IMG/VR virus record: IMGVR_UViG_3300028275_000006
Location: 124,001 to 188,000 of that record
Length of the DNA: 64,000 bases
Reading direction: 5' to 3' (one strand)
Shown here in pieces: positions 1 to 64,000 of the stretch. Position numbers and translations under genes: made by a program. Under the pieces are notes generated by a model. It searched no databases and was not told where the DNA came from. It saw only the letters and a list, made by a program, of their open reading frames with translations. Within the stretch, counting starts at the first letter, position 1, and the number at the start of each line of letters is the position of its first letter.

Positions 1-160
1 CCATTGCGGCTTCTTCTAACAAGTTAGCAATCTTGTCGGGCTTACCTTCTGTGACTGCTAACCTGCCAGGAATCTGCCTACGTATCTCTGCTCGTTTATA
101 CAAGCGGAACACTAGGCTTTGCTCTGCTACAGGCAAATGACTTTCATCTTCACATCTCAT
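1..160 (-). CDS. hypothetical protein, runs off window start
   Basis: ATG overlaps RNA ligase stop; open frame MRCEDESHLPVAEQ... to position 1. Confidence 0.55.
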   Translation of the reverse strand, partial: MRCEDESHLPVAEQSLVFRLYKRAEIRRQIPGRLAVTEGKPDKIANLLEEAAM

Positions 161-1041
161 ACTGTCTCCATATAGTTGCGTACCCAAGATAAACGAGCTT
201 GCTCGTCCATAGCAGTATACTCCTCAATGTTAGCACGGATAGCATCCACTAGTGGATAGTATTCTTCGTCTAAATTGTGCTTGATGTCTTTGTTCAAGTC
301 TACTAACTTGTCTGTGCGTGGATTGCGAGCAACCCACTTTGAAGTCAAGTAGTAAGGTGACTTGATCTTAGAACCAACGCCGTCCTTAGTATAGAATACA
401 AAACCTTCGTGCTTAACAGTCTTTACTAGAGCCTTTAACTCGCCTACTGTAGTAGTAAAGATATCCACAGGGAGGCATCCAAGATGCTTGCCCAAAGGTT
501 CTAGCGTAAACTTTTCGTAGTATAACTTACCGTTCCAGTCTTTGTGACGGAATCCGATAAAGTACAGTCCAGGTTCTTCAGGTATGATGTGTGGGTCAGT
601 TGGATGAACGCACTCAAACATAAAAGTAAAATCTGGGGCACATCTTAGTACATCACGGAAGTTATCAGTGATATATTCCTTTGCCATATCGACAAACTCG
701 CCTGAAGTAGAACCTGTTGTTGAAACTAGGATATCTCCATTGTGCCAAGTCATAGCAACCATAAAGCCGTTAACTTTACGAAGTGCTGTGATCTCAGTAT
801 CGTCGGATAGCACTGGTGCTTCCTTTTCAATACCATAGTTATAGATCTTTGTGAATGGTCGTTGTACTACATTAAACTCAGAGTCTACAATAGTACCTCG
901 ACATTCGGCGATGTATTCGTTCCACAAGTTATCGTAGAACACTTTCTTCTTGTACTTTAGCACATAGATACCATCGCCACATTCTTTCATGTTGACTAGG
1001 TTACTAGTGTTTACATACTCCTTCAATTCATCTTTAAACAT
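157..1041 (-). CDS. T4 Rnl1-like RNA ligase
   Basis: Ligase motifs KVNG (I), FECVH (III), EGFV (IV), KIKS (V); start trimmed to MFKDEL. Confidence 0.85.
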   Translation of the reverse strand: MFKDELKEYVNTSNLVNMKECGDGIYVLKYKKKVFYDNLWNEYIAECRGTIVDSEFNVVQRPFTKIYNYGIEKEAPVLSDDTEITALRKVNGFMVAMTWHNGDILVSTTGSTSGEFVDMAKEYITDNFRDVLRCAPDFTFMFECVHPTDPHIIPEEPGLYFIGFRHKDWNGKLYYEKFTLEPLGKHLGCLPVDIFTTTVGELKALVKTVKHEGFVFYTKDGVGSKIKSPYYLTSKWVARNPRTDKLVDLNKDIKHNLDEEYYPLVDAIRANIEEYTAMDEQARLSWVRNYMETV

Positions 1042-1582
1042 GATGACCCTTAATTTCGTTGTTTTTAATTCTGCCAATCGCATATTCCATTGACACAACA
1101 ATCTCACCGGTTGAATCCATACCTACATCGAATGCACGATACTTTTCTAATCCACTAACACCTCCGTGTAAGTGACCATGAAAATGTAATGCTCCTCTGT
1201 GCATTTGATCCCACTCAGCAATCGGATAGTGAAACATGACAATCTTGTGACCATCATATGTAATATCCAAATACTCGTGTACTTCTGCAAACGCACCACG
1301 GAACGTTTCGTCCATCAATGTCTTACGGTCATGATTTCCTCTAATTAAAATCTTTGTGCCATTCAAACGCTTTACCATTCTACCAGCATCACTACCTGAC
1401 ATGAACGCTACATCGCCTAAGATGTAGACTGTGTCTTCAGGTTTGACTTTATGGTTCCATTCTTCGGCCATGGCGTTGTTCATATATGCAACGTCGTCTT
1501 TAAATCGTGCTCTCGTCACTGGACAGAACTTCATGATGTTCTTATGTCCAAAGTGTAAGTCGCTTGTAATCCATGTTTTCAT
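1034..1582 (-). CDS. calcineurin-like metallophosphoesterase
   Basis: DLHFGH, GD, GNHD, HGHLH motifs; start MKTWITSD just downstream of a consensus promoter. Confidence 0.9.
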   Translation of the reverse strand: MKTWITSDLHFGHKNIMKFCPVTRARFKDDVAYMNNAMAEEWNHKVKPEDTVYILGDVAFMSGSDAGRMVKRLNGTKILIRGNHDRKTLMDETFRGAFAEVHEYLDITYDGHKIVMFHYPIAEWDQMHRGALHFHGHLHGGVSGLEKYRAFDVGMDSTGEIVVSMEYAIGRIKNNEIKGHHV

Positions 1583-1606
1583 TTTTTCGCTCTTCTTTCT
1601 TGTTAT

Positions 1607-1635
1607 ATTATACAGCCAAAAGAACGCCCTGTCAA
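1607..1635 (-). promoter_or_regulatory. sigma70-type early promoter
   Basis: TTGACA-17nt-TATAAT. Confidence 0.85.
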
Positions 1636-1662
1636 CTCTCGAAGACAGGGCAAATGTTGTTT

Positions 1663-2130
1663 TTATACAACGGGCTTGTATGTGCGCCAATCGTCGATGT
1701 TGGGCTTTTCGTCCGCATCGTAGGTCCAACCCAAGGCTCGCATCATTCTGTGCTTAACGAGCAGATTAGGGCTTCTAAACCGCCCTGTATCCTGAAAGCC
1801 CAGCATTACGCCTACTTCGCATACAGCACCGCTACGACAAATTCCAGCAAAACAATGAACAACAACGTTCATTTTGTTATCCAAAGCGTGTTGTAAAAGA
1901 GCCACAAGTTGATTGGCTTGTTCTTGACTACACTTCATTGCTTCGTCGTCTACGTGGTCGTTTTCCTCCACGTCCAAAAATTCAAAGTTATGAATTTCCT
2001 TGAACTTATGGGCAGGAGTAGGACGCCAGCTCGCCGGGTCAACGATACTAATCAGCATACTATTTTCGCCTGCTTCGTGATGAAATCTTTTTGGGATATC
2101 ATCGGCGGCTACATTTTCAATCCAAGGCAT
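1663..2130 (-). CDS. tyrosine/dual-specificity phosphatase-like protein
   Basis: P-loop HCFAGICRS (HCxxGxxR). Confidence 0.8.
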   Translation of the reverse strand: MPWIENVAADDIPKRFHHEAGENSMLISIVDPASWRPTPAHKFKEIHNFEFLDVEENDHVDDEAMKCSQEQANQLVALLQHALDNKMNVVVHCFAGICRSGAVCEVGVMLGFQDTGRFRSPNLLVKHRMMRALGWTYDADEKPNIDDWRTYKPVV

Positions 2131-2139
2131 AATGCCTCC

Positions 2140-2508
2140 TTATTTTTTCATTGCTTCCATCATTCCGAAAAGTTCAGCCCATTGTTCACTAGGCTTTTGA
2201 CCTTCGTTAAGATTCATAATAGCAAGAAAATCCTTGTAGTTTTCTGGAACCTTGAAATAGATGTTAGCATAAGTGCAGTCAAATGAGTCGTCCTCATCAT
2301 GACTGTACCAAGGATGTTCTGACATTTCATCAAAAACATCTTCGTAGTCTTCACGGTTACCACCACCATTACGTGTATGAACAACAATGTAACCTTCATC
2401 CATATAGACATTACGGAAACGACCAAAGTCGCTTGCAGTTTTGCCTAGAATTTCAAGTAACTTTCCGCTATCGGGATTCATGCCAAATATCATGTTGTAC
2501 ATTGACAT
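2140..2508 (-). CDS. hypothetical protein
   Basis: ORF with RBS, in tandem with neighbours. Confidence 0.7.
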   Translation of the reverse strand: MSMYNMIFGMNPDSGKLLEILGKTASDFGRFRNVYMDEGYIVVHTRNGGGNREDYEDVFDEMSEHPWYSHDEDDSFDCTYANIYFKVPENYKDFLAIMNLNEGQKPSEQWAELFGMMEAMKK

Positions 2509-2510
2509 AA

Positions 2511-2882
2511 TTACTCCTTTACAAAATCAACTCTTTCACTGTAATAGCCATTCGATTGACCTAGCCAACGAATGTCCACATAACCCTTGCGAGTTGCAAA
2601 CTTGTAGAAAGTCCATGTGTAAGACTCGTATGCTTCGAAGTCGGCTGGGCTTTCGCCATCAACTTCTTCTGCTATTAGAATCTCTGAACCTACTAAGTCC
2701 TGCAAATCGCCGACTATGCTTTCTATGCTTACGCTTTCGCAACAGTCTTGCTCGTGATACATACGATAGCGTTCGCCATCTGTGGTTTCAAAAACGATCT
2801 CGTCGCCACTCTCGTTGATGTTGGACAAAGTCTTGCCCTTCAACACATCAACGTTACAATATTCTCTGTCCCAATATCCCAT
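2511..2882 (-). CDS. hypothetical acidic phage protein
   Basis: ORF with RBS; YHEQDCCE and SNGYYSE motifs. Confidence 0.7.
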   Translation of the reverse strand: MGYWDREYCNVDVLKGKTLSNINESGDEIVFETTDGERYRMYHEQDCCESVSIESIVGDLQDLVGSEILIAEEVDGESPADFEAYESYTWTFYKFATRKGYVDIRWLGQSNGYYSERVDFVKE

Positions 2883-2891
2883 GATATCTCC

Positions 2892-3110
2892 TTACTGCTT
2901 TCGCCGTTTCATCCAGGTGTAATCTACACCGTCTGGACACTTTCCATCTACAATGCTGTCAGCACCAAACATGCCAACAATTTCGTATTCGCTACTTTTG
3001 ATAGTTACAAATACTGCCAATGTTTTTGCCCAATCCATTGCTGGGCCAAGATTATCAAAATCTCGTTCGTAAACATTCTTGTTTACATCTTTCCATATTA
3101 CTTTATACAT
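2892..3110 (-). CDS. hypothetical protein
   Basis: ORF immediately downstream of promoter 3117-3145. Confidence 0.7.
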   Translation of the reverse strand: MYKVIWKDVNKNVYERDFDNLGPAMDWAKTLAVFVTIKSSEYEIVGMFGADSIVDGKCPDGVDYTWMKRRKQ

Positions 3111-3116
3111 TCAATT

Positions 3117-3145
3117 ATTATATCTTCACTTCAATATTTTGTCAA
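3117..3145 (-). promoter_or_regulatory. sigma70-type promoter
   Basis: TTGACA-17nt-TATAAT. Confidence 0.85.
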
Positions 3146-3146
3146 T

Positions 3147-3221
3147 TGGTCCCGCTACTACGAATCGAACGTAGACTTACTCTTTAGGAGAGAGTCGTTC
3201 TATCCATTGAACTATAGCGAG
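3147..3221 (-). tRNA. tRNA-Arg(CCT)
   Basis: Cloverleaf, loop CT-CCT-AA, encoded CCA. Confidence 0.9.
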
Positions 3222-3231
3222 GGAGGGAATT

Positions 3232-3339
3232 TGGTGTGACCGGGAGGGTTCGAACCTCCAAGGACGGCATATCGCCTAGTCCCGACCCACGGAGTGTTTC
3301 ACAACAGTCCTGGAGCTCTGCCTATTCGCTCACGGTCAC
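3232..3339 (-). ncRNA. atypical 108-nt tRNA-like RNA with expanded anticodon/variable region
   Basis: Acceptor GTGACCG/CGGTCAC-A-CCA, D arm and T arm GGAGG-TTCGAAC-CCTCC; no canonical anticodon arm. Confidence 0.7.
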
Positions 3340-3345
3340 ATACTA

Positions 3346-3374
3346 AGTATATAACCTTTTCAGCAGTTTGTCAA
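3346..3374 (-). promoter_or_regulatory. sigma70-type promoter for the 3339/3221 RNAs
   Basis: TTGACA-17nt-TATACT. Confidence 0.8.
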
Positions 3375-3811
3375 CGGGTTATGAGGTATTCGTAGTTCAC
3401 TGTGTTGTCGTTTTCTTGCAACACACAGGCACCATTTCTGATATGGAACTTGTAGGCCATTTCAGTTTTTGGGCTAAGTGTTACAAAACGATTAACAGTT
3501 GGGAAAAGTTCTTTTATTTGATCCACTACACCAAAAAGTAGCTCTGCGGCCGCACCCGGCGCATAACTCCAAATTGTATAGAAGATTGCTGTAGTTGGTT
3601 CTGTGGGTGTTTTAGCCAAATCTTCAACAGTTGTTGGCACAAAATCGTGCAGACTAACACAGACCATTGCACGTGGTTTTTCGCCTTCTACAGTGGTGGC
3701 GACAAATCTGCTACCGCTAACACGAAATTCTTTGGGAATTTCTGGACGTACTGGATCATCCTTGATATAGTCAAGTAATGGATTAGTAGTTTCTCTGATT
3801 AATGTTAGCAT
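3371..3811 (-). CDS. hypothetical protein, possibly GNAT-like fold
   Basis: ORF preceded by TAAATA; FYTIWSY..GAA and RFVTLSP motifs; fold is a guess. Confidence 0.6.
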   Translation of the reverse strand: MLTLIRETTNPLLDYIKDDPVRPEIPKEFRVSGSRFVATTVEGEKPRAMVCVSLHDFVPTTVEDLAKTPTEPTTAIFYTIWSYAPGAAAELLFGVVDQIKELFPTVNRFVTLSPKTEMAYKFHIRNGACVLQENDNTVNYEYLITR

Positions 3812-3849
3812 ATAACTATTTAGCATTTAGTGGGCAGATTATGGTGTTA

Positions 3850-3924
3850 TGGTGGTAACGGTGAGATTCGAACTCACACCTTGCTCCGTATGAAGGAGGT
3901 GCACGACCATTATGCTACGTTACC
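3850..3924 (-). tRNA. tRNA-Met or Ile2 (CAT), elongator
   Basis: Cloverleaf, paired G1-C72, loop TT-CAT-AC, CCA. Confidence 0.85.
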
Positions 3925-3927
3925 AGA

Positions 3928-4163
3928 TTATTAGTAAGATGTCCCGAGAGTTTTGGTTTGGGTAAGGCCATCCGACGGTGCGATTCGTCCCTCTCTTTGT
4001 CTAGCCCAACATGAAGTTCTTGTAGTCTCAATCCGCTCACCTTGCACCGGCGCTTGATACATATACTCTACAGCATTAAAGTTTATAACTTCAATTAACA
4101 AAAACTTCCGATCTTTGTTAACTCCTTGCGGATGCTTTTAGAACCTTAACTACTTACTAATAA
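3928..4163 (-). ncRNA. candidate stem-closed ncRNA F
   Basis: 11-bp terminal inverted repeat TTATTAGTAAG/CTTACTAATAA; internal hairpins incl. CCGCAAGG. Confidence 0.45.
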
Positions 4164-4165
4164 AA

Positions 4166-4434
4166 GGGGTGGAGAGAGAAAGGCAAGTAATAGACTGGAC
4201 AATGTACAAGCGGGCTCTATAAAGATACCCTTAACAAGTCACAAGGCGCAAAGCACAGGGACCTGTATATTTCCAGTTAGCAACTCACAAAGTCGATTAA
4301 TATATAGAACTGGTTCACACAAGCACGAAACGTTTTCAAGACGTTTTGCCAGTAGTTGATGTTCGGTCTCTATAAGAGATCAAACCTTAGGCATGTAGCC
4401 TAAGTCTGTCTATCCTAATCTCCTTCTCTACTCC
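4166..4434. ncRNA. candidate stem-closed ncRNA G
   Basis: Ends complementary over ~30 nt (GGGGTGGAGAGAGAAAGG..TAGAC / GTCTATCCT..TCTCTACTCC); no convincing ORF. Confidence 0.45.
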
Positions 4435-4463
4435 AGGCTCGGGCTTTCGCCTTTGCCAAAACT

Positions 4464-4537
4464 TGGTTGCGGGACCTGGAATCGAACCAGGATCTAGAGC
4501 TTATGAGACTCTTGAGTTACCGTTTCTCTATCCCGCG
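4464..4537 (-). tRNA. initiator-type tRNA-fMet(CAT)
   Basis: C1:A72 mismatch, loop CT-CAT-AA, CCA. Confidence 0.85.
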
Positions 4538-4541
4538 ATAA

Positions 4542-4676
4542 CTTTATAGGTGCTCTCTGTTCGACTCGAACGAAACCTGCTGAGCTCCTTATCTTCCTGG
4601 CACTTTCGGTGGGTAGTCGACTTAGCACCTAACTCGTGTTATCCAGTGTAGTTCAGCTCAGAGAGCATTTATAAAG
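4542..4676 (-). ncRNA. candidate stem-closed ncRNA A with T-loop-like hairpin
   Basis: Terminal stem CTTTATAAATGCTCTCTG/CAGAGAGCACCTATAAAG; TTCG-TTCGAGT-CGAA hairpin. Confidence 0.5.
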
Positions 4677-4872
4677 TGTCTAGCCACTCCCACCACAGGA
4701 GCCCTAAACCGAGCTGTTACTCTGTCCACTAGCCTTTCCATTTAGACGGTGCTGAGGTCCGCCTTTGTGATTTCTCAAGTCGCTTTAAACAAGCCTTGCG
4801 GTAGATCCAATGCACCGAGCCATTAAGGTGTAGCAATTACCTAACTCTATCACGCTGAGTTAACGCGGGGTC
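4677..4872 (-). ncRNA. candidate structured ncRNA H sharing a motif with the GOLLD-like RNA
   Basis: TAGTGGACAGAGTAACAG (4714-4731) is 15/18 identical to 7212-7229; CCGCAAGG hairpin. Confidence 0.5.
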
Positions 4873-4874
4873 TG

Positions 4875-5447
4875 TTACAGTAAACCTTCTGCTTGCAGAA
4901 CTGCTTCTGTTTTGTCAGACAATTGGATAGTTGTCTGAACATTTAACTCTAGGATTTCATCCTGAAGTTTTTGTTTCTGCTTTTTAGCAGTTGCCACTCT
5001 ACGACGGAATCCGTCTAGATCTTCACGAGTGAGCACACTAGTGTCTACTGTGTCGTTGTAGCCATAGATGCTACGACGGTTTTCGCTTTTGTCGTTACGG
5101 ATCTTGTCCAAACGACCTGCTACAACCTTTGCGCTTTCGCGAACGGTCTTACTAGCCAATCCGTTGTAGAATTGGATTTGTTTTTCTAGATGTGCAACAT
5201 CGGCCAATCTAGTGTCGATTCTAACTTCTGTGTTAGCACCGCTGACACTTTTACGAATCTCGTAAAGTGCTTCCACTAACGCATCTCTGCGTGTAAGGTT
5301 GTCGCAGAGTGTTCCTGCAACTTTGGAAATTTCTTGTTCCGCTTCTTGGAACTCGTTGATTTTTACTGTGGTCTCAAACTGGAAACCTTTGACGGTATCG
5401 TTGATACTGTTCTGAAGTGCATTTGCCTTACGTAGGGAGATATTCAT
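4875..5447 (-). CDS. coiled-coil hypothetical protein
   Basis: Start MNISLRKANALQ with RBS; heptad-rich; loosely reminiscent of DIP1984-type proteins. Confidence 0.7.
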   Translation of the reverse strand: MNISLRKANALQNSINDTVKGFQFETTVKINEFQEAEQEISKVAGTLCDNLTRRDALVEALYEIRKSVSGANTEVRIDTRLADVAHLEKQIQFYNGLASKTVRESAKVVAGRLDKIRNDKSENRRSIYGYNDTVDTSVLTREDLDGFRRRVATAKKQKQKLQDEILELNVQTTIQLSDKTEAVLQAEGLL

Positions 5448-5513
5448 TTGTTTTTCCTTTAATGTTTCTATTATACAATCTTTTAAATCTAAATCAATGC
5501 CTTTTGGCAAAAC

Positions 5514-5589
5514 TGGAGCGGGAGACGAGGTTCGAACTCGCGACATTTACCTTGGCAAGGTAATGCTCTACCAACTGAGCTACTCCCGC
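5514..5589 (-). tRNA. tRNA-Gly(GCC)
   Basis: Canonical cloverleaf with CCA. Confidence 0.95.
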
Positions 5590-5637
5590 ATATGAAGAAC
5601 CTAAGGCAAAGTTTATAACTTATCCAAAGGCCATATA

Positions 5638-5713
5638 TGGTACACGGTACGGGAATCGAACCCGTCTTACTGACGTGAAAGGCCAGTGTCCTAAACCGAT
5701 AGACGAACCGTGC
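5638..5713 (-). tRNA. tRNA-Glu(TTC)
   Basis: Canonical cloverleaf with CCA. Confidence 0.95.
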
Positions 5714-5719
5714 ATTACT

Positions 5720-5795
5720 TGGCTCCCCAGGGTGGGATCGAACCACCGACACCCTGATTAACAGTCAGGTGCTACTACCGCTGAGCTACTAGGGA
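5720..5795 (-). tRNA. tRNA-Asn(GTT)
   Basis: Canonical cloverleaf with CCA. Confidence 0.95.
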
Positions 5796-5802
5796 ATAAA
5801 CT

Positions 5803-5877
5803 TGGTACCTGGTGACAGTTTCGAACTGCCGACCCTCTCGGTGTAAACGAGACGCTCTACCACTGAGCTAACCAGGC
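5803..5877 (-). tRNA. tRNA-Val(TAC)
   Basis: Canonical cloverleaf with CCA. Confidence 0.95.
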
Positions 5878-5887
5878 AAACTAACAT

Positions 5888-5964
<77 letters not shown>

Positions 5965-5969
5965 AATGA

Positions 5970-6045
5970 TGGAGCGGGAGGCGAGAGTTGAACTCGTCTA
6001 TTTCAGTTTGGAAGACTGACGTGTAACCACAAACACTTCACCCGC
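5970..6045 (-). tRNA. tRNA-Gly(TCC)
   Basis: Cloverleaf, loop CT-TCC-AA, CCA. Confidence 0.9.
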
Positions 6046-6051
6046 ATATTT

Positions 6052-6135
6052 TGGTGCCCCAGGAGAGACTCGAACTCTCACGGCTCTCGCCACTGGCTTC
6101 TAAGACCAGCGTGTCTACCATTCCACCACCAGGGC
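6052..6135 (-). tRNA. tRNA-Leu(TAG)
   Basis: Class II cloverleaf with long variable arm, CCA. Confidence 0.95.
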
Positions 6136-6136
6136 A

Positions 6137-6940
6137 TTAACTGACAATACTATTTAAGTATTCCTGAATTGTCGTTGCAATTTTTTCTTGCACAGACAAT
6201 TTAATTTTTGCATTCTCACCATTAGCACTCATATACTGTTTTCCGTATTCAGTACAATCTATACCAGTGTGCATAAACTCTTTAAAAATTTCTGAGTTGT
6301 CAGGATTAGGATCTCCAAACCTAACAGTCGTCCATTTAATATTTTGAGAATCTAAAAACTTAATTAACATATTGTAACCATTTCTATGTCTACGAATATG
6401 CCAATCTTTGCTTTGACTTTTTTGAAAAGCAATACCGTTTAATCGCTTTTTATGAACTTCAATTGGATATCTATCTGGATTCCATTCTCCGTCTACATAA
6501 TTTTCACGTTCAAATACATATCGTTGATTGTTATATTTGAAACTGTGTGCTATATGACTAAACGTGTAATCTGTAACTAATACATGATCCGGTTTAGGAT
6601 TCTCTGCTAGGTACTGTTTTAATCTTTTGTGATGACCTATAAAATGTCCACCGTTAATAGATATATTAACTACATTGGAAACATTTAAGAAATTAGGCCA
6701 TGCGGCTTTTTGTTCTTCTTCCCATAGATAATGCCAAACAACATTTTCCATATTGCCATTGGGCATAGGTGTTGTAACATTGTTTTCTTTTCTATGTTTT
6801 AGATACCATTTAAAAACACTTCTAAAATCATTATGGAAACGTAGACTCCAAGTCCTCGGAGCATCGTCGTTGACTATGTCACCAGCCAAACAATTATTGC
6901 CATTACTTTGGCAATCTCCTAAAATTAAAAGTGTTTTCAT
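6137..6940 (-). CDS. hypothetical AT-rich protein with GDSL-like N-terminus, inserted in tRNA array
   Basis: 267 aa ORF; LILGDCQSNG resembles the SGNH block I motif. Confidence 0.65.
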   Translation of the reverse strand: MKTLLILGDCQSNGNNCLAGDIVNDDAPRTWSLRFHNDFRSVFKWYLKHRKENNVTTPMPNGNMENVVWHYLWEEEQKAAWPNFLNVSNVVNISINGGHFIGHHKRLKQYLAENPKPDHVLVTDYTFSHIAHSFKYNNQRYVFERENYVDGEWNPDRYPIEVHKKRLNGIAFQKSQSKDWHIRRHRNGYNMLIKFLDSQNIKWTTVRFGDPNPDNSEIFKEFMHTGIDCTEYGKQYMSANGENAKIKLSVQEKIATTIQEYLNSIVS

Positions 6941-6954
6941 ATTAATAGTTATCT

Positions 6955-7031
6955 TGGCGCACCGTAGGGGACTTGAACCCCTGGCCTCCGACGTGACAGG
7001 CCGGCGCTCTGACCAACTGAGCTAACGGTGC
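6955..7031 (-). tRNA. tRNA-Asp(GTC)
   Basis: Canonical cloverleaf with CCA. Confidence 0.95.
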
Positions 7032-7036
7032 AAATT

Positions 7037-7116
7037 CTATTCTGAAACACACTAACCAACTACCAGAAGCATTTATAATGCCGTTATTCGGTTCGAGCTA
7101 ATGTGTTTTAGAATAG
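7037..7116 (-). ncRNA. candidate stem-closed ncRNA C
   Basis: 20-nt terminal stem CTATTCTAAAACACATTAGC/GTTAGTGTGTTTCAGAATAG with one A:C mismatch. Confidence 0.5.
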
Positions 7117-8005
7117 TGCTAACGCTGAGATTATACGTTAGCCAATAGTGCCTCTAGCATTATAGTCAGCCTTGCGAGCCAACCTTCTCTAGACATCCAC
7201 ATAAGCCATTACTGTACCTATGTCCACTATCAGCATCGCCGTTTTTAAAGACAGGCAGTAGTCTTGTCGCCATATGCTATTCTACGCTATCTACTCCGTT
7301 GACCTTGCGAGCCATTCAGCGGCGCTAACCACTTACGAAACTTCCAGCATAAACAGATTTCACCTTGCGAGCTACGTCTGACTCGATTACCTTGCGGCTC
7401 GAGTATTAGATGCTTTTCACATATGACCGAGGCAGTCTTTGCATTTTATAATCGATAGTTGGGATCGAACCAACAGTCCATTGCTTAAGAGGCAATTGCG
7501 TTACCATTACGCTATATCAAACCTACCGCGATGAGCTGCCTCTGTTGCTCAATAACCTTTTGGATTACTGAATACAACTCACCACATACCTTTTGTCTCG
7601 CGGACTACTCAGTGATATTTCACGATCAATGTCCTGCATCAAAACAGTCCACTAACCATTAATATTGCATACAAGCCCTTAGGAGCGACCCCTTGGACAA
7701 ATACACTACCCTTTCTCATACCAATTCGCAAGTTGGTTTTGTTAGGAAGTCAGCACCACCCGTTACTTTTCATGCACCCTGGTTCCCTTGCGGGCCAGTC
7801 GATACACATTCTTTCCCTAACACTTGCTTCATTGTTACATCCACCGGTCTTCTCAGTGAACGCTACCTCGCGGTAGTGAGCAGGCTTGTTTACATGAACC
7901 ATTACTGGCGGAGTTGCGTAGGCTTACCTCCTTTGGGTTGATCACTCAACTTATTCTTCGTCAACGGCGAACCGCCAACAGGATAATAAACTACCCTTAA
8001 ATTTT
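7115..8005 (-). ncRNA. giant structured ncRNA, GOLLD-like, containing a tRNA
   Basis: ~900 nt without credible ORF; many GNRA-capped hairpins (CTCGCAAGG x3, CCGCAAGG x2, CCGCGAG x2); inside a phage tRNA cluster; boundaries approximate. Confidence 0.7.
7450..7521 (-). tRNA. tRNA-Lys(CTT) embedded in giant ncRNA, no encoded CCA
   Basis: Intact D, anticodon (ATTGC-CT-CTT-AA-GCAAT) and T arms; weak acceptor stem. Confidence 0.8.
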
Positions 8006-8171
8006 TACCATTAAAAAATAACATTACACCCTATGGGATGAAACGTATTTCTGAGTGGAGTTCGATTCTCCTCATAAGCCATTGTTCACGGTTTTCTCAG
8101 AAGGGTAAGATGGCCTTATCCTTCATAAGTCTATGCGTCCATAGACGATACCCGTCAATGCTATTTCTTAA

Positions 8172-8257
8172 TGGTGGATGCGGCTGGAGTCGAACCAGCA
8201 GTGCCGTAAGGCGGCGGATTTACAGTCCACTGGGGTTACCAATTTTCCTACACATCC
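8172..8257 (-). tRNA. tRNA-Tyr(GTA)
   Basis: Class II cloverleaf with CCA. Confidence 0.95.
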
Positions 8258-8344
8258 ATATCTGCTTGAAATTTTTAAAGAACTAGGTTAATTTCTTAAC
8301 TAGTCTCTATTGTATATGAACTTTAGAAACTAGTCAAGACATTT

Positions 8345-8439
8345 TGGCAGTGAGTAAGGGATTCGAACCCTTGATCCCCGTTTTTGCAGGAATGCCTTCT
8401 TAGCAGGAAGGTGCCTTCGACCAGCTCGGCCAACTCACT
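8345..8439 (-). tRNA. tRNA-Ser(GCT)
   Basis: Class II cloverleaf with CCA. Confidence 0.95.
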
Positions 8440-8447
8440 ATATTTGT

Positions 8448-8476
8448 ATTATACGATCAACTGTTAAACAAGTCAA
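8448..8476 (-). promoter_or_regulatory. internal sigma70-type promoter in tRNA array
   Basis: TTGACT-17nt-TATAAT; a similar TTGACT/TACAAT site lies near 8310-8338. Confidence 0.75.
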
Positions 8477-8483
8477 CACCTTT

Positions 8484-8573
8484 TGGCCGAAGCGGTGAGA
8501 TTCGAACTCACGGACCCTTTCGGATCGTCTGTTTTCAAGACAGGTGCAATAAACCGGACTCTGCCACGCTTCG
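8484..8573 (-). tRNA. tRNA-Ser(TGA)
   Basis: Class II cloverleaf with CCA. Confidence 0.95.
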
Positions 8574-8619
8574 TTGTTTTACTTGTATAATTCGTTGTAG
8601 ATAGAATCTGCTACAAATG

Positions 8620-8697
8620 TGGTACCCCTGCTCCGATTCGAACGGAGAGAACTTCTCCTTTTGAGAGAGACGACTTTACCAATTTGTCCACAGGGGT
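8620..8697 (-). tRNA. tRNA-Leu(CAA), short variable loop
   Basis: Loop CT-CAA-AA, 6-nt variable region, CCA. Confidence 0.85.
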
Positions 8698-8702
8698 ATA
8701 TC

Positions 8703-8776
8703 TGGTGCTCAAGGAAAGAATCGAACTTTCGATTGTGTCGTACCAAGACACTGGTATACCATTTACCTACAAGAGC
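8703..8776 (-). tRNA. tRNA-Thr(GGT)
   Basis: Loop TT-GGT-AC, two acceptor mismatches, CCA. Confidence 0.8.
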
Positions 8777-8778
8777 CT

Positions 8779-8850
8779 TGGCGCCTCTGAGTAGATTCGA
8801 ACTACTATAACCTGGTTTAGAAGACCTGGCACTGCTCCATCAGCAGAGGC
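8779..8850 (-). tRNA. tRNA-Arg(TCT), reduced D arm
   Basis: 72 nt, loop CT-TCT-AA, CCA. Confidence 0.8.
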
Positions 8851-8851
8851 A

Positions 8852-8928
8852 TGGTACCCTTGGTTGGATTCGAACCTACACACAACGGATTTTAAATCCA
8901 TTCGCATTACCAATTAGCGTACAAGGGC
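8852..8928 (-). tRNA. tRNA-Leu(TAA), short variable loop
   Basis: Loop TT-TAA-AA, 5-nt variable region, CCA. Confidence 0.85.
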
Positions 8929-8935
8929 ATAATTA

Positions 8936-9011
8936 TGGTGCCGCCCCTTGGGATCGAACCAAGTTCCTCGGTGCTTCAAACCGGTGCAATGACCACATTT
9001 GCTAAAGCGGC
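8936..9011 (-). tRNA. tRNA-Phe(GAA)
   Basis: Cloverleaf, loop TT-GAA-GC, CCA. Confidence 0.9.
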
Positions 9012-9017
9012 GATATT

Positions 9018-9092
9018 TGGGGTGAAGCCGGGAATCGAACCCTGCCTTACTGTTTCACAGACAGCCGTGCGGACCACTACACTAGCAACACC
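9018..9092 (-). tRNA. tRNA-His(GTG)
   Basis: G-1:C73, loop CT-GTG-AA, CCA. Confidence 0.9.
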
Positions 9093-9094
9093 AT

Positions 9095-9171
9095 TGGCCG
9101 GCCCTGAGAGACTCGAACTCCCAACCTCCAGTTTCGAAGACTGGCACTCTAATCCATTGAGTTAAGGACCG
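9095..9171 (-). tRNA. tRNA-Arg(TCG)
   Basis: Cloverleaf, A20, CCA. Confidence 0.92.
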
Positions 9172-9178
9172 TTAAAAT

Positions 9179-9252
9179 TGGCAGGCCTACCAGGACTCGA
9201 ACCTGGAACGACTGAGTCAAAGTCAGTTGTGTTACCATTACACCATAGGCCA
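9179..9252 (-). tRNA. tRNA-Gln(TTG)
   Basis: Cloverleaf, weak 1:72 pair, CCA. Confidence 0.93.
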
Positions 9253-9262
9253 ACAGATTGAA

Positions 9263-9475
9263 TTTGTAAGTAGTTGCCCCATCGTTATAGCAACCATTCA
9301 CCCATGTATATAAAGCCGGCTGGGACTCGGTACGTCACTTGGGATACTAGTCCAGTTAGCAACCAATCTGCAGGGATCTTCCGATCCCCCGGGAGTTGAA
9401 CCCGTCCCCTTTTACTATTAAGGTAGTTCGAACTTACCTACAATAGCGTGACATTCTCTTGCTGACACTTACAAA
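9263..9475 (-). ncRNA. candidate stem-closed ncRNA E
   Basis: Terminal TTTGTAAGT/ACTTACAAA; internal CGGG-TTCAACT-CCCG T-arm-like hairpin and GGGATCGGAAGATCCC hairpin. Confidence 0.5.
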
Positions 9476-9478
9476 ACT

Positions 9479-9553
9479 TGGTGCCCCAGGATGGAATCGA
9501 ACCACCACACCCTGCTTACAAAACAGGACCTCTACCACTAAGGATACAAGGGC
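9479..9553 (-). tRNA. tRNA-Thr(TGT)
   Basis: Cloverleaf with CCA. Confidence 0.92.
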
Positions 9554-9558
9554 AAAAT

Positions 9559-9636
9559 TGGTCTCCACGGTACGATTCGAACGTACAGCCTCCTGACTCC
9601 AGATCAGGCCGTCTACCAGATTGACATTACGCAGAG
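9559..9636 (-). tRNA. tRNA-Pro(TGG) variant with C33 and A37
   Basis: Stem CCTGA/TCAGG, loop TC-TGG-AG, CCA. Confidence 0.75.
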
Positions 9637-9646
9637 ATAAAAATAA

Positions 9647-9722
9647 TTGCGACCGAAGGACTCGAACCTTCGCGGTAATCTAGAATGCCCCGGCAAGGCC
9701 GGTTAACCCACCATTGTCGCAA
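9647..9722 (-). pseudogene. tRNA-like element without CCA or valid anticodon arm
   Basis: TTGCGAC/GTCGCAA stem plus perfect T arm GAAGG-TTCGAGT-CCTTC. Confidence 0.5.
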
Positions 9723-9725
9723 ATT

Positions 9726-9800
9726 TGGTGGAGGCCGAGGAAATCGAATCCTTCTAGACATCTTCCTTGCAAGGGAAGACCGTAGCCCACTACTGCCCCC
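9726..9800 (-). tRNA. tRNA-Ala(TGC), reduced D loop
   Basis: G3:U70, loop CT-TGC-AA, D hairpin GTAG-TGGG-CTAC, CCA. Confidence 0.8.
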
Positions 9801-9885
9801 AAATTGGTGTTAGTTTCTATACCACCCATTGAAACTAACAAACATTGAGAGAACATGGATGAACCCACAAGATCTCTATTTGCTC

Positions 9886-9960
9886 TGGTATAGCGTACGG
9901 GGATCGAACCCGCCTAGTCACCTTGAAAGGGTGATGACCTCCCCAGAAGTCGAACGCTAT
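9886..9960 (-). tRNA. tRNA-Glu(TTC), second copy
   Basis: Cloverleaf, loop CT-TTC-AA, CCA. Confidence 0.9.
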
Positions 9961-9966
9961 GTAAAT

Positions 9967-10040
9967 TGGTTCCTGGACCGAGAATTGAACTCAGAATGAC
10001 CGGTTATCAGCCGATTGTTATACCATTTAACTATCCAGGA
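9967..10040 (-). tRNA. tRNA-Ile(GAT)
   Basis: Cloverleaf with CCA. Confidence 0.93.
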
Positions 10041-10130
10041 ATAATACTATACAAAAAGAAACTAACGACAATGCGCTATGCACCCAGAGTCTATAGTTCC
10101 TGGCTGTGGTTAGTTTGTTTTTATACACTA

Positions 10131-10225
10131 CCATATGGAAGCACTCTTATGCCTTTTTCGTCATAAGATGGTGGCCCGTCCTTACTACTGACGCTATGCG
10201 ACCAGTTAAGAATGCTTTCATATGG
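10131..10225 (-). ncRNA. candidate stem-closed ncRNA B
   Basis: CCATATGAAAGCATTCTTA/TAAGAGTGCTTCCATATGG with one A:C mismatch; begins at the CCA of tRNA-Lys(TTT). Confidence 0.5.
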
Positions 10226-10297
10226 TAGGGGCACAGAGAATCGAACTCTGATTTACGGGTTAAAAGCCCGCTACTTTAACCATTAAGTTATACCCCC
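10223..10297 (-). tRNA. tRNA-Lys(TTT)
   Basis: Cloverleaf with CCA. Confidence 0.93.
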
Positions 10298-10300
10298 ATA

Positions 10301-10376
10301 TGGTCCCTGCTGTGAGATTCGAACTCACACCTCATTGATTAAGAGTCAAGTGCGCTACCATTGACGCTAAACAGGG
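10301..10376 (-). tRNA. tRNA-Lys(CTT)
   Basis: Cloverleaf with CCA. Confidence 0.92.
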
Positions 10377-10438
10377 TTGTACGTATTGATTTGATTTTAC
10401 GTGCCAACCCTAGACCATACGGGAGATCTAGAGTGACA

Positions 10439-10459
10439 CTAACGTTTAGCACGTTTCAT
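10439..10459 (-). CDS. micro-ORF MKRAKR-amber
   Basis: Strong SD AAGGAGAG; TAG stop leads into a long hairpin. Confidence 0.4.
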   Translation of the reverse strand: MKRAKR

Positions 10460-10471
10460 GCTACTCTCCTT

Positions 10472-10534
10472 TTAATATTTTTTCAAAACTTGATACAACA
10501 CGAACATTATAACTAACACTACAAGTACTGCCAT
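10472..10534 (-). CDS. 20-aa hydrophobic micro-protein MAVLVVLVIMFVLYQVLKKY
   Basis: SD TAAGGAG, single TM-like stretch. Confidence 0.55.
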   Translation of the reverse strand: MAVLVVLVIMFVLYQVLKKY

Positions 10535-10547
10535 AATATTCTCCTTA

Positions 10548-10637
10548 TGGTCCCCCGTTGAGGAATCGAACCTCATCCTGGACCTTATCTAGATTAATCG
10601 GTTATAAGCCGACCTGCTCTCCATGAGCTAACGGGGG
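10548..10637 (-). tRNA. tRNA-Ile(TAT) with 21-nt variable insertion
   Basis: Stem GTCGG/CCGAT, loop CT-TAT-AA, 90 nt, CCA. Confidence 0.8.
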
Positions 10638-10645
10638 ATATAACC

Positions 10646-10723
10646 TGGAGCAACGGGTCAGATTTGAACTGACGGTTTTACGGATTTGCAATCCGTTGCA
10701 TTGGGCCTCTCTGCCACCGTTGC
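10646..10723 (-). tRNA. tRNA-Cys(GCA)
   Basis: Cloverleaf, U73, CCA. Confidence 0.93.
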
Positions 10724-10728
10724 ATTAT

Positions 10729-10803
10729 TGGCGTACCCCCAGGGACTCGAACCCCGACTAGCAGTTTTGGAGACTGTCGTGCTGCCATTAACACTAGGGA
10801 TAC
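10729..10803 (-). tRNA. tRNA-Trp(CCA)
   Basis: Cloverleaf, G73, CCA. Confidence 0.93.
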
Positions 10804-10826
10804 ATAACACTCTCTTTCGAAAGTGT

Positions 10827-10888
10827 GTATTAAAGCATACTACTCATCGGCTACTGCCATTTGATTGTTCGGCAGTATGCTTTAATAC
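10827..10888 (-). ncRNA. candidate stem-closed ncRNA D
   Basis: Perfect 15-bp stem GTATTAAAGCATACT/AGTATGCTTTAATAC around a 32-nt loop. Confidence 0.45.
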
Positions 10889-11003
10889 GCTACCTTTTTA
10901 CACATTCTAGTTATCGCCTAGAACTTACCATCCGGTAGGCCGCCCACATTAAGCCCATGTTTTACGTGCAGGCAGGGTCGCGTTCCCTATAACACGTTTG
11001 AGA

Positions 11004-11174
11004 TTAGTCTTGCTCTACGAGCTCAACTTCTCTCTTGTAAAGTGCTGTGTGATAAGCACGAGCACGATTAAACTTTTCTTCGATGAGTTTTTCAAAAGCA
11101 TCGTCGTCCAGTTCATGCTCACTTAGCACTTTGGCACTTTTCTGTTTTCTAAAATCTTCAAAATTCATTTTCAT
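11004..11174 (-). CDS. 56-aa hypothetical protein (not in ORF track)
   Basis: MKMNFEDFRKQKSAKVLSEHELDDDAFEKLIEEKFNRARAYHTALYKREVELVEQD; first gene after the attenuator. Confidence 0.6.
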   Translation of the reverse strand: MKMNFEDFRKQKSAKVLSEHELDDDAFEKLIEEKFNRARAYHTALYKREVELVEQD

Positions 11175-11192
11175 TTCCAAATCTTACAAAAC

Positions 11193-11224
11193 AAAAAACC
11201 CTGGGTTTTTAGTCCAGGGTTCTT
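11193..11224 (-). terminator. intrinsic terminator of putative attenuator
   Basis: AAGAACCCTGG-ACTAAAAAC-CCAGGGTTTTTT. Confidence 0.8.
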
Positions 11225-11247
11225 AAAAGTTATTGTGTATGTTACTG

Positions 11248-11409
11248 TTAACTTACACGATCCTCCAAGAACCCTACGATAATCTCAGGTGTACGATCAT
11301 TACCTAGACCTAGCCCGACATTACTAAACTGTGACCAATAGGCGGACATACATGCCGGCGCTTTGGCTTGTTTAGATATCGTTTGTCTATGTAAACTAAT
11401 CGTTTGCAT
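11248..11409 (-). CDS. 53-aa putative leader peptide
   Basis: MQTISLHRQTISKQAKAPACMSAYWSQFSNVGLGLGNDRTPEIIVGFLEDRVS; contains the antiterminator segment 11267-11276. Confidence 0.6.
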   Translation of the reverse strand: MQTISLHRQTISKQAKAPACMSAYWSQFSNVGLGLGNDRTPEIIVGFLEDRVS

Positions 11410-11467
11410 TTTGTTTCTCTTTTTCTTACCTTCTTAAAAGTTGTAGCGGAATTGCTACTGTCTTTGT

Positions 11468-11589
11468 ATTGTAATGCCTTTCAACATCTTTGTCAACATC
11501 TTTTTGTCTTTTTTGGACAACCTAATGTTTTGTGGAAAGTGATTGCTTTACAATATTTGTATTATATGAGTATTTATAAAACTTGTCAA
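11468..11589 (-). promoter_or_regulatory. tandem sigma70 promoters driving leader and tRNA array
   Basis: TTGACA-17-TATAAT (11561-11589) and TTGACA-17-TACAAT (11468-11496). Confidence 0.85.
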
Positions 11590-11646
11590 TACCTATGTTG
11601 AAATGTGGCGATTTTGCAACATTTTGAAAACCGCCACACTTTTGTA

Positions 11647-12165
11647 TTAACCGTTTAGTACTTTTGCTAGACTATTGATCACTGCGGCAATACGTCCGAT
11701 GTCACGAAGTTGTTCTACGGTGTAGCCTTCCTTCTTCAATGTTTCGTAGTGCGCCTTAACACAGAAATGACACTTGCCAACAATACTTGCGGCAAGACTG
11801 TATGCTTCAAAGCGAGCCTTGGTAGTTCCGCCATGGCTTGCGATAGCGTTCATGCGTAACTGTGCTGGCAAGCCCTTTAGTTGCTCATCGTCTGCCATCT
11901 CAACATATGGATACCAAACGTTGTTCTGTGCCATAATTGAACCAGCGGTCATCGCGGCATCACGTTCTTTTTCGTCTGTGATGTTGCTCATGATGAAACT
12001 AATCAATTTTCCATTGCCGGTGCTCATAGCCGCGGCCAATGCACAACCTTCTGCTTCTACAACATCTGATAGTGTACTACGCTTGATTACTGCATCCAGA
12101 TTTAGTTTTGTGTCCTTGGCGTATTCTGGTAAACCTTCTTTTAATTGATCAACCCATTGTGTCAT
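11647..12165 (-). CDS. ahpD: alkyl hydroperoxide reductase AhpD
   Basis: N-terminal LPEYAKDTKLNL, SIVGKCHFCVKAH CxxC motif; same operon as ahpC. Confidence 0.9.
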   Translation of the reverse strand: MTQWVDQLKEGLPEYAKDTKLNLDAVIKRSTLSDVVEAEGCALAAAMSTGNGKLISFIMSNITDEKERDAAMTAGSIMAQNNVWYPYVEMADDEQLKGLPAQLRMNAIASHGGTTKARFEAYSLAASIVGKCHFCVKAHYETLKKEGYTVEQLRDIGRIAAVINSLAKVLNG

Positions 12166-12599
12166 AGTGTGTCTCCTTTAGTTGCTTTGGCTATGCTTTT
12201 ATAGCCTTTGTAAGTTGGGTGTACGTGATCCGGGCTAGTTTCGTGCTTTCTAGCATCTATTACAAAGTCCTTGTATTTTTCTGCTACTGCAAGAACTGCC
12301 CGTCTCTTATCGTCCTTGATATTAGGTACAATCCAATAAACACGAGTGGCGTCTACTAGTTGTCTTAGACTGTCTAGTTCCTCCACTGTGTTTATTTTTG
12401 CTGTATCGTTTGACCCTAGACTAATGATTACATTTTTTGCCTGTGTAGTGCCCTGAGTGTGTAACACATGACGATTAACATAGTCATAACTGTTAATGCC
12501 ACTCTTAGCACGAGTAACACATTCTGTACGAACTTGTCCTACTCCTACTGCTAGGCTATCGCCTAGGATTAAACAATCAAGCATAATTGATCCTATCAA
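12162..12599 (-). CDS. SGNH/GDSL hydrolase
   Basis: GDSL, SLGSND and DHVHP motifs. Confidence 0.8.
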   Translation of the reverse strand: MIGSIMLDCLILGDSLAVGVGQVRTECVTRAKSGINSYDYVNRHVLHTQGTTQAKNVIISLGSNDTAKINTVEELDSLRQLVDATRVYWIVPNIKDDKRRAVLAVAEKYKDFVIDARKHETSPDHVHPTYKGYKSIAKATKGDTL

Positions 12600-13135
12600 A
12601 GAGTTTCGCCGCCTACTGTACGGTTACAAGCGCACAACTCACCAGTTTGTAGCGCATCAAGAATACGTAAAGTTTCTTCTGGGCTACGACCAACGTTCAA
12701 GTTGTTGACAGTAACGTGCTGGATAACGTTCTCTGGGTCAACAATAAATGTAGCACGTAGAGCCGCACCTGCTGGAGCATAAAATACACCCAACTGCTCA
12801 ATCAATGACAACTCGCCACGCTGTGTGTCTGCAAATTGTGTATGTGTAATTTTCTGTAAGTCTGGGTGTGCTTTTTGCCATGCGATTTTACAAAACTCGT
12901 TATCTGTGCTACCTGTTAGCAATACTGCGTCACGGTCAGCAAAGTCACCTGCTAGTTTATCGTAGGCTACAATCTCTGTAGGGCAAACGAATGTGAAGTC
13001 CTTTGGGTAGTAAACGATTACTTTCCACTTGCCAGCAAAACTTTCATCTGTAATGTCAAAGAAAGCATCTTCTGGTTGTCCTGGCTTAACACCAGTAATT
13101 GCGAATTTTTCTAATTTATGTCCAACTGTTTTCAT
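12596..13135 (-). CDS. ahpC: peroxiredoxin AhpC
   Basis: YYPKDFTFVCPTE peroxidatic Cys; ELCAC resolving Cys. Confidence 0.95.
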   Translation of the reverse strand: MKTVGHKLEKFAITGVKPGQPEDAFFDITDESFAGKWKVIVYYPKDFTFVCPTEIVAYDKLAGDFADRDAVLLTGSTDNEFCKIAWQKAHPDLQKITHTQFADTQRGELSLIEQLGVFYAPAGAALRATFIVDPENVIQHVTVNNLNVGRSPEETLRILDALQTGELCACNRTVGGETL

Positions 13136-13219
13136 TTGTTTCTCCTTGTGTGTGTTTGAAAACTATAACAACTCTTCGTTGTATGTGTATATTATATATC
13201 CTATTAAAATGCAAAATCA

Positions 13220-13268
13220 ATAGGTTTTTCCAATAATTATTTTAATAACGCTTATAGGTTTTTTCAAT
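13220..13268. promoter_or_regulatory. OxyR-like operator upstream of ahpC
   Basis: Two ATAG-N7-CAAT boxes next to the -35 of the ahpC promoter. Confidence 0.55.
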
Positions 13269-13271
13269 AAC

Positions 13272-13293
13272 AAAAGGGCCCGAAGGCCCTTTA
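13272..13293 (-). terminator. intrinsic terminator
   Basis: AAAGGGCC-CGAA-GGCCCTTT hairpin with T-run. Confidence 0.75.
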
Positions 13294-13308
13294 TTAATTT
13301 TGGTTTGA

Positions 13309-13869
13309 TTAGAAACCGTACTTGTAACCAACACTTACTACGTTACTGTTGATATCACCTTCCTGGCGATCAAATCCAAGAAAGGCTGTACCATTTTTAG
13401 TAACACCGTAGTCAGCACCAATTCTCCAAGTGCGTGTCATGTAGTTGTCGCCACTGGAGAAACCAGTACGATAACGATAACCAGCTCTTAGACCAAAACG
13501 ATCATTAACTGCAATCTTAACACCTGGTTCAACAGAGTAGTAATCGAAACGATTACCAACTTGCCATTTCTCACCGACTGCACCGCGAACATATCCGCTT
13601 AGTTTGTCTGTAATACCAACTGTTGGAGTAACACCAACTTCTAGTTTACTAGAGTTTGCACCGTTACCATTTGTGTACATGTTTTCACCTTTTAGGTCAA
13701 CACCAACATTTGATGCGGCTTGTGTACCGATAGTAAACTCATAACCTTGTTGGTTGGCTCCTGTGCCACGTGGATCTTCGAATTTATATTCCAATCCAAC
13801 TACGTTACCTGCCGCAGAAGCGACACCGGCAACAGCGGCAAACAGAGTTGCAATAACAAATTTTTTCAT
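13309..13869 (-). CDS. outer-membrane beta-barrel protein
   Basis: Signal peptide, alternating beta pattern, C-terminal GYKYGF signature. Confidence 0.8.
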   Translation of the reverse strand: MKKFVIATLFAAVAGVASAAGNVVGLEYKFEDPRGTGANQQGYEFTIGTQAASNVGVDLKGENMYTNGNGANSSKLEVGVTPTVGITDKLSGYVRGAVGEKWQVGNRFDYYSVEPGVKIAVNDRFGLRAGYRYRTGFSSGDNYMTRTWRIGADYGVTKNGTAFLGFDRQEGDINSNVVSVGYKYGF

Positions 13870-14004
13870 TTTAAATTTTCCTTATGTGTAAACCGTACGG
13901 CAAATTTACATACCTTCCGTACGGCAATTAAAAGCGATTATACTAAATCACTTTGTATAGTATATATAAGTGTAAATCAGTAGTCAATATATTTTAGTGC
14001 CAAA

Positions 14005-14544
14005 TCAACTATATTCAAACGGTGTACTTGGGTGTCCATAGTCGACATGTAAATTGGATCCTTTAGTGTCATCGTATTGTGTGTAGTACGACTCGTTTGG
14101 TTTAACTTCTCTCCAATCATCATACTTGAGTTGGGCGAACGTTACTTGTTTCCTATCCAAAAGATCACAAATAATAAATGTACTAGTACATCTACCTTGA
14201 ATGTATTTCATAGGACCGTGCTTGTATTCGTTAGCCAACAATGCTTTGTGCATTTCGCTATGAGGTCTAAACATAATTCTAGTAATACCTAACTTTTGGT
14301 TACGTAGTCTAAATTTATCTATTAACGTGAGTTCGGAGATTTGAGCATTGTTTTCATCGTCGACACGTAATAGTACGTTCTTGACTTTAATGCTACCTTT
14401 TGTATGACTGTTGTCTGGTGTTTCCTTGGTGCTCCAAGCAACTGTACAGTCTACGTGATTGACATATAATGTCTCCCCATGAAATTTTAAGACCCACATA
14501 GGTATGGTCTGATCTTCTAAGTGTTTTTTGTTAAAATGGAACAC
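14005..14544 (-). CDS. hypothetical protein
   Basis: 179 aa ORF, coding-like composition. Confidence 0.65.
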   Translation of the reverse strand: MFHFNKKHLEDQTIPMWVLKFHGETLYVNHVDCTVAWSTKETPDNSHTKGSIKVKNVLLRVDDENNAQISELTLIDKFRLRNQKLGITRIMFRPHSEMHKALLANEYKHGPMKYIQGRCTSTFIICDLLDRKQVTFAQLKYDDWREVKPNESYYTQYDDTKGSNLHVDYGHPSTPFEYS

Positions 14545-14625
14545 TAGGTCCTTACAAGCATATTCAATCTATTTCATTTTCGTTTCCTTTAGTTAAAGGG
14601 GGACTTTCACCCCCCGTGTTTTTAT

Positions 14626-15384
14626 TTACGCAAATATTTCTAATGCAGTACCGCATTCTGAACAGAACTTAGCGTGAGCTTTATTCTGCTTGCCGCAAGT
14701 TACGCATTTTGGTTTGGCTTTAACTGTCACTGCCTTTTCAACAGGTTTGTTATCTCCCAAGTCGCCTACTAGTCTCAGCACAATATTGTGTACTGTAGAT
14801 TCTAGTGCGCCAACTGTGACATGTTGGAATGACTGAGTGGACTTGCTACCTGGAACAGTAATGCCGGTTTCATTTTTAAAACTTGCGGCACTTGCTGTTA
14901 CATTCATACTGTTAAGACTGGCATTGGTAGAGTAAGTAGCACCCATCGGGCTTGCCCAATCTCCTGTACTACCACTAATACCCCTAGTAAGAGTAGTTGA
15001 GCTCCAAGTAGGAATGTTTAGAATAGGGCGTGGAATTTCAAATTGATATTCAACACGGATTAACCCGTCTTCTAGTTTGATACCACGTGGACCATCTTCA
15101 ATTGCACTTGTGCGTTCGATAAACTTAAACTTGTTACCTTCGGAGAGATTGCCGTTTTTAATCCAACGCTCTAAGTCGACAGTCCGACCCGGGTCAATGA
15201 CCAATCCGCCAGGGACGACATTCTCTCCGTCGATAAACACATTTACGACAGCACGAGTTGTATTAAGATTTTTGAGTAAGATACTATATTCGCTAGCGAA
15301 CGGAATATAGACTGTGTCCTTGAATTCACGGAGCACTTTGCCTTTTGATTTGATAGAGGCTACTAGTTTTTGATTATACATCAT
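14626..15384 (-). CDS. hypothetical protein with C-terminal zinc ribbon
   Basis: CVTCG...FCSECG. Confidence 0.8.
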   Translation of the reverse strand: MMYNQKLVASIKSKGKVLREFKDTVYIPFASEYSILLKNLNTTRAVVNVFIDGENVVPGGLVIDPGRTVDLERWIKNGNLSEGNKFKFIERTSAIEDGPRGIKLEDGLIRVEYQFEIPRPILNIPTWSSTTLTRGISGSTGDWASPMGATYSTNASLNSMNVTASAASFKNETGITVPGSKSTQSFQHVTVGALESTVHNIVLRLVGDLGDNKPVEKAVTVKAKPKCVTCGKQNKAHAKFCSECGTALEIFA

Positions 15385-15463
15385 GGTTCTTCCTTTTTAC
15401 GGCGTACACTCTAAACGCCTAGTTATTAAAGAGTGTTAGTGTAGGACCACCCTACAAATTTAT

Positions 15464-15688
15464 TTATATCGGCACTTCGATCAGTTGAAAAATTCTCCAA
15501 TCTCTGCGATCAGCCACTTTTTTCTTCTTGTTCTCTTCCTGAACATACTTCAAGAAGCTCTGTGCCTGTTCCATAGTACCGTAGAAGATGTCATTACCGT
15601 AAGCATAAGTTCCTACCGAGCCGGTTTCGCCTTCCCAGTAATGTCCTACTGCGTAGTTAAACTGTTTTGCTTGTTTCTTCTTTGCCAT
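15464..15688 (-). CDS. hypothetical protein
   Basis: ORF in tandem run. Confidence 0.6.
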   Translation of the reverse strand: MAKKKQAKQFNYAVGHYWEGETGSVGTYAYGNDIFYGTMEQAQSFLKYVQEENKKKKVADRRDWRIFQLIEVPI

Positions 15689-15905
15689 GATTGTCTTTCA
15701 TATATGGCGGAATCTTTTCAGATTCTTCTTGTGTCATAAACCGTTGTGGTTCATGTGCCCAATGTGGCATCCATGACCAACCCCACGACTTCCAATATTT
15801 GGCAACTAAGTTATTAGCGATAAGAATACCGCCTAGGATTATCAAGAATCCTAAAACTGTTAAAACTGATCCGGCTAAAAATACTGCCGCCTGATCCATA
15901 TCCAT
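15657..15905 (-). CDS. small membrane protein
   Basis: One hydrophobic segment. Confidence 0.6.
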   Translation of the reverse strand: MDMDQAAVFLAGSVLTVLGFLIILGGILIANNLVAKYWKSWGWSWMPHWAHEPQRFMTQEESEKIPPYMKDNHGKEETSKTV

Positions 15906-15926
15906 ACTACTTCTCTTTCTTAAAAA

Positions 15927-16000
15927 TGGTGCGCTAGACAGGAATCGAACCTGCTATCGGGAGTTTAGAAGTCCCTGCCTATCCATTGAGCTTCAAGCGC
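15927..16000 (-). tRNA. Arg(TCT)-derived tRNA; best-paired register gives anticodon CTA
   Basis: 74 nt; GGGAC-TTCTAAA-CTCCC arm; A20; CCA. Confidence 0.7.
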
Positions 16001-16001
16001 A

Positions 16002-16211
16002 TTATCGTTCCCAAATTGTAGTCATGTTGAGCCAACGTGCTACGGGTTTAACTACCAGCGGAATCATTAAGCAAAGAATCCAAACCATTTGGATGTATTC
16101 TGCTTCTGTAAATTTGTAGGCAATGTTAGCAAAGCCAACTACTAGATAAATGGCGGACAGCCAAAAGAGGTAATGTCCGCCACTGCGTTGCCAAAGTAAA
16201 CGTTTTAACAT
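16002..16211 (-). CDS. small two-TM membrane protein
   Basis: Two hydrophobic segments. Confidence 0.6.
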   Translation of the reverse strand: MLKRLLWQRSGGHYLFWLSAIYLVVGFANIAYKFTEAEYIQMVWILCLMIPLVVKPVARWLNMTTIWER

Positions 16212-16212
16212 A

Positions 16213-17013
16213 TTACTTACCGTTGGTAGTAACAGTAGGAGTTACAACACCGTTGATAACCAAAGTTTGACCTTTGAAGTTGGCAATAGCATCGGGCAAC
16301 TTACGCATGGCTTCTGCTTCTGCCTCCGCCTTCAACAATGGAATTGCCATCGGATTGGCCTGCATCGATTCGTTACGTTTCTTAGCAGTAGCAACTTTGA
16401 CTTCTTCGGTCTTGTACTCGTTCTTGGCTTTGACCAATTCGTTGGCGCTGGCTACAACAGAGTCTGCAGGCACAATGTTACGAATAAGAACTTGTCCAAT
16501 TACAATAGTACCATCCAACTTTTCTTCAGCCAGTGTACGAGTAACTTGTTCTTTGATTTCAGTTTCCATTGCTTGACGTGCATCACCCATTTCCAATGCT
16601 TCATACTTACGTGCGGCTTTGTAGATAGCATTACGTGAAGCATTAAAGATGTAATTATACATCAAGTAAACATCGCCATTATGACTAGCGTGGAATGATT
16701 TATTTTTTGTATTATAAATCTCGGCCACTTGTGCTTGATTGATATTATAAGTAACCAACGCATCAAAGTCCTTCATTGTGCTATTATCTTTAGCCAATGG
16801 AGTCATGTCTTCAACTTTGACACTAATTTCCTTAGTTGGGAATGTAAGTACATCGCCGATAATAGTTTGGTTAAACGAACCAGGAAGCAATTCCTCATTC
16901 TTGACCTGCTTGTCAAAACCGACACGGAGACCAACTTCACCAGTTTCGATACGAGTACAACCCGTTGCCAAAACTGCGGCGGCAAGAATAGAGAGAGTTA
17001 AAATACGCTTCAT
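16213..17013 (-). CDS. SPFH/band 7 (prohibitin-like) lipoprotein
   Basis: Lipobox LATGC; RIETGEVGLRV SPFH start; coiled-coil tail. Confidence 0.85.
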   Translation of the reverse strand: MKRILTLSILAAAVLATGCTRIETGEVGLRVGFDKQVKNEELLPGSFNQTIIGDVLTFPTKEISVKVEDMTPLAKDNSTMKDFDALVTYNINQAQVAEIYNTKNKSFHASHNGDVYLMYNYIFNASRNAIYKAARKYEALEMGDARQAMETEIKEQVTRTLAEEKLDGTIVIGQVLIRNIVPADSVVASANELVKAKNEYKTEEVKVATAKKRNESMQANPMAIPLLKAEAEAEAMRKLPDAIANFKGQTLVINGVVTPTVTTNGK

Positions 17014-17022
17014 TGTTTTTCC

Positions 17023-17199
17023 TTAAAATAAAATTACGATTGCTGTCATCACCATTAGTGCTAACAGTGAAACAATTATACTATAGGCCAATGACTTTGT
17101 CAATGACCAACGCTCCTTGCCCTCCATTTTCCTCCAGGTAGTAATACCTAAATGGATCAGGACGGCAAGGATTGCAAAGACTAGCCAAAGTCTAATCAT
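17023..17199 (-). CDS. 58-aa two-TM protein (not in ORF track)
   Basis: MIRLWLVFAILAVL...; overlaps rIIB stop; contains consensus promoter 17075-17103. Confidence 0.6.
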   Translation of the reverse strand: MIRLWLVFAILAVLIHLGITTWRKMEGKERWSLTKSLAYSIIVSLLALMVMTAIVILF

Positions 17200-17993
17200 T
17201 GTGTTACCTTAAGAGCGGCATCGACTGCGGCCTTAACAGCGGCATCCAACTGCTCTTGTGTGTAGGCTTCATCCTGGACAGGTGCTTTGAAAGCATCGTC
17301 TGGATGTACGCCCAATTCACCAATAACTTCGTAGCGGCAAGCACGACCCTTAGACGCATTGTAGTCAGTAGGAATGCTTACAACATCACGTGGATTGATC
17401 TTAAGGATCACTGTACGTTCACCACCAAAGTGGTCCAAGTACTCACGTGAGCAGAAGTGCAGACCAGAACTACAAGTGTTTTCGGCCTTGTCGTCAACTT
17501 GGTTGCGCTCCATTTCAACAATCTGTCCAACAGAGTTATCCATTGTACCACTGTGGCAATCCTTATAGTCCTTACGAACTTTCTTGTATGCCAAGAAGTG
17601 ACCGTCATTGGTAATTGGCAAATTACCCTTTTCCAAAAACTTGTACAGTTCTGTAACAGCACGATGACTTGGGTTGCTCATCAAGTTCTCCATAAACTGA
17701 ACCATAGGCTCAATTGGGAAACCATCTTGGTACATAGAAATAATTCTATCTGCCAATGTGTTGTGGAACTCTTGTCCCTTCCAGTAGAACTTGTCTCCTT
17801 GGATAGCGATGTTACCAGCACCATATTCGAGCACAATTTTCTTTGGCTCAATTACTTCCTGTACTGTGTCCCAGTCACCTGTCTTAATTGCTTCTTTGAC
17901 TTTCTCATAGGCAATATGAGTAGAAGTAATTGTATGTGGATTGTTGTTAATTACAACAACAATATTTTTGCCTTGAATCAAATATGGAAACAT
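17196..17993 (-). CDS. rIIB: rIIB-like protein
   Basis: LPITNDGHFLAYKKV, CSSGLHF, KINPRDVVSIP, KGRACRYEV; adjacent to rIIA. Confidence 0.9.
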   Translation of the reverse strand: MFPYLIQGKNIVVVINNNPHTITSTHIAYEKVKEAIKTGDWDTVQEVIEPKKIVLEYGAGNIAIQGDKFYWKGQEFHNTLADRIISMYQDGFPIEPMVQFMENLMSNPSHRAVTELYKFLEKGNLPITNDGHFLAYKKVRKDYKDCHSGTMDNSVGQIVEMERNQVDDKAENTCSSGLHFCSREYLDHFGGERTVILKINPRDVVSIPTDYNASKGRACRYEVIGELGVHPDDAFKAPVQDEAYTQEQLDAAVKAAVDAALKVTQ

Positions 17994-17994
17994 T

Positions 17995-20157
17995 TTAAAC
18001 ACCTTTCTGTGTGTCAATCAAATTAACGTACTCAGCAACTTCATGATTTGGCGCACTACGCAAGTATGCCAACAACGGATAACGCTTACTAATGGTTGCA
18101 CATTCATCAGTAAACTTCTGCACTTGAGCTTCTGGACTAAAGGTTACACCAGGAGCATAACGATTGCACAAACGCTTCAAACTTTGTTCACTGTACTTAA
18201 TCTTTTCATAGCCCTTGAACTGTTTTACCAATTCAACATACGGACTATTTTTGTTAGTAACATTAAACATGATGCTTTCATTATACTGCAACAGGTTGAA
18301 ATTGTCAACAGCCTGCAATACCAAACTCATAACAAGTTTATTATCAATTGGCTTGCTCAAAACACTAACAATGTGCTCTTCAATGTTGACCCAATTCTTT
18401 TGAGTCTTAATAAACTCAATGTCGCCTTTACGCACACCGTAGATTGTAGTCTTCAAACCAGTTAAACCACAGTCTTTCAAATCGTTGTAAAACTCTTTGA
18501 CGTTGCTCATACCATACTTACTTTGAACTTCAAAACCGCTCAAAGGCAAGTAGTAGTAAGTAGTAGCATCATCAAAACTGTCAGCCTTACCAGCATCACG
18601 CCAAACCATTTCGCGTTCACGATAGTAGCCACCTGTGCCACGTTCTTGCAAACACAAGATTGTAACGTTCTTTGCCAAACCAACTTGACGTTCTTTCTTC
18701 GACAACGAACTGGCTTTTACAATACGATCCTCTGGAGGATTAGCAATAGCCTTAAAGAACGCCTTAGTGTTCATGACTTTGTCTTTGTTTAATTTATCTA
18801 AGACAAAGACTGTAGCACTATTGTCTGGCTTAGTTTCACGATAGTGGAACTTGGCACGTTCAAGGGCACCGATATTGGTATCATTAACGATAAACTGTAC
18901 ACGGTCCTCTACAGTAATGCCCCAGTAGGCAAACATATCGTAATGCCCTTGAGCGTTCTTGTTATCACTGTATTGTGTGTCAGCCTTACGGTTAGGATAT
19001 GCCTTAGTGTGCTTGGCATAGTTAAAACCTCTGATAACGATGTTGTATTTCTTAGCAAGATCTTCAACACCCATTTTGAAAGTCTTAGTACCGCCGTAAC
19101 GGCTGTCATCGAATGTAGACAGGTTAGTGTCTGCTACATACTTCTTAACCGCCGCTTGCCACAAACCATTATGATACTTCTTAGTCAAGAAGATAGCACG
19201 ATCCCACAGGTTAGGAATAGCATCTGCTTCTTTGGCTACGTGAACAGCCAACTGAGCATTTACTGCCTCTAACTTGCGCTTGATGGCATCTACAGTCTGA
19301 GGAATGTATGACAAACCTTCACGGCTTGCTTGGAAGTCTAATTCGCCAATAGCAAAGTGCATTTCCAAACCACAGTTCAACAACAGGCGCAATTCGCCCA
19401 TAGCCTGTTCTGTGTTAGGAACATCTATAGGATAGGCAATATTGCCCATGATGGCTACAGCACGACGGTGTCCGTCTGTGTATGAGTGAACGCCTGGAAT
19501 GATATCCTTAGCATCATATTCTACATCACGGAAACGGAAGTCGCTGACACCGCTGATAACTGGGCGCAGAGCAAAATAAGTGTAGACATATCGTGCTTCT
19601 TCTTGGAACTTACTAAAGTCCCAACGGTCACTGACTGAGAATTTAACTTCGACACCGTCGGGTTCGCTGGTTTGTTCTTCACCCATCTTGGCAATACTAG
19701 GCACACCTGCTTCGTTAATAAAAGCAGAGTAAACACCTTTAACGCCGTCTTTGATTGCGGTTACCGTGAAGTTATCTGTATAACTAAAAGGACTCTTAGA
19801 ACCCAAACCTAATGCGCCGATAAAATCGTTGCTGTTGGTCTTAGTACTTTCAAAGTATGTGGTATAGATGTTTGTAACTTGTTCGTGGCTCAAACCAGTA
19901 CCATAGTCACGAATACTAAACCAAGGTTCCAATTGGTTGGGCAAGTGTACATCAAAAGGAGTATCTTGTTTGCCTGCGGCAGTATGGCTATCTACTGCGT
20001 TACAACTCAGTTCACGGATGATAGCACGGATCTTGTTAGCATACAAGCCTGAACTCAAAATGTTAAATGCCTTAGCAGAGTTGCGAATACGGAACTCGCC
20101 CACTTCACTTACATTACTCAAAATTGCTTCGTTTTGCGGAGCATTGTTAATAATCAT
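17995..20157 (-). CDS. rIIA: rIIA-like protein (GHKL ATPase N-domain)
   Basis: AIIRELSCNAVDSH, IRDYGTGL, GALGLGSKS. Confidence 0.9.
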   Translation of the reverse strand: MIINNAPQNEAILSNVSEVGEFRIRNSAKAFNILSSGLYANKIRAIIRELSCNAVDSHTAAGKQDTPFDVHLPNQLEPWFSIRDYGTGLSHEQVTNIYTTYFESTKTNSNDFIGALGLGSKSPFSYTDNFTVTAIKDGVKGVYSAFINEAGVPSIAKMGEEQTSEPDGVEVKFSVSDRWDFSKFQEEARYVYTYFALRPVISGVSDFRFRDVEYDAKDIIPGVHSYTDGHRRAVAIMGNIAYPIDVPNTEQAMGELRLLLNCGLEMHFAIGELDFQASREGLSYIPQTVDAIKRKLEAVNAQLAVHVAKEADAIPNLWDRAIFLTKKYHNGLWQAAVKKYVADTNLSTFDDSRYGGTKTFKMGVEDLAKKYNIVIRGFNYAKHTKAYPNRKADTQYSDNKNAQGHYDMFAYWGITVEDRVQFIVNDTNIGALERAKFHYRETKPDNSATVFVLDKLNKDKVMNTKAFFKAIANPPEDRIVKASSLSKKERQVGLAKNVTILCLQERGTGGYYREREMVWRDAGKADSFDDATTYYYLPLSGFEVQSKYGMSNVKEFYNDLKDCGLTGLKTTIYGVRKGDIEFIKTQKNWVNIEEHIVSVLSKPIDNKLVMSLVLQAVDNFNLLQYNESIMFNVTNKNSPYVELVKQFKGYEKIKYSEQSLKRLCNRYAPGVTFSPEAQVQKFTDECATISKRYPLLAYLRSAPNHEVAEYVNLIDTQKGV

Positions 20158-20197
20158 CTTTAGCCTTTCTGCGCCTAGTTGTTTACTGTATGTGTAT

Positions 20198-20226
20198 ATT
20201 ATAGCAAATGAACTGTGGTCTGTCAA
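20198..20226 (-). promoter_or_regulatory. sigma70-type promoter for rIIA
   Basis: TTGACA-17nt-TATAAT. Confidence 0.85.
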
Positions 20227-20265
20227 CTGTCGATGAGTCCAAAATATGAACCCATCGACACAAGA

Positions 20266-20457
20266 TTAACCAATTTGATCTATGCGGGCTCTCCAATAGA
20301 TCTCATAAGTGCCTTGATTACAGGCTTCTGCGTAGGTTTCGGCCTCTTCGCGGGTAGTGAAGAATTTGGTTTCTTCTGGGCAAGGACGCTGTCCCCATCC
20401 TGCTTCGTACTCAGTTACGGTGACTTTGTACAGGGTGCTAACTCTAACTTCGGACAT
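20266..20457 (-). CDS. hypothetical protein
   Basis: RBS AAGGAG, own promoter near 20485-20513. Confidence 0.65.
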   Translation of the reverse strand: MSEVRVSTLYKVTVTEYEAGWGQRPCPEETKFFTTREEAETYAEACNQGTYEIYWRARIDQIG

Positions 20458-20552
20458 TTTGGGCTCCTTTCTTACTAGGCTTTTAGTATAAGCGATCTAG
20501 TAAGAAATGTCAATCGTAAAAAAGGTGTTGTATTTCTACAACACCCTTGCGC

Positions 20553-21632
20553 TTAAAAAGCGTCCCAGTAAGAGTAAGTCTTCTCTTTAACTTTGGTAAG
20601 GATAAGGCTTGCACCTTCCTTGTTAGTGAACACGTACTTGGTACCATTGTCATCAATCTTCTTCAACTCGTCCGGAGTGAATCGGATACCCTGCCAATCC
20701 CAATCTTCGTCACCAGTTTCTTCGTCACGTTCAATAACCTTGTAAGAAATGTTGACATTCTTGTTAAGAGGATTGCCTTCCCATTCCTTGTCTTCAAAAT
20801 TGTTTTCTTTGACTTCTTCGCCATTGATAACCAACTTGATTGCATAACGAGAAGTCGAACCGTATTCTGGTTTGGCATTCAGCATAGTCATTGCTTCCTG
20901 CGGAGTTTCGTCGAAACGATTCATTTCTTCAACCAATGCCTTCAGCATGTCAAAGTTGAATTGGTCAAACGTACCAGCAATACCTACAATCTTTTCAATG
21001 TGTTCTTTGTTTTGAAGATTGTCCATGCAGTATTCACGAATGAAGTCTGCATCCAAGCCCTTATACTCAAGGCTGTAATAAACACGACCAGGACGATTAC
21101 GCATATGGCTATTAACACGCCATTTGTCGTTACAAGTAAGCACAAACAACTTTTTGGTTGGGTACACACCGTCCAGCAGAGTCAGCATCTGTTCTTGCTC
21201 GTGTTCATCATAGACTTTTTCAAATTCATCAAACACTACAATTACAGGTTGTTCAATACTTTGAATGAACGCATTGAATTGGTCTCCACACCAAGGAGCA
21301 TTGATTACAATAGTAGGAATACCTTTGTCATATCCCTTGACAGAAAGCATCTTAGCCAATAGTGTTTTGCCAGAACCTTTTTCACCAGTAAGCATTACGC
21401 CAGTAGTACTGGGACGATCCTCAAACGCATAAAGAATACGGTCGGCACGTTTGTTTGTATCGCCGTAAATCTTGCCTTTGATTTCGAACTTGTCAATTGT
21501 TTCAAGAAACAACTGCCCAGACATCTCGTCCTTTTTAACGACATAGTTACCAGCCGGCAACTTCTCTTGAATATCAAGTGCTTCTTTTTTGGATACTCGG
21601 TAAGTGCTACCTTGCTTTAGGAAATAGGTCAT
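20553..21632 (-). CDS. AAA+ ATPase
   Basis: Walker A GEKGSGKT, Walker B VVFDEFEK, NRPGR; promoter 21669-21697. Confidence 0.9.
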   Translation of the reverse strand: MTYFLKQGSTYRVSKKEALDIQEKLPAGNYVVKKDEMSGQLFLETIDKFEIKGKIYGDTNKRADRILYAFEDRPSTTGVMLTGEKGSGKTLLAKMLSVKGYDKGIPTIVINAPWCGDQFNAFIQSIEQPVIVVFDEFEKVYDEHEQEQMLTLLDGVYPTKKLFVLTCNDKWRVNSHMRNRPGRVYYSLEYKGLDADFIREYCMDNLQNKEHIEKIVGIAGTFDQFNFDMLKALVEEMNRFDETPQEAMTMLNAKPEYGSTSRYAIKLVINGEEVKENNFEDKEWEGNPLNKNVNISYKVIERDEETGDEDWDWQGIRFTPDELKKIDDNGTKYVFTNKEGASLILTKVKEKTYSYWDAF

Positions 21633-21712
21633 GTGATCTTTCTATGAAATAAAACTGCGATACTGTGTATTATAGGCTCGGACAGGGCATCTGTCAATGT
21701 GTTTGGTAAAAT

Positions 21713-21735
21713 AAAAAAGGGCCCGAAGGCCCTTT
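21713..21735 (-). terminator. terminator after tmRNA
   Basis: AAAGGGCC-TTCG-GGCCC hairpin followed by T6. Confidence 0.8.
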
Positions 21736-21739
21736 GGTT

Positions 21740-22066
21740 GTTTGGGTTACAAGGTAAGTCCTACCCCGGAGTTGCAGTTTCTTAGGCTGCTACTAGACCA
21801 TTGTCGGCTGTGAAGCCTTCAACAGTGAAGTACTCAAATGTAGATGCGTTTGCATTTACTAGTTTTGCTTGATTTACGGTCATCGCCTACCGTGTTGCCG
21901 TCTCTACTATCTACCCCTGTCGAAACCATGGCAGGCCCATCATAAAAACACAATACCAAAGTAAATTTACAATGAATACCAAAGTAAATTTATGTCCTTA
22001 TGGTGGACCTGGCGGGAGTCGAACCCGCGTCCAGAAGTCCTTCGCTTTGAAGGGATTACAACAATT
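21740..22066 (-). ncRNA. ssrA: circularly permuted (two-piece) tmRNA
   Basis: Acceptor piece ending GGTTCGACTCCCGCCAGGTCCACCA (22001) precedes coding piece starting GGGCCTG (21938); G3:U70; tag frame 21782-21853 ANASTFEYFTVEGFTADNGLVAA*. Confidence 0.9.
21952..21992. repeat. 18-nt tandem direct repeat in tmRNA intervening segment
   Basis: AATACCAAAGTAAATTTA at 21952-21969 and 21975-21992. Confidence 0.9.
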
Positions 22067-22068
22067 CT

Positions 22069-22647
22069 TTAAACGCCTGCCTTTGCTAATGTGCCAAATA
22101 TCCAAGGTTTTGGATCTAAGTCAATTGTCCAAGATGTCGGTTCATTTCTCATATCTTTTTTGTACACAATATTTATTTGGTCGTGTGTTAGTTTGACTAA
22201 GAAGCCGTCTGTTAATTGTTTTAGATTAGCCTTAACTGTTGCGTAATCTACAAAGGCAACAGCGAATGTTCCTTTAATTTGGACTATCATTAAATGATTA
22301 AAAACTTTGTCTAGTGTAGTTCTTTGATTCTTACTTTCGTAAACATTTTTTAATTTAAGACTGATTGTCTTTTTAGGAGTTCCTGACTTTGCGTAGAACA
22401 AAGGTTCGTTGCCAGTTTTAACTTCTACGTCGCCATTGGTCCAATCGGTAAATTTTATATCGTAATCGCGAACGTCAGTCCACTCGATGTTCTTTTTATG
22501 ATTAGATAATTGCATTGCCGCAATAATGAATTTTTCTTTCATCATTCGATTTGTGGATTCATTTAATACTGTCTGATGACAGATGTTATTACAAGCATCT
22601 GAAAACTTGTCAATATCTACCCAATCTAAAAATTCATTGTACTGCAT
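22069..22647 (-). CDS. hypothetical protein, possible PD-(D/E)xK nuclease fold
   Basis: AT-rich; D..GDVEVKT motif. Confidence 0.55.
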   Translation of the reverse strand: MQYNEFLDWVDIDKFSDACNNICHQTVLNESTNRMMKEKFIIAAMQLSNHKKNIEWTDVRDYDIKFTDWTNGDVEVKTGNEPLFYAKSGTPKKTISLKLKNVYESKNQRTTLDKVFNHLMIVQIKGTFAVAFVDYATVKANLKQLTDGFLVKLTHDQINIVYKKDMRNEPTSWTIDLDPKPWIFGTLAKAGV

Positions 22648-22649
22648 TG

Positions 22650-22745
22650 TTATTCGCCATCTGGAAATTTATCGTGCCAGTCCATGATCCACCAAATGAC
22701 CCAACCGACCACTGCGGCGATAATTAACCAGAACAGCAACGTCAT
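22650..22745 (-). CDS. 31-aa membrane micro-protein
   Basis: MTLLFWLIIAAVVGWVIWWIMDWHDKFPDGE, coupled to upstream stop. Confidence 0.5.
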   Translation of the reverse strand: MTLLFWLIIAAVVGWVIWWIMDWHDKFPDGE

Positions 22746-22927
22746 AATAAATCTAAGTCCTTCTTAAATTTTTCAATTTCATCTTTAAGATGTAATTTTT
22801 CTTTTTTAAGATTACTTACTGCTTTGTCGTCTTGGTATCTATTAAACTCTTCTTGAATTAAACGATCCAATTCGTCGTGCTTCTTTTGTAAATGCTTAAT
22901 GTGGTGTTGAATTTTTTCACGATCCAT
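22742..22927 (-). CDS. DUF465/YdcH-like coiled-coil protein
   Basis: HDELD..I and LKKEKLHLKDEI pattern. Confidence 0.7.
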   Translation of the reverse strand: MDREKIQHHIKHLQKKHDELDRLIQEEFNRYQDDKAVSNLKKEKLHLKDEIEKFKKDLDLL

Positions 22928-23126
22928 TGCTACTCCTATTCATTGCATTTCTAATTATATCAAGTTCGCTTTTTAAACGACTGCGTTCTCGATTTATATA
23001 CTCAACGCTTTCCTGTAACAGTCGAACCTGCTCTTGAAGTTGTCGAACCTGTTGCTCCAGCGGAAGAAGATTTGGATCTTTTTCATGTACATGAATCTTT
23101 ACTTCTTCACTGTATGCTGGAATCAT
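22917..23126 (-). CDS. coiled-coil hypothetical protein
   Basis: Leucine-zipper-like repeats. Confidence 0.6.
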   Translation of the reverse strand: MIPAYSEEVKIHVHEKDPNLLPLEQQVRQLQEQVRLLQESVEYINRERSRLKSELDIIRNAMNRSSNGS

Positions 23127-23506
23127 TGTGCTACTTCCTCTTTTGCTGGCTCTTCTGCCGGTGCTTCTGTATTTACTTCAGGCTTAGGAGCTCTTGCTTC
23201 AAATCCACTGAGTAAGTTGGCTCTTGCAGTTTGGACTATTGTATCTAATTCTGCATCACTAACACGACCTCTAGTAAATTCTTTTAGTACATCAGCAAAG
23301 GCCGCCCCAACTACTGCGGCAATATCTGCTACTGTACCAATTGGCTTGCCTTCATTATGTTTTACTAATACTGCGGTTCTGCCATAGATGAAATGCTGAA
23401 TGTCGCGATCCAATGTTACTAGTACATCTGGTGTAGGATCGTTCATTAACTCCTTGAGCATATGAGCGAATGTTGCTACATCGCGTTTGATTTCTTTTTT
23501 ATCCAT
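23123..23506 (-). CDS. hypothetical protein
   Basis: Coupled ORF. Confidence 0.65.
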   Translation of the reverse strand: MDKKEIKRDVATFAHMLKELMNDPTPDVLVTLDRDIQHFIYGRTAVLVKHNEGKPIGTVADIAAVVGAAFADVLKEFTRGRVSDAELDTIVQTARANLLSGFEARAPKPEVNTEAPAEEPAKEEVAQ

Positions 23507-23706
23507 TACTTACCTGCGGATTCTTTACGTTCGTTCTTTACTGCGGTTACATCGTTACGAACTTCTTTACATAGTTTGGCTAACTCTTGTAAGTGCTTGC
23601 GAACACGAGTACCTGCGGCATTAACACCCTTGTCATAGAACTTTTCAAAGTCACCTTCTGCGGCTTCGATTAGTTTTGAAAAATCTTGAAATCTGTTTGT
23701 TGCCAT
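23506..23706 (-). CDS. histone H1-like Hc1-family protein
   Basis: DFEKFYDKGVNAAGTRVRKHLQEL signature; start trimmed to MATNRF with RBS. Confidence 0.75.
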   Translation of the reverse strand: MATNRFQDFSKLIEAAEGDFEKFYDKGVNAAGTRVRKHLQELAKLCKEVRNDVTAVKNERKESAGK

Positions 23707-23738
23707 AATGTTTCTCCTTGTTATTATGTTTATTACTT

Positions 23739-23906
23739 TTAGCCAACTTGGCTGGGCTTTTCTGGCCGTGTAGTACAGAATTGACACTCTGGATCCTTGC
23801 ACGGTTCTTCTAGCCACTTATTACACAACTCGCAAAAATACGCATCGTACTTGTTGCTATATTGTTTCTCACTTTCACAGACAGGACACTTATAACTTAT
23901 GTCCAT
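23739..23906 (-). CDS. 55-aa Cys-rich putative zinc-binding protein (not in ORF track)
   Basis: MDISYKCPVCESEKQYSNKYDAYFCELCNKWLEEPCKDPECQFCTTRPEKPSQVG. Confidence 0.7.
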   Translation of the reverse strand: MDISYKCPVCESEKQYSNKYDAYFCELCNKWLEEPCKDPECQFCTTRPEKPSQVG

Positions 23907-24733
23907 AATCCGTGCCTCACTTTGATTAGGCGAATCATCATAGCCTCATCTTCTTTTTCATAGTCTGCTTCGATTTTACGAAGTAACTTGTGTGCTTTAT
24001 CGCTCATCTTTCTAAGTTCAGGAGTCTTGTCATTACTGAAACTTAATTTGCCACCGTTGGCTAAACGTGCGGCTTCACAGTAAGCAGTCCAGCCACTTGC
24101 TTCCATCGGCTCTGGACGATTACGATATACCTGTGTCCACCATGTGTACAAGTCTAAGATTTCCTGCGCTTTGACTGCCTGCGGAGTAAGTTCGCCAAGG
24201 TTCTTACTGTCTGGTCCAACTTCGTCTTCTTTCCAACGTAGATTACGTTGCCATTCAAGGTTGTCAAGTCCGGCTTGAGGACAACGCCAAGTGCGCCATC
24301 TGAACCAACCAGTAGCCCAAAACGGTGCTTTGTATTTTTCTCTTTCACTCTTGTCACTCCATGCTATGTGCCACCAGGCTAGTTCAACCTCGACAAAATC
24401 TTGAAGTTCATTAAAGAGACAAGGTAAAAAACGATTACCAACATCGTGCCAATCACCGGGCTTGATATCACGAGGATGAGCGGTAAGGGCATGAGTTTTA
24501 GTAACCCAACGGTTGTTAATGTAATATTTGAGAGCATGTAGTTTATCCGGAATAAAAAATACAACTGTTTGTAAATGATCCAATCCTTCTTCTGCTAACC
24601 ACCAACGGATAGGATACGCGGCTTTAGCACGAGATTCCCACTCGTCCCACTCTTCGCTAGTCCCACACTTTAGTTTAGTAGTACCACGAAGCCAATCTGC
24701 AAATTTTGAACAAGTCCAATAATGATTACGCAT
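23897..24733 (-). CDS. Trp-rich hypothetical phage protein
   Basis: 278 aa ORF. Confidence 0.75.
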   Translation of the reverse strand: MRNHYWTCSKFADWLRGTTKLKCGTSEEWDEWESRAKAAYPIRWWLAEEGLDHLQTVVFFIPDKLHALKYYINNRWVTKTHALTAHPRDIKPGDWHDVGNRFLPCLFNELQDFVEVELAWWHIAWSDKSEREKYKAPFWATGWFRWRTWRCPQAGLDNLEWQRNLRWKEDEVGPDSKNLGELTPQAVKAQEILDLYTWWTQVYRNRPEPMEASGWTAYCEAARLANGGKLSFSNDKTPELRKMSDKAHKLLRKIEADYEKEDEAMMIRLIKVRHGLWT

Positions 24734-24734
24734 T

Positions 24735-24869
24735 TTAATCTATCTTATCTATTCCGTAGAGTTGCATGAAGCCGACCTTGTACACCGAAAACTCTATTGC
24801 CTCACTTAGTGTAGCAAACGTTCTCGATGAAAGTGTTCCAGCAGTCATGTAGTATCTTACCTTATACAT
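24735..24869 (-). CDS. 44-aa hypothetical protein
   Basis: MYKVRYYMTAG... fills gap between neighbours. Confidence 0.5.
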   Translation of the reverse strand: MYKVRYYMTAGTLSSRTFATLSEAIEFSVYKVGFMQLYGIDKID

Positions 24870-24871
24870 CA

Positions 24872-25435
24872 CTATACTATATGATCCGCTACCCCAAAGT
24901 CAACCACTTCTTGTGCAGTTAGGTAAACATCGCTGGCTGGTAGTAGTTTTGCTTTAACTCTACTTTTAACCAAGCCTGTTGTTTCGGTTAGAATTGTTAT
25001 CATCTTTTCATTTAACAATTCGGTTTCTTTCATTTCTGCTTTTAGGTCGTGATACTTAGCATCCATTCCGGATGTAAATTGGTGACACATAAAACTAGTA
25101 TTACTAGCCGCATAACGATGCTTTTTATCACCGCAGGCAAAAATTAAAAATGCCGCACTCATGACAGCACCAATTCCAATAGTTCTTACAATATGTGGAC
25201 TGCTACGCATTACATCAATTAACGCTAGAGCCTGATACAAATCTCCGCCCGTGCTGTTAATATACAAGGTCAAAGTTCTACCTTCGCCTTGTAAATTTTC
25301 ATAGAGAATCCATTTGATGGCTTCGCCTACTGTATCTTCATCTATCTCTCCATTCAAATAAAAAGTAGAATTTTCCAGTAATCTAAGATCAATTCTATCT
25401 TCCGCATTGAACTCATCAATTTTTTTCATTTTCAC
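24872..25435 (-). CDS. clpP: ClpP-family protease subunit
   Basis: LYINSTGG, GAVMSAA (catalytic Ser), MCHQ (His), YLTAQE..DFG..D. Confidence 0.88.
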   Translation of the reverse strand: MKMKKIDEFNAEDRIDLRLLENSTFYLNGEIDEDTVGEAIKWILYENLQGEGRTLTLYINSTGGDLYQALALIDVMRSSPHIVRTIGIGAVMSAAFLIFACGDKKHRYAASNTSFMCHQFTSGMDAKYHDLKAEMKETELLNEKMITILTETTGLVKSRVKAKLLPASDVYLTAQEVVDFGVADHIV

Positions 25436-25719
25436 TCCGGTATATATTGTCCAAAGCCGTTCTCTTGGAAGTGTGTGTATACGGCATCTTTATCTATTTC
25501 ATCTAATGCTTTTACTTCTTGTGCAAATGTATTAATGTTAATAGTTCCGTTTGAACTTTTAGAACTTTTTAACATTTGGAGTATATCTGCTAAATGGCCT
25601 AATCTTTCCAATCCAACATCTACTTCTCCATCTTCAAATAACTTGTATGCCCTTTCGGCATGGTCCGAGCAATACTCAAACATAGATGCTTCGAACTTCT
25701 GAACGTGTGCTTGTGACAT
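25432..25719 (-). CDS. hypothetical protein
   Basis: ORF downstream of promoter near 25748-25775. Confidence 0.6.
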   Translation of the reverse strand: MSQAHVQKFEASMFEYCSDHAERAYKLFEDGEVDVGLERLGHLADILQMLKSSKSSNGTININTFAQEVKALDEIDKDAVYTHFQENGFGQYIPE

Positions 25720-25825
25720 GATTCCTTACTTTATTAAGTGCTACTATTATAACACATTTATTTAACCTGTCAAATACTTATCTACTCAGTTAACATAAAT
25801 ACACGTATAAAGAGCGGAGCGTAAA

Positions 25826-26107
25826 ATGGGTGATATATTCAAAATAATTGGTGATTTGGGTATGCCGGTAGCGGCGGCATTGGCAGGTGGATACTTTGTT
25901 TACCTAACAATCAAATTACTACTACAAGGTGTTTTGGGAAGTATCAAAGGTATGGCCGGTATTATTACTGCGTTAGACAATCGTGTAAAAACAATGAACC
26001 ACGATGTTGTACGTATTGATACTATTGTGTCCAACGCATTAGGTTTACGCCCTGACGTAGATCGTATTGCTAGAGCAGATGGTAAGAACGATGCTAGACG
26101 AGACTAA
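25826..26107 (+). CDS. single-TM protein, holin-like candidate
   Basis: N-terminal TM (GMPVAAALAGGYFVY) plus coiled coil; TAAATA upstream. Confidence 0.6.
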   Translation: MGDIFKIIGDLGMPVAAALAGGYFVYLTIKLLLQGVLGSIKGMAGIITALDNRVKTMNHDVVRIDTIVSNALGLRPDVDRIARADGKNDARRD

Positions 26108-26261
26108 TACAAAATTACAAGATGCAATTATAACGTTGCATGACATAGCCAGACTAATTGAACAAGAAGTTGGCCGAGGTAACCTTAGTGACGATATTAG
26201 AAACTGTGCTAATAGAGTCAATGTATTGATTAAGGAAAGAGTCGAAAATGCTGTATGTTGA
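26091..26261 (+). CDS. hypothetical protein
   Basis: MLDETNTKLQ... coupled ORF. Confidence 0.5.
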   Translation: MLDETNTKLQDAIITLHDIARLIEQEVGRGNLSDDIRNCANRVNVLIKERVENAVC

Positions 26262-26445
26262 TTACAGTTGGGATTTAAATCCTAGCGGTATCATATTCGA
26301 TGAAGAACTTGATATTGATAAGTTAGGTTGGAAGCACGGCGATTGCTTTAGAATTACCAACGTTAATGGTAAGGCAATGCTGGTTAAAATGCACCCAGTA
26401 GAGCAATTTGTAAAAGGATACCCAGTAAATGTTCAAGAAGAATAA
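26248..26445 (+). CDS. hypothetical protein
   Basis: 65 aa ORF, RBS. Confidence 0.65.
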   Translation: MLYVDYSWDLNPSGIIFDEELDIDKLGWKHGDCFRITNVNGKAMLVKMHPVEQFVKGYPVNVQEE

Positions 26446-26587
26446 ATGGCAGTTGTGGTATGATGCACAACCCCAACACATCAAAGATTGGATGGATCAG
26501 CCAAGAGCAATTTGGTATGACAGCGATATGTGGAAGGCTGGCATTACTGGATTAGTTGTTGGTTTAATAATAGGGATGATTATATAA
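26429..26587 (+). CDS. 52-aa protein with C-terminal TM (not in ORF track)
   Basis: MFKKNKWQLWYDAQPQHIKDWMDQPRAIWYDSDMWKAGITGLVVGLIIGMII. Confidence 0.6.
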   Translation: MFKKNKWQLWYDAQPQHIKDWMDQPRAIWYDSDMWKAGITGLVVGLIIGMII

Positions 26588-26964
26588 TGGATGTCGTAGA
26601 GTTAGTCAATAAGTATGGGTTTCCAATCGTTATGGCGGTTGGTATGGGTTTCATTATCAAATACGTTTGGGAATGGGCCACAAAAGAAGTTAAGCCAGTT
26701 ATCAGCGATGCTAATACTGTGTTGATTGCTCTTATCGACCGTATCCGTATGCTAGACAATGACTTGATTCGTCTTAACCAAAAAGTTAATACAGTCTTAC
26801 ACCTACGTGGTAAGATGATTGAATCGGATCGTGTTATGGAAACTGCACTTGTAGAAGCACAGGCTAACAAGAAGTTCCACGAAGCAATGGAAGAAGCAGA
26901 CAAGATTGGCGCAAAGAAAGTTGACCCGGACGATAAAAAGACTGCGGCCGCTGGCGAGAGTTAA
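26587..26964 (+). CDS. single-TM protein, paralogue of 25826-26107
   Basis: MDVVELVNKYGFPIVMAVGMGF; ALIDRIRMLDNDLIR parallels ALDNRVKTMNHDVVR. Confidence 0.65.
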   Translation: MDVVELVNKYGFPIVMAVGMGFIIKYVWEWATKEVKPVISDANTVLIALIDRIRMLDNDLIRLNQKVNTVLHLRGKMIESDRVMETALVEAQANKKFHEAMEEADKIGAKKVDPDDKKTAAAGES

Positions 26965-26966
26965 TA

Positions 26967-27671
26967 ATGTCAACAATTATAGCCACCTTGGTGATGGTTC
27001 AAATCACCATAGCCTGTGTTACCCTTTATCTTCATAGAGGACAAACACACAGAGCAGTAACATTCCATCCAGCAGTAAATCACTTCATGCGTTTTTGGCT
27101 TTGGCTTACAACAGGTATGGTTACCAAGCAATGGGTAGCAATACATCGCAAACATCATCAAGCCAGCGATACAGATTTAGATCCGCACAGTCCACAAGTT
27201 TACGGTATTAAAACTGTGCTATTCAAAGGCTGGAGTTTATATCACTCTGCCAGTAAAGATACCGCAATGGTTGAAAAGTTAGGAGTAGGTACTCCTGATG
27301 ATTGGCTAGAGCGTAATGTTTACACCCTACACAGCCGCCTTGGAATTCTCTTAATGTTAGTCATAGACTTATTGTTCTTTGGTCCTTGGGGTATTCTTGT
27401 GTGGGGCATTCAAATGATATGGATTCCATTCTGGGCCGCTGGTGTTATTAATGGACTGGCACATTGGTGGGGATATCGTAATACTGACACCAAAGACACT
27501 AGCCGTAACTTATGGCCTTGGGCTATTTGGATCGGTGGTGAGGAACTACATAACAATCATCATGCCGATGGGGCCAATGCTAGTTTCCGTCAACGTTGGT
27601 TTGAATTAGATATCGGTTGGATCTATATTAAGGTACTACGCTTCTTTAACCTTGCACAGGTTAGGAATTAA
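26967..27671 (+). CDS. membrane fatty acid (delta-9-type) desaturase
   Basis: His boxes HRGQTH, HRKHH, HNNHH; several TM segments. Confidence 0.92.
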   Translation: MSTIIATLVMVQITIACVTLYLHRGQTHRAVTFHPAVNHFMRFWLWLTTGMVTKQWVAIHRKHHQASDTDLDPHSPQVYGIKTVLFKGWSLYHSASKDTAMVEKLGVGTPDDWLERNVYTLHSRLGILLMLVIDLLFFGPWGILVWGIQMIWIPFWAAGVINGLAHWWGYRNTDTKDTSRNLWPWAIWIGGEELHNNHHADGANASFRQRWFELDIGWIYIKVLRFFNLAQVRN

Positions 27672-28410
27672 CAGCAATAAACTCTGCTTCAGGAATACGT
27701 GTCTTAGTATTCTTACTTCCTAGTACTACTACAATTCTGCGTCCTATTTCTGTATCCAACATCATTACTATGCAACCTCCACTGGCTCTTATGTAGCCAG
27801 TTTTGCTGACAATAAATTCATGACGCTTGCCAATAATTGGATTAGTATTATTAAAGATAAACCACTTTTTCTTTATCTTAATTTTAACCTGCGGTGTGCG
27901 TGATGCTTCAATAATCTCTGCGTAGTTCTTTGCCGCTAGAACTAGTTTAATTAAATCAGTGGCTGTGCTTACATTAAACACACTAAGCCCTGTAGGTTCG
28001 ACATACTTTGTGTCGTGCATACCTAACAGATGTGCTTTAGTATTCATTGCTCTAACACAGGCATCCTTACCATTAGGATAGTATTGACACAGTAGATCAG
28101 CCGCTTTGTTGTCGCTGTGTACTAATGCTAGTTGTATTGTTTCGGCTCGGGTATACTTACCGATTTGTTCATCTAAGTTTTGATTAGCATCTAACACAAC
28201 CATTGCCGTCATTAGTTTAGTAATGCTGGCAATACTACGCTGTTGATCTATGTTTTCGCTTTGAATAATTCTGCCGGATTCATCGGCCACGAGCCAGCTC
28301 TGAGCGGTGATAGACAGAGGTTTGGCAGTGGCGGCGCTTGTTTGCCCATGATGTAAAAAGGCAAAAAATACCAATATAGATATAACTCTACACATCTGTC
28401 TATTGTACAC
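27661..28410 (-). CDS. peptidase S11 D-Ala-D-Ala carboxy/endopeptidase (PbpG-like)
   Basis: SITK (SxxK), SDN (SxN), KTG; signal peptide. Confidence 0.9.
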   Translation of the reverse strand: MYNRQMCRVISILVFFAFLHHGQTSAATAKPLSITAQSWLVADESGRIIQSENIDQQRSIASITKLMTAMVVLDANQNLDEQIGKYTRAETIQLALVHSDNKAADLLCQYYPNGKDACVRAMNTKAHLLGMHDTKYVEPTGLSVFNVSTATDLIKLVLAAKNYAEIIEASRTPQVKIKIKKKWFIFNNTNPIIGKRHEFIVSKTGYIRASGGCIVMMLDTEIGRRIVVVLGSKNTKTRIPEAEFIAVNS

Positions 28411-28431
28411 TCTGCTATAATCTCTGTCAAA

Positions 28432-30483
28432 TTATTTTTCATGTGCTATGAATTCACCATTCCAATTATCTGGAAGGTTCTGTTCTTTCATAAACTCGCA
28501 ACGTTCAATCCAGATTTTGTAGTACTTGTCCATTTGTCCACCAAAGTTGCCTTTTAGTTTTTTACACATAGCGGCTGCTTCGTCGAACTTCTTTTGTTTA
28601 TACAAGGCATGCATCAACTCGTGCTGTACTTTATCTTTACTGTAATCTTCACCTTTGGTTCTTAATGCTGTATAGATTAAGTCTGCTACAGTTTTGCCTT
28701 TAGGTTGTAAGTTATCTAGCATTAGATAGAAGAAGTCATCTTTAGTACGGTTGTAAGTTTCAGCACCGATGATACATAACACGCCATAGGCCTTACAACG
28801 TGCTTCTAAACGAGCGGCGGTTGAAACCATGTCACCTAAGATGTCGTAACTATGTCTGTCAGTTGATCCCATCTCACCAATAAAGCCAATACCTGAGTTA
28901 CAACCCCAACCCATTGCGGCTGGTGGTAAGCCTTGTGCTTCCATTAGTTTAGTATACTCATCAACAGCATCTAACATCTGTAAACCAACAGCAACAATAG
29001 TACGGGCATGATTAGGATCTTCAATCGGAGCACCGTGTATGTGCATACTTGCGTCACCTACATACTTTATGACCATACCCTTGTTGTCCATGATAGGCTG
29101 ACTAATAGCATCCATGTAACCGTTCATATACTTGCCTAATCCAGCAACATCATCACCGTAGTGTTCTCCAATGGGTGTAAAGCCACGCAAGTCACTGAAC
29201 ATAACGGATACGTCTTTACGCACACCACGCTTGATTAGGTCTGGATCTTTTTGTAGCATTTCTACTACTTCCTTACTACAGTATCCAGCGAACTGTTTCT
29301 TAATTGCCTGTTTCTGTAAAAACTCGCTTATAAACTTAACGCCATAACAATGAAGAGCAACGATAATAAGGCCAAACGCGATCGCAGTCGCGTCTCCCAA
29401 GACGAGCCAATTATTGAAAGCGTAGATAGTACCAGGAACGATGGCACCAACAATAACCACAGTAGCACCAATGCCAACATAAGTCCACCTCGATAAGAAA
29501 ATTAATAATATGCCAAGTGATACTAATGCTAAAATTTCAACCCCGTCGGCATAGTCGGGACGTTGAATAACAATGCCGTTAACCATTGTACCAATTACTG
29601 CGGCCTGCACTTCGTGAGGAAATACAGCACCTTTGCTTGTCGGTAACGGATTACTAATACCAGCGGCAGTAGGACCTACAATAACGACGGCGCCACCTAA
29701 ATCTTTTGGAAGTTTAACAGCACTAACGCTATGAGCTTCTTGGCTCCAATCGATCCAAATTCTTCCTAAACTATCTGTAGCAATAGGACCAAACTTTGGA
29801 ATACGCATTTTCTCAACGCCGCCTTCAAAAAGTTTTACTTGGAAGGTAGAGTCTCCTGCGGCGACTCTAAGTGTCTCTAAACTCAATGCTGGATATAATT
29901 TGCCGTCTACAGTAACAATTAACGGCATGCGGCGATTAACACCATCTACTTCTGGAAGTGTTCCTGTAATGCCAACACCTGCGGCATTTTGTTCTAGTTG
30001 AGGAACGTTGGCGATTAGTCCCGGGTATTGAATAATTTGATCTAGATGTTCTGGACCTAGTACAGCCGATCCTGGAACACGTGGTGTATTCTTTGTTTTC
30101 TGTGCTGGCGCACTTCCTAGTACTACAGGGAACTCTTTTAGAGTTTGTCCTAGCGCACCATCTCCACCAGTACGATCTGTCTCTGGCATAAGAACATTAA
30201 GTACAACAAGTCCTGCATTTCTTTGGTATAGTTCCTTCACAAGTTTAGCATATTCTGCTCTTGGTAAGGGCCACTGACCATATTTGTCTAACGTGGCTTC
30301 GTCGATATTTACAGTAACTATGTTGTTAACTGTAACTTCTTTACTTGTAATTAATGTGTCAAAATAACGTAGTCTTACGCTTTCAACAAATGTAGGATCT
30401 GCAACTCTGACACCAACAACTAGTGCTAGAGTTAGTAAAGCAGTCCATGGACTTACTAGTATTTTTTTGAATTGTATTTTCAT
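28432..30483 (-). CDS. CHASE2-domain class III adenylate cyclase
   Basis: N-TM, CHASE2 (VNIDEATLDKYGQWP), 3 TM, FSDLRGFT / KYVGD / GDMVSTAARLE. Confidence 0.9.
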   Translation of the reverse strand: MKIQFKKILVSPWTALLTLALVVGVRVADPTFVESVRLRYFDTLITSKEVTVNNIVTVNIDEATLDKYGQWPLPRAEYAKLVKELYQRNAGLVVLNVLMPETDRTGGDGALGQTLKEFPVVLGSAPAQKTKNTPRVPGSAVLGPEHLDQIIQYPGLIANVPQLEQNAAGVGITGTLPEVDGVNRRMPLIVTVDGKLYPALSLETLRVAAGDSTFQVKLFEGGVEKMRIPKFGPIATDSLGRIWIDWSQEAHSVSAVKLPKDLGGAVVIVGPTAAGISNPLPTSKGAVFPHEVQAAVIGTMVNGIVIQRPDYADGVEILALVSLGILLIFLSRWTYVGIGATVVIVGAIVPGTIYAFNNWLVLGDATAIAFGLIIVALHCYGVKFISEFLQKQAIKKQFAGYCSKEVVEMLQKDPDLIKRGVRKDVSVMFSDLRGFTPIGEHYGDDVAGLGKYMNGYMDAISQPIMDNKGMVIKYVGDASMHIHGAPIEDPNHARTIVAVGLQMLDAVDEYTKLMEAQGLPPAAMGWGCNSGIGFIGEMGSTDRHSYDILGDMVSTAARLEARCKAYGVLCIIGAETYNRTKDDFFYLMLDNLQPKGKTVADLIYTALRTKGEDYSKDKVQHELMHALYKQKKFDEAAAMCKKLKGNFGGQMDKYYKIWIERCEFMKEQNLPDNWNGEFIAHEK

Positions 30484-31016
30484 TTTTTAAATCCTGGCTT
30501 TGGTAAGTGGTTGCGGCCGTAACTAATTCTACTGCCTATAATTTGTTCTAATGCTGTATGTAAGGCTTGTCCTGATAAATGTTTACGCAACCATTTTTCT
30601 GCTAAGTTGTTAATAATCTTTTCATTAGCGTGTGCAAAGCCGCCTTTACTTTTAGCGTGTACATAAGCGTGATATGCTTCGTGGGCCGCAACAGCAACGT
30701 CTCGTGCCGCGGTGCTGTCTAGATTTGGTAAGTTGATACTGCCAACGCCGTCGCCTGTATCCCTAAACATTGGATCTCCGCTACTCTGGTAGACATAATA
30801 CATTCCAGGACCTAATTCGTCATCATCGTCAGTTACTCTATCTCTACCTAGAATATTTCTAACTACATCATATGCTGTCCAAAGCGTGGCTGCAGGTTCT
30901 CTGCTTAATTTTGTAGTTGGAAGCATTATTTTATCTTCAGGATCGAAGTCACCATATCTTGCTTTTAAATCGGCGTCACTTGCTTCTGCTTCTTTTATAA
31001 ATTCTTTTGCTCTCAT
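30480..31016 (-). CDS. putative virion-packaged protein with HExxH motif
   Basis: Start MRAKEFIKEA; AHEAYH. Confidence 0.65.
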   Translation of the reverse strand: MRAKEFIKEAEASDADLKARYGDFDPEDKIMLPTTKLSREPAATLWTAYDVVRNILGRDRVTDDDDELGPGMYYVYQSSGDPMFRDTGDGVGSINLPNLDSTAARDVAVAAHEAYHAYVHAKSKGGFAHANEKIINNLAEKWLRKHLSGQALHTALEQIIGSRISYGRNHLPKPGFKK

Positions 31017-31021
31017 GATCT

Positions 31022-31110
31022 TGGTGCCGCGCCGTTTCGAGTAGCAGGATCCCATGAGTGGCAACCCTTGGGTCGTCCGTCTTTGTCGCAAAATGCTATT
31101 CCGGCGCAGC
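31022..31110 (-). ncRNA. 89-nt GC-rich RNA with 9-bp acceptor-like stem and ACCA end
   Basis: GCTGCGCCG/CGGCGCGGC-A-CCA; internal TAGCA/TGCTA junction with two hairpins. Confidence 0.55.
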
Positions 31111-31174
31111 CTGCTAAGGTTGTAATAATTGCTAATATTAAGATGTTTTTCAGCATCCAATATTTAGTTAGATT

Positions 31175-33568
31175 TTATTGGCGAACAACTGTGCTACAAC
31201 CCGCTGGATTTGTACAACTTTGAATGATGCTAAATGATTTGCCGCCTGTTTGTTGCAGGTCAACACTGGCTGGGCCACCTGCGTTAGTTACATCAATAAC
31301 TGCTCTGTTAGCAGTATTTCCTGTTTGTGTCACTAGTGCTGAGTTGTTATTTCCTGTTAGTGTAATATCAGCGAAATGGCCAGCACCGCCAGACTGTGTA
31401 GTGTTTACAGTATTAATATCGCCTGTAACTTTACTGAACAATATGTGATTACCGGTTTGTGTATGATTTACAGTATTACCATTTCCTTGTATTTTAGTTT
31501 CAGCATAATTTGAACCACTAGCATTTGACTGATTAGTAGTTATGTTATTGCCCCACCCAGGCACTTCTTGCTTTAAGTAGTTACTGCCAGTTTGAGTATT
31601 ATTAACAATATTGTTGTTTCCTTCTAAGGTAAATTCGATTTTGTTCTTAGTACCACTTTGTGTAATAGTTACATTATTGTTAGTACCGTATGTTTGTGTG
31701 ATGTACAATTCGTTATTGTAGTTTTGTGTACCGTTGTTCCAAGTATTAATTCTAGTTTGTTTAACATCTATATCTGCTGGAGGAACGTATGAGCCACCGC
31801 TACCTATAACTTGATCACCAGGCGCATTTGTTTGTGTAATTGTTCCACCTTCAACTACTGGTCCTAATAAAACTGTTGTACCCGACACGTCAACTACTGC
31901 GCTGTTAGAATAAACAAATCCACTAGTGTCAATTGTATTTGTTTCAGTAATCCACCCTGTAGTAAATGCAGAGTTAGGTACGTTCATACGGCCTGCACCG
32001 TAGTCCCATTGAAAACGTAGTCCATAGCCGCCGGTGTCGTTCCAGTACCATGCTTCAAAATTATAAGTCTGTCCTGCTACTATGTCTATCCAGCCAGACG
32101 CTGTATAGCCACCTATACTCTGAAGTTGGAATGTAGATCTATCGTTGATAACTGTTTGTCCGTTTACACTCATAACAAATCCGTCATCGCTGTTGCTATA
32201 GAAGTATAATCTATATACAGTACCTGCAGGATAATTTTGTGTCGTCGGAGCAGTAATCGTTCCGTTGAATCTAACTAAGGTACCAGTGTCCATATTTGGA
32301 AAACTGCCGTTAGTCGGAACATAAACTCCGTTACTAGTTGTACCAATACTAACAGGCTGTCCACCAGGTGGCATATCAGGTACACGATATGGCCCTAACC
32401 AGTTTTTAATACAACCTAACCAACCGCAGTTATAAGTGTAAGGATCGAATTTGTAGACTTTATAGTTTAATCCCTGCTGTATGTTTTGTGTTGTAGTTGT
32501 TGCTGTGCCGTTTGCTTCTATGGTGCTGCCATTAACGCCGGTTGTAGTAACTGTATTAATTGGTGTTGTAGTTGTTGTCAGAACACCGTTTACAATTTTT
32601 GTAGTTACTACGTTAGACGCAACCTTAGTTTGATATACTGCTTCAGTACCATTTGTACTTGTGCTAGTTCCGTCGCTGTAAGTTGTTGTAGTTACAGGTG
32701 TGCGATAAACAGTAGTTGTATTACCATTAACCACAGTTCTAGTTGTATAAGTTACACTAGTTCCTGTTACTGTAGGAGTCGGAGCAGGAGCCGCACCGGC
32801 AGTTGCGCCCGTGCCAGCATTGGTCACTGACATTGTGTTATTATATCCACCAGCAGTACCACTAGTAGTACCACCAGTAGCACTAGGGCCGCCACCGTTA
32901 GCGTTAGCAACTAAGCCAACTGTACTCGAACCAGGCACTCCATCGCTGTTAACGATACAGGCATTTGATCCGCCCCATGCACCTTGACAAGCACCGAACC
33001 CTGGATTTGATACCCAACCTTGTGCTGTTATATTATTATAAGGCCCAAACTCCGGGTTATACAATAAGTTGCCGCCGCCATTAAGTTGGAATGTAGGAGC
33101 ACGATACCAAGGACCATAATCACCTGCCCAGTAACTTCCATCAATACCGTACATACTGACTGTGGCATAGGCTACTTGGCTTGCTTGTGCCGCAGTAAGC
33201 GTTGCACTGATAGTTACTGTAGTCCAAGGTACCGCAGTATCAATACAAGGATTACCACACACAGCATTTGGGTTTGGTAAGTTAGCAGAGTTAGTTGAGT
33301 TTACGCTAGTGATTAATCCACCACTGCTGTTATAGAACTGTATCTTTACGTTAGCCGTATCACTTTGTCCTGCACGGCCGCCGCCGTTGTGTGCTAGTAC
33401 ACTCATTGTAAATGTACCGCCTTGTTGCATATTACTATCAAACACTACTTGTTGACTAATTGTAGTAGTAACATAAGCAGTAGCAATAGCATTATAAGTC
33501 ACAGCCTGACTATGTGCGCTAATGCACACAGTTAAAAACACAAGGAACTGTAATAAACGTTTTATCAT
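31175..33568 (-). CDS. large secreted protein: PA14-like domain plus C-terminal curlin-like repeats
   Basis: Signal peptide; YSNSDDGF PA14 motif; QxGxxN repeats at C-terminus. Confidence 0.75.
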   Translation of the reverse strand: MIKRLLQFLVFLTVCISAHSQAVTYNAIATAYVTTTISQQVVFDSNMQQGGTFTMSVLAHNGGGRAGQSDTANVKIQFYNSSGGLITSVNSTNSANLPNPNAVCGNPCIDTAVPWTTVTISATLTAAQASQVAYATVSMYGIDGSYWAGDYGPWYRAPTFQLNGGGNLLYNPEFGPYNNITAQGWVSNPGFGACQGAWGGSNACIVNSDGVPGSSTVGLVANANGGGPSATGGTTSGTAGGYNNTMSVTNAGTGATAGAAPAPTPTVTGTSVTYTTRTVVNGNTTTVYRTPVTTTTYSDGTSTSTNGTEAVYQTKVASNVVTTKIVNGVLTTTTTPINTVTTTGVNGSTIEANGTATTTTQNIQQGLNYKVYKFDPYTYNCGWLGCIKNWLGPYRVPDMPPGGQPVSIGTTSNGVYVPTNGSFPNMDTGTLVRFNGTITAPTTQNYPAGTVYRLYFYSNSDDGFVMSVNGQTVINDRSTFQLQSIGGYTASGWIDIVAGQTYNFEAWYWNDTGGYGLRFQWDYGAGRMNVPNSAFTTGWITETNTIDTSGFVYSNSAVVDVSGTTVLLGPVVEGGTITQTNAPGDQVIGSGGSYVPPADIDVKQTRINTWNNGTQNYNNELYITQTYGTNNNVTITQSGTKNKIEFTLEGNNNIVNNTQTGSNYLKQEVPGWGNNITTNQSNASGSNYAETKIQGNGNTVNHTQTGNHILFSKVTGDINTVNTTQSGGAGHFADITLTGNNNSALVTQTGNTANRAVIDVTNAGGPASVDLQQTGGKSFSIIQSCTNPAGCSTVVRQ

Positions 33569-34671
33569 TTTTGTATCAAGGTAATAATAGTATTACCTCC
33601 CTGATTTATTCTGTTCTTAAATTCTAAATTGCCCTGTGTTTGTAATATTGTTGAGTTTTGTGTGAGTGGTGTTTTAACACATTGTATGTCAGCACCGTTG
33701 TCGCGACAGAGTTCAACACTCATATCATCTTTGTAGGCTATAATGCCACTGGACTTTTTATAGTCTGGTAGCACAGGATCTACAGGATCTAAAAACTTTT
33801 GATCCAGTATGTTTCCCACAATGTCGAATAAGTTAGCAAGGAAATCATTAGACAAAAAGTTTTTGGCTAACTTATCTTCATAAATCATATTGGCCTGCAT
33901 ATCTAAATAATTCTCCAAACCTTTCTCTTTTAAAAAGTCAAAGTCTAAAGCATTAAATGTTCTCTGTTGTTCTTGTTGTGCTTGTTTGACTTCGCGCGGA
34001 GGACTGACAATTAACATATTGCCAATGGCCATTTCACTTAGATTTAATACTTTAGGCGGTGTAGGAGGTTGTGTTCTACTTTGAACTTTAGTTACTTGGA
34101 AGGGTTGATTTAGTATTACAGTACCTACATCATTGCTAACTTCAATACTGCCAGTCTTACAGTTAGTTTCAATATCTCTAACTGAGCGTGTTGGTCTATC
34201 ATTAGGACAACTAGGTAAAAGAATAATTGTACTTTCGCCTAGCTCGTCTACAGTGGCAGTAAAGTCAGTACCGCGTACAGCAACAGTAGCACTAGGAGTA
34301 GAAAGGGCCACATTCTGAGGCGAATTCTTAGCAATCTGTCCAGACGCATAACGAACTGTGCCAAGAGCAATCTTAGCACCTAGTTTACCCGCCTTACTTT
34401 TTGGATCATAAACGAAATCATCAATTACAAGTTTAGAATTTTCATTGACTTGGACTTTAGTATCGTCCTCAAATGTTATCCCCACCTTGCCCTGCTGGGT
34501 CTTGATCGCATCGTTCATTTCCACTCCAGTCCCTTTCGACGCCGTTAGTGTCGAATTCTGTCTCTGGATAGTCGGGGGTGTATTGATTTGTTCCGTTACT
34601 TTGCCTATCGCGGCGTAGGCCAACGATGTACTCAGCAACGGAACGCATAATACTACCATCCATAATTTCAT
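33565..34671 (-). CDS. FecR-domain periplasmic protein
   Basis: Signal peptide; ITFEDDT.V.V.ENS, TPSATVAVRGTDF. Confidence 0.85.
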   Translation of the reverse strand: MKLWMVVLCVPLLSTSLAYAAIGKVTEQINTPPTIQRQNSTLTASKGTGVEMNDAIKTQQGKVGITFEDDTKVQVNENSKLVIDDFVYDPKSKAGKLGAKIALGTVRYASGQIAKNSPQNVALSTPSATVAVRGTDFTATVDELGESTIILLPSCPNDRPTRSVRDIETNCKTGSIEVSNDVGTVILNQPFQVTKVQSRTQPPTPPKVLNLSEMAIGNMLIVSPPREVKQAQQEQQRTFNALDFDFLKEKGLENYLDMQANMIYEDKLAKNFLSNDFLANLFDIVGNILDQKFLDPVDPVLPDYKKSSGIIAYKDDMSVELCRDNGADIQCVKTPLTQNSTILQTQGNLEFKNRINQGGNTIITLIQK

Positions 34672-34680
34672 GGAACCCTC

Positions 34681-35655
34681 TTAGTTTTTCTGTAAAATAG
34701 TGTAAGTGTTGCCACTTCCTGATATAGCAAGATTAGTTAGATTGCTAACTGATCCTTGTTGTGTAATACCAATAGTATTAGTACTACCTGTTACAGATAA
34801 CGTTGTGCTGTGTCCAGTAGCAGATCCACCTGTTTGTGCAAGTGTAATGCCATTGCTACCGCCTGTTACAGTAATACTAGCATAGTGATCGTACGCACCA
34901 GTTTGTGTTACGTCTGTAGTATTACCAGAACCTGTGATGTTGATAATTGCTTGAGCACCAGTTACACCGTATGCACTCTGTGTTACAGATGTAGTGTTAG
35001 TTGCACCAACAGTTGTTAGACTAACTTGACCTTTGTTTCCGGTCATGTTAAGTGTAGTTGCGTTGCCGCCGCCACCTGTTTGACTAACAGTTGCTACAGT
35101 TTCATCAGCGTTGATTGTACCTGTAAATGTGTTGTTAGCACCACCACTAGTTCCAACAGTTAATTGGTTACTTGTACCAGTCATGTTAAGTGTTGTAGTT
35201 GCACTACCGCCACTTTGAACAAAACTAACAACGTTACCACTGGCTGTGCCTGTACCATTATTGTTAATATTAATGTAACCTGTGTTTCCACCACCACTTA
35301 CTTGGTAATTTAAATTCACACCAATATTAGCATAACCTTGTACAGTACCACCTTGTGTTGAGTTAACACCTAACGCCAATACGTTAGTTGCTCCTGTTTG
35401 CTCAATGTTGATAGTCTGTGCGGCACCAGTTAGTTTAGCAGGATCAGTTGTTCCACCTGCTGTGCCATTTAATAATATACCCTTTACTTTGTTTCCTGCT
35501 CCGTCTTGAGTCATAGTAATAGTACTATTATCGCCGGACTGATCAATGTAAATGCTATTGTCAGCCGCATAACCCAATGTTGTCATTGCAGACAACACCA
35601 GAATTGTGAGTAATTTTCTCGACAACCCACCAGCGCCTGTGATTCTCTTATGCAT
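34681..35655 (-). CDS. curlin-repeat protein (CsgA/CsgB-like)
   Basis: Signal peptide; DNSIYIDQSGDN and repeated [ST]xxQxGxxN units. Confidence 0.8.
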   Translation of the reverse strand: MHKRITGAGGLSRKLLTILVLSAMTTLGYAADNSIYIDQSGDNSTITMTQDGAGNKVKGILLNGTAGGTTDPAKLTGAAQTINIEQTGATNVLALGVNSTQGGTVQGYANIGVNLNYQVSGGGNTGYININNNGTGTASGNVVSFVQSGGSATTTLNMTGTSNQLTVGTSGGANNTFTGTINADETVATVSQTGGGGNATTLNMTGNKGQVSLTTVGATNTTSVTQSAYGVTGAQAIINITGSGNTTDVTQTGAYDHYASITVTGGSNGITLAQTGGSATGHSTTLSVTGSTNTIGITQQGSVSNLTNLAISGSGNTYTILQKN

Positions 35656-35738
35656 CGTTTTTACAGAATTAGGTTATCTTCCCTAACTCGCTCCTTGGTC
35701 TAAGACCATTAAAAAATTTAAAGTGCTACCTCTCTTTC

Positions 35739-36908
35739 TTATTTTTGTTTGTTAACTACTTCTTTTTTAACAAACCCTTTACGCTTCTCTACGTCCTGCA
35801 CTTGTACCCAATCACCTTCGCTCCCGGTTATGAATACTCGTGTATTTGGCTTAAACTGCCAAGTCCTTTGACTCTTTTCGTTTGGCTCCTTGTATATAAA
35901 CTGAGCATCCTTTAGAATTGCTTCTGTAGGTAACTTCTCTAGTTCTTTTGCGGCGGTACTGGGTACGGCCTTGGTTTCGGTTTCGGATTTGGTTTGTGAT
36001 TGAACCACGACATCTTTCTTCTCCTCTACTTTAACTTCTTCTTTAATCTCAGAGCTAATTACCGGCTGGGCCGCTGGTGCTGGTACAGGTGCCTTGGCCG
36101 CTGGTGCGGATTCTGGTTTAAACTCCCATACACCTTTACGTTGTCCTTCCTTAATTAACTCTACGACTGCCATTTCAATAGTTGCCTTTGTAGCGTAAGT
36201 GCCAGGTTCATTGATAGTTAAACCTGCTTCTGCTTCAAATGCCTTAGTGCCTGCGTCAAAGAATTTTAATGCAGATACGCTGTCTGCTGAACTTAAGATA
36301 GTCTTTTGTACTGTCACTGTGGCTAATACCTTACCAGTGTTTACGCTAACTGCTCGTAAACTTACTGTTACTGTATCAGTGCTCCACTGTGTATTTTTGC
36401 CTATGCCAAATATACGTTGACCTACACCACCGCTGGTAGTGCTTTGATCGTAGCCTACTATTCCGCCTTCTACAATAATTCCAGCGAATTGCATTGGTAG
36501 CAATGGTTTAGCATCTTTACCTTCATATGCTTCGCGCATTTGCCTAATAATTAAACGTTCTTTAGTTAGGTTATCAATGCCCACACGTTCTACAACGTCG
36601 AACCATTGACCGCGTCCTACATTTTGTAATGCCTGTATTAAGAATGTTTCTGCACCCTGTGTCACTGCTGTTGATAAACTGGCAATGTTTGCCTGCGGTC
36701 TACGTTGACCTGTTTTATCAGTAAAACTATAAACGGCCACGCTTAGTGGTCTTCCAGCGATTGGACTAGGTATTGTATCAAATTCTTTCTTAACATTAGT
36801 CATTTGCCCTGTAACTTCAGGACTCTTGTCTAGTACTCCAGTTGTCTGCATAACAGCACAACCTGAAAGCATAGTTAAAACTGCTAGGGATAGTATTGTC
36901 TTTTTCAT
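35739..36908 (-). CDS. csgG: curli secretion channel CsgG with C-terminal SH3-like domain
   Basis: Lipobox LSGC; AVYSFTDKTGQRRP, STAVTQGA, WFDVVER..IDNLTKER. Confidence 0.9.
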   Translation of the reverse strand: MKKTILSLAVLTMLSGCAVMQTTGVLDKSPEVTGQMTNVKKEFDTIPSPIAGRPLSVAVYSFTDKTGQRRPQANIASLSTAVTQGAETFLIQALQNVGRGQWFDVVERVGIDNLTKERLIIRQMREAYEGKDAKPLLPMQFAGIIVEGGIVGYDQSTTSGGVGQRIFGIGKNTQWSTDTVTVSLRAVSVNTGKVLATVTVQKTILSSADSVSALKFFDAGTKAFEAEAGLTINEPGTYATKATIEMAVVELIKEGQRKGVWEFKPESAPAAKAPVPAPAAQPVISSEIKEEVKVEEKKDVVVQSQTKSETETKAVPSTAAKELEKLPTEAILKDAQFIYKEPNEKSQRTWQFKPNTRVFITGSEGDWVQVQDVEKRKGFVKKEVVNKQK

Positions 36909-36911
36909 GTC

Positions 36912-37451
36912 TTAGTTCCCCGGCATTTGGAATGAACTTAATGGAACATACACACAACTCATTCCAGTGTCTGTGCATGATGCTGTACTTGGGTTAGTGG
37001 CTGTAGGATCTGCAATCTTTAACATAATGCAGTATCCGTAGGCTGTTGAACAGTTAGCATCGTTAGCACTACTAACTCTGCCCCAACTAATATAGTTGCC
37101 CTGGAAGTCAATGTTGCCAGAACAGTTTGTGTTGCTACTTGCTGTACAGTTGTTATTGGCAAACATAGCGGTTGCTACGTTCTGACTAATCTGTGCATAG
37201 ATACGTGATTCTAAGTTACTAACAAACTTAGCAAGGTTGGTGTTTTTCTTATCTGCGGCTGCTTTGTCAATTTCAGCCTGTAGTTTATCTGCACGTTCTT
37301 TCTGACGTGTGCGCTCTTGATTCTCAATGGTTAATACATGACTGCTGTAACCTACGCCGTTAAAGGCAGGACTCTTAAAGGTGTAATCACCTAAAGGTGC
37401 TGCCGATACAATCATAGGCAATAATGCTATAAGTGATAATAGTTTTTTCAT
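36912..37451 (-). CDS. csgF: curli assembly protein CsgF-like
   Basis: Signal peptide; FKSPAFNG, LAKFVSNLESRIYAQIS; next to csgG. Confidence 0.75.
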   Translation of the reverse strand: MKKLLSLIALLPMIVSAAPLGDYTFKSPAFNGVGYSSHVLTIENQERTRQKERADKLQAEIDKAAADKKNTNLAKFVSNLESRIYAQISQNVATAMFANNNCTASSNTNCSGNIDFQGNYISWGRVSSANDANCSTAYGYCIMLKIADPTATNPSTASCTDTGMSCVYVPLSSFQMPGN

Positions 37452-37520
37452 TCGGTTCGCTCCCGGCTATCTCACTATTATTTAATCTAGAGCAAGAAAG
37501 ATTCTATTACCACATAATAA

Positions 37521-37545
37521 AAAAGGGCTCCGAAGAGCCCTTTTA
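37521..37545 (-). terminator. intrinsic terminator
   Basis: AAAAGGGCTC-TTCG-GAGCCCTTTTT. Confidence 0.8.
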
Positions 37546-37565
37546 TTAATTAACATACTAGTTAA

Positions 37566-38255
37566 TTATTTTCTATCACCAAACAACTGTAGTAAATTAA
37601 TGAACAGATTAATAAAATCCATATATAGTGTTAATGCACCTGTTACTTCGGTTGCAGGATCAGAGTCGATTGAAACCATTTCTCGTATTTGCTGTGTATC
37701 GTAAGCAGTTAATCCTAGAAAGATAATAATTGCTAATGCACTGATAACCATGGCCATTACACTACTACCAATAAAGATGTTAACAATACTGGCAATAACA
37801 ATAGCAATCAATCCAATGAACATAAACTGTCCAAGACTTTCCAAACTACGTTTTGTAAAGTATCCATAGAAGCTCATTGTACCAAACAAGATCGCCGCAC
37901 CCATAAACGCACTAACAATACTGCCCATGGTAAAGATAGCAAAAATTGTAGCAAAGCTCAAACCCATTAATGCCGCAAAACCATGTAAGCATAGTTGGGC
38001 GACTTGTTTACTAGGGTTATTAGATAGTACCATGCTAACACCAAAGATAGCAACCAGTGGTGCAAAAATTACAATCCACTTCATTACACCTGTAAAGAAG
38101 AATTGTAACAATTCTGGGCTAGTACCTACAAAGTAACTAACAATCATAGACACAAGAACTGCTAGGCTCATGTGTCCATAGACACGACCCATTGCTTCAT
38201 TGATCTGTGCGGCTGAACGGTAAATTCCAGTACCTGTGTAACTTGCACCAAACAT
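37566..38255 (-). CDS. Bax inhibitor-1/YccA family membrane protein
   Basis: 7 TM; AYDTQQIR and LTLYMDFINLFINLLQLFG. Confidence 0.9.
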   Translation of the reverse strand: MFGASYTGTGIYRSAAQINEAMGRVYGHMSLAVLVSMIVSYFVGTSPELLQFFFTGVMKWIVIFAPLVAIFGVSMVLSNNPSKQVAQLCLHGFAALMGLSFATIFAIFTMGSIVSAFMGAAILFGTMSFYGYFTKRSLESLGQFMFIGLIAIVIASIVNIFIGSSVMAMVISALAIIIFLGLTAYDTQQIREMVSIDSDPATEVTGALTLYMDFINLFINLLQLFGDRK

Positions 38256-38277
38256 AAATTTCTCCTGAAGTTAAAAA

Positions 38278-38353
38278 TGGTGCCCCTTGTCCGACTCGAA
38301 CAGACCACCTACTGATTACAAATCAGTTGCTCTACCAGATGAGCTAAAGGGGC
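38278..38353 (-). tRNA. tRNA-Thr(TGT), orphan copy
   Basis: Canonical cloverleaf with CCA; own promoter near 38364-38393. Confidence 0.95.
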
Positions 38354-38403
38354 AATGTTTTTATTATATATGAACTTCGTAAGATTTGTCAACTAGATTT
38401 GGC

Positions 38404-39957
38404 TTAACGGATTGCGAAACCCATTTTACCAACTGGTCTTCTTGTAGCGTAGAAGTTACTGCTGGCATCCAATTTAATTGTGCCCGTGAATACTGGAGGA
38501 TAGATAACTTCAAAATTGGAGAAGTATGCTCCATTTGATGGTTTACCTTCAGCGTCCTTAGTAGGCTTCTGTTGTAATGAAGTTTTGACTTGTAACATAT
38601 TGGAACGTTCCAGAACTGCTTTGAAGAAAGCATCTGTCTTGTAGTCCTTGTTTACTTTATTTGCTGTGCCAGTTGCTACTGCGGCTAATAAATGCCAACC
38701 AATTCTGTAGTCTGGTCTTGTCGAATCGTCTGTGCCTTTATAAACTAACAATCCTTTTAAGTCGCCTAGTGTTTCGTCATCAACATGCGGCTGATCGCTG
38801 TCAATGATTTCCATAATTTTTTCTGCTTGTGTACCATCGATGATGCCTACTTTGACACCTAATTCTAATGCACCAGCAATAGAACCATTTCGTTTCCATT
38901 GTGCGCTTTTAGCCACATAACTCATGTCAGGGTCTTTAATAATGTTTACAATGTCTAGTAGCTCTTGGAAGCCTGGGTTGACTTTAGGATCAAACAATCC
39001 TTCATAACGTTGCGGGTATGCCGCTATATCGTCTACCACACCAGATACAGATGCCTTTGCGCCGCCTTGCTTGTCTTTGGAACTTACACGAATCTTCACA
39101 TCACCTGAAAACTTCAAATAACTATCGTATAGTTTTTCAGCAGGATCGTTTGGAAATTCTACACCAACGGCTTCTTCAAACTTCAAACCCATTCCGGCTT
39201 CGGCCTGTTGCCATGCACCACTTAAGAACTTTTTCTTAATTAATGAAATTGGTGCGGCTGTTTCACCTAAATCAATTTCGTAACTCTTAGCATAGTCGCC
39301 GGCGCCGGGGACAGGATTACTGCTACCAGAAGCAACAGCCTGCAATAGTTGTACTACCTGTTGTTTAATAGCATCTGCTAGATCATCACGCTCTTGAATA
39401 GAACCTTGCACTTGTGTAGGAATATCATCTACAGCAATGGTTGTATTAGTAGGAATAATTCCAACAGGTTTTAAATTAGTTAGAGCACGTTGTTGTACTC
39501 CAGAAATTTTATCTTCCTCTCCTGCTTTGCCGCTTAGTTGTACATAACCAGTTAGGTCTGAAAACTGTTTAGTCTGTAAGAAGATTGGATAAGCACCTGG
39601 CTTCTTAGCAGGCTTAAGAGCGATCCATGCTATGTTCTTTTTAGATTTTTCATCTTTAAAAATCATTACTAATGCGGCACCTGCTTTTTCAGGTATGCTT
39701 AGTCCGCCCACTGGCGGAAGTGTTAGTGCGTTAGATACTGCTACATTGTTAGCCTTCACATAGTCCATAATCTCTGGAACTAGTTCTTGATAATTGTCTC
39801 GCTTGTCTACGTCTTGTGGAAACACTTGAGATGCAATCATATGAATAACATTTCCATCTGCATTTTTAAATGCTACACGTTTGCCACGGCCGGCTTCTTC
39901 TGCACGGCGGGCCATGCCGCCTTCAGATTCAAATAAAATAAATTCTTTTGCTCTCAT
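38404..39957 (-). CDS. putative virion-packaged protein, possible nuclease-like fold
   Basis: Start MRAKEFILFES; LYDSY...RVSSK segment. Confidence 0.65.
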   Translation of the reverse strand: MRAKEFILFESEGGMARRAEEAGRGKRVAFKNADGNVIHMIASQVFPQDVDKRDNYQELVPEIMDYVKANNVAVSNALTLPPVGGLSIPEKAGAALVMIFKDEKSKKNIAWIALKPAKKPGAYPIFLQTKQFSDLTGYVQLSGKAGEEDKISGVQQRALTNLKPVGIIPTNTTIAVDDIPTQVQGSIQERDDLADAIKQQVVQLLQAVASGSSNPVPGAGDYAKSYEIDLGETAAPISLIKKKFLSGAWQQAEAGMGLKFEEAVGVEFPNDPAEKLYDSYLKFSGDVKIRVSSKDKQGGAKASVSGVVDDIAAYPQRYEGLFDPKVNPGFQELLDIVNIIKDPDMSYVAKSAQWKRNGSIAGALELGVKVGIIDGTQAEKIMEIIDSDQPHVDDETLGDLKGLLVYKGTDDSTRPDYRIGWHLLAAVATGTANKVNKDYKTDAFFKAVLERSNMLQVKTSLQQKPTKDAEGKPSNGAYFSNFEVIYPPVFTGTIKLDASSNFYATRRPVGKMGFAIR

Positions 39958-40862
39958 TCACAGTTCCAACGTTTACGTGCTTTGCAGATTGCCTTGTCTG
40001 GTGTCTTAGTGCAATCAATATTGTGCATTTTCTTTTGGCCATCACTTCTAGCACAAAAACTTGATCTACGCTTACTTGCCTTAGATCCTTTCTTTAATTT
40101 GCTAGGAGGTGTAGTGACTGCTGTTTTTAATTTACTACCAGGATGTTCTCTACGATATGCTTTAACGGCTTTACTGCTCATGCCATCGGTTTTGTCTTTC
40201 TTATTAACCTTCTGCCAATCTTCTGACATACCTTCTGGGCCAATTTGAACTAACCATTCTAATTCATCGTCTGCATCTCTAACACTGAAGAATTTAACAT
40301 TAGGAATCTTCTTAGCCGCAAACCATTTGTTAGCCACTTTAACCATTAGGGCACGATGTTGACGATCATTAACATCCGGTTCATATCCGCCTGTTAAGTT
40401 TGCCCACAATGCACTTGGATTGCCATGGCGATCGTAACCCAACAATTCACGCCATTGTTGTTGTAAGCGATCTGGCACATACTGATCCAATTCAGTGTCG
40501 CTCATCCACTCTCGGCCAATATCGACACCTTCCGCCATGGCGGCTTCAGTTAAGTCTTCTGGGGCAAAACCAATATAACTCTTACCATGCTCATCGCCAG
40601 ACTGCACAACAAATGCGCCGCCTTCTTCTGATTCGATTTCGCCAATTTCCCAACCCATACGATTTAATAGTTTTTCAACTTTTTGTTGTATGTCGTCATC
40701 GCCATTGTACCAAATACGAGCGTACTTGAGTAATGTTTCTTCTTCGTCGCCACTATTATCCGGCGCAAATTCTTTTACATTTTGCTTTTTCTTTTTAGCA
40801 ATAGCGATAGCGGCTTGTTGTGCGGCATTGGTTGCTTCTGTGATGAATTCTTTTGCTCTCAT
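39954..40862 (-). CDS. mosaic putative internal head protein
   Basis: Start MRAKEFITEA; basic Cys-containing C-terminal domain (SFCARS...ARKRWNC). Confidence 0.65.
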   Translation of the reverse strand: MRAKEFITEATNAAQQAAIAIAKKKKQNVKEFAPDNSGDEEETLLKYARIWYNGDDDIQQKVEKLLNRMGWEIGEIESEEGGAFVVQSGDEHGKSYIGFAPEDLTEAAMAEGVDIGREWMSDTELDQYVPDRLQQQWRELLGYDRHGNPSALWANLTGGYEPDVNDRQHRALMVKVANKWFAAKKIPNVKFFSVRDADDELEWLVQIGPEGMSEDWQKVNKKDKTDGMSSKAVKAYRREHPGSKLKTAVTTPPSKLKKGSKASKRRSSFCARSDGQKKMHNIDCTKTPDKAICKARKRWNCE

Positions 40863-40885
40863 GGTAAAATCCGTCTATTCTGTAT

Positions 40886-41566
40886 TTAGCGAATTTCTGG
40901 GAACAAACATTCCTGTATGAATACCCTAACATCCTCTTCATCTAAGCCTAAACTAGCCATTACACGTGGAGTATGTGGGTTACATTTTTGATTGATTGCG
41001 TAGTAGTTCTGCGCTTCTGTGGTATTTTCAGTAGTATTATTAGTTTCTGCTACAGTTTCTAAGTAATGTGCCAGTGTATCTTTAGCCATTTCTATAATCT
41101 GCGCTAGTTCTTCTTCGCTCTGCACATTACCTGCGGCTACCATGCTAGGGCTGAATATGTTGGTAGCCCATTCTGGTAGTTGGCGTTCTCTGCGCCATTC
41201 GAGTCGTTTAACATAATCAGCAAACCATTCCATCATAGGATGATTAGAATCTCCTGCTTTGCTGTAATCATGAAAACAGCCAGTAATCTTATTCTTGCCT
41301 GCTACAACGTCAAAGCCGTAAATTGGTGCTGGATTGTGTAAGTGTGGGAAGATGCAACAATGCATCATCCAGAGTCCTTTGGTTTCTCTAGCATCCACAA
41401 CATCAACGTGAGCACGGCGATAAGACCCACTGGTCCAAACACGATTAACCCAACCAGGCTGATTAAAGCGATCCATGCCCGGTTCAAAGATTTCTGTTCC
41501 TGTTTCATTAAAACTGCTTTCTAAAAGATGCTGAACTTCAATCAGCGTGTCCCATACTTTACTCAT
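40886..41566 (-). CDS. pcyX: ferredoxin-dependent bilin reductase, PcyX/PcyA type
   Basis: RRAHVDVV, WMMHCCIFP, YGFDVVAG, LPEWA.NIFS, QKCNPHT. Confidence 0.8.
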   Translation of the reverse strand: MSKVWDTLIEVQHLLESSFNETGTEIFEPGMDRFNQPGWVNRVWTSGSYRRAHVDVVDARETKGLWMMHCCIFPHLHNPAPIYGFDVVAGKNKITGCFHDYSKAGDSNHPMMEWFADYVKRLEWRRERQLPEWATNIFSPSMVAAGNVQSEEELAQIIEMAKDTLAHYLETVAETNNTTENTTEAQNYYAINQKCNPHTPRVMASLGLDEEDVRVFIQECLFPEIR

Positions 41567-42113
41567 AGTGTGGAACTATATCCATCATTTGATCAAAGAA
41601 TTTTGCCGCAAAATCAAAACATACTCTTGCTTCATCTGCTAGACTATCATCTAGTTTTGCACGAATTGCTTCTTTGATCTTTTCAGGTTCGTCTCCAAAC
41701 TGATAGTATTTGCCACTGCCTGGAACTCTTTTAGCAATCATTTGACCGCCTGATAAATCTCCCATGTGACGTACATAAATGTGTGCCATCAACTTTTTAG
41801 GATCATCTTTGATGCTGAGAATATATTTGATATATTCATCCACTACCGGACACATTTTTGGTTCTTCAGGATTGTCTGAGCCCCATAGTTCTATGAAGTC
41901 AGATAAAATTGCAGGTGCTCTGCGTATCTCTGGTAGACCGGAAAGTAATCCATGTGGCATAGCACAGACTTCTAAAATCTCATACATTGGATGTTGATTT
42001 TTTAGATATGTTGCGTATAGTTTAGGATTTACATTTCCTGAAAATAAGACTTTAACAAAAGGCCTTGTTTCTGCTCTGCGATGTTGCTCGTGTGTAAGTT
42101 CTTTTAGACTCAT
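41559..42113 (-). CDS. hemO: heme oxygenase
   Basis: LKELTHEQHRRAE, AHIYVRHMGDLSGGQMI. Confidence 0.92.
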   Translation of the reverse strand: MSLKELTHEQHRRAETRPFVKVLFSGNVNPKLYATYLKNQHPMYEILEVCAMPHGLLSGLPEIRRAPAILSDFIELWGSDNPEEPKMCPVVDEYIKYILSIKDDPKKLMAHIYVRHMGDLSGGQMIAKRVPGSGKYYQFGDEPEKIKEAIRAKLDDSLADEARVCFDFAAKFFDQMMDIVPHYE

Positions 42114-42418
42114 TCGGAATCCACTTTAATTTGTAATGGGAAGCCTGCTTGACGTGCAAGGTGTGTTGCCTCAACACCTTTCTGCTCGGCGATCTCGTAG
42201 GTATAAACACCTACTACTGCTGAACCTTCATTGTGTACAGTTAATGTAATCTGTTCAGCATTTTCTCTGGAGTGCTTAAACACAGTCATTAGTAATTCAA
42301 TAACAAAGTCGATTGGAGTTTTGTTATCATTTAAAAACAATACCTTGTAACGCTTAGGTTCAGTGATATCGATTTTAATCTTTTCGTCAATTTTAATTTC
42401 GGTGTCTACAGTTGGCAT
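42110..42418 (-). CDS. clpS: ClpS adaptor
   Basis: YKVLFLNDNKTPIDFV, VHNEG.AVVGVY, FPLQIKV. Confidence 0.93.
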   Translation of the reverse strand: MPTVDTEIKIDEKIKIDITEPKRYKVLFLNDNKTPIDFVIELLMTVFKHSRENAEQITLTVHNEGSAVVGVYTYEIAEQKGVEATHLARQAGFPLQIKVDSE

Positions 42419-42473
42419 ATTGGCCCTCCATTCTTAATGGTATTTATTAGTGGGGGCCGGAGCCCCCGATTTT

Positions 42474-42920
42474 TTACTTAACTTCTTTCACTTCAATCTT
42501 ACGTGGCAGAAGTGCTTCAGGAACAATGCGCTCGATTTGAATTGTAAGCACACCATCCTTAATTTCTGCTGACTTGATTTCCATGTGTTCTGCTAGAGTA
42601 AATCTACGTTCGAAATCACGGAAAGCAAGACCTCTGTGTAAGTACTCAACTTGGTATTCGCCTTCGTTAGCATTGATTGCCTTCTCGCCGCGAATAGTTA
42701 ATTGATCACCTTCCACTTCTACTGCAACTTCATCTTTACCGAATCCTGCTACAGCAACAACTATATTATACTGGTTTTCTCCAGACTTTTCAATATTATA
42801 TGGAGGATAGTTGTTCGAAATCTGATGTGCAAAGCGTGTTTCGAAAGTATCGAATAGATTGTCGAAACCGATTAATGCTCTGTTTAGAGCGGCTGTGTCA
42901 AAACGTGTTAATTGTGTCAT
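42474..42920 (-). CDS. small heat shock protein Hsp20/IbpA-like
   Basis: NYPPYNI, YLHRGLA.RDF.R.F.LAE, DGVL. Confidence 0.93.
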   Translation of the reverse strand: MTQLTRFDTAALNRALIGFDNLFDTFETRFAHQISNNYPPYNIEKSGENQYNIVVAVAGFGKDEVAVEVEGDQLTIRGEKAINANEGEYQVEYLHRGLAFRDFERRFTLAEHMEIKSAEIKDGVLTIQIERIVPEALLPRKIEVKEVK

Positions 42921-42926
42921 TTTATA

Positions 42927-42946
42927 TCTCCTTTAATTAAGCAAGA
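42927..42946 (-). promoter_or_regulatory. ROSE-like thermometer hairpin (hsp20)
   Basis: TCTTGCTT-AATT-AAAGGAGA masks SD with bulged G. Confidence 0.6.
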
Positions 42947-42986
42947 ATTTTAGTAGGGCCCCACCCGGGCACCCTACATAACGAGT

Positions 42987-44852
42987 TTAGTTTGTTTCCT
43001 TAAACTCGGCATTGATTGCATCTTCCTGAACAGGTTCAAATGGCTTGTCCTGTTTGGCCTGTGCAATCGCTTGACTGGCCACTGCTAGTTCGCTAGTCTT
43101 TTGTACGATAGCGTCTTTGTCAGAACCTGTCAATTCTGTTTGAAGTGCTTTAACAGCATCTTCGATCTTTGTTTTATCTGTGTCTGAAAGTGTTGTTTCT
43201 TTCATGTCGTTTTCAACATTGTTGATCAACGCCTCGGCTGTGTTCCTAGCATCGATAAGTTCACGTGCCTTCTTATCTGATTCGGCATTAACTTCTGCAT
43301 CACGAACCATTTGTTCGATCTGCTCTTTGCTTAGACCACTGTCACTCTTAATTGTGATTTGATTTTCTTTGCCGGTGTTTTTATCTTTAGCACTAATTTT
43401 CATAATGCCGTTAGCATCGATGTCAAATGTAACTTCAATCTGTGGAGTGCCACGACGTGCTGGAGCAATACCGTCTAACTTAAACTCACCCAGGAGTTTG
43501 TTGTATTGGAATAGTTCACGCTCGCCTTGTGCTACTTTGATATCAACTGCTGGTTGATTATCTTCTGCTGTGCTAAACACTTGGCTAGCCTTAGTAGGTA
43601 TAGTTGTGTTCTTTTGTACAAGTTTAGTAAACACACCTCCCATAGTTTCAATGCCTAGTGACAATGGTGTTACGTCTAACAATAGAACGTCTGTACGATC
43701 ACCTGCTAGTACTGAACCTTGAATAGCCGCACCAACTGCTACTGCTTCGTCTGGGTTAACGTCTTTGCGTGGAGCCTTACCGAATAGTTTTTCAACTGCT
43801 TCTTGTACCTTGGGCATACGTGTTTGCCCACCAACAAGAATAACTTCGTCAATTTCTGATGGAGTAACACCTGCATCCTTCATAGCAACCTTACATGGTT
43901 CGATACTACGTTGGATTAGTTCTTCTACCAATGCTTCTAACTTAGCACGAGTAATCTTAACATTCATGTGCTTAGGACCACTTGCGTCTGCTGTGATGTA
44001 AGGTAAGTTAACATCAGTGCTGGCACTGCTAGATAACTCAATCTTGGCTTTTTCAGCGGCTTCTTTTAGACGTTGTAAGGCCAACATGTCTTTCTTAAGG
44101 TTCATGCCTGACTCTTTCTTAAACTCGTCGACCAAGTAGTCCATAATACGTTGGTCAAAGTCTTCACCACCTAAGAATGTGTCGCCGTTAGTGCTTAGTA
44201 CTTCGATTTGTTTTTCGCCATCCACGTTGGCAATTTCAATGATCGATACATCGAAAGTACCACCACCAAGGTCATAAACAGCAACTTTGCGATCTGCTTT
44301 GTCGTTTTTATCAACACCATAAGCAAGAGCTGCCGCAGTAGGCTCGTTAATAATACGCAATACTTCCAAGCCTGCGATTTTTCCAGCATCCTTAGTTGCC
44401 TGTCTTTGGCTGTCATTAAAGTATGCGGGAACTGTGATAACTGCTTGAGTAACTTTTTCACCTAAATAATCCTCTGCTGTCTTTTTCATCTTACGCAGAA
44501 CTTCAGCACTAATCTGCGGAGGTGCTAATTCTTTACCCTGTGCGCGAACCCATGCATCTCCATTCTTGGATTCCATGATTTCGTAAGGCATTAGGTCAAT
44601 ATCTTTTTGTACAGCCTGTTCTTTGAACTTACGTCCAATAAGACGCTTGGCCGCATAGATTGTGTTTTTGGGATTTGTTACTGCTTGACGTTTAGCACTA
44701 GCACCTACAAGTACTTCGTCTGTAGAATAGGCAACAATACTAGGTGTAGTTCTTGCACCTTCGCTGTTTTCAATAACTTTGGAATTTCCTGACTCGATGA
44801 CTGCTACGCATGAATTGGTAGTACCCAAGTCGATACCGATGACTTTGCTCAT
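42987..44852 (-). CDS. dnaK: Hsp70 chaperone DnaK
   Basis: [33 protein letters not shown]. Confidence 0.98.
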
Positions 44853-44858
44853 AACATT

Positions 44859-44879
44859 TCTCCTTATAATTAAGCAAGA
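44859..44879 (-). promoter_or_regulatory. ROSE-like thermometer hairpin (dnaK)
   Basis: TCTTGCTT-AATTA-TAAGGAGA, near-identical to hsp20 leader. Confidence 0.55.
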
Positions 44880-44942
44880 TTTTAATTGTGGGCAACTGCC
44901 CGTTTCGTAAAACCCTATTGGCGTTCTACAAAATTATTTATA

Positions 44943-45227
44943 TCAGATTTTATCTAAATTTGGTATTTTAGACCATTTTTTTAACTTTTCGACTTTTGCC
45001 CTTTTTGCTTCGTGCAATTTGCCCCAACTGACTACTTCGTTGATCATTAGTATATCAATCATAGCCAGCATATCCCCTAGTTCTTCTTCTAGGTGCTGTC
45101 GATTGGTCTGCTCTGTTCCGTGTTTAGCATTGTCTATGCCAAAACGCCTAATTTTACTTACTGCTTGAATAACTTCTGCACACTCTTCCTGCAGAATGTC
45201 CATAACTTCGTTATTTTGTTCGTCCAT
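44943..45227 (-). CDS. MazG-like nucleotide pyrophosphohydrolase
   Basis: QEECAEVIQAVSK...LEEELGD. Confidence 0.8.
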   Translation of the reverse strand: MDEQNNEVMDILQEECAEVIQAVSKIRRFGIDNAKHGTEQTNRQHLEEELGDMLAMIDILMINEVVSWGKLHEAKRAKVEKLKKWSKIPNLDKI

Positions 45228-45229
45228 TT

Positions 45230-45463
45230 TTAATACATTTTTTTAGGTAGTTGTTGTTTACGCAGTTCTTTTTGCCAACGATTCTTAGCCGCAGACTTTG
45301 CTCGCTTACGAGCAGTTGTTGGCTTTTCATAGAACTCGCGATCTCTTAGTTCCTGCAATAATCCGCTATCCTGTATTTTCTTTTTGAAACGGCGTAGAGC
45401 TCTTTCAACGGGTTCACCGTCTTTTACAGTAACTCCACTACCACGTAGTTGTTTATCCCTCAT
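45230..45463 (-). CDS. rpsU: ribosomal protein bS21
   Basis: ERALRRFKKK...RDREFYEKPT..RKRAK.AA. Confidence 0.9.
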   Translation of the reverse strand: MRDKQLRGSGVTVKDGEPVERALRRFKKKIQDSGLLQELRDREFYEKPTTARKRAKSAAKNRWQKELRKQQLPKKMY

Positions 45464-45845
45464 TATCTTCCTCTGTTAATTTTGGAAAGTCGTAAAAACG
45501 ATTTTTATTTATTAAATCCCAAGGTGCTTGCATATTCGTGCATCTATAGTATGTAGTAGGAATACTCAAAATGTAAGCAAAGAACTGGCTTATACTTACA
45601 GGACTATTATCCATATCTATAAGAATAGTGTCGACGGAATTGGCTACGCTGAGTAACCATGCTATGTTGTCTTCGTCGCCTGTGTACAGATATATGTTTA
45701 AGTGTTCACTACAGTCTAAAGCATATTCCTGTACAGCGTCTTTGAGTGTGTCGCTAGGAGTAATAACTAGCATTGTTTGACTTTGATCGTATATACGATC
45801 CGGAGCGGTTATGATTTTGATTTTCTTCTTTGTATTCTCTGCCAT
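45453..45845 (-). CDS. hypothetical protein
   Basis: 130 aa ORF. Confidence 0.65.
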   Translation of the reverse strand: MAENTKKKIKIITAPDRIYDQSQTMLVITPSDTLKDAVQEYALDCSEHLNIYLYTGDEDNIAWLLSVANSVDTILIDMDNSPVSISQFFAYILSIPTTYYRCTNMQAPWDLINKNRFYDFPKLTEEDNEG

Positions 45846-45882
45846 AATGTCTCTGTGTCTTGTTCAGCGTTTTGGACGTAGG

Positions 45883-47250
45883 TTACTCCTTGGTCTTGGT
45901 CACTTGTTGATTCTGTTCCTTCACTATGTAGGTTGTCTTTTTTTTTGAACTGTCAGGTTCTATGACTTCTGTAAGATCGGGCTTGTATCTGTCTCCTGTT
46001 ACTTCGGATATATAATCCCCAGGACGCTCGTCCAAAGTTTCCTTCCAAGGTAACTCTTCAATTACACCAGATTCTTTTAATTTTTCCTGATGCTTAATAG
46101 TGTCATCTGGATTCTGTTCCTTCCAAATGCGCTTGGCTTCTTTTTCTTTTTCAAGTTCGCGTTCTGCTTCTTCAATCATTTTATTCCATTGCTCTAGTCC
46201 AATGTCTTCAACAATGTCCTTTTCTTCTTCTGGAATATAAGATCTAGCATGTTCTACTATTTCAGCATCTTCATCGTCGGCATCTTCTACTTGATAGTTT
46301 TGGATGTCTGCGTGTTTAGGATACATCCAACCAATTGGATGCGGATCAGCACTTTCTTTAATCTGTTCGACTTGCTCTTCGACTAATGGACCATCGTCTG
46401 CTTCGTATTTAGGTTCATTCTGTGCATCAATTGGAGTTGGCACAATTGGCGCTGGCTCAGGTTCTTCCTCTTCTTGTTTCCTAAACCATTGGAAACTATA
46501 TTGGCTAGCCAGCAACAAAATAACAGCCAATGGGTCAAATACTATAACAATAATAATGATTACCCAGGTAACTGCTTTTTCTAAAATCGTTTCATTTGTC
46601 TCGCCATAGACAAACGATGCGATATACTTAATTGGACCAACTTCGGCTTCGACCTTGCGTACCTCGGCGGCAATAGGCGCACGGGCATCATTAAGTTCCG
46701 CGATAGACTTCTGCGACTGTGATATTTCTGCTTGAAGTCTAGCACGTTCTTTCTGCTGGGACTTACGCAAAGCCACAGCCTTGTCGGCACCTTTTTCATC
46801 TGCTGAGCGACCCAATACTTGGTCCACTCCTTCATCCATCTGTTTAAGTGCTTTACGGTTTGCTTCAATATTTTCTTTTTCGGTTTTGATCTTTTCATCA
46901 TAGATAGCAATCTTACTTTGAACATCGCCGCTTACTAGACTTTGGTCACTGTGTGCTTTGGATAAGAAACCAAAAATACCCATAGAGGTAATAAGCATTA
47001 GTATAGCAATAGCGGATAATAGATAACCTCTAATAAAGTTAGGTGCCCTGGACCAATTTTGTTTTAGCCAAACAGTTGCGGCTAACTTACTAACTTCTAG
47101 GGCTACACCCATAACAATGATAGGAATAACAGCCGCAGAGAAAATGGCCATTAGGCCCGCTACGCTGTAATAAATGGCTACAGCGGATATGGTTAATCCG
47201 CTGAACAATGTTAGCCAAGCAATTAGTTTGTCACTAGTTTGATATCGCAT
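45883..47250 (-). CDS. multi-TM protein with coiled coil and acidic tail
   Basis: 3 N-terminal TM, coiled coil, TM IIVIVFDPLAV, acidic C-terminus. Confidence 0.75.
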   Translation of the reverse strand: MRYQTSDKLIAWLTLFSGLTISAVAIYYSVAGLMAIFSAAVIPIIVMGVALEVSKLAATVWLKQNWSRAPNFIRGYLLSAIAILMLITSMGIFGFLSKAHSDQSLVSGDVQSKIAIYDEKIKTEKENIEANRKALKQMDEGVDQVLGRSADEKGADKAVALRKSQQKERARLQAEISQSQKSIAELNDARAPIAAEVRKVEAEVGPIKYIASFVYGETNETILEKAVTWVIIIIVIVFDPLAVILLLASQYSFQWFRKQEEEEPEPAPIVPTPIDAQNEPKYEADDGPLVEEQVEQIKESADPHPIGWMYPKHADIQNYQVEDADDEDAEIVEHARSYIPEEEKDIVEDIGLEQWNKMIEEAERELEKEKEAKRIWKEQNPDDTIKHQEKLKESGVIEELPWKETLDERPGDYISEVTGDRYKPDLTEVIEPDSSKKKTTYIVKEQNQQVTKTKE

Positions 47251-47260
47251 AATCTATTAT

Positions 47261-47719
47261 TTATTGGCGAGCAAAAGTCCAAAACTGACTATCTAATGTA
47301 TAGCAACCAACTTCTTCATATTCTCTACTTTTGCCTTGTTTATAAACTAGAGTAATTAATTTACGGCATACACCGCCTTGAACATGCCAAGACAATACCG
47401 GTTTAATTTTACCCCACGATTCTTCTGTGTTGTTATACCACTCCATAACCTGTCCATCTGGTACAGATTCTAATGTTAGTATAACAGCATTTGTGTGTCT
47501 ACGTCTATCTTCTTTACTCAATGCGCCATCCCAACTTTTAATTAGGTTGGCAAAAACACTAACAGCACTTCCAGGATAATCGTAATCATTTCTCACACCT
47601 CCGGTTGCACTTAATGGAACACGGAGATCTGAAGCCTGACTAGTTTGACAGATTAGCAGGGTCAGAAATGTAAACGTAATGACCTTGACGATGTGTTTCG
47701 CAAACATAGTTTCTTCCAT
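47261..47719 (-). CDS. 17-kDa surface-antigen-like exported protein
   Basis: LESVPDGQ..EWYN...CR pattern; start uncertain. Confidence 0.6.
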   Translation of the reverse strand: MEETMFAKHIVKVITFTFLTLLICQTSQASDLRVPLSATGGVRNDYDYPGSAVSVFANLIKSWDGALSKEDRRRHTNAVILTLESVPDGQVMEWYNNTEESWGKIKPVLSWHVQGGVCRKLITLVYKQGKSREYEEVGCYTLDSQFWTFARQ

Positions 47720-47978
47720 ATTGTGTAACTACAGGACGACAATTTTGATCTACGCCAATTCTTGCAGGAACATGACGTTCAATAAAATCATCGGAGCATC
47801 TTACAGTAGTTTTGCTAGACACATTGGCTCCATCGACTACTTCGATAGTTTTTGATGTGTTACAAAACTGTGCCGTTTTAGTAGGAGCAGAACTACAGCC
47901 CGAGAGTAGAGCAATAATCACAAACATTACAATTATTGCTAACCACAGATAGTTCTTAACTGTATAAGGGTGTGTCAT
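47640..47978 (-). CDS. lipoprotein
   Basis: Lipobox LSGC; four further Cys. Confidence 0.7.
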   Translation of the reverse strand: MTHPYTVKNYLWLAIIVMFVIIALLSGCSSAPTKTAQFCNTSKTIEVVDGANVSSKTTVRCSDDFIERHVPARIGVDQNCRPVVTQYGRNYVCETHRQGHYVYISDPANLSN

Positions 47979-48442
47979 TACTGAGCCTTTGCCTTAAGAC
48001 GATTGAAAGTATCTTCAGTCATTTTCAAACGAACATAAGTGTAATATTGTCCGTTTAACGAGTACTGATGTTTCTTAGACTCTAATTGATCTTGTATCAA
48101 TTGGTTACCAGTAGATGTTTCTACTCGGGTCTGAGTAGCCTTTCGTTCGTCGATAATTTCTACTTTAGTCAAAGAATTGACTCGACTACCTAAGCGTTTG
48201 GCAAAGCCGTCTAATGCAAAGGCATCTGCTTGTGCTTCTGATGCTTGCTGGTAACGACTTTCGCCCATACCGCAAGAATAGACATAACCCTCACGTGCCC
48301 AAAACCAGCCTTCTTTGCCTCGTTGTTCGCAATCAGCATACCAACTTGGGTGTGCCGCAGTTTTACGGACTTCAATTTCCTTCATGCTTGAACAAGCAGA
48401 AAGAATACTTACCATAGATATTGCCAAAAGTGCCTTTTTCAT
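47978..48442 (-). CDS. LPP20-like lipoprotein
   Basis: Lipobox LSAC; promoter 48484-48512. Confidence 0.7.
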   Translation of the reverse strand: MKKALLAISMVSILSACSSMKEIEVRKTAAHPSWYADCEQRGKEGWFWAREGYVYSCGMGESRYQQASEAQADAFALDGFAKRLGSRVNSLTKVEIIDERKATQTRVETSTGNQLIQDQLESKKHQYSLNGQYYTYVRLKMTEDTFNRLKAKAQ

Positions 48443-48483
48443 AATGTGCCTTTCTGTGTGTGAAACAATTTACGACAGTTAAA

Positions 48484-48512
48484 AGTATAACACCACCCGA
48501 AGGTGGTGTCAA
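48484..48512 (-). promoter_or_regulatory. sigma70 promoter whose spacer is a hairpin (overlapping terminator)
   Basis: TTGACA-17-TATACT; ACACCACC-TTCG-GGTGGTGT. Confidence 0.7.
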
Positions 48513-48529
48513 CTGGTTTGGTAATCGAA

Positions 48530-48832
48530 TTACTTAAAGAATATCAATGCCATTAAAACGGCTTGAACAATAAAACCAAAGCCAATTGTAACTACATTTA
48601 GCATATCCTTTTGGACAGCGGCTTTGACAAACAACAGCGCAAGTCCGGACCAAACTAACAGTACCAAATCAACTGCTGGTAGTCTATCTGTAAGTCCACT
48701 CATTACTGCTAACAAACTTGGAATGGTACTAGCGTGTAATACAATGACTGCTAACCAACCAAATGTTTCTGCGGAAATTTGAGATACTTTGGTAGTAACA
48801 AACTCTTTGAGTTGATCAATATTATTAATCAT
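48530..48832 (-). CDS. small three-TM membrane protein
   Basis: Three hydrophobic helices. Confidence 0.7.
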   Translation of the reverse strand: MINNIDQLKEFVTTKVSQISAETFGWLAVIVLHASTIPSLLAVMSGLTDRLPAVDLVLLVWSGLALLFVKAAVQKDMLNVVTIGFGFIVQAVLMALIFFK

Positions 48833-49383
48833 ATTTTGGTTTCCTTGCCTTTATAAAAAATGTGTTGTCCAATTTTGCCTATTTTTTCCAAATTCCATCT
48901 TGGGTTGACGTAGGAGGCATGATAGTATAAAGCATCTTTGAGAACGTCCAATCTGAAATTCTCAAGTAAAACCTTCTTAGCAACTTCGTAACTTTCATTA
49001 TAAGCCTCCTTGTTTACAGGTTTAGTTTTTGCCGCAGAGTCACATGCCCATGAAAATTGGCACACAACTTTTTCCATAATTACGTTCTTTTGGTAAACGA
49101 CACCGCAGACATCTTGTCCAAATTTGCCTGATGCAACACGGTTCATTGTTACTTGGGCAACAGCAACCTTACCTTCGAATGGCTCATAACCTGCTTCGCG
49201 ATAAATGTTGATTGCCAAACAATCTAATTGACGCTCTCGTGTCTTGATAGACACTACGTCCTGTGAGTATAGCCCGCCTCGTTCACGCAATGACTGAAAC
49301 TTTGTAGTCGTTACAGTTTGAACCAAAACGGCAACCATAACTAATCCTAAAAAATAGGATACTAATCTAAATGACTTTTCCAT
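48829..49383 (-). CDS. SleB/CwlJ-family cell wall hydrolase
   Basis: CLAINIYREA, VAQVTMNRV, VCQFSW, YYHASYVNP.W, IGQHIFY. Confidence 0.92.
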   Translation of the reverse strand: MEKSFRLVSYFLGLVMVAVLVQTVTTTKFQSLRERGGLYSQDVVSIKTRERQLDCLAINIYREAGYEPFEGKVAVAQVTMNRVASGKFGQDVCGVVYQKNVIMEKVVCQFSWACDSAAKTKPVNKEAYNESYEVAKKVLLENFRLDVLKDALYYHASYVNPRWNLEKIGKIGQHIFYKGKETKI

Positions 49384-49394
49384 AAGTCCTCCTT

Positions 49395-49625
49395 TCACTT
49401 AGTGTTATTTTGGGCATAATATTGCACCGCAACAACATTACATTAAGGGAGTTAACTTCACGAGGCTCAATTAAAGAACCCTGGGTTCGTGTAGTTGTCT
49501 CCATTGGACGCACAATCTCATAACTTGTGTGCCTTTGGCGAACTTGACCGCCCGAATCTCACGGGTTTCCAATTGGCCAAGACTCGCAGGATTGTTTCTG
49601 CTTGTGACATACTTTAATCCAACTA
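49395..49625 (-). ncRNA. structured 5' leader of SleB gene, riboswitch/cis-RNA candidate
   Basis: Multi-hairpin junction (TTGG/CCAA, CCG/CGG, GGCG/CGCC, GCACACAA/TTGTGCGT, CACGA/TCGTG), no ORF. Confidence 0.45.
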
Positions 49626-49692
49626 TCTTAGTTTCTTTGCGAAACGTACAAATATATAGTTCATAATTCCAAAATCACTAGTTAAATAGGCC

Positions 49693-50094
49693 CTATCTTC
49701 TCATTTTGGAGATTTCTACGGCTTCTTCATTACTAAAAATTGGAACTGCATTACTCTTGTGCATAGTACCGATGCCTTTGATCATTGTGCCTGTATAAAC
49801 TTTATCTGGTGCTTTTAAACAAGGACCGCCAGTAAATGGTAAACTAGCAATCTTTGGTGTTTCTCTAACGAATGGCTTGTTGACTACCGGATTCATCGTC
49901 GGTGCCGCTAGTCCACGCTTACGTTTTTTATCTTCGGCTTCGATGGCCCACTTCTTTTGAAGTGCCTTCCAACTTTCGTCTAACTCTCTAGCCTTTTTGG
50001 CATGTTCAGCAGAACGAAACTTTTGTTTGCCTTTCTTTTTGCCAGTGGTACTAAGCCACGGGCCTTCTAAGTGCATACTCAAAGTTACCTCCAA
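49693..50094 (-). CDS. basic hypothetical protein
   Basis: YTGTMIKGIGTMHKSNAVP; real start probably near 50076-50082. Confidence 0.7.
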   Translation of the reverse strand: MEVTLSMHLEGPWLSTTGKKKGKQKFRSAEHAKKARELDESWKALQKKWAIEAEDKKRKRGLAAPTMNPVVNKPFVRETPKIASLPFTGGPCLKAPDKVYTGTMIKGIGTMHKSNAVPIFSNEEAVEISKMRR

Positions 50095-50152
50095 ATATTG
50101 TTACTATAGGATTATTATATAACAACTTTTGGTAACTGTCAAGTGTTTTGGT

Positions 50153-50473
50153 TTATACTCGAAATGACTCGCCACAGCCACAACGGTCACGTTCATTTGG
50201 ATTGGTAAAGTCAAATCCTTCGTTAAGACCTTTCTTTACCCATTCAACTTGTACACCGTCCAGGTATGCTAGACTTTTTGGATCAACAAATACGTGTACA
50301 CCGTGACTAACAAAACTCATATCTTCTTTTGTGGGCTCGTCAACAAATTCAATCATATAAGCCATTCCACTACAGCCTGTAGTTTTAACACCTAATCGAA
50401 TGCCTAGCCCTTTGCCCCTACGGTCTAGTGTAATCTTTACTCGCTCTGCGGCTTTCTCAGACAGTGATATCAT
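50153..50473 (-). CDS. iscA: Fe-S assembly A-type carrier IscA
   Basis: [20 protein letters not shown]. Confidence 0.93.
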
Positions 50474-50846
50474 TTTTTGCCTTGTAGTCTGCTACTGCGG
50501 CTTTGATAGCATCTTCCGCAAGAATTGAACAATGGATTTTAACGGGTGGAAGTGCAAGTTCTTCGGCAATCGCGCTGTTCTTAATCTCTCCCGCTTGATC
50601 CAACGTTTTTCCTTTGAGCCACTCGGTGACCAACGATGAACTAGCAATAGCACTTCCGCATCCGTATGTCTTGAATTTCGCATCCTCAATAATGCCCTCG
50701 TTATTAACTTTAATTTGTAACTTCATCACGTCGCCGCAAGCAGGTGCTCCCACCATGCCTGTGCCAACGCCTTCCTCGTCTTTAGGGAAACTACCTACGT
50801 TGCGAGGATTTTCGTAGTGATCTATAACTCTATCGGAATAAGCCAT
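50457..50846 (-). CDS. iscU: Fe-S scaffold IscU
   Basis: [26 protein letters not shown]. Confidence 0.96.
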
Positions 50847-50855
50847 TTAATCTCC

Positions 50856-51161
50856 TTAAACTGAAAACGAACTTCCACATCCACAAGTTGTTTGTGCATT
50901 TGGATTTTCAATATTAAAACTAGAGCCCATTAAGTCATCGATAAAGTCGACTTTGGCTCCTTGCAAATAGTTCATGCTCATTGAATCTATTAATATTCTA
51001 CCAAATTCAAAGTCGTCTTCTTCTTTGTTTTTTGCAAAATCGAACACGTAATTAAATCCCGAACATCCTCCACCTTCTATTGCAATTCTAAGGTATTTTT
51101 CTTTGCTTTCATCCAGCACCATTTGAATTTCTTTTTCAGCGGTTTCTGTTATTGTAATCAT
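50856..51161 (-). CDS. erpA: ErpA/IscA-family Fe-S carrier
   Basis: GGGCSGF, NPNAQTTCGCGSSF. Confidence 0.85.
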   Translation of the reverse strand: MITITETAEKEIQMVLDESKEKYLRIAIEGGGCSGFNYVFDFAKNKEEDDFEFGRILIDSMSMNYLQGAKVDFIDDLMGSSFNIENPNAQTTCGCGSSFSV

Positions 51162-51241
51162 GTCGTGTCTCCGTTGTAGTAATATTTATCGCACAATTAT
51201 CGTAGTTTAGTATTATTTTTGGTAGTTGTCAACCGATAAAT

Positions 51242-51565
51242 ATGAATATGCCAGCACTAGCAAGATTAACAGATTTGGGAGAAGGAAAATGTCCTTTGCA
51301 CTCCCCTAGCCCACCGGTAGATTATACTACCACACACATTGCCGGATGCAGTACTGTGTTTACAAACAACCTAGCACAACTAGTAGCCACTAGAGATCCT
51401 GGCGAACAATCCTGCGGACATACTAGCCAAACACTTACTGGATCTGCTACTGTGTTTGCAGAAAACTTGCCTGTGCATCGTATTGGAGATACAGGCCTTG
51501 GACAAGGCGGAGATACATATACAACTATCACCGGAAGTTCTAATGTGTTTAATGACGGAGCGTAA
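51242..51565 (+). CDS. PAAR-family spike protein (T4 gp5.4-like)
   Basis: PALARLTD, C..H, CGH, GSATVFAENLPVHRIGD; TAAATA upstream. Confidence 0.8.
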   Translation: MNMPALARLTDLGEGKCPLHSPSPPVDYTTTHIAGCSTVFTNNLAQLVATRDPGEQSCGHTSQTLTGSATVFAENLPVHRIGDTGLGQGGDTYTTITGSSNVFNDGA

Positions 51566-51567
51566 CA

Positions 51568-53229
51568 ATGCCTTTACTAAATTTACCTAGCCCACCAGAT
51601 GGGTTTGATTTTGCTACTAATGGATTTGGTCAACAAACCGGTACATTAATCAAATCTGCGGCTAGTATAGTTAATGATGCGGCAAAGAAGATAGCCAGTT
51701 CATTTCCTAAGCCTCCTGCAGATGCAGGCACATTTACTCCCCCGGCAGATTCTAATGGTCCTAGTTTAAATGCTACTATAGATGCTATTAAAAATGGATC
51801 TATTAATAAAAGTATTACCGCTTCGATTAATAAAATCGGCGACGTTGCTGGATCATTGCCTTCTGATGTCAGCGAAGGACTTGCTTCTGCACAGGCCGCA
51901 GTAGCCGCAAAGATGGCCGCGGCGCAGGCGCAACTTCCTAAATTAATGGCAGTAGCACAGGCTAATATGGATCTAACAACTAAGAAAGCATTAGCAGCCG
52001 GTGCACCACCAACTGAAGAACAACTAAAAGCCGCCAGCGGTGCATTGGCTATATTTCAAGATGGACCTGCCGCTCTAAAAGCACAGGCAGAGGCTGTTAG
52101 TAAAACTGTAGCACAGGCAGGAGCAGACTTTGGTGCAAAACTTCCTGCGGCATTAAACACCGCATCTAATTTTGCTAAGGCAGGTTTAGATAAAGTATCA
52201 AGTCTTGCCACCGGCGCAGGCGCATCAATTACTTCGTTTGCTAATAGTGTACCTCCGCAGACTATCCCGGATCCACAGAATCCCAGTGGTCCTCCTATTA
52301 CTAATCCGGCATATACTACATTTGCCGCTAATCCTGATAATGCCAGTAAGTTAAGTAGTCTAGCAAATTTAAAAACTGCTATGACTACTGCGGGTGCTGG
52401 TCTTACTGCGGCATTTGGTGCAATCGAAACTAAAGCCAATACGGCTGTTAGTGCAGGTGTTGCAGATTTAAAGGCATTTGCATTTGCTAATCAATTGGCT
52501 CAACCTGCAGGTGGCATTATGGCCACGGCCAGGGCCGCTACGATTGATGCTAGTCAAGTTAGTGCCGCACAAATTAATAAAGTTGTTGCACAGGCCGCTG
52601 CCAGCAATCCAGCACAACCGCCTAAGTCTCCAGAGTCTGAGATTAAAGAAACAAAAATTAAAGAACCTGAAACTACTACTACAACTACACCTAAAACAGG
52701 AATCTTTGGCAAAGATCCTAATGAAAAAATTTCAGAGGCATTTGTTGAAGCCTATGCAATAAAATGGAGACAAATTAGGACTTACTTCGAGACTATTACT
52801 GCCAAAGATAATTTTGAAAAAAATCTTAATGCTTGGTACCCTGGATATGTTGCTATACGAGATAAAGGAAGACAAGTAGTAAAAGACAAACCAGATCCTG
52901 CTACTAGAACAGCCGAAGAAACGTATTACTCAGATAAGCGTGATAAACTTAACGCAAACTTCCAAGAATATTCTGTTTTTTGGAAAGGTGCTAGTCGTAC
53001 TCAAGCTCAAACTAATGAGAGAGCACGTCAGTGGCAATTGCTTAAAAAGTTATTTGACGAAAATAAAACATACGGCGAAGCACCGTTGAGTATTGAAACT
53101 GCTATTAAAACATCGGCTGTATTATCCGATGAAGAGGAAGCAAAATATTTTAAAACGTATGCGGATTTGATAAAGGCAAAGCCTGAAGCGGCCTTGCCTA
53201 GTAGTTTAGATCAACCGTTTTCAGCGTAA
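51568..53229 (+). CDS. Ala-rich hypothetical protein, likely virion-associated
   Basis: 553 aa, co-transcribed with PAAR. Confidence 0.7.
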   Translation: MPLLNLPSPPDGFDFATNGFGQQTGTLIKSAASIVNDAAKKIASSFPKPPADAGTFTPPADSNGPSLNATIDAIKNGSINKSITASINKIGDVAGSLPSDVSEGLASAQAAVAAKMAAAQAQLPKLMAVAQANMDLTTKKALAAGAPPTEEQLKAASGALAIFQDGPAALKAQAEAVSKTVAQAGADFGAKLPAALNTASNFAKAGLDKVSSLATGAGASITSFANSVPPQTIPDPQNPSGPPITNPAYTTFAANPDNASKLSSLANLKTAMTTAGAGLTAAFGAIETKANTAVSAGVADLKAFAFANQLAQPAGGIMATARAATIDASQVSAAQINKVVAQAAASNPAQPPKSPESEIKETKIKEPETTTTTTPKTGIFGKDPNEKISEAFVEAYAIKWRQIRTYFETITAKDNFEKNLNAWYPGYVAIRDKGRQVVKDKPDPATRTAEETYYSDKRDKLNANFQEYSVFWKGASRTQAQTNERARQWQLLKKLFDENKTYGEAPLSIETAIKTSAVLSDEEEAKYFKTYADLIKAKPEAALPSSLDQPFSA

Positions 53230-53523
53230 TTAAGACGCTAACGTGATCCCAGTTGTTGTTTGAATGAACTGATCTGCAAACTGTTTGTCTGTTGCTTCTG
53301 CTACAGTTACAGTAGTCTTAAGTAGTTTAACTTCTTTGTCGGGACTTACTGTAAACAAATACGGCATAAGTCCTGGTCCTTTTGCACCCATACCAATAAC
53401 CATTGGCTTACTCAACTTATAGTAAGTTGCTGTTTCCTCTGTAAGTTTGGCTACTAATTCTTCTCCTGAAGTTAGTTTAAGTGTAATTACTTCGCCTACT
53501 GATACGCCTTTGTCAATTAACAT
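53230..53523 (-). CDS. conserved phage protein, Sm-like fold candidate
   Basis: ITLKLTSGEELVAK pattern. Confidence 0.65.
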   Translation of the reverse strand: MLIDKGVSVGEVITLKLTSGEELVAKLTEETATYYKLSKPMVIGMGAKGPGLMPYLFTVSPDKEVKLLKTTVTVAEATDKQFADQFIQTTTGITLAS

Positions 53524-53524
53524 A

Positions 53525-53767
53525 TTATCCCTTTAATGTTTCAAAAAATGCTTCGTCTTTACCTGCTAGGCCCTGATAGCCACCAGGAAGGAGAACGCCA
53601 TCCTTAAAAATTTGTGGAACACTACGCAAGCCTTGATCCATAAGGAACTCACGTGCATCTGGTTCATCTTCCATCATAATTGTTTTAAATGGAATACCTT
53701 TGCTTTCTAACAATGCTTTTGCTCTGTCACAAAACGGACAGTTTTGTTTTGAATATACTGTAATCAT
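53525..53767 (-). CDS. glutaredoxin/NrdH
   Basis: CPFC, SVPQIF; next to nrdB. Confidence 0.92.
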   Translation of the reverse strand: MITVYSKQNCPFCDRAKALLESKGIPFKTIMMEDEPDAREFLMDQGLRSVPQIFKDGVLLPGGYQGLAGKDEAFFETLKG

Positions 53768-53776
53768 ACTTCTCTC

Positions 53777-54877
53777 TTATAAATTTGGTAATGCGTCATA
53801 ATCGATTGCATCGCTCATAACGCCAATAACGTAGTTAGTGCTTTCATTCTCTTGTAGAGCAGTTTGTTTTTTACTAGTATCGCTGTGCTTGTTAAACCAA
53901 GGAATAGGAGTTGTCTTAGGTGCAGGGTTAGTGTACTTAATGCCAATCTCCTTGAGTGCGTTATATGCGGTGTAATCTACAAAGTCTTTAAGAATGTTAG
54001 CGTTTAATCCAATCACTGGTCCTTTTTGGAACAAGTAGTCGGCCCATGCTTTTTCTTCACGTATTACATCCATATATAGCGCCAAGACTTCTGCTTCACA
54101 CTCTGTCTTGATTCGAGCAAAGCGTGGATCTTCTTTGACTACTTGATTGATCAAATAGGCAGTCCAACCTTTGTGTAGTAATTCATCTTGTAGAATTAAA
54201 CTGATAATGTTGCCATTACCAATAAAGATTTTATTTTCTACCATTGCTAGACTTGTAGCAAACGATACCATAAAGCGGAATGCTTCTAAGGCATAACTTG
54301 CGTTCAACGCTAACCAAATTGACTTGACGTGTTCTACTTCGGAAATTTCTTCGCCTAGTTCTTTGCGGCAGTTAATTAAGTGTAGGTCGTCATAATACTT
54401 GCCTACACTACTAGCCATGTCTACAATCTCTTTAGTGTCGTGGATAGTATTGAATACTTCTTTAGGCACATTATAGATGTTACGGATGATATGACTGTAA
54501 CTACGACTATGAATATTTGTTTCAAAGAATGTCCAGTTGTAAACCAGTGCTTCTAGTTCTGGCAGACTTACGACCGGAGTAAAGATTTGACTTGGGCCAC
54601 GGCCTTGTAAACTATCTAACGCTGTTTGACGCAACAAGTTAGATGTAAAGATATGTTTTACGGCATCGCTGGCATCTTTAAAGTCCTGTGCGTCCTTAGT
54701 TAAACTAATTTCTTCAGGTACCCAAAAGAAGCCGCGAGCAGTAGTTTCGAAATTTTGAATTTTAGGATACTTTACTTCCTCAAATCTTTGAATAGTAACA
54801 GGACCCTGTGGGTCCAAGAACATCTTACGATTAAGATAGTCTGTCTTTGTGTTTAAATTGTATTGCGCTTTACTCAT
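53777..54877 (-). CDS. nrdB: ribonucleotide reductase class Ia beta subunit
   Basis: FWVPEEI, LDSLQGR, ETNIHSRSY, LEAFRF, DELLH, C-terminal Y. Confidence 0.95.
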   Translation of the reverse strand: MSKAQYNLNTKTDYLNRKMFLDPQGPVTIQRFEEVKYPKIQNFETTARGFFWVPEEISLTKDAQDFKDASDAVKHIFTSNLLRQTALDSLQGRGPSQIFTPVVSLPELEALVYNWTFFETNIHSRSYSHIIRNIYNVPKEVFNTIHDTKEIVDMASSVGKYYDDLHLINCRKELGEEISEVEHVKSIWLALNASYALEAFRFMVSFATSLAMVENKIFIGNGNIISLILQDELLHKGWTAYLINQVVKEDPRFARIKTECEAEVLALYMDVIREEKAWADYLFQKGPVIGLNANILKDFVDYTAYNALKEIGIKYTNPAPKTTPIPWFNKHSDTSKKQTALQENESTNYVIGVMSDAIDYDALPNL

Positions 54878-55047
54878 TTTGTTTCCAATGTTATTTGTCC
54901 GTCTACGATTGTTACACGTTTAACTGGACGGCCATCGACGTACACAGGAACTTCAGTAAAGTTTTTCTTAATATTCGTAGCATCGGCCTTGTGTGCCAAC
55001 TGTTGCCACGCTTTAAATATTTCTTGATGTATGTCGTAAGCGTCCAT
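54874..55047 (-). CDS. 57-aa hypothetical protein between nrdA and nrdB
   Basis: MDAYDIHQEIFKAW..., overlaps both neighbours by start/stop coupling. Confidence 0.6.
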   Translation of the reverse strand: MDAYDIHQEIFKAWQQLAHKADATNIKKNFTEVPVYVDGRPVKRVTIVDGQITLETK

Positions 55048-57374
55048 TATAATTTACATGCCTCACAATCGTCTTCTAAATCTACTTCTACATAATTCTG
55101 TGCTACAGTTTGTACTAGTTCTTCTTCTTTGGCTTTACTACCTGCCTTGTTGATTAGGCTATAATAGAAAGTTTTTAGTCCCCAGTAGTGTGCCTGCATC
55201 AAGTTCTTAGCAATCAATGTAGTTGGCACTTTACGATCCGCAAAGTGTGCTGGATTGTAGAATGTGTTTGTACTAATTGACTGGTCAACATAGGCCGCAA
55301 GTACAGCCGCAGTCTTTAAGTAACCATCGCAGTCTTTCTGTTCCCACATCATTTGATATTTGTTCTTGAGTTTATGATACTCGGGGACAACTTGTACAAA
55401 GGAACCTGCTTTGCTTTCCTTAACTGAAATAAGCGACATAGGCATTTCAATGCCATTAGTGCTGTTAATGACAACACTAGAACTTTCAACAGGGGCAATG
55501 GCCATAAGTGTAGCATTTCTAACTCCGTGTTCTAACATCTCGCCACGCAAAGTTTCCCAATCAAGTTCCGGAGTAAAGTCTGCTAGTTCATTAACACCTT
55601 TAGCACGTAACTCCCAAGGAAACTCTCCCTGACCGTATCGTGTATGTGCGCTATGCAGACAAGGTCCACGTTCTTTGGCCAATTCAACTGTGGCTTCTGT
55701 TAGGTAGTAGGCTTGATGCTCCATCCATGTCTTGACATCTTGTAGTGCATCTTTTTCGCCATACTTGAGTCCACGCTTGGCGTGCCAGTATGCTAAGTTA
55801 GTAACGCCAATACCCAATGGTTGGATTTCGTCGTTGCTTAGTTTACTTTGAATACTTAGGAAGTCTTGGTAGTCCAGTATGTTGCATAGACTACGCTGAA
55901 GGATGCGGCAAGCTCTACGCATATCCTCAGGATTGCGGAATGCTCCCCAATTAATGGAGCCCAGAGTACAGAGAGCGATACGACCAGCATCGTCATCGAG
56001 ACGCTTAAATGGCTTAGTAGGTAATAGTATTTCACAGCACAAATTACTTTGATAGATTGTATGATACTCAGGATCAAATGGACCTTGGTTCATTACGTTG
56101 TCTACAAACACAAGATAGATACGTCCTGTGTCTGTACGTTCTTTTAGAATACCGCCTTTAAAAACTTCTTCTGCTGAAATTACTTTCTTGCGAAGATCTT
56201 TTTGCTTTTCATATTTGACATATAATTCTTCAAATAGTTTAGTATCCTGATAAAATGCTTCGTACAAATCTGGTACTTCATTAGGATCAAAGAATGTTAT
56301 GTTTTCTTTGTTCTTGAATCGGCGCCAAAAGAACGCTGAGAGGACGACTCCGTAGTCCATGTGGCGGACTCTTGTCTCCTCAGTTCCTTGATTATTCTTG
56401 AGAACAATAAGATCATCGAACTGATGATGCCAAATAGGATAAAACACAGTAGCACTTGCATTACGAATGCCTCCTTGACTGCAACTCCTTAAATCACCGA
56501 ACCACTTCTTCAAGAAGGGGATCATGCCAGTGTGCATGATTTCTCCACCACGGATCGGGGAGCCCAATGGGCGTAGTCGACCGATTTCCAATCCAATCCC
56601 CGCTCTCTTACTGGCGTACTTAGCCATCATCTCTCCAGAAGCAAATATGCTATCCAGATCGTCGTCACTGCGGATAAGAACACAACTAGAAAACTGCTTA
56701 GTTGGAGTGCCAAGCCCTGCCAACACAGGTGTAGCAAGAGTAAACAAACCATCGGATGCTGCCGCATAGTATTCTTTAATGTAACGCATTCTTGCACTAT
56801 TCGGTTCTTCCTTATGGAAGACTGTAGCCGCGGCCACCATATATCTAACCTGTGGAGTTTCATAAATTTCCTTTGTCGCACGATTGCGTACCAAATACTT
56901 CTCTATTAACTGCTCAATAGCCGCATAACTATACTCTTCATCTTTAGAATGGTCTAACATATCATCCATTCTATTCCAATCATCTTCGCTATACCAATTC
57001 ATTAGTTCTGGTGTGTATAGTCCGACTTCAATATTTTTCTTTACGATCTCGTAGAGGCGAGGAGGCTCGTATTCGCCATATACATCCTTACGTAGCATAC
57101 TCAAGCGTTGCTTGCCTGCTACATATTGATAATTTACATGACCTACATCTGGATTATGTTCAACGTCAATTAAATCTACAATCGCTCGTAGTGTAATTTC
57201 ATCGATTTCTTGAGTAGTAATGCCATCATAGAAATGAGGCTGTGCTTTAATTTCAATCATCGACTGACTTACGTCTGCAATACCAGCACATACTTTCGCT
57301 ACCTGTGCCTGCCACTTTTCAATCGTTAATTTCTCTCTGTTACCGTTTCTTTTTATTACTGTTATATTTGTCAT
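55047..57374 (-). CDS. nrdA: ribonucleotide reductase class Ia alpha subunit
   Basis: ATP cone VIKRNG, SSCV, QSNLCCEI, YY, C-terminal CEAC. Confidence 0.97.
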   Translation of the reverse strand: MTNITVIKRNGNREKLTIEKWQAQVAKVCAGIADVSQSMIEIKAQPHFYDGITTQEIDEITLRAIVDLIDVEHNPDVGHVNYQYVAGKQRLSMLRKDVYGEYEPPRLYEIVKKNIEVGLYTPELMNWYSEDDWNRMDDMLDHSKDEEYSYAAIEQLIEKYLVRNRATKEIYETPQVRYMVAAATVFHKEEPNSARMRYIKEYYAAASDGLFTLATPVLAGLGTPTKQFSSCVLIRSDDDLDSIFASGEMMAKYASKRAGIGLEIGRLRPLGSPIRGGEIMHTGMIPFLKKWFGDLRSCSQGGIRNASATVFYPIWHHQFDDLIVLKNNQGTEETRVRHMDYGVVLSAFFWRRFKNKENITFFDPNEVPDLYEAFYQDTKLFEELYVKYEKQKDLRKKVISAEEVFKGGILKERTDTGRIYLVFVDNVMNQGPFDPEYHTIYQSNLCCEILLPTKPFKRLDDDAGRIALCTLGSINWGAFRNPEDMRRACRILQRSLCNILDYQDFLSIQSKLSNDEIQPLGIGVTNLAYWHAKRGLKYGEKDALQDVKTWMEHQAYYLTEATVELAKERGPCLHSAHTRYGQGEFPWELRAKGVNELADFTPELDWETLRGEMLEHGVRNATLMAIAPVESSSVVINSTNGIEMPMSLISVKESKAGSFVQVVPEYHKLKNKYQMMWEQKDCDGYLKTAAVLAAYVDQSISTNTFYNPAHFADRKVPTTLIAKNLMQAHYWGLKTFYYSLINKAGSKAKEEELVQTVAQNYVEVDLEDDCEACKL

Positions 57375-57411
57375 TTACGCCTCGATTGCAAAGTATGATA
57401 TTTAGTACTGT

Positions 57412-57837
57412 TCAAAACTGTTCGGACAATACATGAGTTTTTTCTATATGTATGTTCTTTGGAATGTCTTTAATATGCACACTTTTTTCTTGGTCTAGTC
57501 CTATTACACGGTCGCCCGCAATTAACATATAATATAACTTGGACTGTTCTTTGTCAAGGCCAACTTGAATCTCATAATGCCAATCTTTAAATTTTTCAGT
57601 TAGCATTAATGTATATCCAATTGCCAGTGTTGCGGTGTACTCGCAATAGACATTCTCCTCAATCATCTCCCATGGATCTGGCCATGTTGTTTGGTCATAA
57701 GGATCGATGTTACGCACAGATTTTGGAATTGTGTTCCAAAAGTCTATGGCTGTTTGAATTGGATCAGTGTCAGAGGTTAATTGGTCTCTGAGACCTCTCC
57801 AGGCGGCTAGGCGATCTTCGAATCGTTTGAGAACCAT
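57412..57837 (-). CDS. hypothetical protein
   Basis: WPDPWEMI...YCE motif; TAAATA-region gene. Confidence 0.7.
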   Translation of the reverse strand: MVLKRFEDRLAAWRGLRDQLTSDTDPIQTAIDFWNTIPKSVRNIDPYDQTTWPDPWEMIEENVYCEYTATLAIGYTLMLTEKFKDWHYEIQVGLDKEQSKLYYMLIAGDRVIGLDQEKSVHIKDIPKNIHIEKTHVLSEQF

Positions 57838-57840
57838 GTA

Positions 57841-59469
57841 TTAACTAATTGTTTCGTACCAATAGTTAATATAACCATCCTCAGAGACTGCTGTATTTGT
57901 ATATCTAACAAACACAGTTGGATCATTGGTAAATGTTCCTGCGTTTTCTAAAGTTGCTGAAAAACTTAGGTCTTCAATGTTTGAAGAATTACCAATGGTA
58001 CTACAGTCGTCTGTAAGGTGTACTAGATCATTTTCTCTATCTACATTAACAAAAATAGTTCCTTGTCTTGTAACGGCCTGTGCAGGGCTTGTATAGAAAT
58101 AATGAATGATGTGAGAAGTGCTGGTATTAGCAGGCAGTTTAATAAACGGACTACCAGTTGCACCCGAGTCGATATAAATTTCGTTGTTGTATTTGTGTTC
58201 CGATTTTACTATGCCTTTTACTTCTGGAATATAAGGAATAGAATTCAAGTATGTTGGATTAGAAGTTAATTCGATACTTCTTTCAAAGTAATCGTTAGTA
58301 GAAACGTTACCGCCTGAAACAAAATTAACTACTTCATAGGTTGCAGTTTCTTCAGTACCGCCGTCATTACCAACTTGTACATAGGTATTGCTTTCAGATA
58401 CGTTGCCTGTACCTGCAATAATTTCGTATCCAGTTTCTGTAATTCTAGAAAAACGTGAATGTGTAACTTTGTTTTCGTGCGGACCATACTGACGTCCACT
58501 GGCTAATGAATCTACGTTGTGGCCAAATCTAATTCCTCTACGTAGTTCATAGAATGTACTGTTGGTAAAATGATTAGATTCGATGTCGTATGTACTGTCG
58601 ATACCATAAGCAAAGTTTGTAATGTCAACATTGTCAAACAAATTACCAGTACAAGATACGCTGGCTGATTTTGCCACTAATCTTAATCCAACGCTGTCTG
58701 CATTTAAGGCTGTACTTGGGTATGCCCATACACCTTTAATCTTTAGATTACTAAATGTAGAATTTTTAGCGGCTATTAATTCTAAGCCAGGCTTATTTGC
58801 CACAGTATTTTCTAAGGTCATGTCGGACATGCCTATTAACTGTGGTTGATTTAAACTGGTCATAGTAGATGTGTCTGTATAGACACCTGGAGTACTGTCG
58901 CTACCAACTGTATATGCTACTGCAAATGCACCTGTCTGGCGAATCACTGTTTTATCTTTGCCAGCACCTTGTAAGTTTGCATAAGGAGGAATACGTAGTG
59001 GAGAAGTAATTTTATAGATACCTGCTTCAAACACTAATTTAATTCTGCTGGCTGTAGATCCTTTGGTAGCATCGTTTAGATATAATTGATCAATAGCACG
59101 TTGAATGGCTAATGTATCGTCTGTAGTACCATTTCCCACAGCACCAAATGCTCTAACAGAAACTACATCATCAAGACGTTCTTGAACAGTACGTTGTATC
59201 GGTTGCGCGGCGCTTGGACCTGTTTGGATTGTGGCATCATTTCTCTTGTACTGATATTGTAATGCTAGGTCAAGAATGTTGTCGTGTTCTGTAATAATTT
59301 TAGTGTTGCCCACATACGGAGCACCTTCACTAACACTACCATTACCTATGAACAATTCTTGCGTGTCAATTGCCCAACCAATTTCTCCGCTGGCTAACTG
59401 CGGTAAACTAGTACCTGAATTTTTACGTCCTCTTCGATGCTGAATTTTTGATATTTGCACTACAGCCAT
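57841..59469 (-). CDS. tail fibre/spike with beta-helix (pectate lyase 3-like) domain
   Basis: N-terminal QHRRG..LPQLASGEIGW; VSVRAFGAVGNGTTDDT. Confidence 0.8.
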   Translation of the reverse strand: MAVVQISKIQHRRGRKNSGTSLPQLASGEIGWAIDTQELFIGNGSVSEGAPYVGNTKIITEHDNILDLALQYQYKRNDATIQTGPSAAQPIQRTVQERLDDVVSVRAFGAVGNGTTDDTLAIQRAIDQLYLNDATKGSTASRIKLVFEAGIYKITSPLRIPPYANLQGAGKDKTVIRQTGAFAVAYTVGSDSTPGVYTDTSTMTSLNQPQLIGMSDMTLENTVANKPGLELIAAKNSTFSNLKIKGVWAYPSTALNADSVGLRLVAKSASVSCTGNLFDNVDITNFAYGIDSTYDIESNHFTNSTFYELRRGIRFGHNVDSLASGRQYGPHENKVTHSRFSRITETGYEIIAGTGNVSESNTYVQVGNDGGTEETATYEVVNFVSGGNVSTNDYFERSIELTSNPTYLNSIPYIPEVKGIVKSEHKYNNEIYIDSGATGSPFIKLPANTSTSHIIHYFYTSPAQAVTRQGTIFVNVDRENDLVHLTDDCSTIGNSSNIEDLSFSATLENAGTFTNDPTVFVRYTNTAVSEDGYINYWYETIS

Positions 59470-59502
59470 AATCTACACTCCGTTATGACTGTATTTATGT
59501 GT

Positions 59503-60195
59503 TTAGGGTAGTCTATAATATTGTGCCACCCTGTCACACCAGCGATTTGTCCAGTAGTCAAAATCTGAAGGTTCTAATATAAACTCTTGATATTCGTAGT
59601 CTTTGCTACACATTAAAATAACACCCTTGCGTATATTAGTGCCGTGTATTTCGTTGTGTGCTAGAGCGTAGGCTGTTAACTGTAAAAAGTAATCCTCGAT
59701 CCACTCAAGTTTCTTGGGTTTGTTAGTCTGCTTAAAGTCTAGGATACTTTCGTCGCCTTCGTGTATGCCTACACAGTCTGTGGTTCCTGCATATAATTCT
59801 GGGAAATACAAAGGAACTTCACTGCCCCATACTTCCTTAATTTTAGGGAATCCTTGTGCAATAACAATCTTAGCCATGTCCAGGCTTTGTTGTGCATAAG
59901 GGTTACTCACACTTTCTTTTAGTGGCTCACCTTTAATGTAGTTTTCTAGGTATGTGTGCATCCTAGTTCCGCGACTGGCGGCTTCGGTGGTAATCTGTTG
60001 TGCTTTTTGTTCGCCAACAGCCTTTTTCCAATTAGCCAGTGCTTCACGGGCTTCTGCTGGTTTAGTTTTATCTAGGATTGTTGTTACACTGGGAACTTTA
60101 AACCCATCTGGGCAAGCATATAAACGCTTGCCAGTGGATTCATCTCTATTAAGTTTAGTGTAGGTATATTTTGGCTGTAATAATGTCGTAGTCAT
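59503..60195 (-). CDS. PD-(D/E)xK exonuclease (Cas4/lambda-exo-like)
   Basis: PSVTTIL, RGT.MH, YAGTTD, ILDFKQT, QLTAY. Confidence 0.85.
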   Translation of the reverse strand: MTTTLLQPKYTYTKLNRDESTGKRLYACPDGFKVPSVTTILDKTKPAEAREALANWKKAVGEQKAQQITTEAASRGTRMHTYLENYIKGEPLKESVSNPYAQQSLDMAKIVIAQGFPKIKEVWGSEVPLYFPELYAGTTDCVGIHEGDESILDFKQTNKPKKLEWIEDYFLQLTAYALAHNEIHGTNIRKGVILMCSKDYEYQEFILEPSDFDYWTNRWCDRVAQYYRLP

Positions 60196-60226
60196 GACGC
60201 AATTATAACATTATGTTTACAGCCTG

Positions 60227-60559
60227 TCAAGAGGCCATTGCTGTATTTGTTGCGTGTTTTGCCATTTGTGCAACAGCGTCACTGCCTGTGTCGCCGTCTA
60301 CTGGACCTTGTGGTGGTGTTTGATTTTTAGTCTTTAGTTCAATGCCGTTTTGATCAAATCGTGCTACTAATTTTTGTAGATTAGGATCTGCATCGAAGGT
60401 TAATTTAAATGTGTCGTAGTCGAATTCTTCTTGGCCAATGTTTGTCATGAAACGATTAATTTCGTCCCATCTAAAATTGCCTGGAATGTTTTTGCTATCG
60501 GCTTTACCGATCAAACTCCTAAGAATTAGGATTAGGTTTGGATCGGTTGCCTCAATTAC
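60227..60559 (-). CDS. -1 frame extension of 60556-61443 (no independent strong start)
   Basis: Frame open from the slippery site AAAAAAG; the track start is only a TTG. Confidence 0.7.
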   Translation of the reverse strand, partial: VIEATDPNLILILRSLIGKADSKNIPGNFRWDEINRFMTNIGQEEFDYDTFKLTFDADPNLQKLVARFDQNGIELKTKNQTPPQGPVDGDTGSDAVAQMAKHATNTAMAS

Positions 60560-61443
60560 TTTTTTTTTGGTGCTAGTAAACTTGCTAGTTTACGGCTAAA
60601 CTCGATTGATTCACGAGTAGCACGACCTGCGGGCTCTTCGCCACCTGCCGCTGGAGCAGCCGCTCCTGCTTCTTCTTCACCGCCAACTACTGTGCCTGAT
60701 TCAGCACCTGCTTCTGGTTCTTCTGCGCCTGCTTCTGGTGCTGGCTCTGCGCCCATTGTTGGAGCGGCTCCTTCACCTTCGCCTGTTAAGATAGCAACTG
60801 CTTGTGTTAGTTGCTGACGTGAACTTTCTAATGCTGTGTAGATAGTTGCAAGGGCTGGTTTAACAACTCCCTCGAACTCCATTGATGTATCACTGCCCAT
60901 TTCGTCTCTTATAGAGTCAATTAATTCTAACATTGATTCGGCCTGCATATTTGCTGTGTCTTCCATCCAGCCTGTAACGCGGTCAACCATGTCACGAGCG
61001 GCCATGATTAACTCGGCCTTTTCTTCTTCGCCTTCACGTAGTACAGATTCTACTTGTACTACGGCTTTGTTCTTATTAACTTTATTCTGTAATTCTTCTG
61101 GAAGATCTTCAAATGCGATAACACCTTGCTCTACTTTTTCTAATACCATGCTTTCCATTTCAGTATAGCCGCTGTCAGTAGTCATTTCGTTGCTACGCTC
61201 TTCGATAGCACGATTTAACACATCTAGGAACAGTTTGTTCTTAGAATATGTTTCGTCTTCGTAGACAGCATTGTAGCTCTCGCTGGCTTCAAACTGACTA
61301 ATCTTTGTACGTAACTTGTTACGTGCATCTTCTAACTGTTCAAGAGTGAAACTCTCTAAATCAATTTTCTGTCCAAATTGCTGGGCTACGCTTTCGTTTA
61401 ACGCCTTGGCAGTTAATGGTTTGTTAAGTTCTGTAATACGCAT
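60556..61443 (-). CDS. acidic late protein, prohead core/scaffold-like, ends at slippery site
   Basis: MRITEL start, TAAATA upstream, Glu/Ala/Pro-rich, ends CCA AAA AAA AAG TAA. Confidence 0.75.
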   Translation of the reverse strand: MRITELNKPLTAKALNESVAQQFGQKIDLESFTLEQLEDARNKLRTKISQFEASESYNAVYEDETYSKNKLFLDVLNRAIEERSNEMTTDSGYTEMESMVLEKVEQGVIAFEDLPEELQNKVNKNKAVVQVESVLREGEEEKAELIMAARDMVDRVTGWMEDTANMQAESMLELIDSIRDEMGSDTSMEFEGVVKPALATIYTALESSRQQLTQAVAILTGEGEGAAPTMGAEPAPEAGAEEPEAGAESGTVVGGEEEAGAAAPAAGGEEPAGRATRESIEFSRKLASLLAPKKK

Positions 61444-61476
61444 GGTTAAAATCTTCCTGTGAAGTTGTTTTATTAT

Positions 61477-61920
61477 TTATACAATCGACGAGTAGAACAG
61501 GTTGTCGATTCGAGCCTTGGCTGTCTTAGCATAATCCTTGACTAACTCAAATCTCCAGTAAGCACTTTCCCTAGTCACAGGGTCCTTTGCGTTCTGGGCT
61601 GTTTTTCTGTAAAACTGTGAATCTATATAGTTCTTTCTAAAAATCTCATCGTTGTTTTTAATATCATCGATGCTGTGTTTTTTGCCTTTTTCGTGCATTT
61701 TGCATATAGCAAAAGCACTTACTTTTAAAAATACTGTGGCCACGTGAATTTTGCGTTTGTCTGCTAAAATTACGTTCCAATTATCGTCTGTACCTTTTAC
61801 AATGATATACTTCTTGTATCGTATCTGACGTTTGTTTACTGCTACAAAGATGCCCTGCTTGACAACTATGTCATAGAGCATGGAATCTAAATCTGCGGCG
61901 GCTTGTTTAATATCAAACAT
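61477..61920 (-). CDS. hypothetical protein
   Basis: 147 aa coupled ORF. Confidence 0.7.
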   Translation of the reverse strand: MFDIKQAAADLDSMLYDIVVKQGIFVAVNKRQIRYKKYIIVKGTDDNWNVILADKRKIHVATVFLKVSAFAICKMHEKGKKHSIDDIKNNDEIFRKNYIDSQFYRKTAQNAKDPVTRESAYWRFELVKDYAKTAKARIDNLFYSSIV

Positions 61921-62113
61921 TTGGATATACGTAAGAAGAATGTTTACCTTGTACTTTAATTAACAGACTCTTACGTATAAGACTTTCGATTATGGATTGC
62001 TCTCTTTCATTAAATCCTGCTAAGATGCTGGGCTCAGTGATAGTTTCAAGAAGTTCTTGTTCCTCCTTGCTGGTCCATACATCTATTTTTCTTACAAATT
62101 CGTTAATTTTCAT
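61913..62113 (-). CDS. small hypothetical protein
   Basis: MKINEF start, coupled ORF. Confidence 0.65.
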   Translation of the reverse strand: MKINEFVRKIDVWTSKEEQELLETITEPSILAGFNEREQSIIESLIRKSLLIKVQGKHSSYVYPNV

Positions 62114-62373
62114 TTTAATTCAGCCATCTGCTTTTTAAGGTCAGTTATCTGTTTTGTTAAATCAGCGATTTGATCAGTAATTTCTTTTTTCTTGTCTTGC
62201 ACTTCTTTTTGATGCTGTGCTATCTGTAACTGCATTTGTTTTTGCTGTGCGGCAGGATCCTGAGCAACCATTTGATTATTAGGATCCAGTGTGGCTCCTT
62301 GCGCTGTGGCTCCTGGAGCGGGCGCGGCACCTGGTGCTGGGGGTACTGCTTCTAATAAGTCTGATATTTTCAT
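62110..62373 (-). CDS. small coiled-coil protein
   Basis: MKISDLLEA start. Confidence 0.65.
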   Translation of the reverse strand: MKISDLLEAVPPAPGAAPAPGATAQGATLDPNNQMVAQDPAAQQKQMQLQIAQHQKEVQDKKKEITDQIADLTKQITDLKKQMAELK

Positions 62374-63098
62374 AGTTGTCTCTGCTCTATACTTAATTCT
62401 TGATCTTGTAGTGTGTTAATATGATCATTGAGTTTTTCGATCCATCCCTGACTGCGTAGCATTTTGAATACTAAATTCTCTGTGCCAAATTCTCCATCAC
62501 GGGCTAGACCTGCCTGTCGCATACGTTTTATGTCTTTCCACATATCTTCTGCTAGGGCAATGTCATTGTCGCCTAACACTACAATAATTCTATCTCTGTA
62601 GTTCTTGTACTTATCCTTAACATCCTGTGTGTTAATATCTACATCTTGTCGTGTGGGTTTTTCAATCCAACGACTCCTTAACACGCTGTAAATTCCCAAA
62701 CTGTGGTGCTCTTGGTTTACGTCCTGGGCATATAGCTCTACGTCTATACCTCGCACTTTGATGTCATGTCTAGCATTATATACATTTTTCTTGGCATCCA
62801 GCAGTTCGCGGAATTCTGGCTTGTCTGGTACAGCAACAACAATGTGCAGATCCAAGTCACTCTGTGGAGTATAACTGAATGCCGCGTTACTGCCGCTGAC
62901 TGTGATATCTTTAACGTCTAACTCAACTCCTATGAAATCTTTAAAGTGGCGAGCAATATCAATCAACGCTCTGCGTACTTCCCCGTGCATCATACCCGAC
63001 TCAGTGAACAATTTAGGGTTCAGTATGTCGTGGAAGACCACAGCATTACTAATGCTAAAGTCGGGACTAGGAATACCAGTTAATTCTGTGACGTTCAT
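62370..63098 (-). CDS. Pol-beta-superfamily nucleotidyltransferase
   Basis: SGSNA...SDLDLH (GS-x-DxD) and downstream DVELY; start MNVTEL after TAAATA. Confidence 0.75.
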   Translation of the reverse strand: MNVTELTGIPSPDFSISNAVVFHDILNPKLFTESGMMHGEVRRALIDIARHFKDFIGVELDVKDITVSGSNAAFSYTPQSDLDLHIVVAVPDKPEFRELLDAKKNVYNARHDIKVRGIDVELYAQDVNQEHHSLGIYSVLRSRWIEKPTRQDVDINTQDVKDKYKNYRDRIIVVLGDNDIALAEDMWKDIKRMRQAGLARDGEFGTENLVFKMLRSQGWIEKLNDHINTLQDQELSIEQRQL

Positions 63099-63105
63099 AC
63101 TATAT

Positions 63106-63531
63106 TTATTCGTCGTCCGACGCAAAAATTACTGTGTTCTTGTGCTGTGGAGATTTAGTATCCAGCAGAGCACGTTCCAAGTCTGCTGTTTCGTTCAAGT
63201 CTACAATCATTGGAATGAAGTTTAAATCTTCAATTAACAGACCTGCATTGTTTCCTTCTGCATCTTTGTATCCGTCAGCATACTCTATGCTAAACTTAAA
63301 TGTCCAGATATTGTGCTGGCCTTTGTAGGCAGATCCAAATCCATAGTCCTTGACATCATCTTCCCTAAGTTTGGGACTGTTGATGTAGTGCGGGTTTACA
63401 CGCATACCTATGGTTTGAATCAACATTGTAAAGTTTTGATTTTGGAAATAGTCTATTTCCTTGCCCGGCTCTTTTCTTCGCTGTCCAGTCTCAGTAATAT
63501 CTACTAACGTCTGTATGGTAAACTCTTTCAT
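63106..63531 (-). CDS. hypothetical late protein
   Basis: Start MKEFTIQTLVDIT after TAAATA. Confidence 0.7.
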   Translation of the reverse strand: MKEFTIQTLVDITETGQRRKEPGKEIDYFQNQNFTMLIQTIGMRVNPHYINSPKLREDDVKDYGFGSAYKGQHNIWTFKFSIEYADGYKDAEGNNAGLLIEDLNFIPMIVDLNETADLERALLDTKSPQHKNTVIFASDDE

Positions 63532-63595
63532 GTGAGTATTTAACAGCCACAAAAAAAGCCCTAGTTAAACTAGAGCTTTAATGTATCCTGTTGGT

Positions 63596-63838
63596 TCAAC
63601 CCATCTTTAATAAGATTGCTACTACTAACGAAATAACGCCTGCAATGATAGTGCCGGCTGTGCCAATAATAACTTTGGTTAAACTCTTTTGACCTTCGAT
63701 GATATCGTTATGCACTGACTCTACTTTTTCTTCAAGTGCAGTTAAACGACCTTCAAGTTGTCCATAGCGTAAAGCACAAAGGTCAACGTGTGCTTCTAAA
63801 CTAGTTTTTTCTAATTCTGTTGTAGGCGCTGTAGCCAT
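63596..63838 (-). CDS. coiled-coil plus C-terminal TM protein (XhlA/holin-like)
   Basis: SLEAHVDLCALRY, coiled coil, C-terminal TM. Confidence 0.65.
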   Translation of the reverse strand: MATAPTTELEKTSLEAHVDLCALRYGQLEGRLTALEEKVESVHNDIIEGQKSLTKVIIGTAGTIIAGVISLVVAILLKMG

Positions 63839-64000
63839 GTTTTATCTCCAAAATAAAAATACATGCCTAGTTGTGTGCCTTTGTTATATTTATTTATCGG
63901 TATTGACCGATTTGCGACCTTTGACAAAGTCTTTGATGTCTCGAAGTTCCACCAAGACTTCACCAACATTGTCTCTAGTTTTATCCCACTGGTGTACTAG

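What the first reader, a model, noticed from the sequence alone, without database searches (positions are those of the whole stretch)
7115..8005. ~900-nt giant ornate ncRNA (GOLLD-like)
Seen: no credible ORF, dense nested hairpins with at least seven GNRA-capped stems on the minus strand, and a terminal GCTAACG/CGTTAGC hairpin, inside a tRNA operon. Known: GOLLD RNAs are ~800-nt phage RNAs from lakes and Lactobacillales, found next to tRNAs, with unknown function. Membership of GOLLD rather than a new class is my inference and has not been tested.
Basis: partly seen in the sequence, partly recalled or inferred. Interest (0 to 1): 0.8.

Follow-up and report, generated by a model that had tools for sequence, protein, structure and literature searches.

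The report
GOLLD RNA carrying a tRNA-like insert
This stretch encodes a genuine ~900-nt GOLLD RNA, a known giant phage RNA that builds protein-free cages; here it is very abundant in river RNA samples and carries a crippled tRNA-like piece between its two halves, but what GOLLD RNAs do remains unknown.

Summary
Window ~7100-8000 (minus strand) is a bona fide GOLLD RNA. Rfam's GOLLD model matches full-length at 7122-7585 (207 bits, cut-off 150, E 4e-57). The remaining 5' ~410 nt, which Rfam does not model, align with 63 distinct relatives. They show 119 predicted pairs, 95% canonical, 79 with compensatory changes, against at most 8 in shuffles. Eight GNRA-capped hairpins, the terminal hairpin, the lack of ORFs and the tRNA-array setting are all confirmed. 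In three river metatranscriptomes, contig depth over 7167-7954 is 3,000-25,000, against 0-85 in the flanks; a DNA run is flat. This indicates a discrete, very abundant RNA.

The linker between the two domains holds a tRNA-Lys(CUU)-like element (7449-7522). It lacks CCA: 0 of 56 distinct embedded tRNAs have it, against 968 of 1003 free tRNAs in the same loci. Its acceptor stem is weak, and a covarying pseudoknot helix clamps it. Embedded tRNAs in GOLLD linkers are already published, so this is a new member of a known kind, in an uncultured river phage of at least 270 kb.

Cage formation is inferred by homology, and function is unknown. Unannotated copies in Caulobacter and Sinorhizobium phages offer a tractable test system.

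The parts
7100..8000 (-). Whole GOLLD RNA, about 900 nt. The 5' end is predicted near 7996-8000 and the 3' end between about 7100 and 7120. The ends are not mapped.
   Evidence: Homology with 63 distinct relatives spans about 8008-7100. Rfam GOLLD covers 7122-7585. RNA contig depth is 3,000-25,000 over 7167-7954 and far lower outside.
7586..7997 (-). 5' domain, not modelled by Rfam. It is a multi-branched set of about 20 helices with GNRA, UUCG and A-rich loops.
   Evidence: RNAalifold on 64 sequences gives 119 pairs, 95.2% canonical, of which 79 have compensatory changes. 300 column shuffles give a mean of 3.9 and a maximum of 8; partner-shifted controls give 3-6. The domain aligns with Phosso and CcrMagneto.
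7528..7585 (-). Pre-linker hairpin (first element of the Rfam model). Outer stem 7585-7578/7535-7528, inner stem 7578-7563/7557-7544, conserved CAAAA loop 7562-7558.
   Evidence: Rfam alignment. The outer stem is 100% canonical with UA/AU and UA/CG swaps. The inner stem has 14 pairs, 9 of them covarying.
7429..7542 (-). Linker loop closed by a pseudoknot helix. Bulge GAGGCAG (7542-7536) pairs with CUGCCUC (7435-7429), enclosing the tRNA-like element. The invariant motifs GUAGGUU (7526-7520) and GCAAAGACUG (7442-7433) flank that element.
   Evidence: The helix is 100% canonical in 64 sequences. Pair 7539:7432 is UA in 31, GC in 30, CG in 2 and AU in 1. Invariant runs are listed.
7449..7522 (-). 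Embedded tRNA-Lys(CUU)-like element. The cloverleaf and the D/T-loop elbow are intact. There is no encoded CCA. The acceptor stem has 1 mismatch and 2 G-U pairs, and its first three bases belong to the invariant GUAGGUU motif.
   Evidence: ARAGORN and Rfam tRNA, 62.5 bits. 31 of the window's 32 free tRNAs end in CCA and this one does not. Family-wide, 0 of 56 embedded tRNAs have CCA against 968 of 1003 free ones; acceptor stems average 3.96 Watson-Crick pairs against 6.13.
7121..7447 (-). Conserved 3' domain. It includes the long-range helix 7427-7419/7277-7269 and four GCAA-capped hairpins.
   Evidence: Rfam GOLLD alignment. 94 pairs, 96.1% canonical, 59 covarying against a maximum of 8 in shuffles.
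7121..7146 (-). Terminal hairpin (GCUAACG/CGUUAGC) whose loop carries the family-wide UAAUCUCAG motif.
   Evidence: Last hairpin of the Rfam model; sequence read directly.
8001..8040 (-). Likely own transcription start region. A terminator-like hairpin (8040-8027) and U-run are followed by TGgTAAAAAT (8010-8001), an extended -10-like element about 5 nt before the conserved GGG (7996-7994).
   Evidence: Terminator scan. In many relatives a TTGACA-17-TAYAAT promoter sits at the equivalent place. RNA depth rises about 50-fold across this point. The promoter call for the window itself is inference.
3147..10803 (-). Surrounding phage tRNA array: 31 tRNA genes on the same strand, nearly all with encoded CCA.
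   Evidence: ARAGORN and Rfam.

Best explanation
Shown: window ~7100-8000 (minus strand) is the gene for a GOLLD RNA of an uncultured river jumbo phage (at least 270 kb). The phage encodes rIIA, ribonucleotide reductase, DnaK, 32 free tRNAs (31 of them in the array around the RNA) and a tmRNA. The RNA has a full-length match to the family model, a conserved covarying 5' half, and very high abundance in river RNA libraries. The linker holds a tRNA-Lys(CUU)-like element without CCA and with a degenerate acceptor stem. That element is bracketed by invariant GOLLD motifs and clamped by a covarying pseudoknot helix.

Inferred from solved relatives (env-38 14-mer, S. agalactiae 3'-domain decamer): the RNA folds into a 5' 'cap' domain and a 3' 'ring' domain and self-assembles without protein into a dihedral multimeric nanocage. 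The linker, and so the tRNA-like element, points into the cavity.

Inferred: it has its own promoter inside the tRNA array.

Committed mechanism (about 0.25 for this last step): the element is not matured into a decoding tRNA. It is a built-in tRNA mimic, and the cage presents many copies of it to bind or shield against a tRNA-recognising factor during infection, such as an anticodon nuclease, a processing enzyme or a modifying enzyme.
For: Family membership: Rfam GOLLD, 207.2 bits against a cut-off of 150, E 4.1e-57, model 1-416/416. Ten of ten tested relatives, and also Phosso and CcrMagneto, are full-length GOLLD hits at 166-226 bits.

Covariation: 266 pairs, 96% canonical, 168 covarying against 6-11 in shifted controls. 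5' domain 79 and 3' domain 59 covarying pairs, against a maximum of 8 in 300 shuffles. Pseudoknot and outer stem are each 100% canonical with swaps.

Expression: RNA contig depth is 2,864-25,040 across 7167-7954 in three metatranscriptomes. It is 0-6 over the ORF at 6182-6969 and 1.6-18 at 8152-8348. The DNA run stays at 6-54. RNA contigs of depth 1,142 and 2,083 span the whole tRNA element and cross its 3' junction (records 12 and 27).

tRNA mimic: no CCA in 0/56 embedded against 968/1003 free tRNAs, and 0.93 against 4.3 G-C pairs in the acceptor stem. Invariant GUAGGUU overlaps tRNA positions 1-3.

Promoter: consensus sigma-70 promoters in relatives at the homologous spot.

Literature: GOLLD forms a 14-mer cage with the linker inside, and tRNAs are sometimes found in the linker (10.1101/2024.12.08.627333). 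A pseudo-tRNA inside mycobacterial GOLLD was not detectably expressed on its own (PMC6582537). A tRNA-Phe in J13/15 and an 'inhibited storage' idea have been proposed (PMC12990946).
Against: - Rfam models only the 3' half. I could not compare the 5' half with the archetypal env-38 or Lactobacillales 5' domains, only with Rfam-positive relatives found through one motif, which form one clade.
- Oligomerisation is not testable here. Relatives differ in stoichiometry (10 against 14) depending on helices I could not map one-to-one.
- Contig word depth is a poor expression measure. It sums related strains (about half the laid contigs are 95-99% alike) and carries no strand information. RNA ends are not mapped, and no contig bridges the tRNA 5' junction by 31 nt or more.
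- Single-sequence folding energy is not significant (z -1.55).
- The tRNA element still scores 62.5 bits as a tRNA, so maturation with CCA added by an enzyme cannot be excluded.
- The Asn/Lys bias of inserts (45/56) holds only in this freshwater clade. More distant members carry Thr or Gly and mycobacteria carry Phe, so no single anticodon target explains the family.
Confidence: 0.85

Rival explanations
1. The insert is an ordinary tRNA-Lys(CUU) gene. RNase P and RNase Z excise it, CCA is added enzymatically, and GOLLD then exists as two separate halves, or the cage serves as 'inhibited storage' that releases tRNA later.
For: It scores 62.5 bits as a tRNA, with an intact D/T elbow and anticodon loop. 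The storage idea is published (PMC12990946). Strain variants with a different tRNA cassette in otherwise >=95% identical flanks (joint 7447/7520 and loose ends, in both RNA and DNA runs) show that the cassette is exchanged like a gene.
Against: 0 of 56 embedded elements encode CCA, although 96.5% of free tRNAs in the same phages do. The acceptor stem is degenerate, and its 5' strand is an invariant GOLLD motif that cannot covary with the 3' strand. The phage already has a normal tRNA-Lys(CUU) at 10301-10376. Abundant RNA contigs still join the element to the 3' domain. In a mycobacterium no separate product was detected (PMC6582537).
Confidence: 0.2
2. It is a new class or subclass of ornate RNA that only resembles GOLLD.
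For: The 5' 410 nt are outside the Rfam model. The literature describes GOLLD 5' domains as variable.
Against: The model match is full-length, not partial, and far above the cut-off. The same two-domain layout, linker position and L27-type terminal loop are present. Relatives sharing the 5' domain are all GOLLD by Rfam.
Confidence: 0.04
3. It is a ROOL RNA or another known large RNA, such as a group I/II intron, an RNase P-like RNA or an OLE RNA.
For: ROOL shares the phage and tRNA-array context (PMC5737381).
Against: No such family reaches E 0.1 in 2800-11700 with permissive filters.
Confidence: 0.01
4. It is a non-functional spacer of decayed tRNA genes in a tRNA array, and the abundant RNA is only stable processing debris.
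For: It lies in a tRNA array and contains a tRNA-like piece. The folding z-score is weak.
Against: 168 covarying pairs across sequences 51-82% identical to the window. The same RNA occurs in phages of Caulobacter and Sinorhizobium and in Thalassospira and Acidobacteria genome contigs.
Confidence: 0.01

Closest known systems
GOLLD RNA (Rfam RF02032); archetype env-38 GOLLD, cryo-EM 14-mer nanocage (Kretsch et al., 10.1101/2024.12.08.627333)
   Same: Full-length match to the family model; more than 800 nt; a 5' domain and a conserved 3' domain joined by a variable linker; A-rich hairpin loop before the linker; conserved terminal UAAUCUCAG loop; phage origin; position next to tRNAs.
   Different: Carries a tRNA-like insert in the linker; the paper says only that tRNAs are 'sometimes present' in GOLLD linkers. 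About 70 nt longer. The 5' domain was not compared directly. Multimer state is untested.
Mycobacterial / Mycolicibacterium GOLLD in tRNA arrays (PMC6582537; PMC12990946)
   Same: Lies inside a ~30-gene tRNA array. A pseudo-tRNA is embedded in the linker (J13/15). The embedded element is not seen as a separate product.
   Different: There the insert is tRNA-Phe-like and the element is chromosomal, acquired horizontally with an HNH endonuclease. Here it is Lys(CUU)-like in a lytic-type jumbo phage, with no HNH gene detected nearby. Expression here is very high rather than weak.
Unannotated GOLLD copies in Caulobacter phages (CcrMagneto, Karma, Swift, Ccr5, RBC57) and Sinorhizobium phage Phosso
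   Same: Rfam-positive (169 and 187 bits). Same motif after the linker. CcrMagneto also carries an embedded tRNA-Lys(CUU) without CCA and a permuted tmRNA next to it.
   Different: Only 67-69% identical over the conserved parts. The records annotate only the tRNA or nothing. Their neighbouring proteins are unrelated to the window's.
ROOL RNA
   Same: Large ornate phage RNA near tRNAs that also forms an RNA-only cage (an octamer in the structure solved in that paper).
   Different: Unrelated sequence and fold; no match here.
Viral and cellular tRNA-like structures (plant-virus TLS, the tRNA-like domain of tmRNA)
   Same: A tRNA-shaped module built into a larger RNA and not used for decoding (a resemblance from general knowledge, not tested here).
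   Different: Those mimic the acceptor/CCA end and are aminoacylated. This one keeps the anticodon arm and elbow but has lost the CCA and the top of the acceptor stem.

Membership tests
GOLLD RNA (RF02032) | Match to the curated covariance model at or above its gathering score, over the whole model | tested here: met
   207.2 bits against 150, E 4.1e-57, model 1-416/416, window 7122-7585 minus strand.
GOLLD RNA (RF02032) | Conserved 3'-domain secondary structure maintained by compensatory changes | tested here: met
   94 pairs, 96.1% canonical, 59 covarying against a maximum of 8 in shuffles. The long-range helix 7427-7419/7277-7269 is 100% canonical.
GOLLD RNA (RF02032) | Large, structured but less conserved 5' domain, giving a total length above 800 nt | tested here: met
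   About 410 nt with 119 pairs, 79 of them covarying; total about 900 nt. Correspondence to the published P1-P13 numbering was not tested.
GOLLD RNA (RF02032) | Variable linker between the domains, which may hold a tRNA | tested here: met
   The tRNA-Lys(CUU)-like element at 7449-7522 falls in the unpaired linker columns of the Rfam alignment.
GOLLD RNA (RF02032) | Phage or prophage location, often next to tRNA genes | tested here: met
   31 tRNAs on the same strand. Phage genes rIIA, RNR and tail fibre are present. Identical IMG/VR viral contigs reach 270 kb.
GOLLD RNA (RF02032) | Expressed as a discrete RNA, raised during phage growth | tested here: inconclusive
   RNA contig depth is 3,000-25,000 against 0-85 in the flanks, with flat DNA. 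Ends, strand and timing are not resolved.
GOLLD RNA (RF02032) | Protein-free homo-oligomeric nanocage | not testable with these tools
   Inferred from homology only.
ROOL RNA | Match to the ROOL covariance model | tested here: not met
   No hit up to E 0.1 in 2800-11700.
Canonical phage tRNA gene (for the embedded element) | Cloverleaf with D/T-loop elbow and 7-nt anticodon loop | tested here: met
   Rfam tRNA 62.5 bits; ARAGORN Lys(CUU).
Canonical phage tRNA gene (for the embedded element) | Encoded 3' CCA, as in the other tRNAs of this genome, and a fully paired 7-bp acceptor stem | tested here: not met
   It ends ...AUCGAUUA with no CCA, while 31 of the window's 32 free tRNAs have CCA. Family-wide the count is 0/56 against 968/1003. 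The stem has a U-U mismatch and two G-U pairs; family means are 3.96 against 6.13 Watson-Crick pairs.

The most novel reading that the evidence does not exclude
The linker element is a selected tRNA mimic rather than a tRNA gene. It keeps the anticodon arm and elbow but has lost the CCA and the top of the acceptor stem. A pseudoknot holds it rigidly, so that a GOLLD cage carries ten or more copies. In this freshwater phage clade it almost always carries an Asn or Lys (NUU) anticodon, and it is swapped as a cassette between strains. The cage would then work as a high-copy decoy or shelter against host factors that attack or process particular tRNAs, for example anticodon nucleases, with the insert's identity tracking the local host threat. 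That would give GOLLD its first mechanistic function.
Probability: 0.15. Interest if true: 0.8.

Novelty: new member of a known kind. Interest (0 to 1): 0.4.

Why it matters
GOLLD was described in 2009 and shown in 2024-25 to form RNA-only cages, yet it still has no known function. This copy does not change what GOLLD is, but the work around it gives three usable leads.

1. In natural river communities the RNA is orders of magnitude more abundant than neighbouring phage genes. That argues for a stoichiometric or structural role rather than a rare regulatory one.
2. The embedded tRNA is systematically CCA-less, has a degenerate acceptor stem, and is locked in place by conserved motifs and a pseudoknot. 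This favours 'built-in tRNA mimic' over 'tRNA gene that happens to sit there'.
3. The same RNA, unannotated, is present in cultured Caulobacter crescentus phages (CcrMagneto, Karma, Swift and relatives) and in a Sinorhizobium phage. Deletion, processing and cage assays are therefore feasible in a standard laboratory host.

Tried and rejected
- Single-sequence folding. z-scores of -1.55 and -0.38 are not decisive for a 900-nt RNA, so I did not use them as evidence.
- RNAalifold paired 7585-7580 with the 3' tail 7118-7113 (91% canonical, almost no covariation). I rejected this in favour of the Rfam outer stem 7585-7578/7535-7528, which is 100% canonical with swaps. The two true helices form a pseudoknot that RNAalifold cannot draw.
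- A second, less biased anchor pattern at the 3' end (ATAAT..TAATCTCAG) returned mostly chance matches. Only 2 of 119 loci were GOLLD by nhmmer, so it gave no independent sample of linkers.
- About 7 of the 11 genome contigs matches to the first motif were also chance.
- fold_alignment on the 64-sequence alignment was cut off before its pair table, so pair counts come from my own scripts.
- Megablast of 24 kb of the window against cultured phages found nothing. rIIA is at most 39% identical to any cultured phage, so host and taxon stay open.
- A 190-aa helical protein (4878-5447) is the commonest neighbour of GOLLD in this clade. It has no homologue next to the Caulobacter or Sinorhizobium copies, so I did not treat it as a GOLLD partner.
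- TAG recoding, suggested by the suppressor-like tRNA(CUA), is not supported.
- Weinberg 2009 and Morgado 2020 are not in the held library.
- I could not map the published helix numbers and inter-chain bridges (L20, L21a/b and others) onto this sequence without the figures or the env-38 sequence.

Full report
**Observation**

The region 7115-8005 has no credible ORF. The longest are 82 aa on the plus strand (TTG start) and 50 aa on the minus strand, among many short chance ORFs. It lies inside a run of 31 tRNA genes, all on the minus strand, between 3147 and 10803. The terminal GCUAACG/CGUUAGC hairpin is at 7146-7121. In the covariation-supported structure the minus strand carries eight GNRA-capped hairpins and one UUCG hairpin. 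A strict count of GNRA loops on stems of at least 3 bp gives 5 on the minus strand and 0 on the plus strand. Folding energy of the single sequence is not distinguishable from shuffles (z -1.55 and -0.38), so the case rests on comparative evidence.

**Identity**

Rfam's GOLLD model (RF02032) matches 7122-7585 on the minus strand over all 416 model positions, at 207.2 bits against a gathering score of 150 (E 4.1e-57). With permissive thresholds no ROOL or other large-RNA family appears between 2800 and 11700. The Rfam model covers a pre-linker hairpin, the variable linker and the conserved 3' domain. It does not cover the 5' domain, so I tested that separately.

**Relatives**

A BLASTN search of cultured phages found weak matches (67-69% identity) in Sinorhizobium phage Phosso and in eight Caulobacter phage records (CcrMagneto, Karma, Swift, Ccr5, RBC57). 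Only a tRNA-Lys, or nothing, is annotated there. The two records I scanned with Rfam, Phosso and CcrMagneto, are full-length GOLLD hits (187 and 169 bits).

A 22-nt motif at the start of the 3' domain retrieved 101 IMG/VR viral loci. Of these, 79 held the full region and 64 were distinct. Their identity to the window is 51-82%, median 76%. Four viral contigs are identical to the window here, the longest 270 kb. Ten of ten loci I submitted to Rfam gave full-length GOLLD hits at 166-226 bits. They included the most divergent ones and two bacterial genome contigs, from Thalassospira xianhensis and a Pyrinomonadaceae MAG.

**Structure and covariation**

RNAalifold on the 64 sequences, projected on the window, gives 266 pairs that are 96% canonical. 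Of these, 168 change on both sides while staying paired, against 6-11 when partners are slid by 1-2 columns.

| Region | Pairs | Canonical | Covarying pairs | Shuffle maximum (300) |
|---|---|---|---|---|
| 5' domain (7997-7586) | 119 | 95.2% | 79 | 8 |
| 3' domain (7447-7121) | 94 | 96.1% | 59 | 8 |

The shuffle mean for the 5' domain is 3.9, and only 3 of its pairs are invariant. The structure was derived from the same alignment, and the sequences are related, so these numbers overstate independence. Even so, the gap to every control is very large.

RNAalifold mis-paired 7585-7580 with the 3' tail. The Rfam outer stem 7585-7578/7535-7528 is 100% canonical with UA/AU and UA/CG swaps. The bulge 7542-7536 pairs with 7435-7429, also 100% canonical; one pair is UA in 31 sequences and GC in 30. 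Together these form a pseudoknot that closes the linker into a loop of about 100 nt.

**The insert**

Inside that loop lies a tRNA-Lys(CUU)-like element (7449-7522; 62.5 bits). Its elbow and anticodon loop are intact. However, it has no encoded CCA, while 31 of the window's 32 free tRNAs do. Its acceptor stem has a U-U mismatch and two G-U pairs. A normal tRNA-Lys(CUU) exists at 10301-10376.

Across all fetched loci, 0 of 56 distinct embedded tRNAs end in CCA, against 968 of 1003 free tRNAs. Embedded acceptor stems average 3.96 Watson-Crick pairs and 0.93 G-C pairs, against 6.13 and 4.3 in free tRNAs. The first three tRNA positions belong to an invariant GUAGGUU motif, and an invariant GCAAAGACUG follows the element. 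The top of the acceptor stem is therefore GOLLD sequence, not tRNA sequence.

In this clade the inserts are Asn(GUU) 25, Lys(UUU) 13, Lys(CUU) 6, Arg(UCU) 5 and others 7. Free tRNAs in the same loci are only about 8% Lys or Asn. More distant members carry Thr or Gly inserts, and the literature reports Phe in a Mycolicibacterium. The Asn/Lys bias is thus clade-limited and may partly reflect shared ancestry.

**Expression**

Contigs of three river metatranscriptomes and one DNA run were laid on 5000-10900. Summed contig depth was as follows.

| Interval | RNA runs | DNA run |
|---|---|---|
| GOLLD body, 7167-7954 (four bins) | 2,864-25,040 | 16-54 |
| ORF, 6182-6969 | 0-6 | 7-8 |
| Upstream of the RNA, 8152-8348 | 1.6-18 | 17.5 |
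| 5' edge bin, 7955-8151 | 69-326 | 22 |

RNA contigs of depth 1,142 and 2,083 span the whole tRNA element and cross its 3' junction with more than 31 nt on both sides. On the 5' side they reach only 26 nt beyond it.

A 'joint' at 7447/7520, and loose ends carrying other tRNA-like letters, occur in both RNA and DNA runs. They are co-occurring strains with a different tRNA cassette in the same backbone, not splicing.

Caveats: contig depth is a crude measure, sums close relatives and is unstranded, and holes prove nothing.

**Transcription unit**

Many relatives have a consensus TTGACA-17-TAYAAT promoter ending about 7 nt before the conserved GGG at the RNA's start. The window instead has a terminator-like hairpin and U-run (8040-8027), followed by TGgTAAAAAT (8010-8001). 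This, together with the roughly 50-fold depth step, suggests an independent start near 7996-8000. That is inference.

**Mechanism**

By homology with solved GOLLD structures, the RNA should form a two-domain protomer that self-assembles into a dihedral RNA-only cage, with the linker inside. The env-38 RNA forms a 14-mer and the S. agalactiae 3' domain forms a decamer. The conserved A-rich hairpin loop before the linker and the terminal UAAUCUCAG loop, both implicated in tertiary or quaternary contacts in those papers, are present here. Cage formation itself is untested.

For function I commit, at low confidence, to the tRNA-mimic reading: the element is not matured but is presented in many copies by the cage. 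The main rival is the published 'inhibited storage and release' idea. What argues against that rival is the absence of CCA, the degenerate acceptor stem, the redundancy with a normal tRNA-Lys(CUU), and the joined RNA contigs. None of these is decisive.

**Comparison and novelty**

GOLLD in phage tRNA arrays, with tRNAs or pseudo-tRNAs in the linker, is already described. This is a new member of a known kind. I did not find three points in the searchable literature:
- the family-wide loss of CCA and acceptor pairing in the inserts;
- the clamp formed by the pseudoknot and invariant motifs;
- the presence of GOLLD in cultured Caulobacter and Sinorhizobium phages.

These are leads, not proofs.

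**Genome context**

The window comes from an uncultured river phage. It encodes rIIA, ribonucleotide reductase, a DnaK-type Hsp70, a CHASE2-cyclase and a tail-fibre protein. It has no close cultured relative, so the host is unknown.

Noticed in passing
window 21691-22154 (-): The phage encodes a permuted (two-piece) tmRNA: Rfam tmRNA_permuted 138 bits and beta_tmRNA 129 bits. ARAGORN reads the tag peptide as ANASTFEYFTVEGFTADNGLVAA. Caulobacter phage CcrMagneto also has a permuted tmRNA, directly beside its GOLLD (L002 2198-2517).
   Followed up: partly
window 15927-16000 (-): A tRNA with anticodon CUA (amber-suppressor type; ARAGORN calls it 'Pyl'; Rfam tRNA 38.4 bits). Reading TAG through does not lengthen ORFs more than reading through other stops does, and TAG ends only 2 of 57 long stop-free stretches. 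The code is therefore standard, with TAG avoided.
   Followed up: yes
window 9334-9530 (gap 9253-9478 between tRNA-Gln and tRNA-Thr): A second RNA-depth peak in the metatranscriptomes (517-1,741, against DNA 41), in a 226-nt gap with no Rfam family. The gap contains a T-arm-like GGGUUCAACUCCC motif. Folding z is -1.1. It may be another small RNA or a decayed tRNA.
   Followed up: partly
window 9563-9635 (-): An extra weak tRNA-like hit (31.6 bits) that ARAGORN does not call.
   Followed up: no
window 4878-5447 (-): A 190-aa helical protein with no Pfam, PHROG or NCBIfam hit; the protein atlas points to DUF6847-like viral clusters. It is the most frequent protein neighbour of GOLLD in this clade: 35 of 88 distinct loci, same strand, starting a median 1.4 kb after the start of the 3' domain. 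It is absent next to the Caulobacter and Sinorhizobium copies. The listed ORF start at 5546 overlaps tRNA-Gly, so the real start is probably the Met at 5447.
   Followed up: partly
window 8006-8171 (-): The 165-nt stretch between tRNA-Tyr and GOLLD is conserved in the closest relatives (L062, L074, L075, L103). It ends in a terminator-like hairpin and U-run at 8040-8011.
   Followed up: partly
window 28432-30483 (-): A phage-encoded CHASE2 sensor domain fused to an adenylate/guanylate cyclase domain (Pfam 128 and 52 bits; PHROG 35576, function unknown).
   Followed up: no
window 42987-44852 (-): A full-length DnaK-type Hsp70 (Pfam HSP70, 855 bits) in a phage genome.
   Followed up: no
window 57841-59469 (-): A tail-fibre-like protein with an Mtd_N (major tropism determinant N-terminal) domain and a pectate-lyase-like fold. 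I did not look for a diversity-generating retroelement.
   Followed up: no
window 9019-9092 (-): tRNA-His is the only free tRNA in the window without an encoded CCA; it ends ...CACCCC.
   Followed up: no
window 7447/7520; runs X20, X21 (RNA) and X1 (DNA): Co-occurring strains in the same river samples carry a different tRNA cassette between flanks that are at least 95% identical. The tRNA module is therefore exchanged within an otherwise conserved GOLLD backbone.
   Followed up: partly
L105 (Thalassospira xianhensis NZ_JPWA01000001.1) 4923-5395; L113 (Pyrinomonadaceae MAG) 3293-3775; L114 and L108 (Hyphomicrobiales MAGs): GOLLD copies of the same subgroup sit in tRNA arrays of bacterial genome contigs, probably prophages. 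Their embedded tRNA-like inserts are Thr or Gly. L105 and L113 are Rfam GOLLD hits; L114 and L108 were identified by nhmmer only.
   Followed up: partly

What the first reader, a model, noticed from the sequence alone, without database searches (positions are those of the whole stretch)
7425..7545. CCA-less tRNA-Lys(CTT) mounted inside the giant RNA
Seen: the tRNA is flanked by GAGGCAG/CTGCCTC, which closes it as a domain of the larger RNA. It is the only array tRNA without CCA, and a normal Lys(CTT) exists at 10301. Inference: it is a structural module or an RNase P/Z processing switch that cuts the giant RNA, rather than a decoder.
Basis: partly seen in the sequence, partly recalled or inferred. 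Interest (0 to 1): 0.6.

Follow-up and report, generated by a model that had tools for sequence, protein, structure and literature searches.

The report
tRNA-shaped domain inside phage GOLLD RNA
The "giant RNA" is a GOLLD RNA, a known cage-forming phage RNA of unknown function, and the CCA-less tRNA-Lys inside it is best read as a built-in tRNA-shaped domain, not a working tRNA; tRNAs in GOLLD RNAs are already known, but this clade gives testable clues to their role.

Summary
A tRNA-Lys(CUU)-like cloverleaf (7450-7521, minus strand) lies in the variable linker of a GOLLD RNA (Rfam RF02032, 207 bits; about 7100-8000). It is bracketed by GAGGCAG (7542-7536) and CUGCCUC (7435-7429). It is the only one of 33 tRNAs in the window without an encoded CCA.

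The bracketing helix is not special to the tRNA. It is GOLLD's own linker-closing pseudoknot: 33 of 36 GOLLDs keep 7/7 pairs, with 19 different helix sequences.

The tRNA is an insert found in one clade (river phages, Caulobacter phages, Sinorhizobium phage Phosso). In that clade:
- D, anticodon and T stems covary.
- Acceptor pairs 1-3 form in only about half of 22 sequences.
- 0 of 23 inserts encode CCA, against 292 of 297 free tRNAs.
- The anticodon drifts (CUU, UUU, GUU, AUU, UCU, UGU, GAU, UAU), but U33 and U36 never change.
- The inserts form their own lineage and are the most variable part of the RNA.

In three river metatranscriptomes GOLLD is about 100-1000 times deeper than its flanks. 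One abundant RNA contig runs uncut through the tRNA's 3' junction.

Verdict: a non-decoding tRNA-like domain of a known RNA class. A cutting switch is unsupported but not excluded. tRNAs in GOLLD linkers are already published.

The parts
7100..8000 (-). Whole GOLLD RNA, about 880 nt; both ends approximate
   Evidence: Rfam hit 7122-7585. Conservation of the 5' domain among 21 homologues begins near 8000. RNA depth is high across 7073-8057 and falls on both sides; one RNA contig ends at 7981 followed by adapter letters.
7586..8000 (-). GOLLD 5' domain; the Rfam model does not cover it
   Evidence: Column identity is 0.6-0.87 from about 8000 to 7586, against about 0.3 upstream. RNA depth there is 3400-11000.
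7528..7585 (-). First hairpin of the 3' domain: outer stem (P13 in my labelling) 7585-7579 with 7534-7528, inner stems (P14) 7578-7544
   Evidence: Rfam alignment. Helices 1 and 2 are 98-100% paired, and 14 of their 21 pairs change on both sides.
7536..7542 (-). Pseudoknot arm A, GAGGCAG, in the internal loop between the inner and outer stems
   Evidence: Pairs with 7429-7435. Helix 3 is 100% paired in 22 sequences; 33 of 36 GOLLDs have 7/7 pairs.
7520..7527 (-). Near-invariant leader GGUAGGUU; its last two bases are acceptor positions 1-2
   Evidence: Invariant or at least 90% conserved columns in alignment A1. It stays conserved whether or not the 3' strand is complementary.
7450..7521 (-). 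Embedded tRNA-like domain. Anticodon CUU at 7489-7487; acceptor 6 of 7 pairs with a U1.U72 mismatch; no CCA
7436..7449 (-). A-rich trailer AUAAAAUGCAAAGA joining the tRNA-like domain to arm A'
   Evidence: Alignment A1. Its motif served as my first search pattern, so its conservation in that sample is circular.
7429..7435 (-). Pseudoknot arm A', CUGCCUC, directly before stem P15
7122..7428 (-). Rest of the conserved GOLLD 3' domain (P15 to P27)
   Evidence: Rfam alignment to model positions 146-416. RNA depth is 1300-40000.
10301..10376 (-). Free, canonical tRNA-Lys(CUU) with 7/7 acceptor pairs and CCA; it makes the embedded copy redundant
   Evidence: It is only 0.70 identical to the embedded copy.
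8172..8257 (-). tRNA-Tyr upstream of GOLLD, preceded by a promoter-like site (8337-8309)
6955..7031 (-). tRNA-Asp about 90 nt downstream of the GOLLD 3' end

Best explanation
The locus is a GOLLD RNA of about 880 nt, made by an uncultured river phage from within its tRNA array. One GOLLD clade has filled the RNA's variable linker with a dedicated tRNA-shaped domain. The linker is the loop closed by the conserved pseudoknot, GAGGCAG/CUGCCUC in this window.

Shown here:
- The domain keeps an L-shaped tRNA core. The D, anticodon and T stems covary. U8, A14, G18, G19, U33, G53, U54, U55, C56, A58 and C61 are conserved.
- It has lost what a decoder needs: a full acceptor stem, a CCA end and a fixed anticodon.
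- It stays covalently joined to the GOLLD 3' domain in abundant cellular RNA.

Inferred from published cryo-EM of other GOLLDs: once GOLLD assembles into its 10- to 14-mer cage, each chain displays one tRNA-shaped domain on the inner face.

Inferred mechanism: the domain is a tethered tRNA mimic that binds or sequesters a factor recognising the tRNA elbow and a U33...U36-A37-A38 anticodon loop. It is neither translated with nor released. The identity of that factor is unknown.
For: Identity and site:
- GOLLD identity, with the tRNA placed in the unstructured linker columns of the model.
- The same site holds a tRNA-like element in Sinorhizobium phage Phosso, Caulobacter phage CcrMagneto and about 22 IMG/VR contigs.

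Cloverleaf kept, acceptor end lost:
- D stem 100% paired, anticodon stem 99%, T stem 98%; 12 of these 14 pairs change on both sides.
- Acceptor pairs 4:69 to 7:66 form in 21-22 of 22 sequences. Pairs 1:72, 2:71 and 3:70 form in only 13, 10 and 11 of 22. One of 22 has a full 7-bp stem, against 254 of 297 free tRNAs.
- CCA is encoded in 0 of 23 embedded copies and in 292 of 297 free tRNAs of the same loci.

Anticodon:
- Position 34 is U8/G7/C6/A1. Position 35 is U in 18 of 22. U33 and U36 are invariant. A37 and A38 are each present in 20 of 22.
- One copy has the unnatural anticodon AUU and one has an 8-nt loop.

Lineage:
- Embedded copies resemble one another (0.70-1.00; 0.80 or more for 19 of 23) across different anticodons. 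None is closer than 0.78 to any free tRNA, and same-anticodon free tRNAs of the same locus score only 0.55-0.70.

Expression:
- RNA depth over 7073-8057 is 1300-40000 in three river metatranscriptomes, against 0-18 over the neighbouring ORF and 17-76 in a DNA run.
- A 157-nt RNA contig at depth 1142 covers 7392-7548 without a single difference.

Literature:
- In a Mycobacterium GOLLD, a northern blot detected no separate expression of the embedded pseudo-tRNA (PMC6582537).
Against: - The expression data are assembled contigs summed over related strains, not reads. They cannot show RNA ends, strand or stoichiometry.
- The 157-nt contig clears the tool's 31-letter bridging rule only at the tRNA's 3' junction. 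It extends just 26 letters past the 5' junction.
- No binding partner is known. The cage arrangement is borrowed from other GOLLDs (env-38, S. agalactiae), whose linkers hold no tRNA.
- Covariation cannot tell whether the closing helix forms within one chain or between chains of the oligomer.
- Lack of CCA is also what RNase Z substrates look like.
- LysRS and AsnRS read mainly the anticodon (from my own knowledge). A change at position 34 need not abolish charging if the domain were released.
Confidence: 0.62

Rival explanations
1. Latent or stored tRNA, or a processing site. This covers "inhibited storage" and the first reader's RNase P/Z switch. The domain is a real tRNA precursor held uncut inside the cage. 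When the cage opens or fails to assemble, RNase P and RNase Z excise it, the host CCA-adding enzyme completes it, and GOLLD is split into its 5' and 3' halves.
For: - A CCA-less 3' end is the usual mark of RNase Z substrates, from my own knowledge of tRNA processing.
- The review PMC12990946 proposes this for the Mycolicibacterium tRNA-Phe in J13/15.
- The 5' and 3' domains are structurally separate.
- The cloverleaf core is under strong selection.
Against: - The outer three acceptor pairs form in only 45-59% of sequences, and only 1 of 22 has a full stem.
- Anticodon AUU and an 8-nt anticodon loop occur.
- Same-anticodon free tRNAs are already present.
- An uncut 3' junction exists in abundant RNA.
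- No pseudo-tRNA band was seen in Mycobacterium.
- The leader and trailer touching the tRNA are more conserved than its acceptor stem.
Confidence: 0.2
2. An ordinary tRNA-Lys gene that merely sits in a tolerant, variable spot of GOLLD. It would be released and used in translation like the rest of the array, which is how the GenBank records of the Caulobacter phages annotate it.
For: - It scores as a tRNA: 62.5 bits in Rfam, and ARAGORN calls it Lys(ctt).
- It is annotated tRNA-Lys in CcrMagneto, Karma, Swift and others.
- GOLLDs lie within tRNA arrays.
Against: All the comparative results count against it:
- 0 of 23 with CCA against 98% of free tRNAs.
- Frayed acceptor stem.
- Anticodon not conserved among orthologous inserts.
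- A lineage separate from the free tRNAs.
- Redundancy with a canonical Lys(CUU) at 10301-10376.

Confidence: 0.05
3. A decaying pseudogene: a dead tRNA caught in a variable linker, with no function of its own.
For: It has no CCA, a mismatched acceptor end and a drifting anticodon. Behra et al. call the mycobacterial one a pseudo-tRNA.
Against: - The three inner stems are 98-100% paired with many compensatory changes, and all the tertiary-contact nucleotides are conserved, across relatives whose GOLLD scaffolds share only about 55-65% identity.
- The element is kept in nearly every member of the clade.
- Only one clade-like relative, L255, has replaced it with a plain hairpin.
Confidence: 0.08

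Closest known systems
GOLLD RNA (Rfam RF02032; Weinberg et al. 2009; cryo-EM in Kretsch et al. 2025, PMC12286853)
   Same: A full-length match to the 3'-domain model. The 5' domain of about 400 nt is variable. It lies in a phage tRNA array and is very abundant as RNA. It has the linker-closing pseudoknot, and the tRNA sits in the linker, as already reported to happen "sometimes".
   Different: In this clade the tRNA-like insert is present in all but one sampled relative, not occasional. None of 13 other GOLLDs sampled independently of the linker has one. Oligomer formation was not tested here.
Mycobacterial GOLLD with an internal pseudo-tRNA or tRNA-Phe (PMC6582537; Morgado et al. 2020, cited in PMC12990946)
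   Same: A tRNA-like gene at the same J13/15 linker site, inside a large horizontally acquired tRNA array. No separate tRNA transcript was detected.
   Different: The nominal identity differs (Phe there; Lys, Asn and other NNU anticodons here), and so do the hosts. I could not read Morgado 2020 (not held), so I cannot say whether CCA status or acceptor fraying was examined there.
Internal tRNA-like structures cut out by RNase P/Z (MALAT1 mascRNA; from my own knowledge)
   Same: A cloverleaf embedded in a long non-coding RNA without an encoded CCA.
   Different: Those are efficient processing sites with intact acceptor stems. Here the acceptor end is frayed and uncut RNA is abundant.
tRNA-mimicking domains of bacterial Y RNA-like YrlA, and the tmRNA tRNA-like domain (Chen et al. 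2014, cited in PMC9569102; from my own knowledge)
   Same: A non-decoding RNA keeps the tRNA elbow and T-arm as a protein-recognition surface.
   Different: Those mimic the acceptor/T-arm half, and tmRNA is charged. Here the anticodon arm is retained and the acceptor end is lost.

Membership tests
GOLLD RNA (RF02032) | Covariance-model score at or above the curated gathering score, over the full model | tested here: met
   207.2 bits against 150, model positions 1-416 of 416, E 1.5e-57.
GOLLD RNA (RF02032) | Variable linker closed by a conserved, covarying helix between the first hairpin and P15 | tested here: met
   GAGGCAG/CUGCCUC. The helix is 100% paired in 22 clade members, with 3 pairs changed on both sides. 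33 of 36 GOLLDs have 7/7 pairs, with 19 distinct helices.
GOLLD RNA (RF02032) | A large, less conserved 5' domain, giving a total length of about 800 nt or more | tested here: met
   Conservation runs from about 8000 to 7586. The expressed span is about 7073-8057.
GOLLD RNA (RF02032) | Encoded by phages or prophages next to tRNA clusters, and expressed at a high level | tested here: met
   An IMG/VR virus record with 31 tRNAs within 3147-10803. RNA depth is 100-1000 times that of the flanks in 3 metatranscriptomes.
GOLLD RNA (RF02032) | Self-assembly into a closed 10- to 14-mer nanocage with the linker inside | not testable with these tools
   Known only from cryo-EM of env-38 and S. agalactiae GOLLD.
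Functional decoding tRNA | Cloverleaf with conserved tertiary nucleotides | tested here: met
   62.5 bits in the Rfam tRNA model. D, anticodon and T stems are 98-100% paired, and the U8, A14, G18, G19, U54, U55, C56 and A58 columns are conserved.
Functional decoding tRNA | Complete 7-bp acceptor stem | tested here: not met
   The window has a U1.U72 mismatch. Pairs 1-3 form in 10-13 of 22 homologues, and 1 of 22 has a full stem, against 86% of free tRNAs.
Functional decoding tRNA | A 3' CCA end, encoded as in the rest of this phage's tRNAs | tested here: not met
   0 of 23 embedded copies against 292 of 297 free tRNAs. In the window, all 32 others have it.
Functional decoding tRNA | Anticodon conserved among orthologues | tested here: not met
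   CUU, UUU, GUU, AUU, UCU, UGU, GAU and UAU occur within one lineage. For example, L024 (GUU) and L112 (UUU) are 95% identical.
Functional decoding tRNA | Released from its precursor as a molecule of about 75 nt | tested here: inconclusive
   An uncut 3' junction exists in an RNA contig of depth 1142. Contigs cannot show ends, and standard RNA-seq recovers tRNAs poorly.

The most novel reading that the evidence does not exclude
The caged tRNA-shaped domain is a hypervariable bait. Ten to fourteen copies per GOLLD particle would display an anticodon loop with fixed U33 and U36-A37-A38 and a free position 34. That is the signature of tRNAs that read ANN codons. The bait would titrate a host factor that recognises or cuts such tRNAs, for example an anticodon nuclease of an anti-phage defence system, or a position-37 modification enzyme. 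The exchange of tRNA cassettes between otherwise near-identical GOLLD scaffolds would then reflect an arms race. If so, GOLLD would be an RNA-only counter-defence organelle.
Probability: 0.1. Interest if true: 0.85.

Novelty: new member of a known kind. Interest (0 to 1): 0.42.

Why it matters
GOLLD is one of the largest bacterial and phage non-coding RNAs. Its cage structure is solved, but its function has been unknown since 2009.

This clade offers a handle on that question. The cage's internal linker is not disordered filler here. It is a selected tRNA-shaped domain with a specific pattern of constraint: elbow and U33/U36-A37-A38 kept, acceptor end and position 34 free.

Members occur in cultivable systems: Caulobacter phages of the CcrMagneto/Karma/Swift group and Sinorhizobium phage Phosso. 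"What does the cage hold or bind?" therefore becomes an ordinary pull-down, northern and deletion experiment.

There is also an annotation point. These inserts are currently annotated as ordinary tRNA-Lys genes and inflate phage tRNA counts.

Tried and rejected
- Pattern scans. The first pattern gave 119 loci, of which about 25 were real GOLLDs; the rest were chance matches. The second pattern, at the 3' end and independent of the linker, also gave mostly chance matches. Rfam scoring of their records found 13 further full GOLLDs.
- nhmmer. A profile built from my clade could not see the distant GOLLDs.
- Handle limits.
- Helix searches. An unconstrained search for the best helix per sequence was not specific, because shuffles often did as well. 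One search had an indexing bug and is void. One search is the corrected, position-anchored version. Its AAAG anchor misses L250, whose arms I read by eye as CUCGAAG/CUUCGAG.
- Nested fold. The minimum-energy fold pairs the leader GGUAG with arm A' in place of the pseudoknot. I rejected this because arm A' covaries with arm A while the leader is invariant.
- Partner of the leader. I looked for a partner of the leader GGUAGGUU, such as the published L20-J13/15 kissing loop, and found no convincing complement. This is left open.
- tRNA-repair enzymes. The 212-kb record showed no CCA-adding enzyme (PF01743), RtcB (PF01139) or T4 RNA ligase 1 (PF09511). This is uninformative: the record is about 55% complete, and PF09511 matched none of the control genomes either.
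- Depth within GOLLD. The depth differences between parts of GOLLD (for example 7270-7466 being 3-4 times deeper) were deliberately not interpreted. They are sums of contig depths over several strains.
- Papers. Weinberg 2009 and Morgado 2020 are not held. Statements about them come from papers that cite them.
- Neighbouring ORF. The ORF at 6137-6940 gave only a sub-threshold RbcX hit in Pfam (E 0.03) and nothing in PHROGs.
- Large protein searches. None was needed.

Full report
**What is in the window.** The window is part of a 212.5-kb IMG/VR virus record estimated to be about 55% complete. That estimate implies a jumbo phage, which is my inference. Its minus strand carries 31 tRNA genes between 3147 and 10803, plus two more tRNAs and a permuted tmRNA further on. 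Rfam places a full-length GOLLD match (RF02032) at 7122-7585, minus strand. It scores 207.2 bits against a gathering score of 150, E 1.5e-57. The Rfam model covers only the conserved 3' domain.

**Extent of the RNA.** Among 21 homologues, upstream conservation begins near 8000. In metatranscriptomes the abundant RNA spans about 7073-8057, and one contig ends at 7981 followed by sequencing-adapter letters. The whole RNA is therefore about 880 nt, roughly 8000 to 7100. It lies about 170 nt downstream of tRNA-Tyr (8172-8257), which has a promoter-like site at 8337-8309. It ends about 90 nt upstream of tRNA-Asp (6955-7031).

The embedded tRNA is 7449-7522 by ARAGORN and 7450-7521 by Rfam (62.5 bits), with anticodon CUU at 7489-7487. 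On the RNA strand it is bracketed by GAGGCAG (7542-7536) and CUGCCUC (7435-7429). Every other tRNA in the window encodes CCA. ARAGORN ends tRNA-His one base short, but its CCA is present. The embedded tRNA runs straight into AUAAAAUGCAAAGA. A canonical Lys(CUU) with CCA lies at 10301-10376.

**What the flanking helix is.** In the Rfam alignment the tRNA fills the unpaired linker columns between the first hairpin of the 3' domain and stem P15. I label that hairpin's outer stem P13 and its inner stems P14. Arm A of the flanking helix sits in the internal loop between P14 and the 3' strand of P13. Arm A' sits directly before P15. The helix therefore encloses the P13 3' strand as well as the linker, which makes it a pseudoknot.

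Evidence for the helix:
- In 22 aligned relatives it is 100% paired, with changes on both sides at three of seven pairs. Variants include GAGACAG/CUGUCUC, GGACCAG/CUGGUCC, GUGGCAG/CUGCCAC, GAGUCAG/CUGACUC, GGAGCAG/CUGCUCC and GUAGCAG/CUGCUAC.
- For the whole tested structure, no shuffle out of 500 reaches the observed pairing or covariation, and sliding the partners destroys both.
- I drew a second GOLLD sample with a motif at the far 3' end, so it is independent of the linker. It gave 13 more full GOLLDs. None has a tRNA in the linker, yet they keep the same helix with quite different letters.
- Over all 36 GOLLDs, 33 have 7/7 pairs, with 19 distinct helix sequences.

The helix is thus a core GOLLD element that closes the variable linker. 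The tRNA is a clade-specific filling of that loop. Covariation cannot tell whether the helix forms within one chain or between chains of the oligomer.

**Homologues.** The same site holds a tRNA-like element in three groups:
- Sinorhizobium phage Phosso (469 kb).
- Caulobacter phages of the CcrMagneto, Karma, Swift, Ccr5 and RBC57 group, where it is annotated as an ordinary tRNA-Lys.
- About 22 IMG/VR contigs.

One relative with the clade's flanks (L255) has a plain hairpin there instead. My first sample was drawn with the trailer motif AAAAYGCAAAGACTG, so conservation of that motif within the sample is circular.

**Properties of the insert.**
1. The cloverleaf core is under selection. The D stem is 100% paired, the anticodon stem 99% and the T stem 98%, and 12 of these 14 pairs change on both sides. 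The columns I map to U8, A14, G18, G19, U33, G53, U54, U55, C56, A58 and C61 are invariant or at least 90% conserved.
2. The acceptor end is not maintained. In canonical register, pairs 4:69 to 7:66 form in 21-22 of 22 sequences. Pairs 1:72, 2:71 and 3:70 form in only 13, 10 and 11 of 22. Only one sequence has a full 7-bp stem. Among free tRNAs of the same loci, 254 of 297 have one. The window itself has a U1.U72 mismatch.
3. The leader GGUAGGUU, which supplies positions 1-2, is nearly invariant whatever lies opposite it. It is probably constrained by GOLLD, not by the tRNA.
4. CCA is encoded in 0 of 23 inserts and in 292 of 297 free tRNAs.
5. The anticodon is not conserved. CUU, UUU, GUU, AUU, UCU, UGU, GAU and UAU all occur. 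Position 34 is essentially free, and position 35 is U in 18 of 22. U33 and U36 are invariant, and A37 and A38 are each present in 20 of 22. Every anticodon seen ends in U, so nominally all would read ANN codons. One insert has the unnatural AUU and one has an 8-nt loop.
6. The inserts are one lineage. For 19 of 23, the closest relative is another insert at 0.80-1.00 identity, often with a different anticodon. The other four are the most divergent scaffolds (L107, L017, CcrMagneto, L057), at 0.70-0.72. No free tRNA comes closer than 0.78, and same-anticodon free tRNAs of the same locus are only 0.55-0.70 identical.
7. The insert is the most variable part of the RNA. Mean pairwise identity is 0.63, against 0.79 and 0.82 for the two flanks. 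L105 and L028 share a 100% identical 5' flank and a 93% identical 3' flank, but their inserts are only 47% identical.
8. The read data agree with point 7. In all three RNA runs laid, contigs follow the window up to 7447 or 7520 and then continue with the letters of a different T-arm or D-arm. A joint from 7447 to 7520 also occurs in one RNA run (X20) and in the DNA run X1. Co-occurring strains therefore carry different tRNA cassettes in near-identical scaffolds.

**Expression.** The stretch is held in 18 river metagenomes and 6 river metatranscriptomes. I laid three RNA runs and one DNA run on 5300-11200 (5901 letters).

| Region | RNA runs (summed word depth) | DNA run |
|---|---|---|
| GOLLD, 7073-8057 | 1300-40000 | 17-76 |
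| Neighbouring ORF, 6088-7072 | 0-18 | 7-24 |

A 157-nt RNA contig at depth 1142 covers 7392-7548 with no differences. It contains the whole insert, 57 letters beyond its 3' junction and 26 beyond its 5' junction. Only the 3' junction meets the tool's 31-letter bridging rule.

These are contigs summed over related strains. They show that abundant RNA exists in which the insert is still joined to the 3' domain. They cannot show ends, strand or proportions. I draw no conclusion from depth differences within GOLLD.

**Mechanism.** Published cryo-EM shows that GOLLD forms closed 10- to 14-mer cages. [quoted passage not shown] A 2026 review proposes "inhibited storage" of an embedded tRNA-Phe in Mycolicibacterium (PMC12990946). 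In Mycobacterium, a northern blot found GOLLD but no separate pseudo-tRNA (PMC6582537).

Combining this with my results, the best-supported reading is a permanent, non-decoding tRNA-shaped domain, tethered inside the cage by the linker-closing pseudoknot. It would act as a tRNA mimic for some factor that reads the elbow and the U33/U36-A37-A38 loop (confidence about 0.6).

The alternatives:
- A conditional RNase P/Z cut, or release of a stored tRNA, remains possible (about 0.2). It fits poorly with the frayed acceptor end, the conserved leader and trailer, the odd anticodons, the redundancy and the uncut RNA.
- An ordinary decoder (about 0.05) contradicts the CCA, acceptor-stem and anticodon tallies.
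- A dead pseudogene (about 0.08) contradicts the covariation.

**Novelty.** GOLLD, its place in phage tRNA arrays and tRNAs in its linker are all published, so the finding is a new member of a known kind. I could not find the following in the papers I could read:
- The clade-wide tallies: no CCA, an acceptor stub of 4 bp, a free position 34 with fixed U36-A37, and cassette-like hypervariability.
- The metatranscriptome evidence for an uncut junction.
- The presence of this clade in cultivable Caulobacter and Sinorhizobium phages.
Morgado 2020 and Weinberg 2009 were not available to me, so parts of this may already be described.

Noticed in passing
window 9253-9478 (-): An unannotated structured RNA of about 225 nt lies in the gap between tRNA-Gln and tRNA-Thr. 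It has no Rfam match. It is conserved in 7 related phage loci. RNAalifold predicts 44 pairs, 18 of them with compensatory changes. It contains a T-arm-like GGGUUCAACUCCC. RNA depth is 890-2100 in three metatranscriptomes against 50 in the DNA run. It is a candidate new phage ncRNA class.
   Followed up: partly
window 15927-16000 (-): A tRNA with anticodon CUA, which ARAGORN labels "Pyl", has an encoded CCA. It looks like an amber suppressor and could point to TAG being read through in part of this phage's genes. I did not test the genetic code.
   Followed up: no
window 10548-10637 (-) and 9563-9635 (-): The tRNA-Ile(UAU) is unusually long at 90 nt and may carry an insertion or intron. A weak extra tRNA match (31.6 bits) was missed by ARAGORN.
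   Followed up: no
window 21691-22093 (-); L002:1607-2047: A permuted (two-piece type) tmRNA is encoded by the phage. CcrMagneto has one directly beside its GOLLD.
   Followed up: no
window 6137-6940 (-): A 267-aa ORF lies between tRNA-Leu and tRNA-Asp, just downstream of GOLLD. It has only a sub-threshold RbcX hit in Pfam (E 0.03) and no PHROG match. By eye its N-terminus (ILGDCQSNG) resembles an SGNH/GDSL hydrolase motif. In mycobacteria an HNH endonuclease gene co-localises with GOLLD in these tRNA clusters (PMC9569102).
   Followed up: partly
window 8000-8170 (-): A spacer of about 170 nt between tRNA-Tyr and the conserved start of GOLLD is not conserved among homologues. Its RNA depth is far lower than that of GOLLD. 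It includes a terminator-like hairpin at 8040-8027.
   Followed up: partly
L255 (= L009 record), GOLLD at G107:C1:73711-74137: This relative has the flanks typical of the clade (GGUUG leader, AAAAUGCAAAGACUG trailer, closing helix GGGUCAG/CUGACUC). Its linker is a plain hairpin of about 60 nt, not a tRNA. It is a natural "insert-less" comparison.
   Followed up: partly

What the first reader, a model, noticed from the sequence alone, without database searches (positions are those of the whole stretch)
11193..11409. Leader-peptide attenuator gating the whole tRNA/ncRNA operon
Seen: two consensus promoters, a 53-codon leader ORF, then an intrinsic terminator. The terminator 5' arm AAGAACCCTG (11215-11224) is also complementary over 10 nt to TAGGGTTCTT inside the leader (11267-11276), so the two pairings are mutually exclusive. 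Known: this is the logic of ribosome-mediated attenuation. Inference: normal translation lets the terminator form, whereas stalling (host tRNA cleavage, ribosome toxins) lets the antiterminator form and switches on the 33 tRNAs and ncRNAs. The leader is not enriched in one amino acid, which fits a general translation-stress sensor. This is my best candidate for an undescribed system, together with the RNA ligase, tmRNA and ncRNAs.
Basis: partly seen in the sequence, partly recalled or inferred. Interest (0 to 1): 0.85.

Follow-up and report, generated by a model that had tools for sequence, protein, structure and literature searches.

The report
Leader-ORF attenuator heading phage tRNA array
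A large freshwater phage has, in front of its block of about 30 tRNA genes, a short translated reading frame followed by two competing RNA hairpins, a layout conserved and co-varying in about 60 related phages, which probably lets the phage tune tRNA production to how well translation is running.

Summary
On the minus strand there are two near-consensus promoters, a 53-codon ORF, an intrinsic terminator, and an alternative pairing that shares the terminator's 5' arm. That pairing is 15 bp long, not 10.

I found 97 related loci (64 distinct) in viral and freshwater metagenome contigs:
- All keep tandem promoters, an open ORF of 43-54 codons and a TAA stop at the apex of the antiterminator hairpin.
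- In all 54 sequences analysed the antiterminator is more stable (mean -25.8 kcal/mol) than the terminator (-14.9).
- The antiterminator arm, the shared segment and the terminator 3' arm co-vary three ways, linked by wobble intermediates.
- All 37 loci with enough flank have a same-strand tRNA array downstream.

The ORF stays open but does not evolve like a protein, and its conserved blocks are the strands of a further long hairpin.

The best reading is a ribosome-coupled transcription attenuator: translation to the stop codon allows termination, and absent or lagging translation allows read-through. "Gating the whole operon" is overstated because near-consensus promoters lie inside the array. 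The proposed stress triggers are untested. I class it as a new variant of a known kind.

The parts
11561..11589 (-). Distal promoter P1 (TTGACA-17-TATAAT)
   Evidence: 12/12 match. Every relative has 2-3 tandem 11-12/12 promoters upstream of the ORF.
11468..11496 (-). Proximal promoter P2 (TTGACA-17-TACAAT)
   Evidence: 11/12 match. In relatives the proximal -10 box ends 47-60 nt before the ATG, or 6-10 nt before it in leaderless variants.
11443..11458 (-). 5'-terminal hairpin of the P2 transcript (GTAGC-aattcc-GCTAC)
   Evidence: Seen. A hairpin of different sequence occupies the same place in other clades (alignment). It is absent in leaderless variants. A stabilising role is inferred only.
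11248..11409 (-). Leader ORF1, 53 codons, stop TAA
   Evidence: Open in all 59 distinct relatives, against 3.7 and 5.7 stops per sequence in the other two frames; shuffles stay open in 4.8% of cases. ATG is invariant. There is no codon periodicity in its variation. No Pfam or PHROG family matches. AlphaFold gives pLDDT 58, pTM 0.14.
11294..11402 (-). Hairpin 1: long hairpin inside ORF1, starting 8 nt into the ORF
   Evidence: dG -33.2 kcal/mol, z = -2.9. The same fold appears in all three clades. Its strands are the conserved 'peptide' blocks. Compensatory changes occur in L183, L175 and L179 and the apex differs between clades. 90% of cells are paired in register against 34-45% when slid. Covariation is modest.
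11262..11276 (-). Antiterminator 5' arm (A), TAGGGTTCTTGGAGG, within the last 10 codons of ORF1
   Evidence: The core starts 21-28 nt before the stop codon in 53 of 54 relatives.
11235..11258 (-). Inner hairpin of the antiterminator, with the ORF1 stop codon (11250-11248) at its apex
   Evidence: Fold. Hairpins of different sequence sit at the same place in relatives. The stop codon lies in the apical part in nearly all.
11214..11229 (-). Shared segment (B): 3' arm of the antiterminator and 5' arm of the terminator
   Evidence: It co-varies with both partners.
11193..11213 (-). Terminator loop (11213-11205), 3' arm (C, 11204-11197) and U tract (11198-11193)
   Evidence: RNAalifold consensus of 12 pairs with compensatory changes at two positions: CG 33 / AU 25, and AU 33 / UA 25.
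11004..11174 (-). ORF2, 54-56 aa (probable start ATG at 11168), the first cargo of read-through
   Evidence: Present in 53 of 64 relatives with a KLIxxKFxRA motif. Its variation shows normal coding periodicity. It starts about 24 nt after the U tract, with no promoter-like site between.
10821..10999 (-). Structured RNA element directly upstream of the first tRNA
   Evidence: 22 distinct relatives; 39 consensus pairs, 22 with compensatory changes. No Rfam match. It follows the terminator directly where ORF2 is absent.
3147..10803 (-). tRNA array (31 tRNA genes, with GOLLD RNA embedded), the downstream cargo
   Evidence: All 37 related loci with enough flank have a same-strand array starting 0.3-1.1 kb after ORF1.

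Best explanation
This is a ribosome-coupled transcription attenuator at the head of a phage tRNA array.

Proposed sequence of events:
1. Two strong promoters fire.
2. The transcript carries a short ORF whose last ~10 codons form the 5' arm (A) of a long hairpin. The ORF's UAA stop codon sits at the apex of that hairpin.
3. The 3' arm of that hairpin (B) is also the 5' arm of an intrinsic terminator (B:C plus a U tract).
4. A:B is transcribed first and is about 11 kcal/mol more stable than B:C. An untranslated or slowly translated transcript therefore folds into the antiterminator, and RNA polymerase reads on into ORF2, a structured RNA and the tRNAs.
5. A lead ribosome that keeps pace with the polymerase melts A and the inner hairpin and sits on the stop codon while C is being made. 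B is then free to pair with C, and transcription stops.

The net effect would be negative feedback: poor translation capacity gives more phage tRNA, and good capacity gives less.

The long hairpin inside the ORF (hairpin 1) probably times this decision. It could act as a pause hairpin that a ribosome must release, or by closing the start region once it has formed.

Shown: the anatomy, its conservation, the covariation and the energetics. Inferred: dependence on translation, the sign of the response, the role of hairpin 1 and the physiological signal.
For: 1. The anatomy is confirmed in the window.

2. 97 related loci, 64 of them distinct, keep it.

3. The 7-bp A:B core pairs in 54 distinct sequences:
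- At one position the pair is G-C in 27 and A-U in 23. At another it is C-G in 47 and U-A in 7.
- Overall 86% of cells are paired in register, against 20-59% when slid and 81.7 +/- 0.5% in shuffles (maximum 83.1% of 1000).

4. The three-way states for A / B / C are (G,C,G) 27, (A,U,A) 20, (A,U,G) 3 and (G,U,G) 1. This is a path through wobble pairs that keeps both helices intact.

5. The changes in arm A are non-synonymous (for example Phe to Ser). The ORF's C-terminal tail has at least 12 different versions, while the GGAG pairing motif is kept in different reading frames.

6. Terminator covariation is seen.

7. Energetics:
- Antiterminator mean -25.8 kcal/mol, with the A:B core present in 54/54 folds.
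- Terminator mean -14.9 kcal/mol.
- The full-length minimum-energy fold uses A:B in 49/54.
- So the conserved terminator can act only if something removes A.

8. That something is most simply the ribosome:
- The ORF is open in 59/59 and the ATG is invariant. In nine relatives and in L017 the start codon lies at the transcript's 5' end.
- The stop codon is TAA in 54/54.
- Arm A starts 21-28 nt before the stop, B starts 19-31 nt after it, and the U tract 45-56 nt after it.

9. ORF1 does not evolve like a protein:
- Entropy at codon positions 1/2/3 is 0.76/0.69/0.80, against 1.10/0.90/1.35 for ORF2.
- AlphaFold finds no confident fold.

10. ORF2 has no promoter of its own, so read-through must occur.

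11. 37 of 37 loci have a tRNA array downstream.

12. A divergent member, L017, with different arm sequences has the same design.
Against: - There are no transcript or translation data. Dependence on the ribosome is inferred from geometry alone.
- The Shine-Dalgarno region is weak or distant in many members (alignment).
- There is no run of regulatory codons, so no specific signal can be named.
- The conserved blocks of ORF1 are constrained at the nucleotide level. Hairpin 1 could equally be a binding site for a protein or RNA that sets the switch independently of translation.
- Covariation rests on a few positions and a limited number of independent events. A, B and C lie within about 90 nt and can be exchanged together by recombination (L119/L120 look like such a case).
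- Internal promoters limit how much of the array is gated.
Confidence: 0.62

Rival explanations
1. A switch set by a trans-acting factor or ligand. Hairpin 1 and the nucleotide-invariant blocks would form a sensor domain (protein-binding, tRNA-binding or riboswitch-like) that decides between antiterminator and terminator. Translation of the ORF would be secondary, or only a way of resetting the RNA.
For: - Conserved amino acids keep the identical codon in 81% of cases in ORF1 against about 50-55% in ORF2. His is CAT in 58/58 although the genome uses CAT only 50% of the time.
- There is no codon periodicity in ORF1's variation.
- A long conserved hairpin sits just upstream of the expression platform.
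- The terminator loop sequence is also conserved.
Against: - The ORF is open in all 59 distinct members, with an invariant ATG, a TAA stop and fixed spacing from stop to arms. A pure RNA sensor does not need any of these.
- Hairpin 1 does not overlap arm A, so no direct route from sensor to platform is visible.
- No Rfam family, including T-box, matches even at E <= 5.
Confidence: 0.15
2. A fixed, unregulated partial terminator. The A:B / B:C competition would only set a constant ratio between abundant short leader transcripts and fewer read-through transcripts, tuning the output of very strong promoters without sensing anything.
For: - Tandem consensus promoters occur in all members.
- ORF2 and the structured RNA need read-through.
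- The energies of the two folds lie in a narrow range across the family.
Against: - With A:B favoured both kinetically and thermodynamically, an untranslated transcript would hardly terminate at all. A conserved, co-varying terminator would then serve no purpose.
- The conserved ORF and stop-codon geometry would be unexplained.
Confidence: 0.1
3. An ordinary small protein gene with its own terminator. The A:B helix would be an mRNA stability or RNase III processing element that separates the mRNA from the tRNA precursor, and downstream genes would be served by leak-through and internal promoters.
For: - ORF1 is conserved in about 75 protein clusters.
- The A:B hairpin with its inner hairpin is long, about 25 bp with internal loops.
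- Internal promoters exist in the array.
Against: - ORF1's variation lacks coding periodicity, unlike its neighbour ORF2.
- No confident fold is predicted.
- Its conserved 'motifs' are the strands of hairpin 1.
- The C-terminus is hypervariable and tracks the terminator arms.
- A processing site has no reason to share and co-vary with the terminator arm.
Confidence: 0.08
4. Chance complementarity next to a terminator.
For: None beyond the fact that short complements occur at random.
Against:: the pairing is conserved, compensated and stronger than at any other terminator in the window, and 0 of 1080 shuffles were as stable.
Confidence: 0.01

Closest known systems
Leader-peptide (ribosome-mediated) attenuators of amino-acid operons: trpL, hisL, pheL, and pheM of pheST (own knowledge; pheL also in PMC3082878)
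   Same: - A promoter-proximal short ORF, then an antiterminator that shares a strand with an intrinsic terminator.
- The ribosome's position decides the fold.
- An upstream hairpin inside the ORF could act like the 1:2 pause hairpin.
   Different: - Three competing segments rather than four.
- No run of regulatory codons.
- The ORF is long (43-54 codons) and is constrained at the nucleotide level.
- No translation gives read-through here, whereas in trp it gives termination.
- The cargo is non-coding RNA (tRNAs) in a virus, not biosynthetic enzymes.
Antibiotic-responsive, ribosome-stalling attenuators upstream of resistance genes (for example the mef/mel leader, PMC4335068; others from own knowledge)
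   Same: - They act as a general sensor of translation trouble: a ribosome held up on a leader ORF lets the antiterminator form and switches on downstream genes.
- No amino-acid-specific codon run is needed.
   Different: - Those leaders are short, and stalling depends on a drug together with the nascent peptide.
- No stalling motif could be identified here.
- The cargo here is tRNAs.
pyrBI attenuator (own knowledge)
   Same: It reads out how closely the lead ribosome follows RNA polymerase.
   Different: The sign is opposite. In pyrBI a closely coupled ribosome prevents terminator formation, because the leader ORF runs through the terminator. Here the ORF stops 19-31 nt before the shared arm B (about 30 nt before the terminator stem in the window), and coupling should favour termination.
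T-box riboswitches (own knowledge; Rfam model tested)
   Same: An antiterminator/terminator switch linked to tRNA biology.
   Different: - No T-box match even at a permissive threshold.
- No specifier loop or T-box sequence.
- The element is an open, evidently translated ORF.
- The host is probably proteobacterial (inferred from sigma-70 type promoters and a beta-proteobacterial type tmRNA).

Membership tests
Ribosome-mediated (leader-peptide) transcription attenuator | Short ORF with a start codon close to the promoter, upstream of the regulated genes | tested here: met
   53 codons, 58 nt after the P2 -10 box. The ATG is invariant. The ORF is open in 59/59 distinct relatives, and some are leaderless.
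Ribosome-mediated (leader-peptide) transcription attenuator | Intrinsic terminator between the leader ORF and the cargo | tested here: met
   An 8-12 bp G+C-rich stem followed by U5-6, with compensatory changes.
Ribosome-mediated (leader-peptide) transcription attenuator | Antiterminator that is mutually exclusive with the terminator | tested here: met
   B is shared by both helices. A, B and C co-vary three ways. The antiterminator is more stable in 54/54.
Ribosome-mediated (leader-peptide) transcription attenuator | The ORF overlaps the alternative structures, so that ribosome position selects the fold | tested here: met
   Arm A lies in the last ~10 codons. The stop codon is at the apex of the antiterminator. 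Spacings are conserved.
Ribosome-mediated (leader-peptide) transcription attenuator | Run of codons for the sensed amino acid (classical biosynthetic type only) | tested here: not met
   No amino acid or codon is repeated in tandem. This excludes the classical amino-acid-specific subtype but not the mechanism.
Ribosome-mediated (leader-peptide) transcription attenuator | Read-through depends on translation of the leader | not testable with these tools
   This needs reporter, in vitro or Term-seq experiments.
T-box riboswitch | Match to the T-box covariance model, with specifier loop and T-box sequence | tested here: not met
   No T-box hit on 10750-11700 at E <= 5, nor at the gathering score on the whole window.
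Any described RNA family (Rfam 15) | Covariance-model match | tested here: not met
   Only chance-level hits in 10750-11700.
Known protein family for ORF1 | Pfam or PHROG profile match, or a confident fold | tested here: not met
   No Pfam or PHROG family. The 75 homologous clusters are all unnamed or 'hypothetical'. pLDDT 58.

The most novel reading that the evidence does not exclude
The element would be an autogenous translation-capacity sensor for a viral tRNA supply. The lead ribosome on a structured, codon-constrained leader ORF reports whether decoding or free ribosomes are limiting. It might do so through hairpin-1-timed coupling to RNA polymerase. The phage would raise or lower transcription of its tRNA array, and of an undescribed structured RNA, accordingly. 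This would be the first attenuator known to control a tRNA operon, and a regulatory layer for phage tRNAs during host tRNA depletion or cleavage.
Probability: 0.35. Interest if true: 0.85.

Novelty: new variant of a known kind. Interest (0 to 1): 0.7.

Why it matters
Phage tRNA arrays are currently explained as codon compensation or as replacements for host tRNAs destroyed by defence nucleases (PMC10264068, PMC11555353). How their expression is controlled is essentially unknown.

A conserved leader-ORF attenuator at the head of the array in a whole lineage of jumbo phages would mean that tRNA output is regulated by feedback from translation itself. No attenuator of this kind in front of tRNA genes turned up in my literature searches.

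It also gives a compact, testable switch of about 230 nt with natural compensatory variants. It points as well to two further undescribed parts of the same unit: a conserved small protein (ORF2) and a structured RNA of about 180 nt.

Tried and rejected
- GenBank phages, blastn of 10800-12200: no match. All relatives came from IMG/VR and metagenome contigs.
- Bacterial and archaeal genomes: no ORF1 relative. The element appears to be specific to phages.
- Rfam at the gathering score and at E <= 5: no family for the leader or for the downstream RNA.
- Pfam and PHROGs for ORF1 and ORF2: nothing usable.
- RNAalifold on the whole leader alignment recovered only the terminator. On the ORF part across all clades it recovered nothing.
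- MAFFT alignments (A5, A6) put the shared arm in different registers in different clades, because the terminator stems differ by one base pair. The count of structure pairs could therefore not be applied to A:B. I counted pairs on an alignment anchored on GGGT/ACCC, with slide and shuffle controls of my own.
- The covariance-model alignment of hairpin 1 (A9) also collected reverse-strand hits. Only plus-strand rows were counted. The covariation found is modest, so hairpin 1 rests mainly on conserved pairing potential and a few compensatory cases.

Ideas considered and not adopted:
- A T-box-like UGGN bulge: no model match.
- The conserved GGAG 7-13 nt before the stop codon acting as an internal Shine-Dalgarno sequence that holds the terminating ribosome: possible, but it is also simply the inner helix strand.
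- Covariation of the Pro codon (CCA/CCU) with the terminator 3' arm: probably a clade marker.
- A nascent-peptide arrest motif at NDRTPE: no known motif, and these codons are a strand of hairpin 1.
- A conserved antisense or alternative-frame ORF: stops occur in all other frames.

Full report
**What is in the window.** All genes around the finding lie on the minus strand. Upstream are an AhpC-like gene, a GDSL-like gene and an AhpD/CMD-like gene (13135-11647). The order after that is:
- two promoter-like sites, TTGACA-17-TATAAT at 11589-11561 (12/12) and TTGACA-17-TACAAT at 11496-11468 (11/12);
- a small 5' hairpin at 11458-11443;
- a 53-codon ORF at 11409-11248;
- a G+C-rich hairpin followed by T6 at 11221-11193;
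- a second small ORF at 11174/11168-11004;
- about 180 nt of unassigned sequence;
- 31 tRNA genes from 10803 down to 3147, with a GOLLD RNA among them.

They pair with nine Watson-Crick pairs and one U.G. The pairing runs on to 15 bp (11276-11262 with 11229-11215), and the minimum-free-energy fold of the region chooses it over the terminator. The consensus scan did not list the terminator only because its loop is 9 nt and the scan allows 8.

**Relatives.** GenBank phages hold nothing similar. IMG/VR and JGI/ENA metagenome contigs, many from freshwater samples and up to 364 kb long, gave 97 loci with a complete homologue of the ORF. Of these, 64 are distinct. The protein database holds 75 clusters, all unnamed, from metagenomes only. 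No bacterial or archaeal genome has the ORF. The window also encodes Hsp70, ribonucleotide reductase and other jumbo-phage cargo. This is a lineage of large uncultivated phages. The sigma-70 type promoters and the beta-proteobacterial type permuted tmRNA suggest a proteobacterial host, which is an inference.

**The switch is conserved and compensated.** I anchored each of 54 distinct sequences on the invariant GGGU of arm A and ACCC of the shared segment B.
- The 7-bp core pairs throughout.
- One flanking position is G-C in 27 sequences and A-U in 23. Another is C-G in 47 and U-A in 7.
- In register 86% of cells are paired. When the partner is slid by 1-3 nt this drops to 20-59%. With shuffled partners it is 81.7 +/- 0.5%, with a maximum of 83.1% in 1000 shuffles.

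The terminator B:C shows its own compensatory changes.

The base of B that varies pairs with A in one fold and with C in the other. The observed triples are (G,C,G) 27, (A,U,A) 20, (A,U,G) 3 and (G,U,G) 1. This is a mutational path on which both helices stay paired through wobble pairs. Three sequences have a mismatch at that position in A:B.

The changes in A are non-synonymous; the window has Phe where most relatives have Ser. The last 6-10 residues of the peptide come in at least a dozen unrelated versions. The GGAG stretch that forms the inner part of the helix is kept in different reading frames. In this part of the ORF, selection therefore acts on the RNA and not on the peptide.

A more divergent member found beside an AhpD gene (L017) has different arm sequences (A GGGGGUUCU, B AGAGCCCCGG, C CCGGGGUUU). 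It has the same design, including the stop codon in the inner hairpin.

**Energetics.**
- The antiterminator hairpin averages -25.8 kcal/mol and contains the A:B core in all 54 sequences.
- The terminator hairpin averages -14.9 kcal/mol.
- The full-length minimum-energy fold uses A:B in 49 of 54.
- Shuffling the 5' arm costs 13.5 kcal/mol on average and never matched the native stability (0/1080).

Because A and B are also transcribed before C, a naked transcript should read through. A terminator that is nevertheless conserved and compensated implies that something removes A at the right moment.

**Why the ribosome is the likely agent.**
- The ORF is open in all 59 distinct nucleotide versions. 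The other two sense frames carry 3.7 and 5.7 stops per sequence, and shuffled bodies stay open only 4.8% of the time.
- The ATG is invariant.
- In nine relatives and in L017 the proximal -10 box ends 6-10 nt before the ATG. The start codon is then at or next to the 5' end of the transcript.
- The stop codon is TAA in 54 of 54 and sits at the apex of the antiterminator.
- Arm A begins 21-28 nt before the stop in 53 of 54. B begins 19-31 nt after it, and the U tract 45-56 nt after it.

A ribosome with the stop codon in its A site covers the inner half of arm A and abuts its core. This rests on the established footprint of roughly 15 nt on either side of the P site. B would then be free when C emerges. 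This is the same reasoning as for the classical attenuators, but it is inference, not measurement.

**The ORF is a leader, not a protein gene.**
- Entropy of variation at codon positions 1, 2 and 3 is 0.76, 0.69 and 0.80 bits in ORF1. In the neighbouring ORF2 of the same genomes it is 1.10, 0.90 and 1.35.
- Where the amino acid is conserved between distant genomes, the codon is identical in 81% of cases in ORF1 against 49-55% in ORF2.
- His is CAT in 58 of 58 although the phage uses CAT and CAC equally. Arg is AGA in 56 of 56.
- ORF1's codon adaptation (0.57) is below that of all 43 genes of the window (0.66-0.80).
- AlphaFold with a 47-sequence alignment gives pLDDT 58, pTM 0.14 and no fold.

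Much of the nucleotide-level constraint is explained by a further structure. Nucleotides +8 to +116 of the ORF (11402-11294) fold into one long hairpin in every clade (dG -21 to -33 kcal/mol). Its strands are the conserved 'peptide' blocks: UUACAUAGAC with GUCUAnnUAA, GCCAA with UUGG, and the NDR codons UGAUCG with the 5' base.
- Compensatory versions occur in the most divergent members, for example AUUCGUU with AACGAAU in L183.
- The apex differs by clade.
- Within the largest clade, 90% of cells pair in register against 34-45% when slid, but there is too little variation for significant covariation.
- Across clades the counts are 85% paired, with a few compensated pairs.

I regard hairpin 1 as probable. 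Its role is open. It could be a pause hairpin that synchronises ribosome and polymerase, a block to late initiation because it starts 8-12 nt after the AUG, or a binding site for a factor.

**What is gated.**
- ORF2 starts about 24 nt after the U tract with its own Shine-Dalgarno-like motif and no promoter-like site before it. It is present in 53 of 64 relatives and evolves like a protein. Read-through must therefore happen.
- After ORF2, or directly after the terminator where ORF2 is missing, comes a conserved structured RNA (10999-10821). It has 39 consensus pairs, 22 of them compensated among 22 sequences, and no Rfam match.
- The first tRNA follows.
- All 37 related loci with enough flank carry a same-strand tRNA array beginning 0.3-1.1 kb after ORF1, and none has tRNAs upstream.
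- The leader, the switch and the structured RNA each occur once in the window.
- The array contains further promoter-like sites on the same strand: 8476-8448 and 3374-3346 at 11/12, and 10534-10506, 8337-8309 and 5497-5470 at 10/12.

The attenuator therefore gates transcription coming from the two strong leader promoters. It cannot be said to gate the whole array.

**Comparison with known systems.** The logic is that of ribosome-mediated attenuation. The features that define that class and could be tested here are met. The exception is a run of regulatory codons, which defines only the amino-acid-specific subtype. Translation dependence itself cannot be tested with these tools. The element differs from trp-type leaders in four ways:
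- it has three competing segments;
- it reads through when untranslated;
- its leader is long and structured;
- it controls tRNA and non-coding RNA genes in a virus.

It resembles drug-responsive leader attenuators in acting as a general sensor, and pyrBI in reading ribosome-polymerase coupling, though with the opposite sign. Literature searches found no description of an attenuator before a phage tRNA array. Work on phage tRNAs discusses their function but not their control.

**Verdict.** This is a new variant of a known kind of regulator. It has real interest because of its cargo, its conservation across a phage lineage, and the unexplained nucleotide-level constraint on the leader.

Noticed in passing
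window 10821-10999 (-): A structured RNA of about 180 nt lies between ORF2 and the first tRNA. It is conserved in at least 22 distinct relatives, with 22 of 39 consensus pairs compensated. It has no Rfam match and occurs once in the window. It looks like an undescribed RNA class tied to phage tRNA arrays.
   Followed up: partly
window 11004-11174 (-): ORF2, a 54-56 aa helical-looking protein with a KLIxxKFxRA motif, is present in 53 of 64 relatives and shows normal coding periodicity. It has no promoter of its own and no known family (one weak PHROG hit, E = 0.08).
   Followed up: partly
window 7122-7585 (-): A GOLLD RNA (Rfam RF02032, 207 bits) lies inside the tRNA array, with tRNA-Lys (CTT; 7449-7522) embedded in it.
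   Followed up: no
window 21712-22154 (-): A permuted (two-piece) tmRNA of beta-proteobacterial type, with tag peptide ANASTFEYFTVEGFTADNGLVAA. This is a clue to the host.
   Followed up: no
window 15927-16000 (-): A tRNA with anticodon CTA (ARAGORN calls it Pyl), that is, a candidate amber suppressor. The leader ORF ends in TAA in all 54 relatives analysed and never in TAG.
   Followed up: no
L135, L136, L139, L145, L149, L156, L175, L179, L183, L017: In these relatives the proximal -10 box ends only 6-10 nt before the leader ATG, so the leader mRNA would be leaderless. The 5' UTR hairpin seen in the window is then absent.
   Followed up: partly
window 8448-8476, 8309-8337, 10506-10534, 5470-5497, 3346-3374, 3117-3145 (-): Promoter-like sites (10-12 of 12 matches) lie inside and just after the tRNA array. 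This suggests several transcription units within it.
   Followed up: no
alignment A4 columns 220-223 with 325-328 (window about 11289-11286 with 11204-11201): The third base of the conserved Pro codon (CCA/CCU) co-varies with the terminator 3' arm (A-U 33, U-A 26). It may be a clade marker, or a fourth pairing partner in the switch.
   Followed up: no
window 11205-11213 (-) and relatives: The 9-nt terminator loop (A[C/U]UAAAAAC) is at least 90% conserved across the family. This is unusual for a terminator loop and unexplained.
   Followed up: no
window 11600-11637 (-): A conserved hairpin (GTGGCG...CGCCAC) directly after the AhpD-like gene and before promoter P1. It is possibly the terminator of the upstream AhpC / GDSL / AhpD unit.
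   Followed up: no
window 10548-10637 (-): tRNA-Ile with anticodon TAT is 90 nt long, and relatives have 90-92 nt versions. This is unusually long for an Ile tRNA.
   Followed up: no
window 28432-30483 and 42987-44852 (-): The phage encodes a CHASE2-adenylate/guanylate cyclase protein and a full-length Hsp70 (DnaK).
   Followed up: no
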